64,000 bases of DNA from an uncultured Pseudomonadota bacterium (GCA_963836235.1 CAWIIP010000001.1:160001-224000); one strand, 5' to 3'; shown: positions 1 through 64,000, counted from the stretch's first letter. A program made the numbers and translations. The notes: generated from the letters alone by a model not told the origin.

Positions 1-2
1 GC

Positions 3-1100
3 ATTACTTCCTTCATGACCAAGTGCCTGCAAAAGGGCACCCGTGATAAAAGTTATGAAAAATTTTCAAATGAAATAGAAAGTTACGCGGCGCATTTGGA
101 CAGTTCTATGGAAAAAGACTATTGGTATGTCGCGCTGGATGTCCTGAAACCCCATTTTGAGCGGGCACTCGAGTTAATGGTGGAATCCTTTAGGGAACCT
201 GCCTTTTCACCGTCGGAGGTAGAAAAAGAAAAACAAATGCAGCTTTCGGCTATCTCCCGATTGAAGGATGATCCTGCTGAATACGCCCTTCTCCGATCCG
301 ATGTATTAACCTTTGATCAGACCCCTTACGCCCACATGCCTCTTGGAACCCGTAAAACGATCTCTCATCTCTCGGCTTTAGACGTTCGAAATTGGCACGA
401 AAAGTTTCTTTCCGCGGGGAATTTTACTTGGGTTGCTGTCGGGGACGTTGACTCTATCCGGTTAAAAAATTTTTTAAATTTAAAATTTAAAAAGATATTG
501 AGAAAAAAAAGAACCATCACAAAAATCAAAAAGACGATAACCCCGTTGACGGCACAAACACTACGGTTGAAAAGCAATAACCAACAAGCCAATTTGGTTC
601 TGGGATTTAAAGCTCCTGCCTTTCATTCGAACGACTATTTTCCATTCCGCGTTCTTAATACACTTCTGAACGGAATGGGAGGGAGACTATTTTCGGAATT
701 GCGCGAAAAAAGGAGCTTGGCTTATAGTGTTTTTGCGGCCCATGACGCTGGTGTTTTAGGAGGTATTTATCAAATCTATATTGGTTGTGCCCCGGAAAAA
801 ACCGAAGAGGCTAAAAAAGAAATGCTAAAAGTTATCGATTCCGTTATTCGAGGAACCTTCTCAAAAGGGGAAATTGACAGAGCAAAAACTTATATGATTG
901 GATTATACCAAGTAGGACTCCAAGCGAACCAATCACAGGTTCATTCTTATGCCCGTTATCAGATGTTGGGTTTCGGCGCTCTTTGGGTTGATAAATTTCC
1001 TGAACTTATTCAAAGGGTGACGCTTCGAGACATCCAAAAAGTCGCCCAAAAATATCTCGATACTGAAAATAAAACTTGGGTCTATTTGACTCCGGGGTGA
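3..1100 (+). CDS. M16 (insulinase/PqqL-like) zinc peptidase, C-terminal part; 5' end lies outside the window
   Basis: Frame is open to the window edge. Motifs RLFSELREKRSLAYSV, EVEKEK and IQRVTLRDIQKVAQKYL are typical of M16 C-domains. Confidence 0.85.
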   Translation: MTSFMTKCLQKGTRDKSYEKFSNEIESYAAHLDSSMEKDYWYVALDVLKPHFERALELMVESFREPAFSPSEVEKEKQMQLSAISRLKDDPAEYALLRSDVLTFDQTPYAHMPLGTRKTISHLSALDVRNWHEKFLSAGNFTWVAVGDVDSIRLKNFLNLKFKKILRKKRTITKIKKTITPLTAQTLRLKSNNQQANLVLGFKAPAFHSNDYFPFRVLNTLLNGMGGRLFSELREKRSLAYSVFAAHDAGVLGGIYQIYIGCAPEKTEEAKKEMLKVIDSVIRGTFSKGEIDRAKTYMIGLYQVGLQANQSQVHSYARYQMLGFGALWVDKFPELIQRVTLRDIQKVAQKYLDTENKTWVYLTPG

Positions 1101-1113
1101 AAGGAAATTATAA

Positions 1114-1422
1114 ATGTTTGTTTTGACGAATTTTTTAGGCGCGTTAACAGATTTGCTCGACTGGTTTTTGGGAGCGGCGATCATCCTGATTATTGTTCGG
1201 GCGCTTTTATCTTGGGTCAATCCGGACCCTTACAATAGTTTAGTGCGGGCCATTCAGGCCCTGTCCGAACCCTTTCTAAAACCCTTTCGACGTTTATTAC
1301 CACCATGGAAACTGAATGGGTTGGATTTATCACCCCTTTTAGCTGTTTTGGCCCTGGAATTCGCGAGAAGGTTCGTTATTGCCACCCTTTGGGATATCAT
1401 CAGCCGCCTTAAGTCCAATTAA
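1114..1422 (+). CDS. yggT: YggT family membrane protein
   Basis: IIVRALLSWVNPDPYN...SEPFLKPFRRLLP...LDLSPLL signature. Confidence 0.92.
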   Translation: MFVLTNFLGALTDLLDWFLGAAIILIIVRALLSWVNPDPYNSLVRAIQALSEPFLKPFRRLLPPWKLNGLDLSPLLAVLALEFARRFVIATLWDIISRLKSN

Positions 1423-1507
1423 GAGCTTTTTAACCATTCCGGGATGAATTATATTGAATCCGATTATTTACATTTTGTTTTGAATTACCGTTACTCGGGA
1501 GTTTGAG

Positions 1508-3865
1508 TTGTTTTTCAGGTCATTCTGCTTTTTCCAACGCTATTGGCTTTGCTATCTCTTTTTCCTCAGCCAACCCCTTTTCGCCCTTGAACCCCTACCG
1601 GAACAGGATGCTTATGGCTTAGGAATGGGAAGCGCGGTTGCCGCCATCGCAGGTGGAACCCATGCCATTGAGTGGAATCCCGCTGGAGTGGCGAGGGCCA
1701 ACGTTCCCATGGCCCAAATGGGATTAGGTTTTGATCCCGCTTCAATGGATATAGAGTTCAATACGAGTGTGTTATACCCGGTTCAAGACGGAACGGTATT
1801 TGCTTTATCCCAATTTTCCGATTTTCCAAAGTCTCCAACTTCAAGAACGACTTATGTGGGAACGGTCGCCCTGCCCCTCAATTCCTCCAAAGATTTTTTC
1901 GTGGGGTTGAACCTCAAATATTTAGCGATATCAACCCCCAACGGATCGGCGATTGAAAATGGCCAAGGGTTTGGATTGGATTTTGGATTGACTTATGATC
2001 TTCGCCGACCTCAGGGAACCATAGCTTCTTTCGCTCTTGCCATCAAAGACCTTGATACAGAAGTCCGATTTAACGATACGTTGGACCAGCCCATTACCCG
2101 AACCTTTATTTTGGGCGCTGCCTATGAAAATATCCAAGACACCCGGATCGAGATGGATTACGACATAATCGATCAAACGTTACAGGATAGTACTTTACAT
2201 AACCGACTGAGATTGGGCGTGGAAAGGTTTTTGGATGACAGGTTCTATTCGGTTCGTTTGGGGTATGACGATTTGTTTGGCAGCGATGGATATTTTTCCC
2301 TGGGCGCCGGTTATCATCCCAACCAGCCTTATGAAATTACTTATTCGTTTAGGGTTTCAACCAATGACGGCCGGTTTTCGCATTTTTTGTCACTTATTTA
2401 TCGTTTTGACGAGGCCAGTAAAAGCGAGCCAGCGGGTACGGTACCCGCGACCGCTTCTTCGTCCGTGATCAATCTTGGAGCTTCCGCGGATTTAACCCAA
2501 CCGCCGGCGATTTCGGGCAACCCCATTTCCTCCCCTCCGCTTCAAAAAATGTCCATTGTGGTTGATCCCTCTGTTTTTTCGCCTTCCGGAAATCAAAAAA
2601 CGACTTCCATTTCCTTTCCCGGAGATCGCTCAATTAATGTGGCTCGTTGGATAGTGATTATCCAGTCGTCCGACCAGAAGATTATCCGACGATTGGGTGG
2701 AACCGGTCCCATTGAACCGTCTTTCATTTGGGATGGCTTGGATGATGAAGGAAAGCCCCTTCCGGAAGGAAAATACAGAATTGGTTTAAAAACATTCAGC
2801 CAGAAAAACGACCTTCTTTCGGATGACTTTGCCTTGGTTGAGATTCTTTCGCCGCGATCCCATTTTGGAATCGAACCGACCGAAACCTATTTTTCAAAGC
2901 AGTCCTCTAAAAACAAAAGAAACGAAATAACCTTTAATGTTAACGCGGGCGGTTCACCTGAAGTTCAATCTTGGAACTTTGAAATCGACGAATCTCAGAC
3001 CCGCCAAGTTTTTTATGAAAAGTCTGGAAAATCCAGGCTGCCCAAATCCATCAAGTGGAGCGGCCGCAATTCGAGAGGAGAATCGGTGCCCGACGGGTCT
3101 TATATATGCCTCCTGACTGCGGTGGATAAGGCCGGGAATTCCCTTAAAACGGATGCAGTTCAAATTTTCGTTCATAATGCTCCGCCGGAATTATCCTTTG
3201 CGGACGAGGATAACTTGGTTGACTTTTCGTCCGCAAAGAAACTTCATTTCAATGTCAATTTGGTTGATTCAATCGGGGTCGAAAGCTGGAAATTGATCAT
3301 TTTGGACGAAGATCATCAGCCTCTCAAAATATTGGAAGGTATGGGTCAGCCCTCCAAAGACCTCATGTGGGACGGAAAAATCGACAATGGTCGTGATATA
3401 GAACCGGGTGCATTCATTCAGTGTTTTTTTTCAGCCACCGACAAAGCTGGAAACACAACCCTATCCGATCCGATTCCCATCCAGGTGGATTACCATCCCC
3501 CTTCGAACCAAGAACAATTGACGCTCAATTTAACAACGGTTCACTTCGATTCGATGAGTTCTAACTTGACTGAATCGGGAAAGAGGGAAATCGAAAAGGC
3601 TGCCGAGTCGATAAAGCCTTACATCCAAAAAAGCATTCTACTGGTCAAAGGTTATGCCGCGCCCTCCGAATCCGGGGATACCCTTTCTTTGTCCCACTCA
3701 AGAGCTCTCGAAGTGAAAAAATACCTTATTCAAACTCTTAAAATTCCGGCCGACACAATTCTTGCGATTGGTTATTCCAACCGGGATCCATTGAAATCTT
3801 CTTCGAATACCGTCTCTGAAGACCAGCAACGTCGGGCGGTTCTTACTTTGACCACATTGCCCTAA
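1508..3865 (+). CDS. PorV/PorQ-like outer-membrane beta-barrel fused to about three FlgD-type Ig domains and a C-terminal OmpA-like domain
   Basis: Signal peptide. GMGSAVAAIAGGTHAIEWNPAG is a PorV/FadL-like N-terminus. Repeated WDGxDxxGxxxxxGxY motifs. C-terminal VHFDSMSS...LSHSRALEVKKYL...QQRRAV. Confidence 0.7.
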   Translation: MFFRSFCFFQRYWLCYLFFLSQPLFALEPLPEQDAYGLGMGSAVAAIAGGTHAIEWNPAGVARANVPMAQMGLGFDPASMDIEFNTSVLYPVQDGTVFALSQFSDFPKSPTSRTTYVGTVALPLNSSKDFFVGLNLKYLAISTPNGSAIENGQGFGLDFGLTYDLRRPQGTIASFALAIKDLDTEVRFNDTLDQPITRTFILGAAYENIQDTRIEMDYDIIDQTLQDSTLHNRLRLGVERFLDDRFYSVRLGYDDLFGSDGYFSLGAGYHPNQPYEITYSFRVSTNDGRFSHFLSLIYRFDEASKSEPAGTVPATASSSVINLGASADLTQPPAISGNPISSPPLQKMSIVVDPSVFSPSGNQKTTSISFPGDRSINVARWIVIIQSSDQKIIRRLGGTGPIEPSFIWDGLDDEGKPLPEGKYRIGLKTFSQKNDLLSDDFALVEILSPRSHFGIEPTETYFSKQSSKNKRNEITFNVNAGGSPEVQSWNFEIDESQTRQVFYEKSGKSRLPKSIKWSGRNSRGESVPDGSYICLLTAVDKAGNSLKTDAVQIFVHNAPPELSFADEDNLVDFSSAKKLHFNVNLVDSIGVESWKLIILDEDHQPLKILEGMGQPSKDLMWDGKIDNGRDIEPGAFIQCFFSATDKAGNTTLSDPIPIQVDYHPPSNQEQLTLNLTTVHFDSMSSNLTESGKREIEKAAESIKPYIQKSILLVKGYAAPSESGDTLSLSHSRALEVKKYLIQTLKIPADTILAIGYSNRDPLKSSSNTVSEDQQRRAVLTLTTLP

Positions 3866-3959
3866 GACGATCCCCGGCAATAAAACGATTCATTTCCATG
3901 GTCCCCTCAAAATTTGTTAATATGGGTCGAAAAATTCCTTTTCGGGATAGACCCTTGTC

Positions 3960-5270
3960 ATGAAAAAACTTCTCTTTTTGTTTTTATTCGCCGCGCTTTT
4001 CTTTGGCTTGACCCAGTTTTTAGTCCAACGAAATCATGATGTTTTAAATGACGCATCCGTCATTCATTTGACGCTATGGAACGTCCCCCCTAAATCCTTG
4101 CCCCTGGACCGGCAGCTTTGGGAAGAAACGGTCAGCCGTTTTGAAAAAGAAAATCCGGATATCAAAATCGATGGGGTTGAAAGGGAATATCAACCGGAAG
4201 AGTTCATCACCGTTATGGCTGGGGGGAAAGGCCCGGATTTGGTCAAGGTTTGGGCGGGTTCCATTCAAACCCTCGCATCCCTCGGGTTTTTGGAGCCTAT
4301 TGATACCTACATCCAAAACTGGACCCAACAAGATTTCATCAATCCGGTTTTATGGCAGAGTACCCAAGTTGGCAACCACTTGTACGGTATTCCCGCCGAC
4401 ACTTATTTCCTATTTTTGCTTTATCGAAAGGATCTTTTTATCAAAGCCGGTTTAAATCCCGATAATCCTCCGGCTACTTGGGACGATCTTGTGACGGATG
4501 CAAGGGCTCTAACCCATCGGGAAAATGGACAGTATGGGCTTGGCTTAGTCCCCAAAACATGGTATTTCCAAGACTTTGTCTGGCAGGCTGGAGGGGAAAT
4601 GGTCCGGATAGAAAATGGAAGGCCCCATGCCGCCTTTTCAGAAGCCCCGGCCGTCCTTGCCTTGAAGTTTTGGAAGGATTTAAGATGGAAATACAATGTT
4701 CTTCAACCCGACGTCCTCATACAGGAACCCGAGCTTTTGCATTTGTTCGCCCTTGGAAAAGTCGGCATGATTTTGGGAGTGGCGGACGAACTGCCTGCCC
4801 TGATCAGCCGATATAAAATTGATCCACAAACTTTTGGGATCGCCCCATTGCCGGCCGGCCCCGCCGGCCGGGCCGCCCATCTCGGGGGGAATATCTATGT
4901 GATCAACGCTTCTTCAGCGGATGAAAAAAAGAAGGCGGCTTGGAAATGGATCGAATTTGAGCTCTCGCCCTTGAACCAATTATGGAAATGGGAAAGGATG
5001 CATCAGCTTGCCATGGTCATTTTCCCAGGGGCCTTTGGATCATCAACGGAAGTTGCCAATATCCCGGAATTTAAACTGGTCAAAGACGCCTTGGACACCG
5101 CCAAATTCGAGCCCCATGTTAATGGTTGGCCGCAGGTTCGGGATCTTTTAGACGAGGATCCGCTGCAAAATATCTTTTTAGACCCGGACGCGGATCCCCA
5201 AAATTTATTGACGGCTTTTGCTAAAGAAGCGGACCGGGATATTCTTTTAAAAGAATCCCCATCCCCCTAG
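3960..5270 (+). CDS. Carbohydrate ABC transporter substrate-binding protein (family 1)
   Basis: FEKENPDIKI, GPDLV, LYGIP, LLYRKDLF, PPATWDDL and AAWKWIEF motifs. Confidence 0.9.
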   Translation: MKKLLFLFLFAALFFGLTQFLVQRNHDVLNDASVIHLTLWNVPPKSLPLDRQLWEETVSRFEKENPDIKIDGVEREYQPEEFITVMAGGKGPDLVKVWAGSIQTLASLGFLEPIDTYIQNWTQQDFINPVLWQSTQVGNHLYGIPADTYFLFLLYRKDLFIKAGLNPDNPPATWDDLVTDARALTHRENGQYGLGLVPKTWYFQDFVWQAGGEMVRIENGRPHAAFSEAPAVLALKFWKDLRWKYNVLQPDVLIQEPELLHLFALGKVGMILGVADELPALISRYKIDPQTFGIAPLPAGPAGRAAHLGGNIYVINASSADEKKKAAWKWIEFELSPLNQLWKWERMHQLAMVIFPGAFGSSTEVANIPEFKLVKDALDTAKFEPHVNGWPQVRDLLDEDPLQNIFLDPDADPQNLLTAFAKEADRDILLKESPSP

Positions 5271-5319
5271 TTGAAATGATAAAGGTATCCGTTTTATATC
5301 TGACCAGGAGTTTCGTTTA

Positions 5320-6591
5320 ATGCCAGAGTACAAGCCTTTTTCAATTTATGACGATGATGAAGAAAAAGACAAATCCATTATTATTCCAAAAGAAATGGCG
5401 GATGGAGGTGGTGAACTTAACCTGGAGATCGAGGATGTTCCTACTCGCAATGATGAAGAGATCCGTCGGGGCGCAATACAATCATTAGGTGAAGTGGATT
5501 CTTTCGTGACCGAAAAAAGTTCCGGCCCCGGAATATCCGAATCCCTGGAACAAACCCCCTTTCTTCAAGGCCTATCCGCAGAAAGCGTTGAAGATAGGGC
5601 GAAGGCCATGATTCGGAAACGCCAGGAAACAGGGAAGATTCGTGACCGCCGCAAAACCGCTTCTATTTTTGATAAGCCCATTGAACCGGACAAAGCCATA
5701 AAACAAGGCCGGGTGGCTTGGCATCCCCTGAGTTATCGGGCGCAAGCTTTTTGGTTTTTATTCCCGGCCCTTGTTTTTTTTGGTCTTTTTTATCTTTATC
5801 CTACGATCAAAGGTTTCCAAATTAGCTTGACGCATTACAGCCCCTTGGGCCAGAGCGTGGATGTCGGTTGGAATAATTACAACAGAGCCTTTGATGATTC
5901 CCGCTTTATTCAAACGGTTGCCAACGCGACCTTTTTTACCTTGTTTTCCTTGGTGCTTGGCCTATGGCCGCCAATATTATTGGCGGTGTTTCTTAATGAA
6001 ATCACGTTTGGAAAAGGGCTGTTTAAAGTGCTTTATCTTTTGCCTTTTGTCATTCCCGCCATACCCGCCGCAAATCTTTGGAAATGGATGTTTGACCAGG
6101 GCTTTGGCGTTTTCAACTCGATTTTGATTTGGATATCCCCCTCCATCACTCCCGTGGGATGGCTGACGGATCCCAGATGGGCCCTCATTTCCATCGTGAT
6201 CATGTTTGTTTGGAAAAACACAGGCTGGTTCATGTTGATTTACTATGCCTCGCTTCAAAATTTGCCCGAAGAATTTTATGAAGCCGCAGAACTAGATGGC
6301 GCCGGTCTCGTAAAGAAATTTTTCAATATCACCATACCCCATTTGGGCCCCGTCATTGGAATTTTGTCGGTTATCCAGGTTCTCACGGCATTCCAGATAT
6401 TCACTGAGGTGTACGTCATGACGAACGGCGGTCCCATGCACGCAACCGAAGTCATTGGAACTTATATTTATAAGACGGCTTTTGGAGCGATGGATTTGGG
6501 CTATGCTTCGGCGATGGCGATGTTGATGTTCGGAGTTTTATTCGTTTTTACCATGATTCGATTCCTACAAATGAGACAAACGGCCCGATGA
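5320..6591 (+). CDS. Carbohydrate ABC transporter permease (MalF/UgpA-like) with a long hydrophilic N-terminal extension
   Basis: EAA loop EEFYEAAELDGAG, VGWNNY and DLGYASAMA. The first ~135 aa are hydrophilic. Confidence 0.9.
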   Translation: MPEYKPFSIYDDDEEKDKSIIIPKEMADGGGELNLEIEDVPTRNDEEIRRGAIQSLGEVDSFVTEKSSGPGISESLEQTPFLQGLSAESVEDRAKAMIRKRQETGKIRDRRKTASIFDKPIEPDKAIKQGRVAWHPLSYRAQAFWFLFPALVFFGLFYLYPTIKGFQISLTHYSPLGQSVDVGWNNYNRAFDDSRFIQTVANATFFTLFSLVLGLWPPILLAVFLNEITFGKGLFKVLYLLPFVIPAIPAANLWKWMFDQGFGVFNSILIWISPSITPVGWLTDPRWALISIVIMFVWKNTGWFMLIYYASLQNLPEEFYEAAELDGAGLVKKFFNITIPHLGPVIGILSVIQVLTAFQIFTEVYVMTNGGPMHATEVIGTYIYKTAFGAMDLGYASAMAMLMFGVLFVFTMIRFLQMRQTAR

Positions 6592-6609
6592 CCGAAAGAA
6601 AAGGTTGAA

Positions 6610-7539
6610 ATGGAAAATTTCGTGACAGTGGTTCAAGGAAAAGGCAAAGTAAAACAAGCCCGGGGCCTGTTTTCATCACTGGACCGGAAGAAAAAACGGG
6701 TCCAGCTTCTTTTAACGGGTTCCTTTGTTTTTTTAGCCCTAGGCGCCTTGATTACTTTGGCCCCGATTTTATGGATGGTACTGGGTTCCTTCAAGACACC
6801 GTCCGAAATTTATTCCGTCCCTCAATCCTATGTTCCGGAAAATTTTAACTTTGATAATTTCCGGGAGGCGTTGAGACTGGTCGACTTCGACCGGTATTTC
6901 CTGAACAGTTTATTTATGTGTGCCTGTGTTGTCACAGGCCAACTACTGATCAGCTCCATGGCGGCCTATTCCCTGACCAAGTTACGCGTCCGGTTCGCGG
7001 GGGGGATATTGCTGCTTTTTATGACAAGCCTTATGGTTCCTTTTGAAGTTTTGGTCATACCCCTTTATTTGATCATTAAATTTTTTCCTTTCGGCCAAGG
7101 TTTCCAAAACATTAATCTCGTTAATACCTATTGGGCTCTCATCCTGCCAGGTGTTTTCAGCGCCTTTAGCATTATCGTGTTGAAAGATTTTTATGATTCC
7201 ATCCCGAATGAGATTATCTATGCGGCCCGAATTGATGGCTGCAGCGAAGCCAGGGTTTTTTTCCGTTTTATCCTTCCGATGACGAAGCCCATTATGTCCA
7301 TTCTTGGTATTTTTTCTTTTGTCACGACCTGGAACAGCTTTTTTTGGCCCCTAATTGTTTTGAACAATCCAAATTATTATCCTCTTGTTTTGGGTGTCCA
7401 AAAACTAATTGACACGGGAGAACCTTGGAATGTCGTGATGGCTGCCCTTGTTTTGAGCACCATTCCCTCAGTTCTTCTGCTTCTTGTTTTCCAAAAAACA
7501 ATCATTCGGGGGATCGCCTATACGGGTTTGTACGGTTGA
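6610..7539 (+). CDS. Carbohydrate ABC transporter permease (MalG/UgpE-like)
   Basis: IPNEIIYAARIDGCSE, WNSFFWPL and FLNS motifs. Confidence 0.9.
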   Translation: MENFVTVVQGKGKVKQARGLFSSLDRKKKRVQLLLTGSFVFLALGALITLAPILWMVLGSFKTPSEIYSVPQSYVPENFNFDNFREALRLVDFDRYFLNSLFMCACVVTGQLLISSMAAYSLTKLRVRFAGGILLLFMTSLMVPFEVLVIPLYLIIKFFPFGQGFQNINLVNTYWALILPGVFSAFSIIVLKDFYDSIPNEIIYAARIDGCSEARVFFRFILPMTKPIMSILGIFSFVTTWNSFFWPLIVLNNPNYYPLVLGVQKLIDTGEPWNVVMAALVLSTIPSVLLLLVFQKTIIRGIAYTGLYG

Positions 7540-8114
7540 TGGGGTCTTCGAAACTAGCCCAAATCCAAAAGTGGGTTCCAACCCAGGTGAGCCGCCCTCG
7601 TTTAAATCACATTCAAGGGGTCGTCAAAATATCAGAGGGATTGGCGATCCGGTACGGCTTGCCAATTTACAAAGCCCGTGTAGCTGCTTGGCTGCATGAT
7701 TGCGCGAAGGAGTGGTCCAAGGTTGAAATGATGGCTTGGATTAAAAAGGGTTCGGGAGGTTTGGATCGAATGGAAAAGGACATGCCCGGACTCTGGCATC
7801 CCCATGCTGCCGAGGGAATCGCCCTTCGAAAATGGGGAATTAAAGATCCGAGCATTCTTGAGGCTATTCGGTGCCATACCTTGGGGCATCCGAAAATGAC
7901 TCCTTTGGCCCAATTGGTGTTTATCGCTGATTTTATCGAACCAGGCCGTCATTTTCCTGGAGTCTCCGGGGCTAGAAATAGGGCTTTTGAAGGATTGAGA
8001 GTCGGAGTTTTAACTAAAGCCTCGTTGACGATCGAATTCTTATTGGAGAAGAAAATGAAAATCCACCCCCGCCTTCTCGAAACCTGGAATTCTTTTTGCG
8101 GTGGTGGGAAATGA
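7539..8114 (+). CDS. yqeK: YqeK HD-domain symmetric Ap4A hydrolase
   Basis: RLNHIQGV, LHDCAK, WHPH, AIRCHTLG and ADFIEPGR. Start moved to the ATG that overlaps the upstream TGA (TGATG). Confidence 0.85.
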   Translation: MGSSKLAQIQKWVPTQVSRPRLNHIQGVVKISEGLAIRYGLPIYKARVAAWLHDCAKEWSKVEMMAWIKKGSGGLDRMEKDMPGLWHPHAAEGIALRKWGIKDPSILEAIRCHTLGHPKMTPLAQLVFIADFIEPGRHFPGVSGARNRAFEGLRVGVLTKASLTIEFLLEKKMKIHPRLLETWNSFCGGGK

Positions 8115-8965
8115 GAAAAACAGCAACCGCCTTTATCCTTGTTTTCGCGAGTTCGCTTTCCATTTTTGCCTTTTCTTTTTTGGCGAGTCATCCCGTGACT
8201 TTGTTTCTGTTAAAAGGGCAGGGCGATAATATCCAAGCGTTCAAAATAAGCGCTTATTTAAACGACCAGTACCCAAAGGTGGAAGCAATAAAACTCTCGG
8301 TCGAACAGAAAAAAGAAGGTGGGAAACTGCTCGACCAAAAAAACGAAAGTGATTTAGAGGAATTTTCAAAGGGTTTCGGTTCCTATTCCGCGGTGATAGG
8401 AATGCCTGGTGAGGGAGAAGGTTGGCCGGATTATTTAGGCGAGGGCTTGAAATGGATCGAGGGTGGAATGGCGCCGGAGGTTTTTGACAACCTGCAATGG
8501 GCCGATCGGGTTTATTTGGCCTTTTCCCTTAAGACTCCGCTACTCCAGTTTTTCCCGGCTGGTGAATTGCCATCAAACCAGGTCGTTGAAAATAAGGTGG
8601 CGGCAAATTCCACGATTGTCGTCAGCACGCTTATCCCGGAGAATCACATTGGCGCGGTCCGAGTGGAAATCCTAAATGGTTGTGGTATAACTAATGCCGC
8701 TGAGTGGGCCGCCCGACGGATGAAAGGGGCTGGAATCACCATCATCGATTCCGGTAACGCGGATAATTTTAACTATCCCAAAACCGTCGTCCGGACCTCC
8801 GGGGAAATACCAATGGCATTGGAAGAGGCTTTGGGTCGATTGGGCCTTTCCAAGGATTCGATACAGGAAAACCCAGCTTCCAGCCCAACAGTCGATGCGG
8901 TTGTCATCGTGGGAAGGGATTTTCACAAATTGAAAGGGCGTCGTTATGAGCGAAATCATTACTGA
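8111..8965 (+). CDS. Membrane protein with a LytR C-terminal domain (LCP domain degenerate or absent)
   Basis: N-terminal TM helix. C-terminal VRVEILNGCGITNAA...GNADNFNYPKT...DAVVIVGRDF matches LytR_C. Confidence 0.8.
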   Translation: MRKTATAFILVFASSLSIFAFSFLASHPVTLFLLKGQGDNIQAFKISAYLNDQYPKVEAIKLSVEQKKEGGKLLDQKNESDLEEFSKGFGSYSAVIGMPGEGEGWPDYLGEGLKWIEGGMAPEVFDNLQWADRVYLAFSLKTPLLQFFPAGELPSNQVVENKVAANSTIVVSTLIPENHIGAVRVEILNGCGITNAAEWAARRMKGAGITIIDSGNADNFNYPKTVVRTSGEIPMALEEALGRLGLSKDSIQENPASSPTVDAVVIVGRDFHKLKGRRYERNHY

Positions 8966-9311
8966 ACGTAACAAATTCAAAAAATTATTTTCCAATACGA
9001 CCTCCAGGATATTGTTGGGGGTTTGGCTGATCGTTAAGGGATCTCGTTTTTCCATGAGGTCCATCGCGGAACTGATCTCCTTTCCCGAGGACGCTTTGGA
9101 GGCCAAACTTCAAACCTTCGCCGGAATGGGATTGGTCCACGTGACGTCCGGAACTGACGGAGAAAGACAAGTGGAGTTTTTGCCGGCGCCGACCCCGGAG
9201 ATTGAAAAAATTATTTGGGAGTTATTCGATGGACGAAAAAGTGATTTCGATTCCGTCGAACTCAAGATGCGTTCCTTGATTTATAAAAATTTATTGACGA
9301 TGCCCCTCTAA
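8946..9311 (+). CDS. Hypothetical protein, possibly winged-helix
   Basis: Tightly coupled between lytR_C and argS. The segment SIAELISFPEDALEAKLQTFAGMGLV resembles an HTH plus wing. Confidence 0.6.
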   Translation: MSEIITERNKFKKLFSNTTSRILLGVWLIVKGSRFSMRSIAELISFPEDALEAKLQTFAGMGLVHVTSGTDGERQVEFLPAPTPEIEKIIWELFDGRKSDFDSVELKMRSLIYKNLLTMPL

Positions 9312-9312
9312 T

Positions 9313-10971
9313 ATGGTGAATCCGGATATTTTCGATTTGACCCGGGAACTGATTTCGGAAATCAAGTCAGCGATTGTTCCTTACGGTTTTGATGAAATTC
9401 CTGTCCTTTTGGAAAGCCCGAAAGATAAATCCCATGGTGATTTTTCCACTCCGGTAGCGATGTTTTTGGCTAAAAAACTAAAAAAATCACCCTTAAGTTT
9501 GGCTCAGGAAATAGTGCAAAGCCTCAAAACGGATGAGAAGTTCGTGGCCGAAAAAAAGGCCGTCGCCCCAGGTTTCATTAACTTTAAGTTGAATCCCCTC
9601 TTTTTTTATTCGGTTTTGGAGTCCTGTATTGAACAAGGAAACCAATATGGTAAAAATAGTGAACTAAGGGACCGGAAAATCCTGCTGGAGTTCGTGAGCG
9701 CCAACCCAACCGGGCCCCTCAATGTGGTCAACGCCCGGGCCGCCGTATTGGGTGATTCCATCGTGAACCTAATCCGATTTTCCGGCGGCTCGGTGAATAA
9801 GGAATATTACATCAACGATGCGGGCAATCAGGCCCGACTTTTTGGCGAATCCCTCAAGGCGGCCATTGACCGCGTCCAAGGAAAGTTCACGGAAGCTCCC
9901 GAAGGGGGATATCAAGGGGCCTATATGGAGGATCTGGCCAAGGAATACATCTCGGCGGAGGGTGAGAACACCGACTTCAACATTTCTAGCGATAAATTGG
10001 GCGAGTGGGGAATGGACCGGGTCGTCCAATGGCAAAAGGAATCCCTACAGCGCTACGGAGTGGTATTCGACCAGTGGTTTTCCGAGCGGCGTCTTTTGCA
10101 CGACTCCGGATTGGTACGGGAGACCCTGGAAAAACTAAAGCAGATGGGGTTGACGTACGAAAAGGACGGAGCCACCTGGATCAAAACATCTGAGTATGGG
10201 GCTCCTAAAGACGAGGTCTTGGTCAAGAGCAACGGCATTCCGGCTTATATTACTGCTGATATTGCCTATCATCTTCATAAGCTTAAACGGGGGCACGCCC
10301 GGATTATCAATATCATGGGCCCGGACCATCACGGCCACATTCTCAGCATGAAGGCGGCCCACCAGGCCCTGGGATTCGCGCCGGAGATGTTCGAGGTTCT
10401 CGTCGCACAACACGTGAGCCTTCTTTCGGGCGGCGAAAAAGTCAAGATGTCAAAAAGGGAAGGCAAATTTGTCACCATGGAGGAACTGTTGGAACAGGTG
10501 GGACGCGACGCCGCACGCTTTTTTTTCGTTATGCGGGGGGCAAATAGCCACTTGGATTTTGACCTGGAAGTGGCCAAGAAACACACGGAAGAAAACCCAG
10601 TTTTCTATATTCAATATGCCCATGCGCGGATTTGCAGCCTTTTGAAAAAATGCGCAGAAAAAGAACTCCAGCCCTCTAATTCGAGTGAGGAATTGGCGAC
10701 ACTTACCGAACCGGAAGCTCTTTTGCTCTTAAAAGAGATCATGGAGTACCCACAATGGATAGTGGAAAGCGGCAAGGCCTATGAACCCCACCGAATAGTT
10801 TTTTTTTTACAGACATTGGCGGCTGATTTTCATCTTTTCTACACCAAACATCGGATTCTCGACGCCCCGAAAGAAAAAGCCCGGGCCCGCTTGTCGCTGG
10901 CCTTAGGAGTAAAAACGGTTCTTCAAAACGCGCTATCACTTCTTGGCGTTTCGGCGCCTGAACAAATGTAA
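9313..10971 (+). CDS. argS: Arginine--tRNA ligase
   Basis: HGDFST, EFVSANPTGPL, KMSKR, NPVFYIQYAHAR and C-terminal GVSAPEQM. Confidence 0.98.
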   Translation: MVNPDIFDLTRELISEIKSAIVPYGFDEIPVLLESPKDKSHGDFSTPVAMFLAKKLKKSPLSLAQEIVQSLKTDEKFVAEKKAVAPGFINFKLNPLFFYSVLESCIEQGNQYGKNSELRDRKILLEFVSANPTGPLNVVNARAAVLGDSIVNLIRFSGGSVNKEYYINDAGNQARLFGESLKAAIDRVQGKFTEAPEGGYQGAYMEDLAKEYISAEGENTDFNISSDKLGEWGMDRVVQWQKESLQRYGVVFDQWFSERRLLHDSGLVRETLEKLKQMGLTYEKDGATWIKTSEYGAPKDEVLVKSNGIPAYITADIAYHLHKLKRGHARIINIMGPDHHGHILSMKAAHQALGFAPEMFEVLVAQHVSLLSGGEKVKMSKREGKFVTMEELLEQVGRDAARFFFVMRGANSHLDFDLEVAKKHTEENPVFYIQYAHARICSLLKKCAEKELQPSNSSEELATLTEPEALLLLKEIMEYPQWIVESGKAYEPHRIVFFLQTLAADFHLFYTKHRILDAPKEKARARLSLALGVKTVLQNALSLLGVSAPEQM

Positions 10972-10982
10972 TCGAGGTTTCC

Positions 10983-11696
10983 TTGAAATTCTTATTTTTG
11001 CTTTTTTTTATCGTTACTTTTGGGTTGATGGGTTGTTCCGGTCCCAAGCCCGTTGCGCCGGTTGACGACTCGCTGGTGAAAAAACTTCGGGCAGAACTAA
11101 CCTCGGGTGACTACGACAACGCCGTCAAAGACTCAAAGGAGATCAACAGCCAGGTTCCGCCGGGGCCTTTTGTTGAGGAATCGCTTTACCTTCACGGCTA
11201 CGCTCTCGCTTTCGGCAGGTCGGATTTTCAAAGCGCGCGTTCTTCCCTGAAACAACTTTTGGATATGTACCCGACAGGCCGATTCTGTGTCGAGACCCGA
11301 AGGCTTTTGGCGGACTGCCAATATTGGCAGGGACATTACCAAACCGCCACGAAAGAGTATCAGAAATTACTCGCGGATTATCCGGGGAGGGGATATGACA
11401 GTTATGCTCTGCTTCAGATCGGTAATTGCCTTCTTTTAGACGACAAAGTAGGCGATGCCTTGGCGGATTATCAGGATGTTGTTTCAAAATTTCCGACGGA
11501 TCCGATGGCGGATTCGGCCCAGTTTATGGTCGCGAATTCTTACCTCAAACTCCAAAACTTTAAACAGGCGAAAAAAGAGCTTCAAAAACTTGTCGCGATT
11601 ACCCATGATAAGGATGTTCAAACGGAGGCCCAAAAGGCCATTCGACAGTTGGAAGACGATGATTCTTTCAAGCCTGGGGTGAGCGACACGGAATGA
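10983..11696 (+). CDS. TPR lipoprotein (BamD/YbgF-like repeats)
   Basis: Lipobox LMGC followed by TPR repeats with YPG/FPT turns. Confidence 0.75.
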   Translation: MKFLFLLFFIVTFGLMGCSGPKPVAPVDDSLVKKLRAELTSGDYDNAVKDSKEINSQVPPGPFVEESLYLHGYALAFGRSDFQSARSSLKQLLDMYPTGRFCVETRRLLADCQYWQGHYQTATKEYQKLLADYPGRGYDSYALLQIGNCLLLDDKVGDALADYQDVVSKFPTDPMADSAQFMVANSYLKLQNFKQAKKELQKLVAITHDKDVQTEAQKAIRQLEDDDSFKPGVSDTE

Positions 11697-12562
11697 ACGC
11701 GTTATCTTTTAGGACTTTCTTAGGCCTAATGTTCGGCGCCCTCTTCTTCGGGAGCCTCAGCTATTTGACGGTTCTTCAATTTATTATCAGGGTCATCCCG
11801 AAACTTCGACAAAAGTCCTCGGGACTGGGAATATTCGATTCACCTCAAAAGCTGACCTCGGCCCAAAAAACAATGCTGACGGGCGTGGTGGTGGGATTAT
11901 TTGTCATGGTTTTGGATGATTTTTCGACGGGCCTTTTGTTTATAACGGTGGCTGTTCTTTTGGGTTATGGCCTTGAAAAAATACCCGGGCTCGTTCAAAA
12001 GCGTCGAGTGAGAAAACGGCAGGCTCAATTAGTGGAGATCTTTCCCCAAGCCTTGGGCATGTCGATTCAAGCCCTCAAAACAGGACAGACCGTCCCGCAA
12101 GTGCTGGTTTACTTATCCCGGGAAGCGCCCTCACCTTTGAAAGGGGAACTATCACAAGTTTGTGCAGAAATGGAGATGGGATCTTCCGCAGAACAAGCCC
12201 TTTCGAAAATGGCGGAGCGATTTCCTGACTTTTCAGAGTTTCACCAATTTTTTGAGTCCTACAAGATTTCCCGACAGACGGGAGCGAATCTTACCCACTT
12301 GTTGGAGGTTTTGCTGGAGGGTATGGAAGAGAAGAGCCGCATTCTGAGAAAAATGGAAGCTATGACCGCCCAAGCCCGTCTTTCGGGTTTACTCATGGGA
12401 ATTCTTCCCTTCTTGTTGGGAGTGGTGTTTTTTTTGATGGATCCAAACCTGATGACACCGCTTTTCACGGAAAAGGCCGGATGGGCCATTTTATTTTTGG
12501 CCGCGATTCTTGAGGCCATCGGTTTTCTTTGGATTAGGCAACTTCTCCAGGTGGAATTTTAA
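11693..12562 (+). CDS. tadB: Tad pilus assembly membrane protein TadB (T2SSF family)
   Basis: QTGANL, MTAQARLSG and LLMGILPF motifs. Confidence 0.85.
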   Translation: MNALSFRTFLGLMFGALFFGSLSYLTVLQFIIRVIPKLRQKSSGLGIFDSPQKLTSAQKTMLTGVVVGLFVMVLDDFSTGLLFITVAVLLGYGLEKIPGLVQKRRVRKRQAQLVEIFPQALGMSIQALKTGQTVPQVLVYLSREAPSPLKGELSQVCAEMEMGSSAEQALSKMAERFPDFSEFHQFFESYKISRQTGANLTHLLEVLLEGMEEKSRILRKMEAMTAQARLSGLLMGILPFLLGVVFFLMDPNLMTPLFTEKAGWAILFLAAILEAIGFLWIRQLLQVEF

Positions 12563-13434
12563 TGATGGCTTATTTTTTGCTTGGCCTGTTCTCCCTTGCT
12601 TTGGGATGGTTTGTGCGGGATATGGCTTTGCTTGCTTTGCTCCGCTTCTCAAGGTATCAACAAACCGTCAGGCTCGAAAACCTTGTGGGACAGTCCCGCA
12701 AATCCGTTCCTTTCCAAACGGTCATCGCTTTTTTGGAAAATAACTTGGAGATTCTTTCTGAGTTCAAGATGTTTGAAAAATATTTCAAGTATGTCTCGCG
12801 CCAACTCCAGAGGATGAACCGGCCCGATTTAAAGCCTGTTCAGATATTGGGATACCAAATACTCGCCTCCGTTTTTGCATTTCTTCTTTTTCAACTTTTA
12901 TCTGGCAGCGTGGAGTTGGCGTTCCTCAGCTTTTTGTCCGGCGTGGGACTTCCTCTCCTCTGGATAAGAGATCAAGTGACTCGCCGGGAAAAAGGGCTGC
13001 TGCGCGACTTACCCAACGCGTTGGAAATCCTTTCGCTTTGCTCGGAAGCTGGACTTTCATTGGAACAAGCTTTGGACCAATATTTAAAAAATGCCAAAAA
13101 GGGAGCTTTGCGGGAAGAATTGGGAGGGATTTTGGAACAGACCCGGACCGGGTCCAACCGGAAAGACGCTTTTGAGTCCGTCAGCTCCCGGCTGGATTTG
13201 ACGGATTTTTCCTTGTTCACCACGAGCCTCATTCAAGCGGAACGATTTGGCACGGGGATCGCTAAAACCCTGCGACAATTGTCGATCACGATCAGGGAAA
13301 AACAATCCCAAAGGGCTGAAAAAGCCGTCCAGGAACTCCCGGTGAAAATGCTCTTACCGCTCATTCTTTTCATCATGCCGGTTACTTTCCTCATCATTTT
13401 CGGTCCAATCGTTCTGCAGTTTTTAAATCCTTAA
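12562..13434 (+). CDS. tadC: Tad pilus assembly membrane protein TadC (T2SSF family)
   Basis: LPNALEIL...EAGLSLEQAL, QAERFGTGIAKTL and PVKMLLPLILFIMP. Confidence 0.88.
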   Translation: MMAYFLLGLFSLALGWFVRDMALLALLRFSRYQQTVRLENLVGQSRKSVPFQTVIAFLENNLEILSEFKMFEKYFKYVSRQLQRMNRPDLKPVQILGYQILASVFAFLLFQLLSGSVELAFLSFLSGVGLPLLWIRDQVTRREKGLLRDLPNALEILSLCSEAGLSLEQALDQYLKNAKKGALREELGGILEQTRTGSNRKDAFESVSSRLDLTDFSLFTTSLIQAERFGTGIAKTLRQLSITIREKQSQRAEKAVQELPVKMLLPLILFIMPVTFLIIFGPIVLQFLNP

Positions 13435-13562
13435 TTACCTTTGAAGTTCCAAACTCGCCCAGAAATCAAACGTCATTGGGTTCGTAAAGTTATTGCGGTC
13501 CGATTCTCCTTTTTTGGGATATCTTGGCTGTTTGGCGGCAAAAGATTCGATAAAGGTCCTTA

Positions 13563-13889
13563 ATGGTTCACGAAATTGGGAACATTTTAGAAGCGAGAAG
13601 GTTCCATGAAAGGCTTTTGGGGCTCATGGGGCGGAGAAACTGGCCTTCCTCTCACAGGGGGATTTGGTTTCCCCAATGCCGTTCCGTTCATACTTTTTTT
13701 ACTTTTTTAAAACCCGACCTGCTTTTTATGGACAGAAACCTCAATATTCTTGAAATCTTCCCCTCGGCAGGTGTTTGGAGAGTTTTTGTGGGACCGAAAG
13801 GCACTACCCATTGCCTGGAAATGCCATCCGGTTACGTACAGTCCAACCAATTAAAGGTTGGAGATCAGATTCATTTTAAAACTATTTAA
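13563..13889 (+). CDS. DUF192 family protein
   Basis: RLLGLMGR, CRSVHTFF and LEMPSG...LKVGD. Confidence 0.85.
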   Translation: MVHEIGNILEARRFHERLLGLMGRRNWPSSHRGIWFPQCRSVHTFFTFLKPDLLFMDRNLNILEIFPSAGVWRVFVGPKGTTHCLEMPSGYVQSNQLKVGDQIHFKTI

Positions 13890-14333
13890 CCAGTGTAGGC
13901 CCCACATATACTTTAACCTTCACTCCAACGAATTCGGCGACTACTTCATTTAGATTAACCCCTATTCATTTTCACTGCTTCAAATCTTCTGACTCGTTTC
14001 TGCCTTTAACACTGTAGTTGGTCATCAAGCGAAACCGGAACGAAAAACGCGGGGGTAAAAGCGGTACAATAAGCGTTGCTATTTCGGCCACAGTATTGCG
14101 ACAAGGTAACGCAAGTTATTCGGAAAACTTTAAAGATTATTTAAGGATGAGGATTTGGCTGATGATTAGGAGTTTAATTTACCGAGATATCTCCAGAAAT
14201 GTTTTCGAATTATTTCTGGATTTTTCTTAATCGGTTTTTTTAAAAAAGCACAAAATAAGGTAAATCGGAATTACCATGACCCATTCGGGAGATAGCTTAT
14301 GAAAAGGGAAGAGACAAGGAAGGCCCGCGCTTT

Positions 14334-14948
14334 ATGGGGAAAGACTCATTGAAGCGAAAAACAACCCAGGTAAAATCGAAGCCCCGAGCCGCGGACGGTA
14401 AGAAACATCCATCGGGTCATCTTCGAAAGACTGTCGGCCTTGACCTCAAGGCGATCTGCTCCATCGATCATGAATGCGTGGGATGTTCGGATGTTATGAA
14501 ATCTTGTTGCGCGAAATATGACGTTTGCGTTGATGAAGCGACGGTCCAAGGGATCATCCCCTTTCTGCCGGAAGCCTCTGAGTTCTGTCCCCACCTTAAA
14601 ACCTTGGATGGGTATGACAATGTTTTTGAGGAAGGGGAGAAGGGCCAATACTCGATTGAAACGCACGAAAACGACCTCTGCGTTTTCGCTTACACCGCCC
14701 CGAATGGATTGATCCGCTGTTCATTGCATAGCATCGAGATCAACCACGGATTGGCGCCCGGAAGCGTGAAGCCGGCCGTCTGCATGCTTTTTCCGCTTAC
14801 TTTTTCGGAAGATGGCCATACTTTAACCCTTCATGACGGAGCCCTTTCCTGCGACTGCAGTTCACTCCGGGAAAGACCTTCCCGCCTCGTCTCTCCGGCA
14901 TTGGCAGAAACCATCCGGCAATTCGGCGGGGAGATTTCAGCGCCGTAA
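14334..14948 (+). CDS. Cys-rich putative metal-binding protein (DUF3109/YkgJ-like)
   Basis: CxxC...CC, CVF, CSLH and KPAVCMLFPL. Confidence 0.7.
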   Translation: MGKDSLKRKTTQVKSKPRAADGKKHPSGHLRKTVGLDLKAICSIDHECVGCSDVMKSCCAKYDVCVDEATVQGIIPFLPEASEFCPHLKTLDGYDNVFEEGEKGQYSIETHENDLCVFAYTAPNGLIRCSLHSIEINHGLAPGSVKPAVCMLFPLTFSEDGHTLTLHDGALSCDCSSLRERPSRLVSPALAETIRQFGGEISAP

Positions 14949-15060
14949 GTCTGAAAGGCTTGCTTCTCAATGGGGTGGTGGGGTGAAAGTGGTGTACAAT
15001 TTGGACCCCAAAAGGGATGGAGGGGCATAAAGGCCCTTCGCAAATCGAGGAGGAAGAAAA

Positions 15061-15309
15061 TTGAGCATCAATGATAGGGCCGTTAATTCAAAAGCCGATT
15101 TTATCGACTTTTTGAAAGAGCTGTCCAAAAACCATAAAAATTTTCCTGATGAATGGAAGACAAAAAAATTGGGGGCTTTTTTTGAGGCGATGGCTGGGTG
15201 GGTAGGAGAGATGGAAAGCTATCATCAAGATAACCATCTGAAAGAACCGGCGGATATTAACTGGAGTTTCATGGCCAATATGCTTTTGGCCGCCAAAATA
15301 TACGAATAA
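15061..15309 (+). CDS. Small conserved hypothetical protein (DUF7660-like)
   Basis: RBS gaggagg before a TTG start. Motif W...L..FFEAMAGW...WSFMANMLLAAKIYE. Confidence 0.65.
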   Translation: MSINDRAVNSKADFIDFLKELSKNHKNFPDEWKTKKLGAFFEAMAGWVGEMESYHQDNHLKEPADINWSFMANMLLAAKIYE

Positions 15310-15396
15310 CGACATATCCGAATCTGGGTGCTGAATAAGGCCGGCGGCACGCAAGGCTCCGACCCGGGTGAAAGCCGCGGGAATAAAGGGATAAAG

Positions 15397-15681
15397 ATGA
15401 AGATTAAAAATATTAATGGAACACCGGATATGGCTTGTAAGTGTGACAGCTGGTTGGATCATTGGGACCGGTTCAGCGACCAATCACCCACCTATTGCCC
15501 CGTCGAAGAATGCATGAGTCATATCGAAATCGGCGCCCGGGTCCAGAAAGAGAGCCCCGCTGACGATAGTTGGTATATTGTCCCGCTTTGCCAAAAACAC
15601 AACGCGAGGACGGGGGAATCCCTCCTTGTGAATGATAATGTTAAAATGGTTTCGACCAATGGCAAGGAAACCTGCGGTTGA
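15397..15681 (+). CDS. Small Cys/His-rich hypothetical protein
   Basis: CKC.SWLDHW, CPVEEC, GARVQ and WYIVPLCQKHN suggest a zinc-binding domain. Confidence 0.65.
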   Translation: MKIKNINGTPDMACKCDSWLDHWDRFSDQSPTYCPVEECMSHIEIGARVQKESPADDSWYIVPLCQKHNARTGESLLVNDNVKMVSTNGKETCG

Positions 15682-15861
15682 CCGGCTAACGGCTTGGTTC
15701 GTTATACACTTTCGCTGAAGTAGTCCACGATGGATATTCTTTTTTAGGTTTTGGCGATCCAAGGCTTGATTTCCACTTGCCCATGACCAAAGATTAGCGT
15801 CGGTCCATCGGAGGAGGCGGGGCTGATGGTTATTGAAGAAGAAAAAGAATGTAAGTTGAAC

Positions 15862-16317
15862 TTACTCAAATCCATAGAAAGAATAAGGGATGCTTTTCGA
15901 ATCAATCACCGTGCTGTTCACGTAGACACTTCCCATCGTACTGTCATACATCCAGCCGCTATCCGATCCCGTTGGAACATTGCTCATAACGGTGTTGGTC
16001 ACTAAGTTTCCGGATGGACTGGCCGCATCTTCCACGAAAGCACCGGTTACCTTCACCGAGGGAATATCGTCTAAGTAACGACTGAAGGCGAAAACCGAGT
16101 CCGAATTTAGGGTTGTCGGCCATATCCCTTGGACATCGGCGTAATAAACGGAAGCGGCCGACTTAAGGCTGGATAGATTGCCTTTGGTGGATCCTTCCCG
16201 TGATTTTTCCAGCATCTGGGCGAATCGGGGAATCGCGATCGCGGCCAAAATCCCGATGATCGCGACCACGATCATCAGCTCAATCAATGTAAACCCATTT
16301 TTTTTCAACAGCTTCAT
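15862..16317 (-). CDS. Type IV pilin / GspG-like pseudopilin
   Basis: Prepilin cleavage/methylation motif KNG|FTLIELMIVVAIIGILAAIAIP. Confidence 0.9.
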   Translation of the reverse strand: MKLLKKNGFTLIELMIVVAIIGILAAIAIPRFAQMLEKSREGSTKGNLSSLKSAASVYYADVQGIWPTTLNSDSVFAFSRYLDDIPSVKVTGAFVEDAASPSGNLVTNTVMSNVPTGSDSGWMYDSTMGSVYVNSTVIDSKSIPYSFYGFE

Positions 16318-16567
16318 GAGATCCTTTTAATCACTCGGAGAATCGGTTTCGCCACAAATCGACCGATTAGAATATAGGTTATTGGTTTTCTTTGGACAAT
16401 CAAAACCACTTGAAATAGACGCCTTTTTAGATGTGATTTCCGACATAACCACATGAACAGGTCTTGGTCACCTTGTTTAAAGCCAAAGTGCACTTGTTAC
16501 TAAACAATTTTCTAAAGTCCCGATGTCGATTATGAAGAGTAAAAAAGAAACCAACTACAGGTTTAGT

Positions 16568-18007
16568 TCAAGAAGGCTGGAAGGCGGGAAAGAAAAGGGT
16601 GACGGTAGTTCCTTTGGTGGGTTCGCTTCGGATTTCCACGGTTCCGGCATGCAGGTCCATGATGCTTTTCACGATGGAAAGCCCCAATCCGGCACCTCCT
16701 GAAGCGGGAGAGCGCGAGAAGTCTACCCGGTAAAAGCGGTCAAAGACCCGGGAAATCTGCTCCGGAGGGATGCCTGTTCCCGTGTCGGAAACTTCCACGC
16801 GAATTTTCCCGTCGCCAGTGGAAGTTTTTAAAAGAACTATCCCGCCGGCGGGGGTGTGTTTCAGGGCGTTTTCGACAAGGTTCCCCACGGCTCTTTGAAA
16901 TAGGGAACGATCCAGGTTCGCCCGCAAGCCTTCCGGGGCTTCCACCCGCAAAGCGATACCCGATTCACCCGCCGACAGGCCGTAAAAATCTTGGAGAAGC
17001 CACAGTTCCTTTTTTAAATCCAATTCTTCCCGCTGGATTTGGGTTTGGGGATTCTCCGCCCGCGCGAGAAAAAGGAGGCGGTCAATGAGGTTGGAAAGCC
17101 GATGGTATTCCTCAAGTGAAGAGCCCAGGATTTCACGGTACTCACCCGGATTACGCTCCTTACTTAAAGACACTTCCGCTTCCCCGCGGAGGTTCTGGAG
17201 GGGGGTTCGGAGTTCGTGGGCGATATCGGAGCTGAAACGGGAAAGGCGAATAAAGGAATCCTCCAGGCGGTCCAACATGCCATTGAAAGTCGTGGCTAAA
17301 TCGGAAAGCTCGGAAGGAAGACCAGACCGTTCCAGGCGCTCATTCAGGGTGCTGGGACTGATCCGGGCGGCGGTTTCCGCCATTTTCCGCACTGGGCGGA
17401 TTCCCCGATGGGCGATCCAATAACCCGCCAGGGCGCAAGCCAGGAGGGAAAAACCCAGCGCGAGAAAGAGCTTCGCCCTGAATTTTTCCAGGATGGCCTC
17501 GTCCGAACCCAGGTCGATGGCCATCTGGATCGTCACGTCAGGGGGGGCATGTCCCATCCAAAGGCCCTGGGTCGAGGAAATCCGAAAGGTCCGGCCTTGC
17601 TGGGAATGAATTTTTAAATTCCGACCGTTCGGGTATCCTTCTTTAAACAATGGGAGGGGCAAGGATTGGGACATTCCGGGGGTCTCCGTCAATAGCCGGC
17701 CTTGGCTGTCCAATATCCTTGTCCAAAAGGAAGTGTTCCGGTACCAGACCGGCAGTTCGCCGACGAATTCCCGGAGGTCATCCAGATCCACCGTTGGATC
17801 CTTCATCCTCACGCTCAAATTTTGAAGTTTTTGGGAAAGCAGGACGTCACCCTCATGGTCAAGGCCGTCGGAAAGGGCGCGGTAGAGGAAAGCCGAAGCC
17901 ATCAAGACCAGCGCGAAGGCTGAAAGGGCGTACCAAACTGTCATGCGGGCGGCCAGGGAATCGGGCCACTGGAACCCTATTTTTTTATCCGCGCTCTTCA
18001 AGGACAT
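16568..18007 (-). CDS. Heavy-metal sensor histidine kinase (CusS/CzcS-like)
   Basis: Two TM helices, HAMP, FSSDIAHELRTPL, NLVENALKH, VFDRFYRVD and GAGLGLSIV. Confidence 0.92.
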   Translation of the reverse strand: MSLKSADKKIGFQWPDSLAARMTVWYALSAFALVLMASAFLYRALSDGLDHEGDVLLSQKLQNLSVRMKDPTVDLDDLREFVGELPVWYRNTSFWTRILDSQGRLLTETPGMSQSLPLPLFKEGYPNGRNLKIHSQQGRTFRISSTQGLWMGHAPPDVTIQMAIDLGSDEAILEKFRAKLFLALGFSLLACALAGYWIAHRGIRPVRKMAETAARISPSTLNERLERSGLPSELSDLATTFNGMLDRLEDSFIRLSRFSSDIAHELRTPLQNLRGEAEVSLSKERNPGEYREILGSSLEEYHRLSNLIDRLLFLARAENPQTQIQREELDLKKELWLLQDFYGLSAGESGIALRVEAPEGLRANLDRSLFQRAVGNLVENALKHTPAGGIVLLKTSTGDGKIRVEVSDTGTGIPPEQISRVFDRFYRVDFSRSPASGGAGLGLSIVKSIMDLHAGTVEIRSEPTKGTTVTLFFPAFQPS

Positions 18008-18659
18008 AACCCACCCCCCGCACGGTATGAATCAGCTTCCGGGTGAAGGGGTCATCCACTTTGGAACGGAGCCGACGGACATGGACGTCCACCACGTTGG
18101 TGTCGCTGTCGAAATTCATGTCCCATACTTGTTCGGCGAGTAAGGCGCGGGATAAAACGTCGCCGGTCCGGGAAGCGAGAAGGAGAAGGAGAGCGAATTC
18201 CTTGGGGGTGAGGTCGAGCCGCCGACCGGACCGCTGGGTTTTATGGCGGATGGGGTCAATCTCAAGGTCGGCGATCCGCAGGACTTCTGGCGACCGGGCC
18301 GGGCCCCGCCGTAACAGGGTGTGCACCCTGGCCAAAAGTTCCGCGAAGGCGAAGGGCTTTACTAAGTAGTCGTCCGCGCCCGATTCCAGGCCCCGCACTC
18401 GATCCTCCACCGCGTCCCGGGCGGTCAAGAAAAGAATGGGAAACCGGTGGCCCGACCGGCGCAAATCCGCCAGGATGGACCAGCCGTCCTTGCCGGGGAG
18501 CATGACGTCCAGTATGAGCAGGTCGCAGGCGCCCACGCGGGCCAGGTGGAAACCTTCCTCGCCGCTCCCGGCGCCATTGACCGTGTAGCCGTTCTCGACC
18601 AGACCTTTGGCCAAATAGGCCATGGTTTTCGGCTCGTCCTCAATGATCAAAATCTTCAT
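17985..18659 (-). CDS. Heavy-metal response regulator (CusR/CopR-like, OmpR family)
   Basis: LILDVMLP, GADDYLVKPF and VWDMNFDSDTNVVDV (heavy-metal subfamily signature). Confidence 0.93.
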   Translation of the reverse strand: MKILIIEDEPKTMAYLAKGLVENGYTVNGAGSGEEGFHLARVGACDLLILDVMLPGKDGWSILADLRRSGHRFPILFLTARDAVEDRVRGLESGADDYLVKPFAFAELLARVHTLLRRGPARSPEVLRIADLEIDPIRHKTQRSGRRLDLTPKEFALLLLLASRTGDVLSRALLAEQVWDMNFDSDTNVVDVHVRRLRSKVDDPFTRKLIHTVRGVGYVLEERG

Positions 18660-18971
18660 GAGACTATGTAATTTCAAATGAGCGGAATATCAAGCACAAT
18701 TCGAATGAGGAATCAAAATTAATCTTTCAAGAGGCGAAAGGGTGCGGCTTTCAATCAAAGGATATAGGCCCACCGGCCCGACGGATGGAGAATCCACGAA
18801 AAGGGTTCTCCGCCGAAACTCTTTCCCGAAAAATAATAAAGCCGGGACTCCGTCCGGAAAATATGTAAGCCGGTAAAATTTCCGAGGGTAAACGCTATTG
18901 TCCAAAAAAACCTTGTCAGCGGTTAAAAATAAAATTTCATGGGTTGGGAAGTGTCATTGTAGTGACGGGAA

Positions 18972-18989
18972 GATGACGATTTCGTCATC
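18972..18989. promoter_or_regulatory. Palindromic CusR/CopR-like box
   Basis: GATGACGA-TT-TCGTCATC has perfect 8-bp arms and lies between the divergent regulator and TonB receptor. It resembles the CusR box ATGACAA-N2-TTGTCAT. Confidence 0.6.
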
Positions 18990-19147
18990 GTATCGTTACG
19001 CCCATTTAATTTTTCCGAAACGTTCTGGGAATCGACAGCCTCTAAATTCTCCCCCGACTTAAGCCGGTCTCATCAACGCTCCCAGCGGATTTCCAGAAAT
19101 GGTATCTCATGGATCATTTTATTTTAGGGTTGAGAAAGGAAGTGCTT

Positions 19148-21868
19148 ATGAAGTTCCATCTGCGAGGATTTGGATTTTTAGCGCCGCTGTTGTTCTCCCT
19201 CTTATTCATAGTCGCCCCCAATGCGAAGGCCGACACGTCCATGGCCACCCCCGTGGAAGGCCAAGGCAATAGTCAGTCCGCCGCCGTGACGGGAGTCTCC
19301 GAACTTCCCGAAGTTACGGTGAAGGCTAAGGGCATCGACCAGGCCGCCGCCTTCGATCAGATGCACGATTCCCTGAACAAGGTGAATGTCCTTTCCCAAG
19401 ACCAGATCAACCAGACGCCGGCCAAGACCGTGGCCCAGGCGGCCGAGCAACTGCCCGGGGTCGGGCTTCTGCATGACACCAGCGAAGCCCGCTATCTCAC
19501 GATCCGGGGTACGGATCCGAACCTGGACATCGTCACTTTCAATGAAACTATTATTCCGTCCTATGATGAGGCTGCGAGGTCGGTGGAACTGGACGCTATT
19601 CCGGCGGGCTTGTTCGGCGAAATGCAACTCTACAAGACGATCCTGCCGAACATGGACGCACAGGGTATAGGGGGCCAGCTGAACCTTGTTCCCAAATACG
19701 CCCAAGATTATCCGAACGGGTTGCTCGAGCTGAAGGCCGAAGGGGAATTTTTTCCGGAGCGCAACCAGCCCGGCGTCAGGGGCGATTTGACCTGGGCCGA
19801 TATCTACAACCTGGGAGGGAAAACCAACCTGGGAATCCTCGTCGACGCCGGGTACCAGTTCAGCCGGTTCGGGATCGACGACTTGGAGAATGACTATACT
19901 GACCCCTCGAAAAACCCTGTAGTTGCTAATTCCATCAAAGATTATCAATTCCGGTATTACGACTACGAGCGGGACCGGGCCGGAATCGGAACGAACATCA
20001 ACCTCGACTTAGATCGGGACAACAAGCTTTACGCCAATTTGATGTACAGCGGTTATGACGAGTACCGCGCTCCCGTGTGGCATACGCAATATAAAGGCTT
20101 GGATGCCCTTGCGGCGAACCAAGTGGCTGCCGACGGAACGATAACGGCATCTCCCTCCGATGTTAATAAAAGCGGAACGGATGAATTGACGGAGTTCCGT
20201 ACCCTGGCTTCGGCGGTGGGTGGGTCCAACAATCTCGGTGGCTTCATTCTGGACTACAAGGCCAGCTTTGCCTATGCGGAGACGTATGTTCCCTGGAGCT
20301 ATGGTTATAGTTTCGACGATGCAAGTCCTACCGGCACACTCACTTATAACAATACCGCCAACAACGGGAATACGCCGGTCTTCAACAACAGCGGCCTGAA
20401 CGGAACGGACACCGCTCCGGCCAGTTTCATCTATCAAGGCGCTAATAACAGCACCAGCCTCTACCAAGTGTCCCAGTACGGCGGAAAGGCCGATGGCAAG
20501 TTCGATATACCCCTTGGTGGGGACGATGCCAGTACGGTCAAATTCGGCGCGGCCATGCGGTTGGAATACTCCACCAACACCGGGGAAAGCTTCAACTCGA
20601 CCCAGACGGCTGCCGGCACCACCCTCGCCCTAAGCGCTTTCTCTCTTTATTCCCCCAGCTACTATCCCCCCGACAATATCTATAACATGGGGCCGATTCC
20701 AACCTTAGCCTCGACGACGAGTCTTCTCAACAATGCGAACCAATACCAGGGGCCCTTTCTCCAAACCGATCCGAATGGGGACAAGGGAGGCGACTATAAC
20801 AACTGGGAAGATGTCTATGCGGCTTACGCCATGTACAACGTCAAAAGCGGTCCCATGGAGGCCATGGTGGGCGCCCGGTTGGAGGTCACGCACATCAATT
20901 ACACCTGGTACGAGTCTTACAATTTAATCACCAGCGGAGTCGGAATCGGGGATCCGATTACGGATCAGGCTGATGAATTGCCCACCCCTGTCGCCGAAAC
21001 GGGAACCATCGACTATGCCAACGTCCTGCCGAGCCTGGGATTTAAATATACCTTTAATCCCGATCTCATCACCCGGATGAACTATTCGCAGACCATTGCC
21101 CGTCCGACCCAGAACCAGTACATTCCTTCCTTCAGCTTGGGGCAGGCCCTGAGCTCGCAGGGCGGGAACAACGACGTTTCATTCACCTTCGGCAACCCCA
21201 ACCTGAAACCGGAGATCTCAAACAATATCGATTACTCATTCGAGTTTTATCCGCAAAAAGCGGCCATCTTGGGGGTTGACTTGTTCCTCAAGCAAATAAA
21301 TAACTATATCGTGCAAAATTACTCCAGGGTGGAAGGCCCGGGCGGGGTTGGCTCAGGTGGGGTAACCGACTCCATCAACTACATTAATATTCCCGGTTCC
21401 GTTATCGACGGGATTGAATTCCAGTACCAGCAGCAATACACCATGCTGCCGGACCCCCTGAATGGGATAGGTTTCCGAGGGTCCATTTCCTTTATCGGTT
21501 CCCAAGGAGAGCTTTCCCCGGGTGTCTACGGCGAGCTGCCCAGCCAGTCCGACCTCATTTGGGAAACCGGCGTCTTTTACAAGAAGGGTGGGCTGACCGT
21601 TGACGTCGCGGGTAACTTCACCGGCAAAACTTTGACTGTGATCGGGGACTCAAATGCGCAGAGTTATTCTCCGAGCATATATTACGACGATTATTTCCAG
21701 GTCAACGCGAAGGCCCAGTACGCCCTCACCAAGGACTTCTCGCTCTATGCCGACTGGAACAACATCAACAACGCGGACCTTCGTTACTACCAGGCTGCGC
21801 CCAATTACCCGATCCAGAACGAGTTTTACGGGCCTTCCTACGACGGCGGTATCGACGTCACCTTTTAA
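19148..21868 (+). CDS. TonB-dependent outer-membrane receptor
   Basis: TonB box EVTVKA, plug QLPGV...LTIRG, GNPNLKPE and a terminal Phe. RBS aaagga. Confidence 0.92.
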   Translation: MKFHLRGFGFLAPLLFSLLFIVAPNAKADTSMATPVEGQGNSQSAAVTGVSELPEVTVKAKGIDQAAAFDQMHDSLNKVNVLSQDQINQTPAKTVAQAAEQLPGVGLLHDTSEARYLTIRGTDPNLDIVTFNETIIPSYDEAARSVELDAIPAGLFGEMQLYKTILPNMDAQGIGGQLNLVPKYAQDYPNGLLELKAEGEFFPERNQPGVRGDLTWADIYNLGGKTNLGILVDAGYQFSRFGIDDLENDYTDPSKNPVVANSIKDYQFRYYDYERDRAGIGTNINLDLDRDNKLYANLMYSGYDEYRAPVWHTQYKGLDALAANQVAADGTITASPSDVNKSGTDELTEFRTLASAVGGSNNLGGFILDYKASFAYAETYVPWSYGYSFDDASPTGTLTYNNTANNGNTPVFNNSGLNGTDTAPASFIYQGANNSTSLYQVSQYGGKADGKFDIPLGGDDASTVKFGAAMRLEYSTNTGESFNSTQTAAGTTLALSAFSLYSPSYYPPDNIYNMGPIPTLASTTSLLNNANQYQGPFLQTDPNGDKGGDYNNWEDVYAAYAMYNVKSGPMEAMVGARLEVTHINYTWYESYNLITSGVGIGDPITDQADELPTPVAETGTIDYANVLPSLGFKYTFNPDLITRMNYSQTIARPTQNQYIPSFSLGQALSSQGGNNDVSFTFGNPNLKPEISNNIDYSFEFYPQKAAILGVDLFLKQINNYIVQNYSRVEGPGGVGSGGVTDSINYINIPGSVIDGIEFQYQQQYTMLPDPLNGIGFRGSISFIGSQGELSPGVYGELPSQSDLIWETGVFYKKGGLTVDVAGNFTGKTLTVIGDSNAQSYSPSIYYDDYFQVNAKAQYALTKDFSLYADWNNINNADLRYYQAAPNYPIQNEFYGPSYDGGIDVTF

Positions 21869-22051
21869 AGACGATTGCACAAAGATTTGAAGGGGATTCG
21901 ACTCAAATCTCCCGGCCGGCCCGGCGCGAGTTTAAAAAACCCAACAGGGTTTCGGATTCAGGGACCGAAACTCTGTGCCGGGTTTTGGCCATTTAGGGCC
22001 TTGGAATCGCCTCTTCCGTAATTCAAAATAACCGAAAAAAAGGAACTTTAA

Positions 22052-22678
22052 ATGAACTTGATTTTCATGCATATGGCCCTTCTGGGAGACACCTGGGTGA
22101 TCGGGCTGCTCATCCTGGCCAGCGTGGTTTCCATCGGTGTCATGTTCGAACGCTGGCGGGTCTTCCGCAAGAACCGGGGCGACTTGGCCGCTTTGATGGA
22201 TGGGCTTGCGGCCAGCCTTGAAAAAGGCGACGTACCGGGGGCGGTGGCCCTGGCGGAAAAAAGCGAAAGAATCGAGGCCCGGGTGGCGCTGGCGGGCTTG
22301 AAGAGCTTCCCTAAGGGCGCCGCGACGGTGGAGGAGGTCATGGCCTCCCGTTGGCTGAGGGAAAGGCTGGAACTGGAAAAGTACCTGATCATCCTGGGGA
22401 CCCTGGGCAACAACGCCCCCTTCGTCGGACTTTTCGGGACGGTGCTGGGCGTGATCAAGGCCTTCAACGACCTGGGGATGACGGGCCAAAGCGGGATCTC
22501 GGTCGTCATGGCCGGCATTTCCGCCGCCCTGATCGCCACGGCCTTCGGAATTCTGGTGGCCATCCCCGCAGTCATCGCCAACAACTTTTTCCTGACCCGC
22601 CTAGGGGAGATCCAAACCAACACCGACAGCCTTTCGCGGATCCTCTTGGCCTATTTGAAGCAAGAGAAGGCTAAATAA
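22052..22678 (+). CDS. exbB: MotA/TolQ/ExbB proton channel
   Basis: APFVGLFGTVLGVIKAF and GISAALIATAFGILVAIPA. Confidence 0.9.
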   Translation: MNLIFMHMALLGDTWVIGLLILASVVSIGVMFERWRVFRKNRGDLAALMDGLAASLEKGDVPGAVALAEKSERIEARVALAGLKSFPKGAATVEEVMASRWLRERLELEKYLIILGTLGNNAPFVGLFGTVLGVIKAFNDLGMTGQSGISVVMAGISAALIATAFGILVAIPAVIANNFFLTRLGEIQTNTDSLSRILLAYLKQEKAK

Positions 22679-23079
22679 TGCTGCCGGGATCCAACGACCG
22701 GAACCTGGTCACCGGCATCAATGTCACCCCCCTGGTGGACATCACGCTGGTGCTGCTGATCATCTTCATGGTGACGGCCACCTTCATTAGCGAACAGGCC
22801 CTGCAGGTGCACCTGCCCAAGGTGGTCAAGGAGGAAAAGGCGCCCCAGCCCGCCCTCACGGTGACCCTGGGCAAGGACGGCGAACTCAAGTTCAACCTCA
22901 AAAATATCGACCTGGGCGGCCTGACCCAACAGATGACTGTCGAGACCAGCGTCAACCCCGAGGTGAAAGTGATCCTGAAGGCGGACAAGGACATCCCTTA
23001 CGAGAAATTGGCGCAGGTCCTGGACGCCATCAAAATGGGTGGGGTCCAGAAGGTGGCCCTGGCCATGGACCGGAAATAG
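22678..23079 (+). CDS. exbD: ExbD/TolR biopolymer transporter
   Basis: INVTPLVDITLVLLIIFMVT and ADKDIPY. Confidence 0.9.
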   Translation: MLPGSNDRNLVTGINVTPLVDITLVLLIIFMVTATFISEQALQVHLPKVVKEEKAPQPALTVTLGKDGELKFNLKNIDLGGLTQQMTVETSVNPEVKVILKADKDIPYEKLAQVLDAIKMGGVQKVALAMDRK

Positions 23080-23705
23080 TGAATTCCCCCTTCAACGGTA
23101 TTCTAATGAACCGATATTTCAGCAACATTGAAATGAACCGTGCTTTCGAGGAAATCCTCGCGAGTCGCCTTTACCGCGGTATTCTGCTTTCTTTTGTCCT
23201 GCATGGCGCGATTTTCGGGGGAGCCCTGGGCATCATCGCCTGGGAGGAGGCCCATGCCGAATACAGGACGGATGTCGACCTTAAAGCCACTCCTCTCTTA
23301 ACATTACAGTCCAAGTTGGTTCCTCCGCCGCCACCCGAACCCTGGATCGTCGCCCAAAAGAGCAAGGCCCCGCCCCCGCTCAAGGTCATTCCCACGCCCA
23401 CCCCCGAGGAGGCTCCGATGGCGGTCGCCAGCCGCCAGCCTTCCTTGGTAGGCGGCTTCATTGACGAGAACGATTATCCCCTCGAGATGCGGAAGCAAAA
23501 GAAAGAAGGCCGACTGATCGTGGAACTTCTGATCAATATTGAGGGGAAAGTCGATAAGGTGACCATCCTCCAGGGTGCCGATCCAGCGTTTAATCAGGTG
23601 GTGCTCGATAGGTTGAAAGACGCGAGGTTCCGGCCGGCCTTGGACAAGATGGGCGAGCCCATTAACTGTCGTGTACGACTTCCGATTTCCTTTAAGCTAG
23701 ATTAA
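23079..23705 (+). CDS. tonB: Energy transducer TonB
   Basis: TM SFVLH, Pro-rich linker and YP...EG...FRPA...ISFKL C-domain. Confidence 0.85.
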   Translation: MNSPFNGILMNRYFSNIEMNRAFEEILASRLYRGILLSFVLHGAIFGGALGIIAWEEAHAEYRTDVDLKATPLLTLQSKLVPPPPPEPWIVAQKSKAPPPLKVIPTPTPEEAPMAVASRQPSLVGGFIDENDYPLEMRKQKKEGRLIVELLINIEGKVDKVTILQGADPAFNQVVLDRLKDARFRPALDKMGEPINCRVRLPISFKLD

Positions 23706-23814
23706 GTCGGAGGGACGGGAGGATTGGTTTGACGATGTTGTGCCTAAAAATAAGGGGAAAAACCCCTAAAAAAGTATCGCTTAAGGAATAGAAACGTCTA
23801 AAAGGAGGTTGAGT

Positions 23815-24882
23815 ATGAAGGTTTTCAATTTAAAAAAGGGGACTGGAATGAACAAATTCGCGGCGTTATTGCTATTGATGGCTTTTGCCGGTTGGACGGG
23901 TGGTATCCAGGCGCAGGAAACCGGAAGTGGTGGGTACAAAATCCTCCAAAAAGTTTCTTTGCCGGGGGACGGAGGTTTTGATTTCCTGACGGTCGATAGT
24001 GATGCCCGGCGGGTTTACATCACCCATAACGACAGCGTGCAGGTGCTTGACGCCGATACCTTGAAGCTGGTGGGAACCGTCGACAAGGTCCCCCATCCTC
24101 ACGGCGTGGTCTTTTTGCCCGAATTGGGCAAGGGCTATGCCACCAGCGGAGACCCGGGAAGCGTCGTGGTCTTCGACTTGAAGACGTTTCAACACATAGC
24201 CGAAATTCCCACCGCGAAGGACTCGGATGTCGTTATTTATGACAAGAGTTCGGGGAAGGTGCTGACTTTTAACGGGGACAGTTCTAATTCCACCGTTATT
24301 GATCCCACTACCGACAAGGCGGTCAAAACCGTGGATTTGGGAGGCCAGCCCGAAGTGGCCGTGTCCGACGGCAAAGGCCATATCTTCGATAACGTGGAGA
24401 GCAAAAGCGAAATCCTTAAGATCAATTCCAAGACCATGAAGATCACCAAGCGCTGGCCCCTGGCCCCTGGCGAATCCCCATCGGGGCTTGCCATGGACGT
24501 GGAAAACAACCGGCTCTTCAGCGGATGCCATAATAAGCTGTTGGTGGTGATGAACGCGAAGAACGGGAAAATCATCCAAACCCTGCCTATCGGCGACCAT
24601 GTGGACGGCACCACTTTCGACCCGGCCTCGGGCAACATCTTTGTCTCCTGCGGCGACGGCACGCTGAACGTCATTCACGAGGATTCGCCGAATAAATATT
24701 CCACGGTAGAAAACGTCCAAACCGAGCCTGGCGCTAAGACCCTGGCCTTTGACCCCAAAACCGGCCATGTTTTCCTGACGACGGCCAAAAGGGAAGAGGC
24801 GCCCAGCCCGACGACCGAGGACCCCAAACCCAAACGCAAGATCATTCCGGGGACCTTCCATGTCCTGGTGGTGGGGAAGTAA
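23815..24882 (+). CDS. YncE/YVTN-type beta-propeller periplasmic protein
   Basis: RBS aaggagg and signal peptide. GGFDFLTVD...RVYITH and GAKTLAFDPKT repeats. Confidence 0.8.
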   Translation: MKVFNLKKGTGMNKFAALLLLMAFAGWTGGIQAQETGSGGYKILQKVSLPGDGGFDFLTVDSDARRVYITHNDSVQVLDADTLKLVGTVDKVPHPHGVVFLPELGKGYATSGDPGSVVVFDLKTFQHIAEIPTAKDSDVVIYDKSSGKVLTFNGDSSNSTVIDPTTDKAVKTVDLGGQPEVAVSDGKGHIFDNVESKSEILKINSKTMKITKRWPLAPGESPSGLAMDVENNRLFSGCHNKLLVVMNAKNGKIIQTLPIGDHVDGTTFDPASGNIFVSCGDGTLNVIHEDSPNKYSTVENVQTEPGAKTLAFDPKTGHVFLTTAKREEAPSPTTEDPKPKRKIIPGTFHVLVVGK

Positions 24883-24921
24883 GCTATCCGCGCCGGACTA
24901 AACCCTGTCCCAAGGAGAATT

Positions 24922-25701
24922 ATGGTCAAGAGAACTGTCGCGAAATCTATGGCCGACGATAAGGGTTTGAGCAAGGTCCCCGAGGTGACCCTTCTTTTTT
25001 GGGTCATCAAGATCGCGGCCACCACTCTGGGTGAAACCGGGGGGGACACGGTCTCCATGTCCATGAACCTGGGCTACCTGGTGGGTACGGCCATCTTCGC
25101 CGTCATTTTCCTGGCGGCCGTCACCATCCAGATCAAGGCCCAACGCTTTCATCCCTACATTTATTGGTTCACCATCATCGCCACCACCACCGTCGGCACG
25201 ACTTTGGCCGATTTCGCAGACCGCTCCCTCGGTATTGGTTATGCCGGCGGTTCGGCGATCCTTTTTTGCCTGCTCATAGGGTCCCTTTTCCTATGGCACA
25301 AAACCCTTGGAACGGTGGCGGTGGATTCGGTGAAGGATCCCAAATCGGAGATGTTTTACTGGGTCACCATCATGTTTTCACAGACCTTGGGAACCGCCTT
25401 GGGGGACTGGACGGCTGACAGCGAGGGGATGGGTTACCTGGGAGGGGCAACCCTGTTTGTGATCTTGCTGGCGGTAGTGCTCGGCCTTTATCTTTGGACG
25501 AAAATATCCAGGACCCTGCTCTTCTGGTCCGCCTTCATCCTTACCCGCCCCTTGGGCGCGGTACTGGGTGACTTTTTGGACAAACCCCTCGACCATGGGG
25601 GCCTGAACTTGAGCCGTTACGCCGCCACCGGAGCCCTTTTTCTCTTTATCCTCGCCTGCATCTTTTTCTTTCAGCACCGGGCCGCTCGAAAAAGCCATTA
25701 A
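24922..25701 (+). CDS. COG4705/DUF347 membrane protein
   Basis: SKVPEVTLLFWVIKIAATTLGETGGD and FILTRPLGA. Confidence 0.88.
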   Translation: MVKRTVAKSMADDKGLSKVPEVTLLFWVIKIAATTLGETGGDTVSMSMNLGYLVGTAIFAVIFLAAVTIQIKAQRFHPYIYWFTIIATTTVGTTLADFADRSLGIGYAGGSAILFCLLIGSLFLWHKTLGTVAVDSVKDPKSEMFYWVTIMFSQTLGTALGDWTADSEGMGYLGGATLFVILLAVVLGLYLWTKISRTLLFWSAFILTRPLGAVLGDFLDKPLDHGGLNLSRYAATGALFLFILACIFFFQHRAARKSH

Positions 25702-25724
25702 AGATATAGCCCTGGGAGGCCGGA

Positions 25725-26084
25725 ATGAACCTGATGCGGCGCTTTCACCTGCTCTTGGGATGCTTCTTCGCCCCAGCCCTGCTTTTCTTCACCGTTTCCG
25801 GTATTTTCCAAACGCTGCGGTTGCATAAGGACGTGAAAAACGGCTATCAGGCCCCGGCAATACTGAAAGCCATAGCGAAAATCCATAAGGATCAAAAATT
25901 GCCCGACTCAACCTCCCCGACTTGGCCCCTTCAAGGGTTTGTCTTGCTGATGTCCGCCGGGTTCATCTTCAGTACCGTGGTGGGGTTGGTTTTGGCTTTT
26001 AAGTACTTTCGCCCCCGATGGGTCGTCTGGGTGATGCTGGTGGCGGGAGGAATTCTGCCGGTCACTTTATTGATGGTGAGATAG
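25725..26084 (+). CDS. Small membrane protein (PepSY-TM-like)
   Basis: RRFHLLLGCFFAP...VSG and three hydrophobic segments. Confidence 0.65.
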   Translation: MNLMRRFHLLLGCFFAPALLFFTVSGIFQTLRLHKDVKNGYQAPAILKAIAKIHKDQKLPDSTSPTWPLQGFVLLMSAGFIFSTVVGLVLAFKYFRPRWVVWVMLVAGGILPVTLLMVR

Positions 26085-26135
26085 TCCGTGCCCCTTGGGG
26101 CCGGAAGAAAAAAATTAAATAGTCGGGAGTGGAAA

Positions 26136-28130
26136 ATGAAATTCTTTCAAAAGGCCCTAAGGGCCATCTGCCTGTTTGGAATTTTCGCGGTCGCCAGCCC
26201 TCCTTCACCCGCCTATTCCAAGCCTGCGGTGAGCTCGTCGAAGCCGCCTTTGGTGGAACCCCTACCCCCCACGGGCGATAGCCAAGTCGCCCCTTTGGAA
26301 GTCCCAAAAACCAAAGAACCAAAACTCAGCCGGAAGAATCTAATCTCTCTCCTTCAAAAAAACATTAAGTATGTTTTCGTCCTCTATCAGGAAAACCGCT
26401 CCTTTGATTCCTATTTCGGCACTTTCCCTGGCGTGGAGGGAATCTATTCCCACCCGCAAAGTCTGACCCCCGGCTTTAACCAGTCCGTCCAAAACCCCGA
26501 CGGCACTCAGCAGCCCATCCAGCCTTTCCTCATCGGGCCCAAGCAATTCGCCTCGGACCTGGACGACGTCAAACATTCCCACCTGGTCCTGGTCAAAAAG
26601 ATGGACGTGGTGGAGGGAAAACCCAAGATGGATCAGTTCGCCATGGCCGAGGAGTTCAAGAATGGCCCGGATAAGCCGCCCAGTCTGGCCGACAAGCAGT
26701 TTGGGGAAATGGCCATGTCCCACGTGGACGGCGAGACCATCCCCTTCCTCTGGCGCTGGGCCAACCGGTTCGTGATCTTCGACCACATTTTCCAGTTGAT
26801 GGTGGGTCCCTCGGGTCCCGGCAACCTTTCCATCATCGCCGCCCAAAGCGGGCAGACCCAGGCCGCTCTTCATCCCAAGGAATTGGAGCAGGATTCGGGG
26901 AAGAAGGCTCCCGGTGAGCCCGTTCTCAACAGCAGCGACCCCTTCTGGGGCTCGCCCGAGGACGACTCCAACCCCAAGATGCCAATTAACCCCAAGGACT
27001 TTTCCGGGAAGAACAAAGATAAGGAAACCCATTTGAACCAGACCTACGCCACCATCCCGCTCTCTCTGGCCGGGTCCCAAGCCCAAAGCGAGACCGATGC
27101 CGATCCGCAAAAGGAATCCGACCTCGAGGACCTTCAGGACGACGTGGCCTACCTGGACCAAAAGGGCCAGGCGCCCATTTCCTGGGGCTGGTTTCAGGAG
27201 GGCTTCGGCCATCCCTGGGGCGGCGGGGAAGACCCCACCGACGCCGAGGGCCAGCATTTCTCCTATGTCACCCACCATAACGGGCCACAGTATTTCGGGT
27301 ATATCGTGCATAGCCCGGCCCTGGCCGGGGGCCTCCACGACCTGCAGGACTTTTTCACCGCCGTCAAAAAAGGCGCTCTGTCCGACCAAGGCGGGGTCTA
27401 TTACGTGAAGGGGGGCGGGCATAACCTCTTTGGTTTGAAGCCCTTCGATCCGGATGACGCGGTGCAGAAGCGGTTCCAGGGGGATGACGACCATCCCGGG
27501 GATTCGGATTCCCAGATCAGCGAGGCGATGCTGGCCCATGCCATCAACGCCATCGCCCAAAGCAAATATTGGGACCAATGCGCCATCATTGTCACCTGGG
27601 ACGACGAGGGCGGGTTTTATGACCATGTCCCGCCCCCACTGAACTCCTTCACCCCGGACAAGGAGCCCCTTACGGACGGACCCAGGGTTCCCTTCCTTCT
27701 TCTCTCACCTTATTCGAGGGTCCATGCGGTGGTGCATGAGACGGGGGACCATGGTTCGGTAGTGAAGTTCGTGGATACCCTCTTTGGGCTTACCCCCCTC
27801 GCAAAACTCCCCGATGAACTGAAGGGCCGTAAACTCGGCAAGAAGAATTTGGGGCAGGATAATTGGGGCCCCGACGACGCGCTGACGCCTGGCGTTTGCG
27901 ATCTGGTGGCGGCTTTCGATCCGGCCCGCTTGAGCGGCGCTGTTTCGATCCTCCCGCCCGATTACGCCATTATTCCCGACTCTATCGTGGGGAAGCTTCC
28001 GCAAGAAAGCGGGTTCGGCCTGAAGGATGTCGGGATTGTGCCGGTCGATCAGACCCTCGGCTTGCCGAATCCCATCCCGGCCGACTTCAACCCGAGGCCC
28101 AAAACCAATCCGAACCGCCCCCCTTTCTAA
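26136..28130 (+). CDS. Secreted phosphoesterase (phospholipase C/AcpA acid phosphatase family)
   Basis: YQENRSFDSYFG, GPS (nucleophile), DDHPG, TWDDEGGFYDHVPP and GPRVP. Confidence 0.88.
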   Translation: MKFFQKALRAICLFGIFAVASPPSPAYSKPAVSSSKPPLVEPLPPTGDSQVAPLEVPKTKEPKLSRKNLISLLQKNIKYVFVLYQENRSFDSYFGTFPGVEGIYSHPQSLTPGFNQSVQNPDGTQQPIQPFLIGPKQFASDLDDVKHSHLVLVKKMDVVEGKPKMDQFAMAEEFKNGPDKPPSLADKQFGEMAMSHVDGETIPFLWRWANRFVIFDHIFQLMVGPSGPGNLSIIAAQSGQTQAALHPKELEQDSGKKAPGEPVLNSSDPFWGSPEDDSNPKMPINPKDFSGKNKDKETHLNQTYATIPLSLAGSQAQSETDADPQKESDLEDLQDDVAYLDQKGQAPISWGWFQEGFGHPWGGGEDPTDAEGQHFSYVTHHNGPQYFGYIVHSPALAGGLHDLQDFFTAVKKGALSDQGGVYYVKGGGHNLFGLKPFDPDDAVQKRFQGDDDHPGDSDSQISEAMLAHAINAIAQSKYWDQCAIIVTWDDEGGFYDHVPPPLNSFTPDKEPLTDGPRVPFLLLSPYSRVHAVVHETGDHGSVVKFVDTLFGLTPLAKLPDELKGRKLGKKNLGQDNWGPDDALTPGVCDLVAAFDPARLSGAVSILPPDYAIIPDSIVGKLPQESGFGLKDVGIVPVDQTLGLPNPIPADFNPRPKTNPNRPPF

Positions 28131-28397
28131 GGGGATGGAGCTGCTTGAAAATCACCAATCGCTAGTCCCTGGTTCGGGCGTTCCCTCGGGATTGCCATTT
28201 TAGTGATCAAACGGGAGTTACAAAATTAATGAAGTCAATGGATATTCTTACCTAAGAATGTAGAATGTTGTCCTGTCCCTATTCCCGTTTATCTGGTGGG
28301 GTTCGCCGTGGATGTCCGCGGGAATATTCCCGCGGGAGATCTTGGCATCTTTTCCCAAGTAGGGAAATTCGCGCCTTTTAAACAAACGGAGTAAATC

Positions 28398-28829
28398 ATG
28401 ACCACTTTCCGAACTTCTCGTGATATTCCCGCTTCGCCGGACCAAGTATTCGCGGCCTTCAGCGACCCGCGAAGGCTGGCCCGTTGGTGGGGCCCCGCCG
28501 GATTCACCAATAGCTTCAAGGTTTGCGAGTTCAAGCCGGGTGGGCATTGGTCCTTCGTGATGCATGGTCCCAATGAGGTCGACTATCCGAATGAAAATAT
28601 CTTTGAGGAAGTGGAACCGGCCAGGAAGGTCGTTGTGCGCCACGCGTCAAATCCGGAGTATCGCCTGGTCATCATTTTGACTCCCTCGACCGGAGGAACC
28701 ACGATTTCTTGGGCCCAGACTTTCGATAACCCGGAAACCGCGAGCCGCATCGAGTCCATTGTTGTTCCCGCGAACGAGCAGAACCTCGACCGCCTCCTAG
28801 CCGAGGTATCGGGTCGGGAACCCGGCTAA
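28398..28829 (+). CDS. SRPBCC/AHSA1 domain protein
   Basis: LARWWGPAGF, WSFVMHGP and NEQNLDRL. Confidence 0.88.
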   Translation: MTTFRTSRDIPASPDQVFAAFSDPRRLARWWGPAGFTNSFKVCEFKPGGHWSFVMHGPNEVDYPNENIFEEVEPARKVVVRHASNPEYRLVIILTPSTGGTTISWAQTFDNPETASRIESIVVPANEQNLDRLLAEVSGREPG

Positions 28830-28992
28830 CCCGTCCGATTTCCCATTGGAATACTGGAAGTAATCCAGGAAATAGCCGATGGGTTTTGGTCTTTCGTTGG
28901 GCCTGATCCTGGCCTTTCCAGATCCTTTTAGGTAAAAAAGCCCTGAACGGACGGTATATTTTTCCATGAAAACCCTTTTCTACGATTGAAAT

Positions 28993-29022
28993 GGAATAAA
29001 ATGCCTTTTCAAAAGGCTTATC
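28993..29022 (+). promoter_or_regulatory. Putative ECF sigma promoter (autoregulatory): GGAATAAA-N16-CTTATC
   Basis: Lies directly upstream of the ECF gene's RBS. The same bipartite motif and spacing recur at 33261 and 42914. Confidence 0.7.
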
Positions 29023-29035
29023 CTAAGGAGGAAGT

Positions 29036-29599
29036 TTGGAAGACCGGGAGTTGGTTCGAAAAATACTCCAGGGTGACGAGGAAGCCAAAACCCAATTCTT
29101 TATCCAATACCGGGAACGCCTTTATAAGGATTGCGTTTTTCTCTTGGGCTACCGGGACTCGGAAGCCGAAGACCTGGTACAGGAAGCTTTCCTGATCGCC
29201 TTCAAAAAGCTTCCTGGGTTCGAATTCCGGTCTTCGCTGGGGACCTGGCTGACGCAGATCGGCATTTACCTTTGCTACAACCGCTACCGGACCCGGGCCC
29301 GGACGGTCCTGCAGGACGAGGAGAATTTGGAAAGCCTTTTGAGGGCGAAATCCTTGGAAGGGGAAGCCCAAAAATCCCGGGACGAGGACAAAAATCAAAA
29401 GCTCCGGCTGATCGACATGGGCCTGGAGAAGATCGGCCCCGAATGCCGGGAGATTGTGGTGTTGAGGGATAAAGAGGAAAAGACTTATATCGAAATCGGG
29501 AAGCTGTTGAAAATCCCATTGGGAACGGTGATGTCCCGTCTGTCGCGGTGCAAAAAGGCCCTGAAGGTTTTGATCGAACAAATGACTCAAGAAGGATGA
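29036..29599 (+). CDS. ECF-type RNA polymerase sigma factor
   Basis: EAEDLVQEAF, FRSSLGTWL and YIEIGKLLKIPLGTVMSRLSR. RBS aaggagg before a TTG start. Confidence 0.95.
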   Translation: MEDRELVRKILQGDEEAKTQFFIQYRERLYKDCVFLLGYRDSEAEDLVQEAFLIAFKKLPGFEFRSSLGTWLTQIGIYLCYNRYRTRARTVLQDEENLESLLRAKSLEGEAQKSRDEDKNQKLRLIDMGLEKIGPECREIVVLRDKEEKTYIEIGKLLKIPLGTVMSRLSRCKKALKVLIEQMTQEG

Positions 29600-29600
29600 G

Positions 29601-30269
29601 ATGGCTGATCTAATCAATGAATTTTTTGAGCGGGAATTGAGCGAGGCGGAAGCCGACTCGCTGGGTGACCTTTTGCGGGATTCCCCGGATTCGACCCTGC
29701 GTTTCGAGGGCCAGTTGGAACAGCATTACGCCCAAACCGGCCTGCCCTTACCCCAGCTTCCTTCTTCTTTGAATGACCTGCCCAAGGGCCCCAGCGGCAT
29801 TGGAGGCTTGGGAGGGATGAAGATCCTTTTCCTACTCGCGGCGGCTGGGTCGGGTTACCTCGCGTGGAAATATTGGCCGGTGAAGGCGGAGGTTCCCCTC
29901 CCGGGATATTCGCCCCAGGCGGCCCTTTCGGACGCCCCCCTCGACAAAAAACCGACGGCGCTCCAGGCCGTGAAACCCATTATCCAGCCCCGGGTGGCGG
30001 GTCCCACCGCGGAGGGCGAGGAATTGAGCGTGGTGGTGGACGCGCCCCAGAGGTCCCTGGTAACGGTCCGCATTCTCGACGCGTCGGGTAGGGAAGTCCG
30101 GCCCCTTTATACCGGTTTCGTCGAAGCCGGGCGGTGGAATTTCCAATGGGACGGCCTTCTGGAGAATGGGGAAGCGGCGGGAGCGGGCCAATACCGTATC
30201 GACGTCCAGACAGGCGCGGCACACATGTCCAAGGACATCCAGATCAAACTGGCGGCCCCAGCCCCCTGA
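29601..30269 (+). CDS. Putative anti-sigma factor: N-terminal ASD-like helices, one TM, C-terminal FlgD-Ig/CTD-like domain
   Basis: Coupled to the sigma gene. ERELSEAE ASD-like start, TM ILFLLAAAGSGYLAW, and VTVRILDASGREVR...WDG...GAGQYRI. Confidence 0.75.
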   Translation: MADLINEFFERELSEAEADSLGDLLRDSPDSTLRFEGQLEQHYAQTGLPLPQLPSSLNDLPKGPSGIGGLGGMKILFLLAAAGSGYLAWKYWPVKAEVPLPGYSPQAALSDAPLDKKPTALQAVKPIIQPRVAGPTAEGEELSVVVDAPQRSLVTVRILDASGREVRPLYTGFVEAGRWNFQWDGLLENGEAAGAGQYRIDVQTGAAHMSKDIQIKLAAPAP

Positions 30270-30354
30270 CTATCACGAAAATTTTCTGGCGTAAGAAGGC
30301 ATCCCGGAGGAATAATCATTCGGACTGACCGAATAACCGAATGGCGGGGAAACC

Positions 30355-31788
30355 TTGAAGCCTATTCCAATTATCCTGTTTTTATTCCTGCTCGCCTTGA
30401 GCGGGTCTTCTTTCGCCCAGTTCAATGGCGACGGCTTGAAGGGCATTTATTACATTAGCACCAACTTGACCAGCGCGGCTGTGACCGAAGTGGACCCCCT
30501 GGTCAGTTACCGGTGGTACGGCTGTCCGCCCCAGCCGGGGATGTCGGGAACCTCCTTCTCCGTCCGGTGGACGGGTCAACTGGATCCCGCCAATAGTGAG
30601 CCCTACACCATTTTTGCCGACCTGAACGGCGGCGTGAGCTTGATCGTGAACGGCCAGGTGCTGGCGAGCCATTGGACGGACACAGGCCCGCCCATCACCC
30701 GCTATTCGGGAGTGATCACCCTGACGGCGGGGGTTCCGGTGCCCATTGAGGTGGATTATTTCACCAACGGCGCGGCCGTCACGACTGACCTCATCCAACT
30801 GGGTTGGGAAAGCCCTTCCCAAACAGCTGAAACCATCCCTCGCCAGTACCTCTTCTCAGGCGCGGCCTTGAATCCCACTCCCACGCCCCAGACGACTTCG
30901 GCCTGCCAGTCCCCGTCCGCGACCATTACGGTGGATGGGGTCCTCAACGAATGGCCCTGGACCACGGCGGGGTGGAATAGCGTCAACCGGACTGTGCTCG
31001 GCAACGTCAACAGCGCCACGGCGGCCTTTAAAACACTTTGGGATTCCTCCAACCTCTACCTGGGTGTGACCGTAACCGACAGCCCGTTAGCCACCGGCGC
31101 CCCCTATGTTTACGACAACTCAACGGTTGAGCTTTTCCTGGATACCACCGACTCCCGAAGCGTGACCGTGACCAGTACCGACTACGAATACTTTTTCCAG
31201 TGGGGTGCCACGACGGCCGTGGAAAGCCTGGGAAGGACCACGGGGGTGAACATGAAGACCACGACGATCCACACGGGTTACGTGGTGGAGGCTTCCATTC
31301 CATGGTCCACGTTAGGGCTTTCAAGCCCCGGACCGGGGACGGTCTTGGGTTTGGATATCGGGGTTGATGTGGATCATAACGGGGGCAATTGCCGGGACGG
31401 TCAACTTATTTGGAACGGTGAATCGGACGACTACACCAATGCCAGCGATTATGGCCAGTTGACCCTGGCGAGCGCTTGTCCCACACCTGTTTCCACGCCG
31501 CCCGCGCCCACCGGGGGAAATCCCTATGTCGCTCCCAACCCTTCCAATGGGACCACGGTTCAGTTCGTCTATACCATGGCCGAGGGGGGCACGGCCAAAA
31601 TCAAAGTTTGGAACGCCTGGGGCAACTTGGCGGCGAGCTTGAGCGACCCCAAAGGCCCCGGCCTGCAGTCAAGCACGCTCAACATCTCAACCTTCGCGCC
31701 GGGCCATTATTTCTACCGTGTCGAGATGGATTACGACTCGGGCCGGACAGATAGCTTCAAGACCCAGGTCCTGGCAATCAAGAAATGA
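30355..31788 (+). CDS. Secreted non-catalytic PA14 + CBM9-like carbohydrate-binding protein with a T9SS-like CTD
   Basis: GDGLKGIYY/FSVRWTG (PA14), TVDGVLNEW...WDSSNLYL...VELFLD...EASIPW (CBM9) and PNP...GHYFYRV (CTD). Confidence 0.8.
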   Translation: MKPIPIILFLFLLALSGSSFAQFNGDGLKGIYYISTNLTSAAVTEVDPLVSYRWYGCPPQPGMSGTSFSVRWTGQLDPANSEPYTIFADLNGGVSLIVNGQVLASHWTDTGPPITRYSGVITLTAGVPVPIEVDYFTNGAAVTTDLIQLGWESPSQTAETIPRQYLFSGAALNPTPTPQTTSACQSPSATITVDGVLNEWPWTTAGWNSVNRTVLGNVNSATAAFKTLWDSSNLYLGVTVTDSPLATGAPYVYDNSTVELFLDTTDSRSVTVTSTDYEYFFQWGATTAVESLGRTTGVNMKTTTIHTGYVVEASIPWSTLGLSSPGPGTVLGLDIGVDVDHNGGNCRDGQLIWNGESDDYTNASDYGQLTLASACPTPVSTPPAPTGGNPYVAPNPSNGTTVQFVYTMAEGGTAKIKVWNAWGNLAASLSDPKGPGLQSSTLNISTFAPGHYFYRVEMDYDSGRTDSFKTQVLAIKK

Positions 31789-33203
31789 GAGCTATTGATT
31801 TCTCACCAAGATTGCACCCAGAAAGGAAAATCGTTTTTTTTCTTAGCGGTCTCTCCGCGAAGAAGATAAAAAATATTTTTAGGTTAAATGTCTTTCTTGG
31901 TGCCCTTGGTATCTTGGTGGTTCAAATTATGTTTCCTGGTTTTTGTTTTTCCCAAACCATTTCCTCCACCGCCGCCCTCGTCACGCCCTTGAGCGCTTTG
32001 GGGGCTTCCGCCCGGGCGGACGCTCTGGGGGGCGCCTTCGTGGGGCTCGCGGACGACCCTTCCGCCCTTTTCTACAACGGCGCGGGTCTTTCCCAGCTGA
32101 AGGCGGCCTCCCTTTCCATCAACCACAACAGCTATTTGGGGGGCTCCTTCGAAGAGACTCTTCTTTTCGGATTGCCCGCCGGGTCCTTAGGTGGCTTCGC
32201 TGGAGCCCTGCAATATGTCTCCTGGGGGAACCTGGACGAACGGGACGCGAACGGAGCCTATCAGGGCACTTTCGCCGACAGCGACGCCGCCTTCAGCGTG
32301 GGATGGGGCACCAACGTGGCAAGCGGACTTTCCCTGGGGGTGGCCTTGCACGGGATCCAGCAAAAGATCGTGGACTCGCTCTATGGAGGCCTTTCAGGAG
32401 ACTTGGGCTTCCTTTGGATTCTAGATCCGGGCCTTCGTTTGGGCCTGGCCTATACGGGGTTGGGAACCACCCAGGCCGGATTTTCCCCGGCCCAGGACCT
32501 GCACTGGGGCCTGTCAAGCTTCCTCGGCCTGGGCAAAAATTCCAATCTCCGGCCCCTTTTATCGGGTGACTGGGAGCCCAAGGGTGTGAGCCGGATTCAA
32601 GGGGGACTGGAGGGAATCATCCAGAGGGATTGCTTCCTGCGGGTCGGCTACCAGGCCGCTCTGGAAAACAATCAGATCGGGGGATTGACGGGATTCACCG
32701 CCGGAGCGGGTTTTCGAGTGGGGCAGTTCCAATTGGATTACGCCTTCGTTCCTTACGGGGATTTGGGGACGTCGCACCGCATCAGCGTGGGTTATGAATT
32801 CCCCAATCCGACGCCTGTGGTCGCTAAGCCAGTAACGGTGATAGGAAGTCCTGTGACAGTTCAAGCCCCACCGGTGACGGTCGTGGCCACGCCCCAACCT
32901 ATGGCGGTTCCCGCGGGGCCTCCGAAGTCAAAGGTTGAGGTACACTTCGAGCTGCCCACGGCCGCTGGAACCCCGATGGGGTTTTCCCAGGCCTCCACCC
33001 TGGTCGGACCTTACGAAAAAGCCGCCCAAGAGAATCCCGGAAGCAGCCAGGCCTGGCGGAATTTGGGGATTATTTACTTAAAAACGGGCCAAATTGCATT
33101 GGGCATCCAATGTTTGGAACAGGCCCTTCGTTTAAATCCAAATGACCAAGCTTTGAAAGAATGGTTGGAAAATTATCGGGCAAAACATCCATCTAATCCC
33201 TGA
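31785..33203 (+). CDS. PorV/PorQ-family beta-barrel with a Pro-rich linker and C-terminal TPR
   Basis: SARADALGGAFVGLADDPSALFYN, barrel end LDYAF...HRISVGYEF, and TPR AWRNLG...EQALRLNP. True start may be further downstream. Confidence 0.82.
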   Translation: MRAIDFSPRLHPERKIVFFLSGLSAKKIKNIFRLNVFLGALGILVVQIMFPGFCFSQTISSTAALVTPLSALGASARADALGGAFVGLADDPSALFYNGAGLSQLKAASLSINHNSYLGGSFEETLLFGLPAGSLGGFAGALQYVSWGNLDERDANGAYQGTFADSDAAFSVGWGTNVASGLSLGVALHGIQQKIVDSLYGGLSGDLGFLWILDPGLRLGLAYTGLGTTQAGFSPAQDLHWGLSSFLGLGKNSNLRPLLSGDWEPKGVSRIQGGLEGIIQRDCFLRVGYQAALENNQIGGLTGFTAGAGFRVGQFQLDYAFVPYGDLGTSHRISVGYEFPNPTPVVAKPVTVIGSPVTVQAPPVTVVATPQPMAVPAGPPKSKVEVHFELPTAAGTPMGFSQASTLVGPYEKAAQENPGSSQAWRNLGIIYLKTGQIALGIQCLEQALRLNPNDQALKEWLENYRAKHPSNP

Positions 33204-33260
33204 TTTTCTCCTGAAACCACCAGATTCCGTTCTTACGGGATCAAAAAACGTCCTTCCACG

Positions 33261-33290
33261 GGAATAAACCGACAACCCCAGACACCAATC
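33261..33290 (+). promoter_or_regulatory. Putative ECF sigma promoter: GGAATAAA-N16-CCAATC
   Basis: Same -35 element and spacing as 28993, upstream of the first GH30. Confidence 0.55.
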
Positions 33291-33408
33291 AAGTAAGGAT
33301 TACTCCGCTTACCAAAACTTTGTCCTTTGCTTCAAACGATTTAATTGAAATTTGAATCGGAAATAAATTGAGTTGTATAAATTTTAGCGCTTTTGAGGAG
33401 GCGTATTC

Positions 33409-36108
33409 ATGGAGTTAAAACGAAAACTGAAAGTTTCGTTCATTCTGATTGCGGCATTATTGAGCCCGGCGATACAGGCCTTTGCCGGCACCTGTACGAT
33501 AAACGCCACCCAAACCAACCAATACATCCATTGTATCGGGGCGTCCAGCGCTTGGAGCGGCATCAACGGTTTGGGAACCCAGTTATTCGCGGACGACAAC
33601 GTGAACGGCCATATCGGACTTCAGTCCCTCAGGGCCCGGATCGATCCCACCAACAACTTTTCTTCCGAAGTGAGTACCTTGGTTTCCGCCAAGGCCGTCA
33701 ATCCCAATATCCTATTCTGGGCCACCGAATGGTCCCCTCCCGCCCAATACAAGGCCAACGATAACGTCGATGGCGGTGCCAGCAACGATACCTTCCTAGG
33801 AGCCAGCTCCGGAGCGGCCAATAGCGACGATACGGGATTGGCAAGTTACCAAGTCTCGTTTATCCAATATTGCAAGAACCAAGGCATTAACCTTTACGCC
33901 CTCTCGGTTCAGAATGAACCCAATTTCAATCCGACCTACGAGGCCTGTCTTTGGTCCGCGGGTCAGTTTGACGTCTACGCAAAGGCCTTTTATAGCGCCC
34001 TCCAGAGTGCCGGCCTTTCAACCAAAATCATGATTCCTGAGCCGGACAACCCGGGTGGCATGAACTTGGCCTCTACCGCCATGGCTGATTCGACCGCAGC
34101 CCCTGAAATCGGCATCATCGCCTCCCACGCATACGGCGAAAACCTTGCCCCTCTTTCTTCCTACGGCTTCAGTAACATCACGAACCAGGAGTGGTGGGAA
34201 ACGGAAGTATCTGGGAACACGACCGATGTGCCGGGCGCCTTGCAGGAAGCGGGTTGGATCCATACCAGCCTGGTGGATGCCAGCACGAACGCTTTCCATT
34301 ATTGGTGGATCCAGGACCTTTACAGCGGCAGTAGCCTCGACATCAAGGCTTTCGTCCTGGGCAATTACAGTAAATTCATACGCCCGGGCTATTACCGCAT
34401 GGGCGCGACTGAAGTTCCCTCGTCTGGCGTGTCAGTGAGCGCCTTCAAGAACACCAATACTTCCTCGCCCCAGACCATCGTGTTCGTGGCCATCAACAGC
34501 AACGGCTCATCGGTCAACCAGACCTTTACGATCAGCGGAGTCAATGTGACTTCGGTGACTCCTTGGGTGACCAACGGGAGCACCAACCTCGTTGCGCAAC
34601 CTGCTGTGGCCGTTTCAGGGGGGAGTTTTACCTATTCCCTGACTCCGAGCAGTGTTACGTCCTTCGTGGGCGTGGTCAGCGGAACCGCTGCTAACACCCC
34701 CACCTTCACTCCTGTTCCGCCAACGGCGACCCACACCAATACTCCCGTGCCGCCCACGGCCACCTTTACGCACACCAACACTCCCGTGCCGCCGACAGCC
34801 ACCAACACTTTCACGGCGACCCATACCAACACCCCAGTGCCTCCCACGGCCACTCTTACGAATACGCCGATTCCGCCGACGGCCACGAATACGAATAGCC
34901 CTGTGCCGCCAACCGCGACCCACACGGCTGTTCCGCCTACGTCCACGGGAACGAGTACCCCTGTGCCGCCTACAGCGACAATCACTAACAGCCCGGTTCC
35001 TCCGACGGTGACGAACACGCCATTGCCACCCACGGTGACCAATACTCCAGCGCCGCCGACGGTAACCAATACCCCGGTTCCGCCCACGGCGACGGCGACC
35101 ATTACCAACACGCCGGTGCCGCCAACGGCGACTAACACCTTTACTTTGACCAATACGCCGACTTTGGTGCCGCCAACCGCCACGCATACGCCGGTGCCGC
35201 CGACGGCAACATTCACTCTTACGCCGCTTTCACCAACCGACACTCCCACGGTGGTCGTCTCCAGTTCCAACTTCACGGTGAAGTTGTTAAGCGGTGTGAC
35301 TAGCAATACCACCAACAGCCCTCATCCCTTCATCCAAGTGGTGAACACGGGAACGGGGCCTTTAAGCCTGAACAACGTGGAAGTGCGTTATTGGTTCAAC
35401 TGTGATTGCACGACCCAATCTCTGCAAGTCTGGGTGGACTGGGCGGGTTTACTGCCCGCTGGGACATCAGTCACAGGGGATGTCGTGACCTCGGTGGTTC
35501 CCACCAGCTTGGGAGGCCAGACCGATTACATCAGCTACAAGTTCACCGGGAACTTGGTGCTACAACCGGGCCAGATGATCGAGATCCAAAGCCGCTTCAA
35601 CAAGAGCGACTGGAGCAACATGACCCAGGCTAATGACTGGAGCTTCGCGCCCAATACAAGTTACACCAACGCGCCACAGGTGACGGGATACCTGAGTGGG
35701 GCATTGGTATGGGGCGAACAGCCCGCGGGAGGTGCGGCATCAGCCCTGAAGGTGGCTAGCGTCATTTCCTTCCCGAATCCCTCAACGGGGACCGGCACAA
35801 CCCTTTCCTTCACCTTGGGAAGTTCGGGTTCAGGTGTGAGCGCGTCGGATTTGAGCGAAAGCAACCCGTTGTTGGTGGACCCCAACGCCAAGATCACCTT
35901 AAGTATCTACAGTCTAGGTTTCCGATTGATCTGGACCGAGACCTTGACGGGTGGGGGCTATGGGACGACCGGACCTCATGATGTTTATTGGAACGAGAAG
36001 GACCTAGGCGGAGCGAAATTGTCCAACGGGGTTTATTTCCTGCGGGTAACCGTTGAGTCGAACGGCCAGACCACATCCTCGGTTGCCAAGATTCTCATCC
36101 TCGGATAA
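33409..36108 (+). CDS. GH30 xylanase-like glycoside hydrolase + Pro/Thr linker + CBM3 + CTD
   Basis: WSPPA, QNEP (acid/base), WETE (nucleophile) and YSKFIRPG. CBM3 VEVRYWF...KSDWSN...NDWSF...LVWGEQP. CTD FPNP...NGVYFL. Confidence 0.88.
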   Translation: MELKRKLKVSFILIAALLSPAIQAFAGTCTINATQTNQYIHCIGASSAWSGINGLGTQLFADDNVNGHIGLQSLRARIDPTNNFSSEVSTLVSAKAVNPNILFWATEWSPPAQYKANDNVDGGASNDTFLGASSGAANSDDTGLASYQVSFIQYCKNQGINLYALSVQNEPNFNPTYEACLWSAGQFDVYAKAFYSALQSAGLSTKIMIPEPDNPGGMNLASTAMADSTAAPEIGIIASHAYGENLAPLSSYGFSNITNQEWWETEVSGNTTDVPGALQEAGWIHTSLVDASTNAFHYWWIQDLYSGSSLDIKAFVLGNYSKFIRPGYYRMGATEVPSSGVSVSAFKNTNTSSPQTIVFVAINSNGSSVNQTFTISGVNVTSVTPWVTNGSTNLVAQPAVAVSGGSFTYSLTPSSVTSFVGVVSGTAANTPTFTPVPPTATHTNTPVPPTATFTHTNTPVPPTATNTFTATHTNTPVPPTATLTNTPIPPTATNTNSPVPPTATHTAVPPTSTGTSTPVPPTATITNSPVPPTVTNTPLPPTVTNTPAPPTVTNTPVPPTATATITNTPVPPTATNTFTLTNTPTLVPPTATHTPVPPTATFTLTPLSPTDTPTVVVSSSNFTVKLLSGVTSNTTNSPHPFIQVVNTGTGPLSLNNVEVRYWFNCDCTTQSLQVWVDWAGLLPAGTSVTGDVVTSVVPTSLGGQTDYISYKFTGNLVLQPGQMIEIQSRFNKSDWSNMTQANDWSFAPNTSYTNAPQVTGYLSGALVWGEQPAGGAASALKVASVISFPNPSTGTGTTLSFTLGSSGSGVSASDLSESNPLLVDPNAKITLSIYSLGFRLIWTETLTGGGYGTTGPHDVYWNEKDLGGAKLSNGVYFLRVTVESNGQTTSSVAKILILG
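35190..36108 (+). repeat. CBM3-CTD tail module, copy 1
   Basis: The CBM3 DNA is near-identical to 45040-45567 and 50670-51198. The last ~150 nt match the GH62 gene end. Confidence 0.9.
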
Positions 36109-36170
36109 GAATGTGGCGGGGAAGTGAAGCCAAAAGGTCTGACTTTGCAGTAGTCGGAAAATGAACTAGG

Positions 36171-36240
36171 TGCCGCGGTTAATGGAAGGGAAAAACAACG
36201 GGCGTTGTTTGGGCCCCCTTCCAACCGCGGCATTTTTTTT
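36171..36240 (+). terminator. Three-tier stem-loop followed by T8; repeated element, copy 1
   Basis: Pairings tgccgcggtt/aaccgcggca, ggaaggg/cccttcc and aaacaac-gggc-gttgttt, then tttttttt. Confidence 0.7.
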
Positions 36241-36313
36241 AGGTCGAACCGGCGCCGACCTATCGGGTTATCGTCGTACTTATCCTAGAATCGTTTGTGG
36301 GGTCTTCGAATTT

Positions 36314-39300
36314 ATGGTTCAGTCATCTAATTTTAAAAACCATTCGTTTCGAATTATCTCAATGGTGCTGGTCTTCCTTTCTCTAATTTTGGGTTTTACC
36401 GTTCGTTCTCATGCCCAAACCTACAACTGGCAAAATGTGGTCATTATGGGGGGCGGGTTCGTTCCGGGACTGGTCTACAGTCCGGTTTCGCAGGGCCTGC
36501 TTTACGCTCGAACCGACGTTGGCGGGTTCTATCGTTGGAATAATTCAGCCGGCCAATGGGTGCCCCTGACCGATATGTTCGGTCCCACCCAGGCGAACAA
36601 TTACGGGGGGGAGAGCATCGCGCCCGATCCCGTAAACCCCAACGTGGTCTACGCGGCGGCGGGGTCCTCGGGCACCGGCGTGATCCTCAGTTCGACGAAC
36701 CAAGGCGGGTCGTGGACGGTCAATTCCATTGCGGTTTCCATCGCGGGCAACAACGACGGAAGGGAAGCGGGCGAGCGCCTAGTGGTGGACCCTAATCTGA
36801 ACTCCAAGTTGTATTTCGGCTCCCGATGGCAAGGGCTTTGGGTGAGCACCAATTCAGCGTCCAGTTGGAGCCAGGTCACCTCCTTCCCGGTTTTGGGTGA
36901 CACCGGCTATGGGCTCTCCTGGGTTATATTCCCCCCTCCCGCGAATGGCTACGGCAATCCTTCGGGTTCGGCCTCGGCCACCATCTACGTGGGGGTTTTG
37001 GCCATGAGTTCGGGCAACAGCAACGTGTACCGGTCTACTAACGCAGGCGCCAGCTGGACGCTCATCCCCGGCGGGCCCTCCAACATGGTGACACCCCACG
37101 CTAGCCTGGGCACCGACGGAAATCTTTGGATCGTTTACGACAGTGGTGGCTATGGCCCGAACAGCATCTCGACCGGCCAAATCTGGAAGCTCAACACGGG
37201 CACTCTGGCTTGGTCCAACGTGACCCCTTCCAATGGGCCGCCCAGCGGAAGCGGCGGTTATGCCGGTATCTGCGTTGACCACGAGAACGCCAGCCATGTT
37301 TTGGTTACGACCATCGATTGGTGGGGCGGGCCTGATAGGCTCCTTTCGACCACCAACGGCGGCGGTTCCTGGTCGGTCATCGCCTTGGCTGGCTCCAGTT
37401 CCTCGGTCTTCAATGTCAACAGCGCCATCTACCAGGAGGGTTGCAGCGGCGGCTCGGGTGGGGCGGGTTGGGCGGGGTGCGTGGCCATAGATCCATTCAA
37501 TTCCAACAACGCCGTTTACCCATCCGGCGGGGCGGGTGGGGGTGGCGGGGTTTGGAGCAGCACCAATATCCAGGCGAGCCCCGTTTCCTGGACCTACAGC
37601 GACAACAACCTTGAGGAAACGGTGGCGATTTACATGAACCCCGCCACTGCGGGCGGCATTCTCTTTTCTTGCTTGGGCGACGTGGGCGGCATGCGCCACA
37701 CGAGCGTGACCCAATCTCCCGCCTCAGGCATGTACTGCAACCCCCAATATTCAAATACCAACATGCTGGACTTCGCCGAATCCAAGCCCAATACGGTGGT
37801 CCGGGTGGGGAACAGCACCAACCCCTCAGCCGTGAATAGCGACGTGGCCTATTCCACCAACAACGGGCAAACCTGGACGCCCTGGGGAAGCGCGCCCCCG
37901 GGCTACACTTCCACAGGCCAGATGGGATCGGTGGCGGTAGCGGCGGACGGTTCCCGGGTGGTGGTGTCGCCCTATAGCGACTATGGATCTCCGGCCTACG
38001 CTTCTTCCCTTGGTGGGAGTTGGACGACCTGCTCCGGCCTTCCCAGCGGCGCAATGGTGGCCTCGGACCGTTCGAACGCCTCAACTTTCTACGCCACCTA
38101 TCCAAGCGAGTGGGTTTACGGCAATTCCGTGACAATCTACGAGAGCACTAACAGCGGGGCCAGCTTCAGCCAGGTGAATACGATCCCCGTGAATTGGAGC
38201 GATGCCAACGGCAATGGACAATGGGTCATGCCCCGGCCCGTTTTTGGGGAGCCCGGAGAATTCTGGGTTTCCACTTACGGCAACCTCTACCGATTCACCA
38301 ACGGGGGTTCCAGCGTGACGGCCCTCGCCAACGTGTTTGAACCTATGGGGCCGGTAGGGTTCGGCAAGGCCGCCTCCGGGCAGACCCACCCGGCGGTCTT
38401 CCTGATCGGGACCGTCAACGGTACCTACGGGTTTTACCGAAGCGACGACGGGGCAGGAGTCACCTGGACCCAGATCATGAATCCCAACCAACAGTACGGT
38501 AAGCCGGGATGGGCGGAGGGGGACGAGACCATCTACGGGCGCTGTTATATCGGTGCCGGGGGCCGAGGGACCGTCTACGGGGATATCACCGCCGACACAC
38601 CTACCAATACGCCTAACTCCACGCCCACTAAAACAGTCACTTCGACCTCCACCGGAACGCCAATGGCTACCCATACTAACAGCCCAACGAGCACCCCGAC
38701 TTCCACCCCAACGAATAGTCCGACCCAAACTCGGACAAATAGCCCCACGAATACGGTAACAATTACCCCCACTAAAACGGCAACTCTTACGGCAACCAAT
38801 ACCGTTGCCAATACCTCCACCCCAACCAATTCGGTGACGACTACCCAGACATCCACCCCATCCAACAGTGCGACTAGTACAGCCACGGCTACTAGGACGA
38901 ATTCGGCAACGAACACCGCCACTTCCAGCCCCACCAGCACCGCAACAGCCACCCGGACCAATAGCCCCACTTACACGGCTACTTCCAGTGTCACCCCTAC
39001 AGCTTCCGCAACCCCTAGCCCGACAACCTCAAACAGCCCCACTAAAACAACGACATCTACCCCTACCAATACTTTAGCCAATACAGCCACTCCCACCGCC
39101 ACGATGACGCCTACGGATACATTTGGGAACACGGCTACGAATAGTCCTACTTTGACTAGTCCGAACACCCCGACAAAAACGACGACGTCTACTCCCACGA
39201 ATACCTTGGCAAACACGGCCAGCCCAACAGCTACTACGACGCCTACGAGTACCCTAGTCAACAGCGCCACCGACACCCCTTCCGCTACCGCTTCAAACAC

Positions 39301-40171
39301 GGCAACAATAACGACCACTTCTACTCCCACACACACCTTGGCCAACACAGCCACTCAAACCGCCACGGCGACGCCTACAGACACCTTTGCGAACACGGCT
39401 ACGAATACCCCCACTTCGACCACCTCAAACACCCCGACCCAAACAGCGACATCAACGCCTACCAACACATTAGCCAACACAACCACTCCAACCGCCACGG
39501 CCACCTCTACCAATACTTTGGCTAATAGTGCCACCGATACCCCGACGGCTACCGCTTCAAACACACCTACCCATTCGATGACCGCTACTGCCTCAAGTAC
39601 GGCAACTAAAACGACTACTTTCACCGCTACGAACACCTTCGCCAATACCGCTACAGCGACACCGACAAATACCTTGACCAATACGGTTACGAATACGACC
39701 ACTTCGACCACATCAAACACACCGACCAAAACGACAACTTCAACGCCTACCAAGACTTTGTCCAACACCGCAACCCAAACCGATACAGTGACAACAACCA
39801 ATAGCCCAACCCCTACTGAAACATATACCAACACTTTCACGGTTACGGCGGTTCCTTCCACATTGACCAGTACGCCAACACCCACGCCCGTAAGCACCAA
39901 GGGCTTAGTGATCTACCCAAACCCTGTCATGGGACCGAGCATGAACGTGCTACCGCCGGCCTACATTGGCAGCCAGAACGTCCAGGTTGAAATTTTTACC
40001 CTCAGTTTCCGCAAGGTCCTGGATGAGACCTTCCCCAATGTTCCTTCCGCAACGCCCATCAACCTGCCCTTGACCGATTCCTTCGGTCACCCGCTGGCCA
40101 ACGGGCTTTACTATTTGGTGGTTACGGTGGATAGGAAACATTCCATCGGGAAATTCTTGGTTTTGAAATAA
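36314..40171 (+). CDS. GH74 xyloglucanase-like enzyme + very long Thr-rich stalk + CTD
   Basis: GGGFVPG, YARTDVGG and LGDVGG (both catalytic Asp), BNR repeats, GRGTVYGD and CTD IYPNP...LANGLYYL. Start is 36314 or 36362. Confidence 0.9.
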   Translation: MVQSSNFKNHSFRIISMVLVFLSLILGFTVRSHAQTYNWQNVVIMGGGFVPGLVYSPVSQGLLYARTDVGGFYRWNNSAGQWVPLTDMFGPTQANNYGGESIAPDPVNPNVVYAAAGSSGTGVILSSTNQGGSWTVNSIAVSIAGNNDGREAGERLVVDPNLNSKLYFGSRWQGLWVSTNSASSWSQVTSFPVLGDTGYGLSWVIFPPPANGYGNPSGSASATIYVGVLAMSSGNSNVYRSTNAGASWTLIPGGPSNMVTPHASLGTDGNLWIVYDSGGYGPNSISTGQIWKLNTGTLAWSNVTPSNGPPSGSGGYAGICVDHENASHVLVTTIDWWGGPDRLLSTTNGGGSWSVIALAGSSSSVFNVNSAIYQEGCSGGSGGAGWAGCVAIDPFNSNNAVYPSGGAGGGGGVWSSTNIQASPVSWTYSDNNLEETVAIYMNPATAGGILFSCLGDVGGMRHTSVTQSPASGMYCNPQYSNTNMLDFAESKPNTVVRVGNSTNPSAVNSDVAYSTNNGQTWTPWGSAPPGYTSTGQMGSVAVAADGSRVVVSPYSDYGSPAYASSLGGSWTTCSGLPSGAMVASDRSNASTFYATYPSEWVYGNSVTIYESTNSGASFSQVNTIPVNWSDANGNGQWVMPRPVFGEPGEFWVSTYGNLYRFTNGGSSVTALANVFEPMGPVGFGKAASGQTHPAVFLIGTVNGTYGFYRSDDGAGVTWTQIMNPNQQYGKPGWAEGDETIYGRCYIGAGGRGTVYGDITADTPTNTPNSTPTKTVTSTSTGTPMATHTNSPTSTPTSTPTNSPTQTRTNSPTNTVTITPTKTATLTATNTVANTSTPTNSVTTTQTSTPSNSATSTATATRTNSATNTATSSPTSTATATRTNSPTYTATSSVTPTASATPSPTTSNSPTKTTTSTPTNTLANTATPTATMTPTDTFGNTATNSPTLTSPNTPTKTTTSTPTNTLANTASPTATTTPTSTLVNSATDTPSATASNTATITTTSTPTHTLANTATQTATATPTDTFANTATNTPTSTTSNTPTQTATSTPTNTLANTTTPTATATSTNTLANSATDTPTATASNTPTHSMTATASSTATKTTTFTATNTFANTATATPTNTLTNTVTNTTTSTTSNTPTKTTTSTPTKTLSNTATQTDTVTTTNSPTPTETYTNTFTVTAVPSTLTSTPTPTPVSTKGLVIYPNPVMGPSMNVLPPAYIGSQNVQVEIFTLSFRKVLDETFPNVPSATPINLPLTDSFGHPLANGLYYLVVTVDRKHSIGKFLVLK

Positions 40172-40187
40172 TGGAGGTAGGTAAAAA

Positions 40188-42752
40188 ATGAAAATCCAAA
40201 GCAGGCTTCAACTATTTTTATTCCCGTTTATTCTTGGCGCTGGTACCAACCTTTGGGCCCAAACCTGCACGGTGAACGCCACCGTTACGAACCAATACAT
40301 CCATTGCATTGGAGCGTCCAGTGCCTGGAGCGCCGTGGGAAACATGGGACAGGCGTTATTCGCCAATGACAACGTGAACGGCCATATCGGCCTGACCTCC
40401 CTTAGGACCCGTATCGACCCTACGGCCGTCGGCGGAAACACCGGTGCCTGGAACAGCGAGTTGAACAACATTACCGCGGCCAACGCGGTCAACCCCAACG
40501 TGCTTTTTTGGAGCACCGAGTGGTCACCCCCCGCCGAGTACAAAACCAACAACAGCGTCGATGGAGAGGTAGTGAACGCGGGGGTCACCAATGTTGGCGC
40601 CTTCACGGGCTCCGACACCGGCTCCGCCCCCAACAGCGCCGATACGGGCTATGCCCAATACCTGACCCAATATCTCCAATACTGCAAAAGCTACACCGGC
40701 GTGAGCCTCTATTCCGTCTCGGCCCAGAACGAACCTAGTTTTGAGGTCACCTATGAAGGCGCCAATTGGACCACGGGCCAGTTTGATGTTTTCATCCCTT
40801 GCCTGGCGGCATCCATTACCAGCGCGGGGCTTTCCACCAAGATCATGATGCCGGAGCCGCCGAATGAATGGGGCATGAACCTGGGCACCGCCACCATGTC
40901 CGACGCCAACGCGGCCCCCCTGGTTAGCATCATCAACACCCACCTGTATGGCACCTTTTACGACACCCTGGCCCAGATCGCCTCGAGTTACGGCTACACC
41001 AAACTGACGAACCAGGAATGGTGGGCGACGGAAATTTCCGGCTGTACCACCGGGCTCATTACGGCCCAGGATTCGGCTGCCATGTGCGTGGCGGGCTGGG
41101 CCCACCAGTCCCTGGTCGAGGGCCAGATGAACGCCTTCCATTACTGGTGGTTGGACGACCTGATCAGCGGCACATCCCTCACCGACGCGGCCTTCGCTTT
41201 GGGAAATTTCTCCAAGTTCATCCGGCCCGGTTACTACCGTATGGGGGCCACCGAGGGTCCCCAGGCCGGCGTGACGATCTCCGCCTACAAGAACACGAAC
41301 AATTCCGCGCCCACCACTTTCGTGATCGTGGCCATCAACTACAACGCAAAATCCGTGAACCAGACCTTCAACCTGACCGGCCTCACCTCTGCCTCGGTCA
41401 CGCCCTGGTTGACTGACTTGGGCAACGGACTGGTCCAACAGGCCGCAGTGCCCGTATCCGGAAACAGTTTCACCTATTCCATGCCAGTTTCCAGCATCCT
41501 AACCTTCGTAGGAGTCAACAACGCCGGTCCCACACCTACCTTTTCGACCACCCCCACGCCTACACCCACTTCCACCACCACGAAAACCCCGACTCGGACG
41601 CCGACTATGAGCCCGACCTCGACCCTAACTCTTACCGCCTCTTATACCCCTACTGCGACCCCGACGCAGTCCCATACCCCCTCGGCCACGCCCACCGTTA
41701 CATTGACGGCTTCGCCGTCAAATACTCCCTCGGGCACACCGACCCGCACCCCTACCAGTTCGATGACGGCTACGCCTTCCCTCACCCCCAGTAAAACGGC
41801 CACCGCTACAACAACGTTCTCCGCTACTAGTACGCTTTCCTTCACCACGACTGCGACGGATACCGAAACCCCGGTTAATACGCCGACGGCAACGCCTACC
41901 CATACTTTAGCCAACACCGCCACCCAAACCGCCACGGCGACAACGACCAATACTTTGCCCAATACAGTTACGAATACTCCCACTTCGTCCGCTTCCAACA
42001 CACAGACCCAAACAACGACATCAACACCTACCAATACATTGGCCAACACAGCCACTTCAACCGCCACCGCTACGCCTACTACTACTTTGACTAATACGGC
42101 CACCGACACACCCACCGTAACCAACTCAAACACACCTACCTATTCGACGACCGCTACCGCATCGAGTACGGCGACTAAAACGACTACATCCACCCCCTCG
42201 AACACCTTGACCAAGACCGTAACCGAAACTGCCACGGCGACATCGACCAATACCTTGGCCAATACGGTTACGAATACGCTAACTTCGACCACCTCAAACA
42301 CACCGACCAAAACAACGACATCAACGCCTACCAATACTTTAACCAACACCGTCACTCAAACCGCTACGGTGACGCCGACCAATAGCGCGACTCAAACCGC
42401 CACTTATACAGCCACTTTAACGGTTACGGCGGTTCCCCCCACTTTAACCAACACCGCAACACCCACGCCCGTAGTCAACAAGGGCCTGGTAATCTACCCC
42501 AACCCCGTCACAGGGACGACGGTGAACGTTCTTCCGCCTGAATACACGGGAACGGCGAATGTGAGGGTGGAAATCTTCACCCTGGCCTTCCGGAAGGTGC
42601 AGGAGGAGACTTTCGTGAACGTGCCGTCGGGGGTGGCGGTGACAGTGCAATTGACCGATAAATGGGGAAGACCCCTAGCCAACGGACTCTACTACTTGGT
42701 AGTGAAGACAAACGGCGGCCAGTCCATTGGAAAATTGCTGATTATCAAGTAA
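40188..42752 (+). CDS. GH30 glycoside hydrolase + Thr-rich stalk + CTD (no CBM3)
   Basis: WSPPA, QNEP, WATE and FSKFIRPG. Paralog of the 33409 catalytic domain; its tail resembles the GH74 tail. Confidence 0.88.
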   Translation: MKIQSRLQLFLFPFILGAGTNLWAQTCTVNATVTNQYIHCIGASSAWSAVGNMGQALFANDNVNGHIGLTSLRTRIDPTAVGGNTGAWNSELNNITAANAVNPNVLFWSTEWSPPAEYKTNNSVDGEVVNAGVTNVGAFTGSDTGSAPNSADTGYAQYLTQYLQYCKSYTGVSLYSVSAQNEPSFEVTYEGANWTTGQFDVFIPCLAASITSAGLSTKIMMPEPPNEWGMNLGTATMSDANAAPLVSIINTHLYGTFYDTLAQIASSYGYTKLTNQEWWATEISGCTTGLITAQDSAAMCVAGWAHQSLVEGQMNAFHYWWLDDLISGTSLTDAAFALGNFSKFIRPGYYRMGATEGPQAGVTISAYKNTNNSAPTTFVIVAINYNAKSVNQTFNLTGLTSASVTPWLTDLGNGLVQQAAVPVSGNSFTYSMPVSSILTFVGVNNAGPTPTFSTTPTPTPTSTTTKTPTRTPTMSPTSTLTLTASYTPTATPTQSHTPSATPTVTLTASPSNTPSGTPTRTPTSSMTATPSLTPSKTATATTTFSATSTLSFTTTATDTETPVNTPTATPTHTLANTATQTATATTTNTLPNTVTNTPTSSASNTQTQTTTSTPTNTLANTATSTATATPTTTLTNTATDTPTVTNSNTPTYSTTATASSTATKTTTSTPSNTLTKTVTETATATSTNTLANTVTNTLTSTTSNTPTKTTTSTPTNTLTNTVTQTATVTPTNSATQTATYTATLTVTAVPPTLTNTATPTPVVNKGLVIYPNPVTGTTVNVLPPEYTGTANVRVEIFTLAFRKVQEETFVNVPSGVAVTVQLTDKWGRPLANGLYYLVVKTNGGQSIGKLLIIK

Positions 42753-42913
42753 TACCGGTGGGATGGCATTACCGCTTCAAGAGACCCAATAAAGTATCGG
42801 CCTAGTGCGGATTTCAATCGCCGATGCTAAATCCTACGCCGAGTCACAGGCCTGTTCTGCGCCTACTTTTTCCAATAAAGTGGCTAAATCCTTGTCGTTT
42901 TTTTACTCCATTG

Positions 42914-42943
42914 GGAATAAATCCGCCGCACCAAACACTTATC
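42914..42943 (+). promoter_or_regulatory. Putative ECF sigma promoter: GGAATAAA-N16-CTTATC
   Basis: Both boxes and the spacing are identical to the motif upstream of the sigma gene. Confidence 0.7.
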
Positions 42944-43174
42944 TTAGAGGAATCATCCGCTTTCAAGTGGAACCGGTCCCGTCGGGGTTTTGGTTAGATA
43001 TGTTGAGAGAAAGTATCTAGAATTTTTTTTCGAGGCTGCCCTTTTCTTAAATCGTTTTGGGCGGGCCGGATTCAGGTGACCTTGGATCTGGATGATTTAT
43101 TTTCAGTTCGTGGCCCTTGGGAATTAGGTAAGGGCGTTTAAAAAGCGAACTTTTTAAACGTGAATTTAAAGGAG

Positions 43175-45949
43175 ATGGAATTGAAATTTCTAAAAGCGGC
43201 TCTGACAAGCTTAATCATTCTGTTTTTGGGGGCAAGTTTTTCCGCCCTTTCCGCCCAAACCATTCCCACCACGTTTTCATGGACATCGACCGGCCCCCTC
43301 ATCAGCGCCAAGAACGACTCCACCCATAACATGATCGCGGTTAAGGACCCCTCCACCGTTTACTACAACGGCCAATACATTGTTTATGCCTCTTCCGTCA
43401 ATTCCGCGGGAAACTATGGAATGGAATACCTGCATTTCACCGACTGGAGCACGGCTGGCGCTGCGACGCCGTATTTCATGGATAGCAACCCTAATATCGG
43501 GAGTGGTTATCACACGGCGCCCCAAGTGTTCTATTTCGCCCCGCAGAACAAGTGGTACCTGATTTTCCAGAGCGGCCAGCCGCAGTACTCCACCAATAGC
43601 GACCCCACCCAGCCCCAGAACTGGACCGCTCCGAAGAATTTCTTCGCGTCTCAGCCCTCCAGTGTGAGTAATTGGATCGATTTCTGGATCATCAGCGATT
43701 CCTCTAATGTCTATCTGTTTTTCGCCGGTGATAACGGAAATTTCTATCGCAGCTCGACCTCCCTCGCGAACTTTCCCAATGGTTTCAACACTCCCGTCAT
43801 CGTCTACACGGATTCCGAGTTCAATCTATTCGAGGCAGACAATGTCTATACCGTCGAGCAAACCGGTACCTATCTGGCCGACATTGAGTGCATCGGCAGT
43901 GATGGACACCGATTCTTCCGCGCCTTGAGTGCCACGACCCTCGGCGGAACCTGGACCTCGCTCGGCAATACGGCAAACCTCAATACTCCTTTTTTAGGGG
44001 CTCACAACGTCACCTTCCAATCCGGCGTCTCTAACTGGACCAGCGACTTCAGCAGCGGCGGGGCGGTGATCGACGGCTATGACTCAACCGATTCCATCAA
44101 CCTCAACAATCTGTCCTTTCTCTACCAGGGCGACGTTTCCAATAGTGATTCCTACAATCTGATTCCCTGGCAACTCGCCTTGGTGACCTCCAAGGCCAAT
44201 ACAACCACTAGCCCGACTGTCACCCCGACCCATACCAACACTCCAGTTCCACCAACGCCAACTCATACCAATACACCGGTGCCTCCGACCAGCACGCCCA
44301 CCCGCACCGCCACGTCTACTCCAACGAACAGCTTCACGATGACCCACACCAATACCCCCGTGCCGCCGACGGCTACGGCGACTTTGACACCGACTTCCAC
44401 GGCCACCTCGACCAAAACCAATACGCCGGTACCGCCGACCGCTACTGTCACCTCGTCAGCTACGAGTACGGCGACTTCGACAAAGACCAATACGCCAATT
44501 CCGCCGACTGCGACGGATACGGCCACCGCGACAAAGACCAATAGTCCTGTGCCTCCTACCGCCACTTTCACGGCGACTTCCACCAATAGTCCTGTGCCGC
44601 TCACGGCTACCAACACGAACAGCCCGGTACCGCCCAGTTCCACCAATACGCCGGTTCCTCCGACGGCGACGAGTACCAATAGTCCAGTACCGCCCACGGC
44701 TACGAATACGCCCTTTCCGCCGACAGCCACCAATACTTCGGTGCCTCCGACGTCCACGAGCACAATGGTGCCGCCGACGAACACATTTACTTCGATACCG
44801 CCCACGGTGACGAATACCCTTGTGCCTCCGACAGCAACAAACACGCCCGTGCCGCCGACTTCCACCGCTACTTTGACGGCAACGGGGACGCCAACGAATA
44901 GTCAGGTGCCTCCGACGGCAACCCTTACGCAAACGCCTTTGCCGCCGACAGCTACGAGGACCTTTACGCCGATACCACCTACGGCCACCTTTACCCTGAC
45001 GCCGGTACCTCCGACGGCAACTTTCACCCATACGCCCGTTCCGCCGACGGCAACATTCACTCTTACACCGCTTCCACCAACCGACACTCCCACGGTGGTC
45101 ATCGCCAGTTCCAGCTTCACGGTGAAGTTGTTGAGCGGCGTGACCAACGGCACAACCAATAGCCCTCATCCCTTCATCCAAGTGGTGAACACGGGAACTG
45201 GGCCCTTGAGCCTGAATAATGTGGAAGTGCGCTATTGGTTCAACTGCGATTGCACGACCCAATCCCTGCAGGTCTGGGTGGACTGGGCGGGATTGTTACC
45301 CGCCGGGACATCAGTCACGGGGGATGTCGTGACCTCGGTGGTTCCCACCAGCTTGGGAGGCCAGACCGATTACATCAGCTACAAGTTCACCGGGAACCTG
45401 GTACTGCAACCGGGCCAGATGATCGAGATCCAAAGCCGGTTCAACAAGAGCGACTGGAGCAACATGAACCAGGGGAACGACTGGAGCTTCGCGCCGTATA
45501 CCAGCTACACCAACGCCACGCAGGTGACGGGATATCTGGGTGGGGCACTGGTTTGGGGTGAACAGCCGGTGGCGGCCCCGGCGGCGCTGTCGGTTTCCAG
45601 CGCCTTGGTATTCCCGAACCCCTCAACGGGGAACGGTACGACCCTTTCCTTCAACTTTTCCGGAAGGCGCGGTGGGCCGAACGGATCCTTGTTGTCGGAT
45701 GCCAGCCCGCTGTTGCTGGATCCCAACGCCAAGATCACCTTGGGCATCTATAGTTTGGCCTGGAGGCTTATCTGGACACAGACCTTGACGGGCGGGGCCT
45801 ATGGGACGACCGGACCTCATGATGTTTATTGGAACGAGAAGGACCTAGGGGGAGCGAAATTGGCTAACGGGGTTTATTTCCTGCGGGTCACCGTCGAGTC
45901 GAATGGTCAGACTACTTCCTCCATCGCCAAGATTCTCATCCTCGGATAA
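43175..45949 (+). CDS. GH62 alpha-L-arabinofuranosidase + Pro/Thr linker + CBM3 + CTD
   Basis: [34 protein letters not shown] and FLYQG. Start is 43160, 43175 or 43181. Confidence 0.9.
44981..45949 (+). repeat. CBM3-CTD tail module, copy 2 (mosaic)
   Basis: 44981-45808 is near-identical to 50612-51439, and 45801-45949 matches 35960-36108. Confidence 0.9.
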
Positions 45950-45978
45950 ATATAGTTAAGTAAACTATTTTATTTACC

Positions 45979-46013
45979 AAAAAGCCGTTTAGCACATCGC
46001 TAAACGGCTTTTT
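45979..46013 (+). terminator. Rho-independent (possibly bidirectional) terminator
   Basis: aaaaagccgtttagc-acatc-gctaaacggcttttt. Confidence 0.85.
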
Positions 46014-46157
46014 GCTTATAAAGGGACGGGCTTAGAACCATTGAAAATCACTAAAATTCAAGCCGTTCCCCAACGGACGGTTTTTCCCCCAGGGGGAAAT
46101 AGACAAGTTCACCTCAAACATTAACCCTTTTTTCCGAAAGGGGATTAACCTAAAGCT

Positions 46158-47960
46158 ATGGCCGCACGAACCCCAAACCTCCCTAGACCCCTTGATAAAA
46201 TTTTGGAATATAAAAGTTTTCTCACGATCCTCAGGTATTACGTCGACCTCAATTGTTTTGTCATTCCTTCAGACCCCGGATTCTTCGAATGGCTGGCCAT
46301 ACACTACCATCAAAGGGCGGACTCCCTGTTTGATTTCGAGAAGAAATATAATTTCAAATTCAACTGGGACAAACTCCGCGACCCTGATTATGAAAGGGGA
46401 AAGGGAAAAGGCCAGCCGCTCCTGCTGGAGACGCTGGGCTTTTATGACATCTTTATGCCGATTCGCCGTAGGGGAAAAAGGTTGGGAACCATTTTATCGG
46501 GCGCTTTCGCCGACCGGGAAGTGACCTACTCCCTGTTGCGGGAAAGTTGGGGCCGATTAACCGGCCAAAGCGCTTCGCCTGAAAACGGGGAATTCCGGCA
46601 ATTCGTACGCGTGATGCTGGAGGCGCCCGTCTTGGAAGGTCCCACCCTTCTGGCTTACCGCGAGGCCTTGGAGTTGTACGCTGGTGTTTTGGTCGATCAA
46701 AACAAGCCCGAAGCCTTTCGGCGGTGGGAGGAATTATTGACGCGGGTATTCTCAAAACAGGTTCCCCACAGCTATTTCATGGACTGGGCCCTAGGTCTTC
46801 CCACGCGGCAGACCGCGCCCATCTGGGACCGGGGTATCCAGGAAATGCCCTGGGTCCGATCCGAAATAGGCCTCAGCCGGGTTCCCACCACCGTGATCAC
46901 GGCCATTCCCTTGGATGTCGGTGGAAGACGGCATGACGCCGTTGAGGACATGCTGCGAATTTACCGTTTCCAGCGCCGGAGTTTTCATTTCGCCCAGACC
47001 CTGCCCCAAACCGTAGGGGGGAAGCTGGAGAACTACGGGGCTGTTTTCGTCACGTCGGCCGATCCCTCCCTAAGCCGGCCCCAACGCCGCAGGAAAATCC
47101 TGGAAGCCGCGGAACAAATACATCATTTTGCGACGAAGGAATTGGGGGGGCCGGCTTTGGTGGGAATCGGTGTGACGGTTGCGCCAGGGGAATCCTTGAA
47201 TGAATCCTACCGGCAAGCGTTGCTTGGTCTTCACTTGGGCCGGGGGGCCGGTAAAGAAGTGGTTTTCTTCGGCTCGGTGCACGCCGAAAAATCCGTAGGG
47301 ATACTGGAAATCATGCGTTTGTCGGAGAAGTTAAAACGCCTGGTCGAGACGGCTTCTTCCGCAGACCTGGGGAGCGCCCTGGACGGGTTCTTGAACCAAG
47401 TTCTTACCCTTTCCATGCATAACCCCGAGGAAATCCGATGGCATTTGCAGTACGGATTGATCCAGATGAAAGACGCGGTTGAGAAAAGGCTCTTCGCGGG
47501 GAAAGAGGAGGCGTCCAAGTTGCATGAAAACCTGGTTCTCTCACTGGAAAAAGCTGGTACCACGCAAGAAATTATCTTGGCCTTTAAAGACGCCCTGGAA
47601 AAACTACTATTCCTTGCGCAAGGCGGTGTCGCCCTGAAGACCGCTTTCTCCATGGAAAGGGTTCGGGATTATTTGGACCAACATTTCCGGGAACCCCTAC
47701 GAGCTGAAAAAATCGCGAAGCTTGCGGACGTATCGGTTGCCACTCTCAGTCGGCATTTCAAAAAATCCGCGGGAGTTGGTCTTGAAATCTATCTTCAGAA
47801 CTTAAGAATTGAAGAAGCGAAGCGCCTATTGAAAACCGGTAGCCTGCCGGTTTTCCAGGTCGCCCAATCGTGCGGGTTCAAATCCGCTTCGCACTTTGCC
47901 CGTTTTTTTCGACGAAAAACGGGAAGTTCCCCCGAAGAATTCCGTAAAAAATCCCATTGA
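46158..47960 (+). CDS. AraC-family regulator with a PocR-like sensor and a CdaR/GGDEF-like middle domain
   Basis: GFYDIFMPI...GTILSG, VGIG...ESYRQA and C-terminal LRIEEAKRLL...CGFKSASHFARFFRRKTGSSPEEFR. Confidence 0.8.
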   Translation: MAARTPNLPRPLDKILEYKSFLTILRYYVDLNCFVIPSDPGFFEWLAIHYHQRADSLFDFEKKYNFKFNWDKLRDPDYERGKGKGQPLLLETLGFYDIFMPIRRRGKRLGTILSGAFADREVTYSLLRESWGRLTGQSASPENGEFRQFVRVMLEAPVLEGPTLLAYREALELYAGVLVDQNKPEAFRRWEELLTRVFSKQVPHSYFMDWALGLPTRQTAPIWDRGIQEMPWVRSEIGLSRVPTTVITAIPLDVGGRRHDAVEDMLRIYRFQRRSFHFAQTLPQTVGGKLENYGAVFVTSADPSLSRPQRRRKILEAAEQIHHFATKELGGPALVGIGVTVAPGESLNESYRQALLGLHLGRGAGKEVVFFGSVHAEKSVGILEIMRLSEKLKRLVETASSADLGSALDGFLNQVLTLSMHNPEEIRWHLQYGLIQMKDAVEKRLFAGKEEASKLHENLVLSLEKAGTTQEIILAFKDALEKLLFLAQGGVALKTAFSMERVRDYLDQHFREPLRAEKIAKLADVSVATLSRHFKKSAGVGLEIYLQNLRIEEAKRLLKTGSLPVFQVAQSCGFKSASHFARFFRRKTGSSPEEFRKKSH

Positions 47961-48199
47961 GTTGAACGGGAAAGTTTCTTGTTCAGGTGTTTGAGGTTAA
48001 GTGAAATAAAAGTCAATACGTATGATGAAGACGGGGCATTGATTTGCTTCCCGCTATTGTGACCCGACTCACCCGCCTGTATCTTTCATCCATAGAAGAA
48101 CGTTATAAGTTTGATGTTTAGAAGGGATCGGCTGACACCGAATGAATTTGAGTTCTATTCCCATTCGGCCCGCCGCAATTAAACTTGGGAGTGGCAACT

Positions 48200-51100
48200 A
48201 TGGCTTTGAATAAAATGAAGGCTTTGACTTTAGCGCTTTGGGTTTTTTGTTTTGCCCCTGCCATTTGGGCGCAAAACGTTACGGTCACTTCCGGCACGAC
48301 CTATCAAACCATATCGGGTTTTGGCGCCTCCAGCCAATGGGACAACTCCTTCTCCTCCTCGCTCGCGGACACTTTCTGGTCGGACGATTCGAGCCAGCCT
48401 CCCTCCAGCCAGGTGAACGGTCATGCCGGCCTTTCCATCCTCCGCCTCGGCATTGACGACTCCGGCAACGGCAACTGGGGTTCCCAATGCGCCTTCGCGA
48501 CTCAGGCGCTGGGCATCAATAAAAATGTCAGGGTCTTCGGCAGCCCGTGGAGCCCGCCGGCCAAGTGGAAGAACAACAACAGCGTCGACGGCAACAACAC
48601 CGGCAGCGACAACTTCAACCCCGGTTCCAACAGCAACCAACTCAACAGCGGGAATTACGGCAATTACGCCTCCTACCTCACCAGCTTCGCCACGGCCTGC
48701 AAGAACACCTACGGCTTTACCCCCTACGCGATTTCGGTCCAGAATGAGCCTGACTACGACCCCAGCTATGATGCCTGCCTTTGGTCGCCGTCGGCCATCG
48801 ACACCTTTGTTGGCTCTTATCTTGGCCCGGACCTCAATGCCGCCGGCTTCAACAACATTGTCATGATCCCCGAATCCTTCGCGGACAACCTGACCGGGGC
48901 CAACACGGCCATGGGAGATTCGAACGCGGCGAAATACGTGAAGGTTATCGGGATGCACCTCTACGGCGGCGGCCCCAATACCATCCCTTCCAGCTACTCC
49001 ACCACGGCCGGCCACGCGGTCGAATCTTGGTGCACCGAAGTCTCGGAAAAAACCAGCGACAACAACATCGACAGCGGCGTTTTCTACGCTGGCGAACTTC
49101 ACAGCTGCATTGTGGACCACAACTACAACGCCTACTGCTACTGGTGGCTCGTCCCAACCGGAACCGACGACGAGGGCCTATGCGATAATTCAGGCAACCC
49201 CACCAAGCGCCTCTACACGATTGGCAATTACAGCAAGTTCATCCGCCCGGGTTACGTGCGCATCGGCGCCACCGAGGTGCCTTCGTCGGGAGTTTCGGTC
49301 TCAGCTTACTACAGCGCTACCGATGGCAAGGTTGTGATCGTGGCCATTAACGGCAATACCGGCTCCAGCGCGAACGTGAATTTCAACTACAGCGACCTGA
49401 ACGTTTCCACAGTTTATCCCTGGGTCACGTCCTCATCCCTGAATCTGGTGCAGCAGACGGCGGTGGCCGTCAGCGGGGGAAAATTTTCCTATACCCTGCC
49501 GGCGCAAAGTGTGGTTAGTTTCGTCGCCTCGGCGGGCGGCGGTACGCCGGTACCGACATTCACGCCGACGCCTGCTCCGCCCACCCCCACGCCTATTGTG
49601 GCCTCTACCTGGCGGGTGAACGCGGGTGGACCGGCTTACACCGATACACTGGGCAATGTCTGGGCAGCGGATGAGAACTTCAATGGCGGTACCACGGTCG
49701 CTAGCGGCGGGACCATCACCGGGACTTCCGATTCGACCCTTTATGACACTCAGCGCTATGGCACCTTCAGCTATAGCTTCAATGTCCCGGCCGGGAGTTA
49801 CCAGGTTACCCTCAAGCTGGCGGAGACCTACTCGGGCGATTTCTCGTCTGGGACCAGGGTTTTCAACATCGCCATCAACGGGACCACGGTGGCCTCGAAC
49901 CTGGATATCTTCGCCCAGGTGGGTTCCAACACCGCCGATGACAAGGTGTTCAACAACATCAGCCCCAGCGGGGGAGTGATCACCATCACCTTTACGGGTG
50001 GGACCAGCACCGACGTCAACGCGGTAGTGGAAGCTCTGCAGGTCATCCCTCAGCCGGCCACGCCCACAGCGACCAGAACCGCCACATCAACGGCGACGAG
50101 TACTTCAACCTCGACTGCGACAAGCACGCCGACGCGCACGAATACGCCCGTGCCGCCGACCGCGACATTTACCGTGACGTCAACCACCACCGCTACGCCA
50201 TCTTCTTCGCCTACTTCGACTTGGACGAGTACGGATACGCCCGTGCCGCCGACGGCGACGAAGACCAATACGCCGGTACCACCGACGCCTACCAACACGT
50301 CTGTGCCGCCCACTTTCACCGATACGCCGGCACCTCCAACGGCAACGGGAACCAATAGTCCGGTCCCGCCGACATTCACCAATACGCCTTTGCCTCCCAC
50401 GGCGACTATTACCAACAGTCCGGTACCACCTACGACGACCTTCACCCAAACGCCTTTGCCGCCGACCGCCACATGGACCAATAGTCCTGTTCCACCAACG
50501 GCTACGAATACGGCGGTACCACCGACAGCGACCAATAGTCCTGTGCCGCCGACGGCCACCTTGACCCATACCCCGGTGCCGCCTACTAGTACCTTTACGG
50601 CTGTCCCTCCCACGGCCACCTTTACCCTGACGCCGGTACCTCCGACGGCAACTTTCACCCATACGCCCGTTCCGCCGACGGCAACATTCACTCTTACACC
50701 GCTTCCACCAACCGACACTCCCACGGCGGTTATCGCCAGTTCCAGCTTCACGGTGAAGTTGTTGAGCGGCGTGACCAACGGCACAACCAATAGCCCTCAT
50801 CCCTTCATCCAAGTGGTGAACACGGGAACTGGGCCCTTGAGCCTGAATAATGTGGAAGTGCGCTATTGGTTCAACTGCGATTGCACGACCCAATCCCTGC
50901 AGGTCTGGGTGGACTGGGCGGGATTGTTACCCGCCGGGACATCGGTTACGGGGGATGTCGTGACCTCGGTGGTTCCCACCAGCTTGGGAGGCCAGACCGA
51001 TTACATCAGCTACAAGTTCACCGGGAACCTGGTACTGCAACCGGGCCAGATGATCGAGATCCAAAGCCGGTTCAACAAGAGCGACTGGAGCAACATGACC

Positions 51101-51580
51101 CAGTCCAACGACTGGAGCTTTGCTCCTAACACGAGTTACACCAACGCGCCGCAGGTAACGGGATACCTGGGTGGGGCACTGGTTTGGGGCGAACAGCCGG
51201 TGGGAGCTCCGGCAGCGCTGTCGGTCTCCAGCGTCTTGGTTTTCCCGAATCCCTCGACGGGGAACGGTACGACCCTTTCCTTCAACTTTTCCGGAAGGCG
51301 CGGTGGACCCAACGGATCCTTGTTGTCGGATGCCAGCCCGCTGTTGCTGGATCCCAACGCCAAGATCACCTTGGGCATCTATAGTTTGGCCTGGAGGCTC
51401 ATTTGGACTCAGACTTTGACGGGCGGGGCCTATGGGACGACAGGGAACCATGATCTTTACTGGAACGAGAGGGACTTCAATGGCGCGGGATTGGCCAATG
51501 GGGTCTATATCCTCAAAGTGACCGTGGAGTCCAAAGGACAGACCAGCTCGGCACTATCGAGGATTTTGATTTTGAAGTAG
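48200..51580 (+). CDS. GH30 glycoside hydrolase + malectin (CBM57) + Pro/Thr linker + CBM3 + CTD
   Basis: YQTISGFGAS, QNEPD, WCTE and YSKFIRPG. Malectin RVNAGG...YQVTLKLAE...RVFNIAING. CBM3 and CTD follow. Confidence 0.88.
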   Translation: MALNKMKALTLALWVFCFAPAIWAQNVTVTSGTTYQTISGFGASSQWDNSFSSSLADTFWSDDSSQPPSSQVNGHAGLSILRLGIDDSGNGNWGSQCAFATQALGINKNVRVFGSPWSPPAKWKNNNSVDGNNTGSDNFNPGSNSNQLNSGNYGNYASYLTSFATACKNTYGFTPYAISVQNEPDYDPSYDACLWSPSAIDTFVGSYLGPDLNAAGFNNIVMIPESFADNLTGANTAMGDSNAAKYVKVIGMHLYGGGPNTIPSSYSTTAGHAVESWCTEVSEKTSDNNIDSGVFYAGELHSCIVDHNYNAYCYWWLVPTGTDDEGLCDNSGNPTKRLYTIGNYSKFIRPGYVRIGATEVPSSGVSVSAYYSATDGKVVIVAINGNTGSSANVNFNYSDLNVSTVYPWVTSSSLNLVQQTAVAVSGGKFSYTLPAQSVVSFVASAGGGTPVPTFTPTPAPPTPTPIVASTWRVNAGGPAYTDTLGNVWAADENFNGGTTVASGGTITGTSDSTLYDTQRYGTFSYSFNVPAGSYQVTLKLAETYSGDFSSGTRVFNIAINGTTVASNLDIFAQVGSNTADDKVFNNISPSGGVITITFTGGTSTDVNAVVEALQVIPQPATPTATRTATSTATSTSTSTATSTPTRTNTPVPPTATFTVTSTTTATPSSSPTSTWTSTDTPVPPTATKTNTPVPPTPTNTSVPPTFTDTPAPPTATGTNSPVPPTFTNTPLPPTATITNSPVPPTTTFTQTPLPPTATWTNSPVPPTATNTAVPPTATNSPVPPTATLTHTPVPPTSTFTAVPPTATFTLTPVPPTATFTHTPVPPTATFTLTPLPPTDTPTAVIASSSFTVKLLSGVTNGTTNSPHPFIQVVNTGTGPLSLNNVEVRYWFNCDCTTQSLQVWVDWAGLLPAGTSVTGDVVTSVVPTSLGGQTDYISYKFTGNLVLQPGQMIEIQSRFNKSDWSNMTQSNDWSFAPNTSYTNAPQVTGYLGGALVWGEQPVGAPAALSVSSVLVFPNPSTGNGTTLSFNFSGRRGGPNGSLLSDASPLLLDPNAKITLGIYSLAWRLIWTQTLTGGAYGTTGNHDLYWNERDFNGAGLANGVYILKVTVESKGQTSSALSRILILK
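50612..51439 (+). repeat. CBM3-CTD tail module, copy 3
   Basis: Near-identical to 44981-45808. Confidence 0.9.
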
Positions 51581-51600
51581 AAGAAAGGTAAAGGCTGGCG

Positions 51601-51660
51601 TGCCGTGGCAGGGAAGGGAAAACAACGGGCGTTGTTTGGGCACTCTTTCAGCCGCGGCTA
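51601..51660 (+). repeat. Three-tier stem-loop element, copy 2 (no U-tract)
   Basis: Shares ggaagggaaaa...aaacaacgggcgttgtttgggc with 36171-36232. The substitutions keep base pairing. Confidence 0.7.
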
Positions 51661-52079
51661 ACCCCAGACTTTTATCGAGGAAGATTTTCACCAAGAGGCC
51701 TGTGCTTTTCCAAGCTGAATTCCTGCCAAGACCTGCATAAGGCAAGTTTTTAGATAATGTCTCCAAGCAAACAATTCATTGCTTTGTGTTCCGCATCTGG
51801 TTTCACGATAAGTTGGAGAAAAGCTGAACTCGAAACGTTTTTTTATCGAAGGTTATGTTAATAAAAATTTATAACTCTTCCACCGTCAGATTTAATCTTC
51901 CCAAATCACGATTTTAAAAATCATCCGAAAATTCATTTATGGCAACATTTTTTTGTTAAACTCTTTACGCAAAAGAACCGACAAATTATTAGTGATAAGC
52001 AATTACAAAGGTCTGGGGATTATTTTAAAAATATTTTATTTTTTGACCCAAAAAATTTTTTGACAGCGAGGAGTCATCC

Positions 52080-52926
52080 ATGGGAACTGCCGTTCCACTG
52101 GAAAAAATAAGCTTTGACCGGCCCAAGGATCTGCCCGGCGTTGAAATTGTTCGTGCTGACCATACGACCCAATGCCTTCGACTTTTTAATCAAAATTACA
52201 TGGTGAACACGAATTTGTTTGTTGGCAATCCCCGTAAATATGGCAAGGGTCTCTATCGGGGGAAGATGCTTACGGGACAGGACGGTGACACCCTTTTTGC
52301 GGAACCGGGAGAAATTTACAATGTGAAATATATTTCGGATCCCGTATGCTTTCGGGCCCTATTCATATCACCCGAAACCTTCGAAAAAACCGCGCGGGAA
52401 ATGGGATCTCCCGGCCCGAGAGTCCATTTTAAAATGGCGATTACGGATCATCATGGCCTCTTCATGGTTTTTAAAAACCTTCACCTAAGCCTTGAAAAGC
52501 CGCACTCCGCATTGGAGCGGCAGAGCCGGTGGACCCATTGTTTGCACCTTTTGTTGGAAGTTGGCGCTGAAAAAGCCCCGCCCCCCAGTCCGAAAGGATT
52601 GCCCCGGAAAGCCATTTCGCGCGCGGTTGAATTTCTTCATGCCAATAGCACCGAGGATATCTCCTTAAAAGATATCGCCGCCGGCGGCTCGATTAAGCCC
52701 TTTCCACTTCTTGCGGGAATTCACGCGAGAAATGGGCGTGCCCCCCCATGTCTATCAAGTCCTATTGCGTCTCAAAAAGGCGCAGCAATTGCTCAGGTTG
52801 GGGATCAGTCCCTCACGAGCCGCGACGGACGAAGTCGCCAAGGTGTCCGTCTTCCTGGCCTCCAGCGCCGCGGATTACATGACCGGAACCACCCTGGTAG
52901 TGGACGGGGGGCGGCTCCTTACTTAA
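52080..52926 (+). pseudogene. Frameshifted AraC-family regulator fused to an SDR oxidoreductase C-terminal remnant
   Basis: One extra base near 52683; removing it restores [17 protein letters not shown]. After ~52827 the frame reads [28 protein letters not shown], an SDR tail. Confidence 0.8.
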
Positions 52927-53112
52927 ATCACGGTTTGAATTCCATGTTACTTATAGCAATTTCGTCCAATAAACCGGGAATCCGATTCATTAAACTTTCC
53001 GACAATCAACTTTACTTCACTGATATGCGGTCCTTGAAAGGATTCGCGTTTGGCCGGTTTGAAATTGAAAAATTTTCTTAAATAAAGACCGAGGTTGAAT
53101 TTGGTGGTTCCG

Positions 53113-53460
53113 ATGGATGAAAAGCGCCAGCAAGAGCGGCTTGATTTCCAAAAATGGGTTCAAATATTTCCGGTTCTTCCCTCGGGTCCGGGTTCCACTT
53201 GGGAGATTCAAGACAGTTCCATCGGCGCTTGGGCCAACAATATCAGCGAAGGGGGATTGCAGGTCGAGACCTGCCACCCCTTCAACCCGAATTTTCCCCT
53301 CAAATTAAATATCGAGTTCGAAAAAGGCCGTTTCGTGGAAACTTACGGAAAAATGATCTGGTCGCACGGCAACCATTGCGGAATTCGTTTTATGTGGATG
53401 GACGAGCGCCTGCGAAAATGCATCCAGTCGGTCCAAAAAATGAAAAATAATTCAAACTAA
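53113..53460 (+). CDS. Stand-alone PilZ domain protein
   Basis: RQQER (RxxxR), NISEGG (D/NxSxxG) and GIRF. Confidence 0.8.
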   Translation: MDEKRQQERLDFQKWVQIFPVLPSGPGSTWEIQDSSIGAWANNISEGGLQVETCHPFNPNFPLKLNIEFEKGRFVETYGKMIWSHGNHCGIRFMWMDERLRKCIQSVQKMKNNSN

Positions 53461-53727
53461 TTAAAACTCCAACTCCACCTTTTCGGCCGGCTTTTCACCG
53501 CCCCTTTGACTGGCTAACAGGCCCGGGGAGGGAAAGAGGGAATCGGTAGTCACCTTTCAGTCGGAAAATAGTCAGATTTGATGCTTTTTTCGCTTTGAAA
53601 ATCCGGGTCATTTTTTTTCCATTGTGGCCATTCCTTTTGTTTTATCGATCAAGTTATTTTTGGCATTTGATATGCTTTTCTATTAGACCTTATCTATTTG
53701 GCTGTTTTTTTATGGAGGGCTTCACTT

Positions 53728-55305
53728 ATGGGAAAAGAATTGAAGGTTTTTGGCATTTGGATCGCCGGGTTATCGGCTTGCTTGATGGTGATGGGCGGTT
53801 GTGAAAAGACTTTTAAAACACCGACGGCGCCGGACCTTCCGGGAAGCCCCGCCGATATCTGGACCACTTCCGCAACTCCCCAAACTCCCAGTACCACCCC
53901 TACGATTATCGCCAGCCCCATCGCGACCAGTTCTTCAACGGGTTCTCCCACGGCGGCTGTCGGGACGCCCACGGTCGGAGCCCCCAGCCCCTCACCTACC
54001 CCGACTGTGGCTATCGTTCCACCCTCGGATACGCCATCACCCACTTCGGTCTTCACGAATACCCTGACGCCCACCCCGACAGCCACTCTAGCCGTTCCTT
54101 CTAATACTCCTTCGCCCACGAACACCGTCACGACGATTTTAACTCCCACTAAAACGAATACGGAGCTGTCGCCTTCGGTCTCACCCTCACTGGTCATCAC
54201 CGCGACGGCTTCCTCCACGCCAAGTGGAACGGCCTCCTTCACCCCCAGTTTGACCGCGACTTCCTCACCCACGGCAACGCCCACGGCCACGGCGACCTCC
54301 ACTTTTACACTGGTGTCGTCGGCGACGCCCACGGCCACATTGGGAACCTCCTCCTGGGTAGAGGCCGTCGCCTCCGCGCCCATGACCGACCGAATGTTCG
54401 CCGGGAACGTGGTCTACAACAATAAAATGTGGATTATCGCGGGGGGGAGTACTTGCGCCAAGGCGGGTTTGTGGAAGTCGGACGTTTGGTCCTCGCCGAA
54501 TGGAACCACCTGGACCCGGGCCACCAATGCCGCCGCCTTCGGTATCCGTTACGCCATGGGCGCGGTTGTGTTCAACAACCAAATGTTCGTCATCGGGGGT
54601 TACAACACCTCCTTGGGCTTCGTCAGCGACGTCTGGACATCCACCAATGGCTCCACATGGACCGAGATCCTGGCCGCGGCGCCCTTTACCCCCCGGTTTT
54701 TATTCGGCTGTCTGGTCTATAACAACCGCATCTGGGTCATCGGCGGGGACAACAACGACGGGGTGAACCCCCTGGCGGATGTTTGGAGTTCCCCGGACGG
54801 CATCAACTGGACCCAGGCGGGGAACCTGCCCACACCCCGGTCGGGCGCTTCCTGCGTGGTCTTTAACGGGGCCATGATGGTCATCGGCGGGGGTAACGCT
54901 AGCGGAGCTTTTAACGATGTCCTGACTTCCACCGATGGGGCCACTTGGACCGAAGCCAATCCCAGCGCGGCTTTTCCGCCCCGCTCCTATGCCGCTGCCC
55001 AGGTGGTCAATGGAACGGTTTGGTTGATGGGCGGGGCGGTTTCCTCGAACTTCAACGCCATCACCTCGTGCCTGGACGACGCCTGGAGTTCCACCGACGG
55101 CGTGAATTGGACCGAAAGAAACGCCACTTTGCCCTTTTGGCCCCGCTTCTCTCAAGAAAGCTTTTCCTTCAACAACGAATTTTGGGTGGTGGAGGGAGCC
55201 TGGTTCGCCGTGGGTGACTCGCAGACATGGAACGGCTCGACGGGCGGGAGCATGACCACCACCAACGAGGCCTTTTATCCCGACGACATTTGGCATACTC
55301 CCTAA
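53728..55305 (+). CDS. Lipoprotein with a Ser/Thr/Pro stalk and a kelch-like beta-propeller
   Basis: Lipobox MGGC, Thr-rich stalk and about six repeats of vvfNn.mwviGG...DVWSSpDG..W. Confidence 0.8.
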   Translation: MGKELKVFGIWIAGLSACLMVMGGCEKTFKTPTAPDLPGSPADIWTTSATPQTPSTTPTIIASPIATSSSTGSPTAAVGTPTVGAPSPSPTPTVAIVPPSDTPSPTSVFTNTLTPTPTATLAVPSNTPSPTNTVTTILTPTKTNTELSPSVSPSLVITATASSTPSGTASFTPSLTATSSPTATPTATATSTFTLVSSATPTATLGTSSWVEAVASAPMTDRMFAGNVVYNNKMWIIAGGSTCAKAGLWKSDVWSSPNGTTWTRATNAAAFGIRYAMGAVVFNNQMFVIGGYNTSLGFVSDVWTSTNGSTWTEILAAAPFTPRFLFGCLVYNNRIWVIGGDNNDGVNPLADVWSSPDGINWTQAGNLPTPRSGASCVVFNGAMMVIGGGNASGAFNDVLTSTDGATWTEANPSAAFPPRSYAAAQVVNGTVWLMGGAVSSNFNAITSCLDDAWSSTDGVNWTERNATLPFWPRFSQESFSFNNEFWVVEGAWFAVGDSQTWNGSTGGSMTTTNEAFYPDDIWHTP

Positions 55306-55441
55306 TAAGGCCCCCGTTTTTAAATCTTTATTCCTTTAGCAAAACTCAACGGAGCCGTTAGGTTAATCCGAACCCCGGCATGGGTGGTTTTTGGCCTCGT
55401 TTGAATATCTTGACGGCATCTATTATGAAAGCAATCCTCCG

Positions 55442-58400
55442 ATGAAACACTTAAAACGATACTTGGTTTTTCTCCTCCTGGCGGCAACATCGGGCGGCTG
55501 GGGTTTGGCCCAGGCCGCTTCTTCGAAACCGAATATTTTTGATAACGCCGCCCGCCCGCCCGCATTCCCATCCGATCCGAGAGCCAAACGCGACCGCTTC
55601 GTCAGGATGCACACCGAAATGCTGGATGCCATCAAGCCCCGGGATTTCCGTCCCGGTTTCCGTCCCCAAATCCATCTCAACTTGTTCGATGACGCGGATT
55701 ACACCATGGTCATGGAGCGTCAGGAAAATCGTCCCAAGGGCCGGGCGGTTTTTTCAGGCCACCTCCAGGGTATTCCGGGGAGCATGGCGGTATTGACCCA
55801 CCAAAAAGGCCTGGTGACGGGGCTTGTCTTCGTTCCGGGGCAGGGAACGTTTAAAATCCTGCCGGCGCCCAACGGCACCCACCGGATCATCGAAGTGGAC
55901 ATGGACAAGGGCACCTGTGGGGACGATCCTTCCCATCCTGACTTAGCTGACCCCAAGGTGGCGGCCGACATTCCCCAGGAGGGGATGCCGAACCTGATTC
56001 CCCTCAATTATCCCGCCGGATGCACTTTCGCCCTGAACCCCACCGTGGTGAACCTGGCCGTGGTTTACACGCCAGCGGCCTTGAGTGTCATGGGAAGCAC
56101 CGAAGTCATTGAATCCCTGATCGACACGGTGGTCTTTTACAACAACATGATCTATTACAACAGCGGCATCAACGCCCAGATGCAGTTGGTTTACACCGGG
56201 GAAGTGAATTACACCGAAAGCGGAACCATGTATACCGACTTGCCCAACATGGCGAATGGGAGCATTCCCGCCATCCAAACGATCCAATCCACTTATGGGG
56301 CGGTCCTGGTCAACATGCTGGTGGCGGGGACGGACCCGATCATGGGCCTGGGGGATTTGCCGGGTAATTACGCCATGGAACATGTAAGTTTCGCCGAAGC
56401 CATGCCCCACGAAATGGGCCATAACATGGGCTGTGGCCACGACACGGCTAACGGCGGGCCGGGAGTCTATCCCTACGCCTCGGGCAACCGATTCAACTCC
56501 CTTGGGGTCCAATACCGCACCATCATGGCTTACGCGCCGGGAGTCTATACCCCCTATTTCTCCAGCCCTTCCGCGGACTACCTGGGGGTGGCCACCGGGG
56601 TGGCCAATTCTACAGACAACGTCCGCACCATTAATACGATGGCCCCCTATATGGTTACCACCGTGCCGGCGGGAAGTGGTTTGGTCAGCCCTGCCGTCAG
56701 CATGAGTAGTCCTTCCGCTGGTTCGGTTTTTACCGGGCCACTCACCCTGGCGCTGACCGCGTCCGCTTCCGATATCACCGGAATCGCCCAGGTCGATTTT
56801 TTCGTGGACAGTCAGTACCTGGGTACTTCCACTTCCGCCCCTTATACCCTCAACTGGCCGCTGCCCTCATCGGGCAGCCATTTCCTCACCGCCCACGCTT
56901 TCAACGACGAGGGGACAGCCACTTTTTCCTGTCCGGTCAGCATCTATATTAACAACACCCTGCCTTCCCCTTGGGACGGCCAGGATATCGGCTGGCTGAT
57001 GCAACAGACCATCAGCCCATTGGAATTAAAGTACATGGGCAATTTGGGAAGCGAGACCTATTCGGGTGGGGTCTATACGGTCAATGGCGCGGGTGACGGT
57101 TTTGGAGTGGATTTGACCGGCGTTGAGTTGGACTCCTTTCATTTCACCAGCCAGCCTTCCTGTGGTTACACCAGCTTGACGGCCCGGGCGACGGGACTGC
57201 AAAACGGGGCTTCTTATGCCGAGGCTGGGCTCATGTTACGGGACAACAACACCAACGATTCGCCCTATTTTTTTGTGGGTTGGCTGAACGACGGCATTCC
57301 TGCCATTGCCTACCGGACCACCCAGGGTGGATCCACCAGCGCGAAGGGGGGAACCAACCCCGGAATCCCTGTTTGGTTCCAGGTTCAGCGGTCGGGGAAT
57401 AGCTTCACGGGCCTGGAATCGACGAATGGCTCCAGTTGGACCACCATTGGCACCGCCACCATTAACATGTCGGCCAATGCCGGTATTGGCTTTGCGGTTT
57501 CCAGCGCCAACAACGCCGCCTTGGCATCAGCTACTTTCGACAACGTCTCCTTGACCATTTCCTGCGTGCCTCCCACGCCCACCTTCACCTTAACCCCCAC
57601 CATCACCCTCACGCCGACGGTGACGCCCACGGTCACCAATACTCCCACCATCACCCTCACTCCCACGGTTACTTTGAGCCCCACCTTTACCACTACTCCT
57701 CCCACCCCCACCGCCACTTGCCCGGCTGGTACGGGCCCCAATCTGAATTGGAGCACCATAGCCCCCATGCCGGGAGGCTTATCCTCCTTGGCTATCGGCG
57801 GTGTGAATGGAATCATGTACGCCGTGGGAGGCTTTAATAGCGTCTTTCCCGGGGATGATCATTCCAATCTTTTGTACGCTTATAACCCTTCGACGAATAC
57901 CTGGGCTACCTTGGCATCCATGCCTACGGAGCGGGCGGAATTGGGGGTGGGAGTAGTGAATGGGATTTTATACGCGGTGGGTGGATACAATGGCTACACC
58001 GCCTTGAGCACGGTGGAGGCTTATGATCCGTCTACCAATACCTGGTCCACCAAAGCGTCTATGCCCATCGCCCAAGCGCAATTCGCGGTGGGCGTCATTA
58101 ACGGCATTTTATACGCCGTGGGAGGACAGAATGGCAGTTTTGTGAATTCCGCGGCGGTGCAAGCCTACAATCCAACGACCAATACTTGGTCTTCCGAAGC
58201 CTCTCTTCCCACGGCAACTGCAGATTTAGCCGCAGGCGTCATCAACGGCATTTTATATGCCGGCGGTGGATATATCACCACCAGCTCAGGAACAGTGGTT
58301 ACGAACGCCTTTGAGGCTTACGACCCCTCGCTCAATACTTGGATCGCTAAGGCTCCTTTGCCGATGGACATTGCCGGCCATGGAATGGGGGCGATCAGCG

Positions 58401-59491
58401 GGATTCTATACGTGGTGGGTGGCGGTGGGGATGTCATCCCCTACTGGAATATGGTGGAGGCTTATGACCCATCCGCCAACAGTTGGAGCTATAAAAATTC
58501 CATGCCTACCATTCGATCAGCTTTAGCGGTAGGAGTTGTCAATGGAACGATCTATGCCGTCGGGGGTGAAAATACCACCTCAAACACCTTGACCACGAAT
58601 GAAGCGGCGACCATCGCCTGTACGGCCTTTACCCCGACCGGCACCCCGACAGCCACCAATACCAACACGCCTTTGGGTAACCCAACAGCGACACCGACCT
58701 CAACGCCAACCGTAACACCTACAGGCACTCCCACCGGAACCTCCACTATGACAGGGACATTCACACCCTCATGGACTCCCACACTTTCGCCTACCTTTAC
58801 CACCACCTCCACTTCGACCCAGCAGCTGGACGCCCCCTTGTCGACCGTCACGCCCCTGCCTACCAACACGCCTACTCTTACGGCCACTAATAGCCCGACC
58901 TCAACGGTGACTTCCACCTTCACCCTGACCGCCAGCGTTACATCCACTCCCAGCCCCACGCTCACCGGTACGCCGACCTCCACCGTAAGCATTACCCCCA
59001 CTTCCACCCAAACCGGAACCCCTACGCCCACCCTGACCGCGACTATCACGCTCACCGCCACCACCACGCCGACCTTTACCTCGTCCTTCACCCCAACCCT
59101 TTCGCCCACCGTAACTTCAACCGCGACGGCCACACCCACCGCCACTGCCACCTCCACCGCCAGCATCACTTCGACGCCCACGAATAGCGCGACTCCGGTT
59201 GAAACGGGTGTCGTCATCGGGCCACCCTATCCCAACCCGGTCATCGGCTCAGGCCCGGTGTCCATCCAGGTGCAAGCTCCCCCCGGCTCCGAGGTTGCTT
59301 GGAGCGTTTTCACGACGGCTTTCCGAAAAGTTTGGGATCCCGATCCCGTTCCTGGGAATAACCCGGTCCTGGTTTGGAACCTGAAGGACAATTGGCAAAA
59401 CCCCGTGGCCGACGGGCTGTACTATATCAAGGTCGAAATTACGGGTCCGGTCAAGGAAACCAAAGTTTTGAAAGTGCTCTTGATCCGCTGA
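55442..59491 (+). CDS. Secreted reprolysin-like (M12B) metalloprotease + Ig + DUF1349-like beta-sandwich + kelch repeats + Thr stalk + CTD
   Basis: [11 protein letters not shown] zinc motif, TIMAY Met-turn, Ig VDFFVD, AGLMLR, kelch GILYAVGG...EAYDP and CTD YPNP...ADGLYY. Confidence 0.85.
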
Positions 59492-59619
59492 TGTAATTAC
59501 GGCATAGAGTGCTCAACCACGGATGGATGAGCGATCCTTTTTAAAAACCCGCTGTAGTGTTTAAAACACCTTTATTTTAAATGTCCCTTAAAAATTGTTC
59601 GCAAAAAAACTTGAATTAC

Positions 59620-59639
59620 ATTACACCTTATGGTGTAAT
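59620..59639. promoter_or_regulatory. Palindromic operator overlapping the ArsR promoter
   Basis: ATTACACC-TTAT-GGTGTAAT lies just downstream of -35 TTGAAT (59611) and overlaps -10 TGTAAT (59634); spacer 17 bp. Confidence 0.7.
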
Positions 59640-59645
59640 ATATAC

Positions 59646-59978
59646 ATGGATCAACTGACGGATGTGCTGACGGCTCTTTCTCACCCTACCCGTCGGGCCA
59701 TCATTGGGCGGCTGGCGAAGGGGCCGGCCCGCTTTTTGGATGTGGCGAAGCCATTTGACACGGCGCTGAATTCGGTGACCAAACACTTGAAGCTGCTGGA
59801 AAGGGCAGGGCTGATCGAGCGCAAGAAACGGGGGAGGGAAGTCCTCATTTCTTTCCGGGGCGAACCCCTTCGGGAGGTGGCGATGTTGACGCATGAATAC
59901 GAGCGGTTCTGGAACAAAAAGCTCGACCAGTTCGAGCGGCATTTCAGGGACAAAAAGAAAAAGGAGAAGAAAAAATGA
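59646..59978 (+). CDS. ArsR/SmtB family regulator
   Basis: ALSHPTRRAI, TKHLKLLERAGLI and YERFW. Confidence 0.92.
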   Translation: MDQLTDVLTALSHPTRRAIIGRLAKGPARFLDVAKPFDTALNSVTKHLKLLERAGLIERKKRGREVLISFRGEPLREVAMLTHEYERFWNKKLDQFERHFRDKKKKEKKK

Positions 59979-60430
59979 AGAAATCCAAGAAGACGATTGA
60001 GCTGAAATTTGAAAGAATGATTCCGGCCCCTCCGGGCGAAGTGTTCGATGGGTGGTTGGACCCCAAAACCCCGGGCACTCCCTGGCACGAGAACGACAAG
60101 CTGCTCTTAAATCCGAAAGTGGATGGGTTCTTTTATTGGCTCACCCAGGGTACCTCCCATTACGGCCGCTTCATTAAGGTCCAGCGGCCGGCCCAGGTCC
60201 AGCATACCTGGATGTCCTGGTACACCTCGGGGGCGGAATCCATGGTCACGGTGACCTTCAAGAAAAAAGGAAAAGACACCTTGATGAAGCTCGTGCATTC
60301 CGGCCTGCCCAATAATGAATTGTCCAAGGCCCATAAGGACGGCTGGAATTATTTCCTCGATAAATTGGTGCAAACTTTCGTGGGTGGGTCGCCGGAGAGT
60401 GTAAAAGAACCCAAGGGGTGGCGTAAGTAG
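59975..60430 (+). CDS. SRPBCC/AHSA1 domain protein
   Basis: VFDGWLDP, HYGRF and LVHSGLP...HKDGWNYFLD. Confidence 0.88.
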   Translation: MKKSKKTIELKFERMIPAPPGEVFDGWLDPKTPGTPWHENDKLLLNPKVDGFFYWLTQGTSHYGRFIKVQRPAQVQHTWMSWYTSGAESMVTVTFKKKGKDTLMKLVHSGLPNNELSKAHKDGWNYFLDKLVQTFVGGSPESVKEPKGWRK

Positions 60431-60487
60431 GCCCAGCCTCTTTGTTGTCAGTGTAACCTGATGAGAAAAACGTAAAAGGGGGACAAC

Positions 60488-61492
60488 ATGAGACAAGTTA
60501 GGCTGATTGCCCCTGGGGGCTTGGAAAATCTTAAATTGGTTGAAGAAGACCAGCCCAAACCAAAGCCGGGTGAAATCCTGGTCCGGATACGGGCAAGCTC
60601 CATAAATTTTCACGACGAAATGGTGGTGCGGGGAAAGATCCCTTGTGCCGACGGCCGGATCCCGATGACCGATGGCGCCGGGGAAGTGATCGCGATCGGG
60701 GACGATGTCGGGGAGTTCAAGATCGGAGATGCGGTCGTCAGCGTTTTTTTGCCCAATTGGCTGGGGGGTGAACTGTCGCCCGTTACCCGGCGGGACGTTC
60801 CGGGAGAGACAATTGACGGTTATGCCAGCGAATACGTATGCAAACCGGCGCAAGCCTTCACGAAAGCCCCCGCGGGTTACAAGCATTTGGAGTCCGCCAC
60901 GCTCCCCTGCGCGGCAGTCACCGCTTGGAGAGGTTTGGTGGTCAACGGCAAGGTGAAGCCCGGCGACACGGTGTTGATCCTGGGCACAGGCGGAGTATCG
61001 CTGTTTGCCCTGCAATTCGCGAAAGCCGCGGGCGCCAAGGTCATCGCGACGTCTTCCTCAGAGGAGAAACTGGAAAAGCTCAAGTTGCTTGGAGCCGATG
61101 CCGTCATTCATTACAAAGCCGTTCCGGAATGGGGTCAAAAGGCCAAGGACTTGACCGATGGACGGGGCGTCGACCATGTGATCGAGGTTGGCGGTCCCGG
61201 CACCTTGCCGCAATCGATCACGGCATGCAGGTTGGGTGGCCATATCGCCTTGATCGGCGTTTTAACCGGTTTTGTGGGGGAAGTGGCGATCCCGGCGCTT
61301 TTCGCGAACCAAATCCGTACCAGCGGGGTCTTTATTGGCAGCAGGGCAGACCAAGAGGACATGATCCGGGCGATAACGGCCAATCACATAAAACCCGTCA
61401 TCGACCGCAGTTTTCAGTTGCAGGAAATTGGCGCGGCTTTCAAGTATTACGAATCTCAAAAGCACTTTGGAAAGGTTTGTCTGGAAATTTAA
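60488..61492 (+). CDS. Zinc-type alcohol dehydrogenase-like NAD(P)-dependent oxidoreductase (MDR)
   Basis: LPCAAVTAW, GTGGVSLFALQFAK and HFGKV. Confidence 0.92.
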   Translation: MRQVRLIAPGGLENLKLVEEDQPKPKPGEILVRIRASSINFHDEMVVRGKIPCADGRIPMTDGAGEVIAIGDDVGEFKIGDAVVSVFLPNWLGGELSPVTRRDVPGETIDGYASEYVCKPAQAFTKAPAGYKHLESATLPCAAVTAWRGLVVNGKVKPGDTVLILGTGGVSLFALQFAKAAGAKVIATSSSEEKLEKLKLLGADAVIHYKAVPEWGQKAKDLTDGRGVDHVIEVGGPGTLPQSITACRLGGHIALIGVLTGFVGEVAIPALFANQIRTSGVFIGSRADQEDMIRAITANHIKPVIDRSFQLQEIGAAFKYYESQKHFGKVCLEI

Positions 61493-61565
61493 GATTTTTC
61501 CATTCATCGGATGGAAAGCGATTTGATCGGTTTTTAACGACATGAAAAGCAAAGGAGGAAAAGCG

Positions 61566-61997
61566 ATGACAGACCCGAAGAAGACCTTGGAATTCAAGTT
61601 TGAACGGACGATCCCCGCTCGTCCCGGGGAGGTGTTTGACGGGTGGCTGAATCCAAAGGTCCCCGGCAATCCTTGGAATATGGCTGAAAAGCTGCTCTTG
61701 AACCCTAAGGTGGACGGGTTCTTTTACTGGCTGTTCCGGGGGAATTCCCATTATGGGCGGTTCACCAAGGTTGAGCGGCCCGGCCGAATTGAACATACTT
61801 GGATGTCCCGGTCCACCTTGGGGGAAGAAACGACGGTGACCGTGACTTTTCAGAAAAAGGGGGAAGACACCCTGATGACCTTAGTGCATTCCGGCCTTCC
61901 CGATACGGATGGCGGAAGAGGGCATGAGAAAGGCTGGAATTACTTTTTGGATCTATTCCCTGGGCAATTTGGGGTTGCCCCGGCCAAGAAAGAATAA
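61566..61997 (+). CDS. SRPBCC/AHSA1 domain protein (paralog of 59975)
   Basis: RBS aaggagg; highly similar to 59975-60430. Confidence 0.88.
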   Translation: MTDPKKTLEFKFERTIPARPGEVFDGWLNPKVPGNPWNMAEKLLLNPKVDGFFYWLFRGNSHYGRFTKVERPGRIEHTWMSRSTLGEETTVTVTFQKKGEDTLMTLVHSGLPDTDGGRGHEKGWNYFLDLFPGQFGVAPAKKE

Positions 61998-62006
61998 GGA
62001 GGAGCC

Positions 62007-62831
62007 ATGAAAGAAGGCAAAGGCAAAAGGGGGGACACCCGCGGATACGCGCCCGTTAACGGCCTGGGGATGTATTACGAAATCGAGGGGACTGGCGACC
62101 CGCTGGTTTTTATTCCGCCCGCCTTCGGATTCGCCGGGCGGCAATCCTTTCCCGCGCTGGTTCAAAATCATTCGGTCCTAACGGTCGATCTCCAAGGAAA
62201 TGGCCGAACGGCGGACATCCCGGAACGCCCCATCTCCATTGAACAATACGCCAAGGATGTGGTTGCTTTGCTAGAATATCTTGGAATCCCCAAGGCCGAC
62301 TTCCTGGGGGAGAGCTATGGCGGCGATACGGCGGCCGTGATCGCCCTTCACTATCCGGAGCTTGTACGTCGTGTGGTTACCTATTCGGCAACTTTTGCCC
62401 CACCCCCGGACACCCTAAACCCCGGGACCACGCGATTTGACCATCCGCCCACCGCTGAGACCAGGGACATCCAATTCCAGAGGGAAAGTTACAAGAAAGT
62501 CGCGCCGGACCCGGATTACTGGCCCAAGATTTATGAAAAAGTCGTCGGCATCCAGTGGAAGGGCTTTTCGAAAGAAGAATTGGCTTCCATCCAAGCGCCG
62601 TTCCTGATCATCCAGGGAGACCAGGATTTTGTCCGCCTCGAGCATTCCGTCGATACCGCCAAGCTTATCCCGCAAGCGGAGCTCACGGTGATTCCGAGCG
62701 CCAGCCACTTCGCCTTATTCTCCGAACCAGAGAGGGTGGTCCCCATCATTAAACACTTCCTGGAAAAGCCCGTGAAGCAAATCCCCCTGGCAACCGCCAA
62801 CATTGGCTATCACCCCGGTGAAACCAGATAA
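62007..62831 (+). CDS. Alpha/beta fold hydrolase
   Basis: GLGMYYEIEG, GESYGG nucleophile elbow, QGDQD and SH. Confidence 0.9.
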   Translation: MKEGKGKRGDTRGYAPVNGLGMYYEIEGTGDPLVFIPPAFGFAGRQSFPALVQNHSVLTVDLQGNGRTADIPERPISIEQYAKDVVALLEYLGIPKADFLGESYGGDTAAVIALHYPELVRRVVTYSATFAPPPDTLNPGTTRFDHPPTAETRDIQFQRESYKKVAPDPDYWPKIYEKVVGIQWKGFSKEELASIQAPFLIIQGDQDFVRLEHSVDTAKLIPQAELTVIPSASHFALFSEPERVVPIIKHFLEKPVKQIPLATANIGYHPGETR

Positions 62832-62848
62832 ATTCGGGAGGAGCGTTC

Positions 62849-62947
62849 ATGGAAAAAGTCATTGTGGGAAACGCCACTGCGATCACGTTTCCACGCTCTG
62901 GGGTCAATCTGACAGGGCACTTTAACCTAGAATCTCCGCACTCGTAA
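62849..62947 (+). pseudogene. 32-aa ORF, probably the 5' remnant of a truncated gene
   Basis: Strong RBS gggaggag. ITFPRSGVNLTGH resembles hydrolase N-termini. Confidence 0.35.
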
Positions 62948-63089
62948 TCCGTTAAAACAAGTTTCCGTTGAAAATTAGTGTAATTTTTCGGTTGTCTATT
63001 TTTTGAGAGCGTAAAATGAGTGGATTGTTTTGTCCACGACGGGGACCCAGCGCGCCAAGAAAGCTGTTGCTCATCCAGTCGGCTGAAAT

Positions 63090-64000
63090 GTGCCGACCCA
63101 GACAAAATTTGGCAGTCTGGTAGCAGGGAGCCGAATCGGGCAGGGTAACCTGCCAGGTTCAAGCGGCTCGACAAAGGGCGGCAAAGCGCCCGATGCGAAA
63201 GGACGGGTCGTAACACGTGTGAACCTAGGTGTAACCTCGTAACGTCGAGATTGAGGAGGGTGACCCTTTTGGGTCTTGGGGAAACCAGTATTCCATGCGG
63301 GAGCCAGAAATACGCATGGGACTGCTTCGGGGTAACAGGGGCGACACGTCCAGACGGAGAACAACGGAACTTGGGAGACCCATAGGGAAGCACAAGGTAC
63401 CTGCCTATAAGTCTAAGCGGCGAAATGGCAGGGAGAGCCTATGGGAGTCAGACAAGCCTACAGTAGCTATGAGGGCTAGGACTAAACCTAGTCAGAGCAA
63501 AGGGGCTTGACCTGGGTAGAGCTTGGCCAGGAGAGAGGGACAAGGGATTGGCGATGAGCCTAGTAACCCTACAAAAAGTTCAGGATCTTCAGCACAAGCT
63601 AGCTGGGAGGAGTAAGTCAAAGCCGAAAGAACGTTTCTACAGTCTCTACGACAAGGTGTGCCGGAAAGAGGTTCTGTGGGAAGCATGGCAGAAGGTGAAG
63701 GGCAATGGAGGTTCCGGAGGAGTGGACGGGGTAACGGTGGAAGGTATAAAGGCCACCGGAGAGAAGGAATACCTGCGGGCACTCTGGACGGAGCTGAAGG
63801 AAAAGGAATATAAGCCATTGCCGCTCAGGCGGGTTTGGATACTAAAGGCCAACGGGAAGAAAAGGCCCTTGGGGATACCGACGGTGAAAGACCGGATTGT
63901 ACAGCAAGCGGTACGATTCGTTATGGAGCCGATCTTCGAGGCGCACTTCTCGGAAGTGTCCTTTGGATTCAGGCCAGGCCGGGACTGCCATCAGGCCATC
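63090..64000 (+). mobile_element. Group II intron (5' part; continues beyond the window)
   Basis: GTGCCGACCC 5'-like start, about 460 nt of structured purine-rich sequence, then an RT ORF. The boundary is approximate. Confidence 0.85.
63554..64000 (+). CDS. ltrA: Group II intron reverse transcriptase/maturase (partial; absent from the ORF track because it has no stop in the window)
   Basis: Manual translation: MSLVTLQKVQDLQHKL...RFYSLYDKV...GVDG...KRPLGIPTVKDRIVQQA...EPIFE...SFGFRPGR. Confidence 0.95.
   Translation, partial: MSLVTLQKVQDLQHKLAGRSKSKPKERFYSLYDKVCRKEVLWEAWQKVKGNGGSGGVDGVTVEGIKATGEKEYLRALWTELKEKEYKPLPLRRVWILKANGKKRPLGIPTVKDRIVQQAVRFVMEPIFEAHFSEVSFGFRPGRDCHQAI

Follow-up and report, generated by a model that had tools for sequence, protein, structure and literature searches.

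The window analysed here, a stretch of 64,000 nt from an uncultured soil bacterium, contains four open reading frames on the plus strand (ORF calling) that make up a cassette of an ECF sigma factor, a membrane-bound putative anti-sigma factor, a CTD-bearing glycan binder and a PorV-like barrel with a TPR tail (Table 1). These genes lie 5' of hemicellulase genes, with the coordinates and the common orientation that an initial annotation of the locus had given them.

Table 1. The cassette, the adjoining enzyme genes and the promoter-like motifs, with positions in the window.
Feature	Position	Strand	Basis or remark
ECF-type promoter-like motif P1, GGAATAAA-N16-CTTA	28993..29020	+	pattern match; 16 nt before the sigma factor gene
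ECF sigma factor, 187 aa	29036..29599	+	Sigma70_r2 and r4, TIGR02937
Putative single-pass anti-sigma factor, 222 aa	29601..30269	+	FlgD_ig, AF2 model, gene position
Secreted non-catalytic glycan binder, 477 aa	30355..31788	+	signal peptide, PA14, CBM9, cassette-type CTD
PorV/PorQ-family barrel with TPR tail, 472 aa	31785..33203	+	NF033709, TPR_1, model
ECF-type promoter-like motif P2, GGAATAAA ... ACACCAATC	33261..33290	+	pattern match; before the GH30 operon
GH30-type xylanase homologue, CBM3, CTD-like tail	33409..36108	+	family matches; putative regulon member
1333-aa ORF between both GH30 genes	36170..40171	+	regulon membership inferred from position only
Second GH30-type xylanase homologue, type A CTD	40188..42752	+	family matches
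ECF-type promoter-like motif P3, GGAATAAA ... ACACTTATC	42914..42943	+	pattern match; before the GH62 gene
GH62 (arabinofuranosidase family), CBM3, CTD-like tail	43160..45949	+	family matches; putative regulon member

The first gene encodes a protein that contains sigma regions 2 and 4 only (Pfam Sigma70_r2, E 6e-11; Sigma70_r4, E 1.8e-08) and scores 80.6 bits against the sigma70-ECF model TIGR02937 (cut-off 42.9), which identifies it as an ECF (group 4) sigma-70 factor. None of the NCBIfam equivalogs is reached, the best being PRK11922 with 98.9 bits against a cut-off of 204, followed by others with lower scores. The gene of the putative anti-sigma factor begins 1 nt past the sigma stop. In its AF2 model, three N-terminal helices (residues 2-46) are followed by a single long helix (71-90) that is read as transmembrane, a disordered, proline-rich linker (91-140) and a beta-sandwich (143-215, pLDDT > 90) that is read as periplasmic. 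FlgD_ig is matched at residues 141-204 (Pfam, E 3.3e-12), so that the one TM helix and the C-terminal FlgD-Ig domain claimed at the outset are both recovered; the modelled C-domain is, as that reading demanded, a sandwich of the FlgD/CTD class. At E<=1e-30, the full-length family numbers 253 cluster representatives or more.

A co-oriented ECF neighbour and a cytoplasmic N-terminal part of about 70 residues, followed by one TM helix, give this protein the general layout of an anti-sigma factor. Among 24 N-terminal regions no consistent Pfam match was obtained at E<=5, and a PDB profile search with the N-domain returned nothing below E 0.17. Residues 1-70 contain no cysteine and hence no HxxxCxxC zinc motif (ZAS), a class I ASD domain is likewise not recognised, and Pfam finds no FecR domain in the protein, with one of the 24 N-domains matching DUF4880 at E 0.11. 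Since the N-domain matches no anti-sigma family, gene position and co-variation are the grounds on which it is taken as a putative sigma binder. In 26 of 28 loci, the gene immediately 5' of the anti-sigma gene, in the same orientation, encodes an ECF factor; in L016 the ECF gene shares one open frame with the anti-sigma factor, and in L028b it is found 340 nt upstream, beyond the fetched stretch and visible in L014. In addition, the sigma factor and the N-domain show the strongest co-variation of all pairs (r 0.87).

Among solved structures, the C-domain most resembles the FlgD hook cap (7eh9, E 2.3e-04), and one paralogous cassette (L002) adjoins flgE. Together with the unmatched N-domain, these features would suit a flagellar FlgD-like or structural envelope protein whose adjacency to a sigma factor has no regulatory meaning. 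This is highly improbable, given the neighbouring or fused ECF gene, the co-variation of the N-domain and the TM helix behind a cytoplasmic part of 70 residues; moreover, Pfam finds FlgD_ig and no FlgD N-terminal domain, and the best FlgD equivalog score is 45.8 bits against a cut-off of 230. The same domain had been proposed to display a CTD mimic. Its fold class is indeed shared with the CTD, yet structure comparison places it nearer to FlgD than to T9SS CTDs, and its profile aligns with the cassette CTD over 31 columns only (probability 40%), so that the data hint at best at mimicry.

The third gene encodes the glycan binder, in which PA14 (E 1.6e-16) and CBM9_1 (E 2.2e-30) are detected by Pfam. 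Its C-terminus scores 27.4 bits as a type A sorting domain (TIGR04183, cut-off 23) and remains below the cut-off of Pfam PF18962 (20.9 against 27). No catalytic family was found with Pfam and NCBIfam, in agreement with the described make-up of PA14, CBM9 and CTD only. The CTD represents a distinct subtype, as the four cassette CTDs of the genome are matched at E<=4e-40 and the next best sequence at 8e-21.

The barrel gene overlaps that of the glycan binder by 4 nt. Its product scores 104 bits for the PorV/PorQ family (NF033709, cut-off 90) and stays below the equivalogs for PorV (NF033710, 39.3 against 250) and PorQ (NF033711, 98.3 against 220). The model presents 14 strands (109-338), a disordered linker of 60 residues and four helices (400-467) that form a two-repeat TPR tail, with TPR_1 at residues 422-454; the predicted PorV-like barrel with an extra TPR tail is thereby confirmed. 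The nearest solved structures are those of Flavobacterium johnsoniae PorV (8gl6_F, E 1.1e-13; 6h3i_F). Among 21 open frames in the genome that match PorV_fam, only the four cassette barrels carry the tail at E<=6e-32, and in a fifth barrel a TPR-like stretch is matched less well (4e-11); strong tail matches are thus tied exclusively to cassette barrels. As for the secretion machinery itself, a SprA-like frame of 2029 aa gives three stretches of 112, 72 and 29 bits, none of which reaches the cut-off of 200 bits. The body of PorU was not found in the genome, where only CTD-like ends match PorU, and GldL/GldM gave no match in a search that matched no control genome either.

The genome of the window encodes four such sets, and each of them combines an ECF sigma factor with a CTD protein, a TPR-tailed PorV barrel and a TM protein that has FlgD_ig at its C-terminus. 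The proposed neighbourhood search for ECF, TM-FlgD_ig and PorV-TPR genes revealed their co-occurrence in relatives: all four genes are found in 23 of 28 anti-sigma loci, which come from a single family of candidate division FCPU426 (15 genomes), and in 7/7 loci of named records that were reached via the barrel. Because the set recurs four times in the genome and again in relatives, the grouping exceeds chance. The initial annotation had made its reading depend on a conserved gene order. Here, the set is kept and the order is permuted among three arrangements: ECF, anti-sigma, CTD protein, barrel; ECF, anti-sigma, barrel, CTD protein; and CTD protein, barrel, ECF, anti-sigma. The genes stay joined through these rearrangements and many paralogue duplications, and L016, a cassette from the same genus, lacks the CTD gene. 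Pairwise distances correlate for all parts (r 0.54-0.87), values that none of 2000 permutations reach. The correlated distances show inheritance as a cassette and do not speak for binding, and the data support the view that the four genes are conserved as one unit and passed on jointly.

The cassette parts are constant and the head of the CTD protein is variable. Scanning of 25 CTD proteins identified PA14 with CBM9 (4), NHL/SGL propellers (8), LamG/DUF11 (3), DUF7948 with SBBP (2), Kelch (1), IgGFc_binding (1) and pectate lyase with malectin (1), leaving five with no head family. The heads correspond to the regulated genes nearby, PA14-CBM9 proteins having GH30/GH62 and NHL-headed proteins having giant NHL proteins as neighbours.

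A two-block ECF-type motif precedes 16 of 27 cassette sigma genes; in 500 shuffles, the average is 0.046. Its three matches in the window (0.13 expected; 0/100 shuffles reach 3) are all intergenic and on the plus strand, and the -10 block of P1 (GGCTTATCC) differs somewhat from those of P2 (ACACCAATC) and P3 (ACACTTATC). Genome-wide, the strict motif is not enriched (6 matches, 3.5 expected). In the aligned intergenic regions of 7/7 orthologous cassettes, it is the only strongly conserved block. The gene behind it belongs to GH30-CBM3 in five loci (window, L039, L040, L036, L029) and to GH62 in L031; the downstream gene of the seventh locus, L037, is incomplete and was left out of the family scan. 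In L039, GH62 is the second gene behind the cassette. For other cassette types, L019, L020 and L025 carry own and target promoters in matched pairs. The link between cassette and hemicellulases is supported and strengthened by this shared, phylogenetically conserved motif. The 1333-aa ORF, for which no Pfam or NCBIfam match was found, is probably co-transcribed with the GH30 genes.

Taken together, the chances are about even that the cassette is a cell-surface signalling system made of type IX secretion parts, which probably detects xylan at the cell surface and then induces the adjoining genes for xylan-degrading enzymes. We infer as follows which proteins touch, which way the signal runs and what the ligand is. 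The PA14-CBM9 protein would be exported and kept on the surface by its own PorV-like barrel via its special CTD, comparable to PorZ on PorQ. The TPR tail would hang in the periplasm on its 60-residue linker and meet the Ig domain of the anti-sigma factor, a domain that a linker of some 50 residues connects to the inner membrane. Binding of a xylan-type glycan by the surface head might alter the contact between tail and Ig domain, upon which the anti-sigma factor would free the ECF sigma factor. The latter would then transcribe from GGAATAAA-N16-C(T/C)(A/T)A-type promoters, the putative targets being its own operon, the GH30 operon and the GH62 gene.

The suggested complex model of the anti-sigma C-domain with PorV/TPR was generated for the barrel with tail (residues 56-472) and anti-sigma residues 120-222, utilizing own alignments. 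Three runs scored 0.14, 0.53 and 0.56 (median 0.53), compared to 0.00 for the best of three controls; between runs, 28% or more of the contacts coincide, and the pLDDT of the partner is at least 66. Of 157 solved complexes, 116 pass the mark applied to such predictions, as do 2 of 215 mismatched pairs; at scores <=0.60, it is passed by 18 of the 157 together with both of these mismatches. The counts hold only roughly because own alignments were used. The prediction is weak and gives no interface; it hints that barrel plus tail may touch the Ig domain, with tail and barrel not told apart.

The same parts could also belong to an ordinary ECF/anti-sigma pair, in which the Ig domain senses another cue, e.g. 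envelope stress or a periplasmic sugar, and barrel and CTD protein are outputs of the regulon, not sensors. In L026 and L028, an ECF-type motif is also found ahead of the barrel or CTD gene, which could make these genes mere regulon members. Furthermore, at least eight PorV-like barrels in the genome directly follow a gene with a CTD/FlgD_ig tail and have no sigma factor (coordinate comparison), which implies that the pair of cargo and barrel exists on its own, and two barrel-FlgD_ig fusions are encoded as well. Such an explanation is improbable in view of the exclusive cassette tail, the cohesion of the four genes across orders and duplications and the co-diversification of all parts. In the Fec system, FecA is a target as well as a sensor; target status does therefore not exclude sensing.

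A full-text search of the published literature retrieved no account of such a cassette, and the claimed novelty of the architecture stands against the literature searched. As a signalling system, the cassette would work like FecA-FecR-FecI or PorA-PorV-SigP and would belong to neither. In FecA-FecR-FecI, a barrel in the outer membrane extends into the periplasm and works with an anti-sigma factor of the single-pass type; the ECF sigma factor is autoregulated and additionally activates nearby genes for uptake or degradation. In polysaccharide utilization loci (PULs) of Bacteroidota, this scheme takes the form of a SusC-like transducer, anti-sigma factor and ECF sigma factor. The cassette would follow the same logic. 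In contrast, it lacks the FecR domain, and Pfam analysis of the barrel and the other cassette proteins (four in total) revealed neither a TonB-dependent transducer nor an N-terminal signalling domain; its barrel is of the 14-strand PorV/FadL type and its putative ligand binder is a separate secreted protein. In RsgI-SigI of Clostridium thermocellum, the CBM is located within the anti-sigma factor of a Gram-positive envelope. Both systems present many paralogous sigma/anti-sigma pairs, each with its own carbohydrate sensor and induction of matching glycoside hydrolase genes, both putative in the cassette, whereas the binder of the cassette would be separate at the outer surface, with an outer-membrane barrel between binder and anti-sigma factor.

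Within type IX secretion, PorZ-PorQ and PorU-PorV are described as stable pairs in which a barrel anchors a CTD-retaining protein at the surface (PMC7712824), and type B CTD proteins are described as pairing with PorP-like barrels (PMC9143113). These pairs resemble the cassette in the retained CTD and in a barrel of PorV/PorQ or PorP type that is often encoded alongside, and differ in having no TPR tail and no sigma/anti-sigma link. Closer still is PorA of Porphyromonas gingivalis, reported as a lectin-like, PorV-bound CTD protein that feeds a pathway ending in the ECF sigma factor SigP (PMC7712824); its CTD is reported to bind the inner-membrane protein PorY in the periplasm and to signal through it by activating PorXY-SigP (PMC12152298). 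Here as well, a CTD protein with a lectin-like head would associate with a PorV-type barrel and act upstream of an ECF sigma factor. By analogy, the cassette CTD itself, and not an outside ligand, might be the signal of an export or assembly checkpoint: an undocked or waiting CTD, or a free TPR tail, would engage the Ig domain and set sigma activity, so that genes for surface proteins and secreted enzymes are expressed according to how much can be exported. The distinct CTD subtype and the common fold class of CTD and anti-sigma C-domain suit this possible but doubtful explanation, and a CTD-borne signal fits the five head-less proteins better than ligand sensing does, three of them (243-277 aa) being hardly more than CTD. 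Conversely, binding heads whose diversity matches the neighbouring regulated genes would be needless for a pure export check, and the L016 cassette has no CTD gene. Compared to the PorA system, the proposed glycan-sensing cassette contains a single-pass Ig anti-sigma factor as inner-membrane partner instead of a histidine kinase with response regulator, and a dedicated TPR-tailed paralogue in place of the general PorV. Its parts are joined in one unit that is multiplied with different heads, and it would control genes for glycoside hydrolases and surface proteins rather than for the secretion machine.

The ECF sigma factor gene, the putative anti-sigma gene, the gene for a protein ending in a type IX secretion system (T9SS) C-terminal sorting domain (CTD) and the gene for a PorV-like barrel with a TPR tail constitute a lineage-specific, multiplied cassette that is proposed to serve in cell-surface signalling. 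All four co-oriented open reading frames described in the initial annotation are present in the window with the domains assigned to them (table below). For the sigma factor, all NCBIfam equivalogs remain below their cut-offs, and the anti-sigma gene begins 1 base past its stop. An AF2 model of the 29601 protein, the putative anti-sigma factor, was generated with 26 homologues (mean pLDDT 74); it comprises three short helices (residues 2-46) and one long hydrophobic helix (71-90), followed by a Pro-rich disordered stretch (91-140) and a beta-sandwich (143-215) at pLDDT above 90. This protein lacks the FlgD N-domain, has a TM helix and is always accompanied by a sigma factor, on which grounds a flagellar FlgD role was rejected. 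The CTD protein was searched for a catalytic family and none was found; its gene overlaps the barrel gene by 4 nt. The barrel, which reaches neither the PorV nor the PorQ equivalog cut-off, is modelled with 14 strands (109-338), a low-confidence 60-residue linker and four helices (400-467) bearing the TPR match. Its nearest solved structures are those of Flavobacterium johnsoniae PorV (8gl6_F, E 1.1e-13, and 6h3i_F), with FadL and TodX ranking behind. Rfam and tRNA scans of the cassette and its surroundings yielded no RNA elements.

Coordinates of the cassette, its promoter-like motifs and other features (window positions unless a contig is named)
Feature	Position	Strand	Details
ECF sigma factor	29036-29599	+	regions 2 and 4; TIGR02937, 80.6 bits (cut-off 42.9)
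TM protein ending in FlgD_ig (29601 protein, putative anti-sigma)	29601-30269	+	Pfam FlgD_ig, E 3.3e-12
CTD protein	30355-31788	+	signal peptide, PA14, CBM9, C-terminal sorting domain
PorV-like barrel protein	31785-33203	+	PorV/PorQ family, 104 bits (cut-off 90)
Motif match P1	16 nt upstream of sigma gene	+	
Motif match P2	~120 nt upstream of GH30-CBM3 gene at 33409	+	
Motif match P3	~220 nt upstream of GH62-CBM3 gene at 43160	+	gene assigned by Pfam
785-aa ORF	1508-3865	+	
TonB-dependent receptor and following genes	19109-23705	+	receptor 919 aa
1333-aa ORF	36170-40171	+	no Pfam or NCBIfam match
AraC-type regulator	46158-47960	+	600 aa
GH30-malectin-CBM3 gene	48185-51580	+	third GH30 gene
Kelch-repeat proteins	53698-59491	+	two genes
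Group II intron domains D1-D4	63087-63342	+	RF02005, 60.4 bits (cut-off 49)
Sigma-less pair, own genome	C4:573982/574401		
Sigma-less pair, own genome	C2:1634998/1635432		
Sigma-less pair, own genome	C4:669800/670129		
SprA-like frame, own genome	C1:~512300-515900	-	2029 aa
L016, cassette locus of a relative	G001:C6, 6945-8903	-	652-aa frame

In the genome of the window (3.97 Mb, completeness 99.4%), 21 open frames match the PorV family, 16 of them above the cut-off, and there are 76 FlgD_ig and 47 type A CTD matches. A profile of the TPR tail identifies this element on four barrels only (E<=6e-32), each of which adjoins an ECF sigma gene, a TM-FlgD_ig protein and a protein with one particular CTD subtype; a PorV-FlgD_ig fusion barrel presents a weaker TPR-like stretch (4e-11). 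For the relatives, 14 further genomes of the family supplied 20 stretches surrounding anti-sigma homologues, and their open reading frames were scored with profiles from the four own cassettes, with subsets confirmed using Pfam. The complete four-gene set is found within the DNA fetched at 23 of 28 anti-sigma loci. Among the five incomplete loci, one has its sigma gene just beyond the stretch (visible in locus L014), one has a barrel truncated at a contig end (L034) and two stop before a fourth gene could appear (L022 and L015). At the fifth, L016 from the same genus, the CTD gene is absent and the ECF sigma and anti-sigma genes form a single open frame, which could be a fusion or an assembly error. 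This locus is a copy of cassette 3, and a gap of 274 nt separates anti-sigma and barrel where the small CTD gene would be. Three gene orders occur: sigma, anti-sigma, CTD protein, barrel; sigma, anti-sigma, barrel, CTD protein; and CTD protein, barrel, sigma, anti-sigma. A barrel-seeded scan of one genome per species returned seven loci with a full-length match including the tail, at least one of which may repeat a genome already counted, and all seven hold the four genes. The four-gene set is a unit, not a mere neighbourhood. A reading in which barrel and cargo are plain regulon members only is weakened by the TPR tail, which is exclusive to cassettes, and by a linkage that is conserved through rearrangements. 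Additionally, inter-cassette distances agree across the six parts compared (r 0.54-0.87, highest for the sigma factor and the anti-sigma N-domain at 0.87), and none of 2000 permutations reaches these values. Because related sequences share history, this agreement speaks to inheritance rather than contact: it shows the cassettes to be inherited whole and not shuffled, with no contact between parts implied.

The named records in which the barrel matches over its full length bear the titles candidate division FCPU426, 'bacterium' or 'uncultured proteobacterium'; the nearest of them reaches 74% identity. A profile of the anti-sigma N-terminus, built without a divergent long-N-terminus form (loci L015 and L033), finds matches in 26 of the 30 other family members covered, at most seven in any one genome. 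Of the remaining four, two carry the divergent form and two are 66% and 82% complete. Across 68 genomes representing 22 further families of the phylum, two give a match, and in one of these (G061) a diverged but complete cassette is present (L128). When 1.84 billion cluster representatives were searched with a profile of the full-length anti-sigma factor, at least 253 scored E<=1e-30; the best 150 of these comprise 138 proteins of 205-338 aa and 12 long proteins with repeated FlgD_ig domains. Three DNA runs of one soil study contain no more than 0.32 of the sampled sequence words. According to a paper on Goldbacteria, the FCPU426 16S cluster includes a single-cell genome of a cellulose degrader (PMC7031533).

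The cassette CTD is a distinct subtype, with the four own copies at E<=4e-40, the next protein in the genome at 8e-21 and all others at 3e-9 or weaker. The heads in front of it vary. Among 25 cassette CTD proteins scanned, eight carry NHL/SGL propellers, four PA14 and CBM9, three LamG_3/DUF11, two DUF7948 and SBBP, and one each Kelch, IgGFc_binding, and pectate lyase with malectin; five are without a family, three of which are only 243-277 aa long. The loci L002, L015 and L033 make up a divergent subfamily of cassettes in which the anti-sigma N-terminus is longer, the CTD proteins measure only 243-277 aa and the sigma gene is preceded by TATAAT-like boxes instead of a GGAATA motif; L002 sits directly behind flgE.

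A two-block motif, GGAATA(A/T)(A/C/T)-N15-17-C(T/C)(A/T)(A/G), is found in 16 of 27 sigma upstream regions, compared to a mean of 0.046 and a maximum of 1 in 500 shuffles, and GGAATA alone in 22 of 27, compared to 1.59. The upstream regions that lack it are mainly those of the divergent small-CTD subfamily, with TATAAT-like boxes in its place. A nearby form of the pattern, with the spacer fixed at N16, has three matches in the window (P1 to P3), all intergenic and on the + strand, against 0.13 expected, and 0 of 100 shuffles reach three. When the intergenic DNA behind the barrel was aligned for seven PA14-CBM9-type cassettes, the sole strongly conserved block was GGGAATA.A ... C..ACAC..ATC. 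The gene behind it encodes GH30-CBM3 in the window and four relatives and GH62-malectin-CBM3 in one, a tally that rests on six loci, the downstream gene of the seventh being incomplete. In four orthologues, the promoter of the sigma gene itself also carries the AACAC..ATC block. In other cassette types (L019, L020 and L025), the -10 block of the sigma promoter recurs at a second site, which precedes a giant NHL or NHL/SBBP protein, the repeat type of that cassette's head. With motif sites before their own genes and downstream and with these matched -10 pairs, it appears that the sigma factors control their own expression as well as that of neighbouring genes whose secreted products correspond to the head. 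The proposed connection with the neighbouring hemicellulases is thereby strengthened, as a shared conserved promoter motif ties the cassette to a putative xylan-degrading regulon in the window. Genome-wide, the strict pattern has six matches against 3.5 expected from base composition and is therefore not usable as a regulon finder; a subfamily-specific form also has six, two of them beside the cassette. Between 28 and 44 kb, scans for generic sigma-70 promoters and for terminators gave no more matches than shuffled sequence. Between both GH30 genes lies the 1333-aa ORF, and the region of 38-40 kb has a strong negative GC skew (-0.30). With the AraC-type regulator, whose gene precedes a third GH30 gene, the xylanase cluster includes a second regulator of another kind.

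In the proposed mechanism, a modular CTD protein, which joins an exchangeable lectin head to a T9SS sorting domain, would dock on a dedicated PorV-like barrel and act as a surface receptor held by it, and the periplasmic TPR tail of the barrel would talk to the Ig-domain anti-sigma factor. In the models, tail and Ig domain are both carried on long, low-confidence Pro-rich linkers from opposite membranes, an arrangement that would allow them to meet in the periplasm. Complex prediction of the barrel with its tail and anti-sigma residues 120-222 gave 0.14, 0.53 and 0.56 (median 0.53; best of three controls 0.00), a score that carries no interface and does not separate tail from barrel; at least 28% of contacts are common to the runs, with a partner pLDDT of at least 66. 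In the benchmark, whose counts hold roughly for a prediction on own alignments, 116 of 157 solved complexes reach the mark, as do 2 of 215 mismatched pairs; scores of 0.60 or under belong to just 18 of the 157 and to both passing mismatches. The prediction thus hints weakly at a contact between barrel or tail and anti-sigma factor.

Known anti-sigma domains are absent from the Pfam and PDB-sequence matches of the anti-sigma N-terminus. The top solved look-alikes of the Ig domain are FlgD hook caps (7eh9, E 2.3e-04), followed at E 1e-3 to 1e-2 by T9SS CTDs (PorZ 5m11, RgpB CTD 7pq4 and 5ag8, PorU 6za2) and the bound substrate CTD 8glk_D. With hhalign, the anti-sigma C-domain and the cassette CTD align over 31 columns only, covering the first two strands (probability 40%, pairwise E 3e-4), and profile comparisons with the TPR tail or the N-domain gave no match. 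The initial annotation had suggested that the Ig domain may be a CTD mimic within a sensing module. A common fold class with CTDs was found, and mimicry has weak support, FlgD being the nearer look-alike and the alignment short; of the module, the lineage-specific, multiplied cassette and its tie to the putative regulon stand, and the relay contact is weakly predicted.

Polysaccharide is coupled to ECF sigma factors by two other arrangements, TonB-transducer/FecR and RsgI. It is conceivable, at slightly under even chances, that the cassette represents a third coupling of outside polysaccharide to an ECF sigma factor, composed of a lectin-CTD head, a PorV-like barrel with TPR tail and an Ig anti-sigma factor, and duplicated and re-headed (up to seven anti-sigma matches per genome) to give each enzyme set or giant surface protein its own sensor. 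The main rival is a PorA-like export checkpoint, which is favoured by some cassette proteins that are hardly more than a CTD; periplasmic binding of the PorA CTD to the sensor kinase PorY is reported for Porphyromonas gingivalis (PMC12152298). Under the polysaccharide-sensing reading, the cassette would work like FecARI or PorA-PorV-SigP, but it is a member of neither. Precedents for a CTD protein held by its own barrel are PorZ-PorQ and PorU-PorV (PMC7712824). At least eight sigma-less pairs of the own genome (three are listed in the table) echo this arrangement, each with a PorV-like barrel gene placed directly after a gene whose product has a terminal CTD or FlgD_ig tail. Together with the total of 21 PorV-family frames in about 4 Mb, these pairs suggest that each large surface protein has an anchor barrel of its own. 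The 785-aa ORF combines a PorV-like barrel (below the family cut-off) with FlgD_ig, a Big_13-like stretch and a C-terminal OmpA domain, i.e. a barrel fused to the tail type seen on other barrels' neighbours. Searches of full-text literature outside subscription-only papers, on FCPU426, PorV/ECF/anti-sigma, FlgD, TPR and type IX secretion, turned up no account of an ECF/anti-sigma pair coupled to a PorV-like barrel.

The sole SprA-like frame of the own genome contains three SprA-model stretches, all below the cut-off; searches there for a PorU body found none, and those for GldL and GldM, run without a positive control, gave no match. The Bacteroidota export model can therefore not be assumed for these CTD proteins, whose export in this lineage may depend on a system that is reduced or different. 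If the relay is true, it would constitute a new transducer type in cell-surface signalling, and PorV-family barrels, so far known as shuttles and anchors, would gain a regulatory role as signal transducers. It would also bear on the still unclear route from PorA at the P. gingivalis surface to the inner membrane; a hard-wired pairing of CTD, PorV-like barrel and inner-membrane sensor could help with this pathway. Readable pairs of sensor head and regulon, such as PA14-CBM9 with GH30/GH62, would make substrate use predictable from sequence in an uncultured cellulose- and xylan-degrading soil lineage, and the cassettes are a source of orthogonal sigma/anti-sigma/promoter sets with defined promoter motifs. 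Elsewhere in the window, a TonB-dependent receptor gene followed by ExbB-like and TonB C-terminal-domain genes lies upstream of the cassette, with no link seen. The larger of the two Kelch-repeat proteins (1366 aa) also contains an M12B/reprolysin-like peptidase domain and Big_7, and the group II intron domains are located near the window's end.
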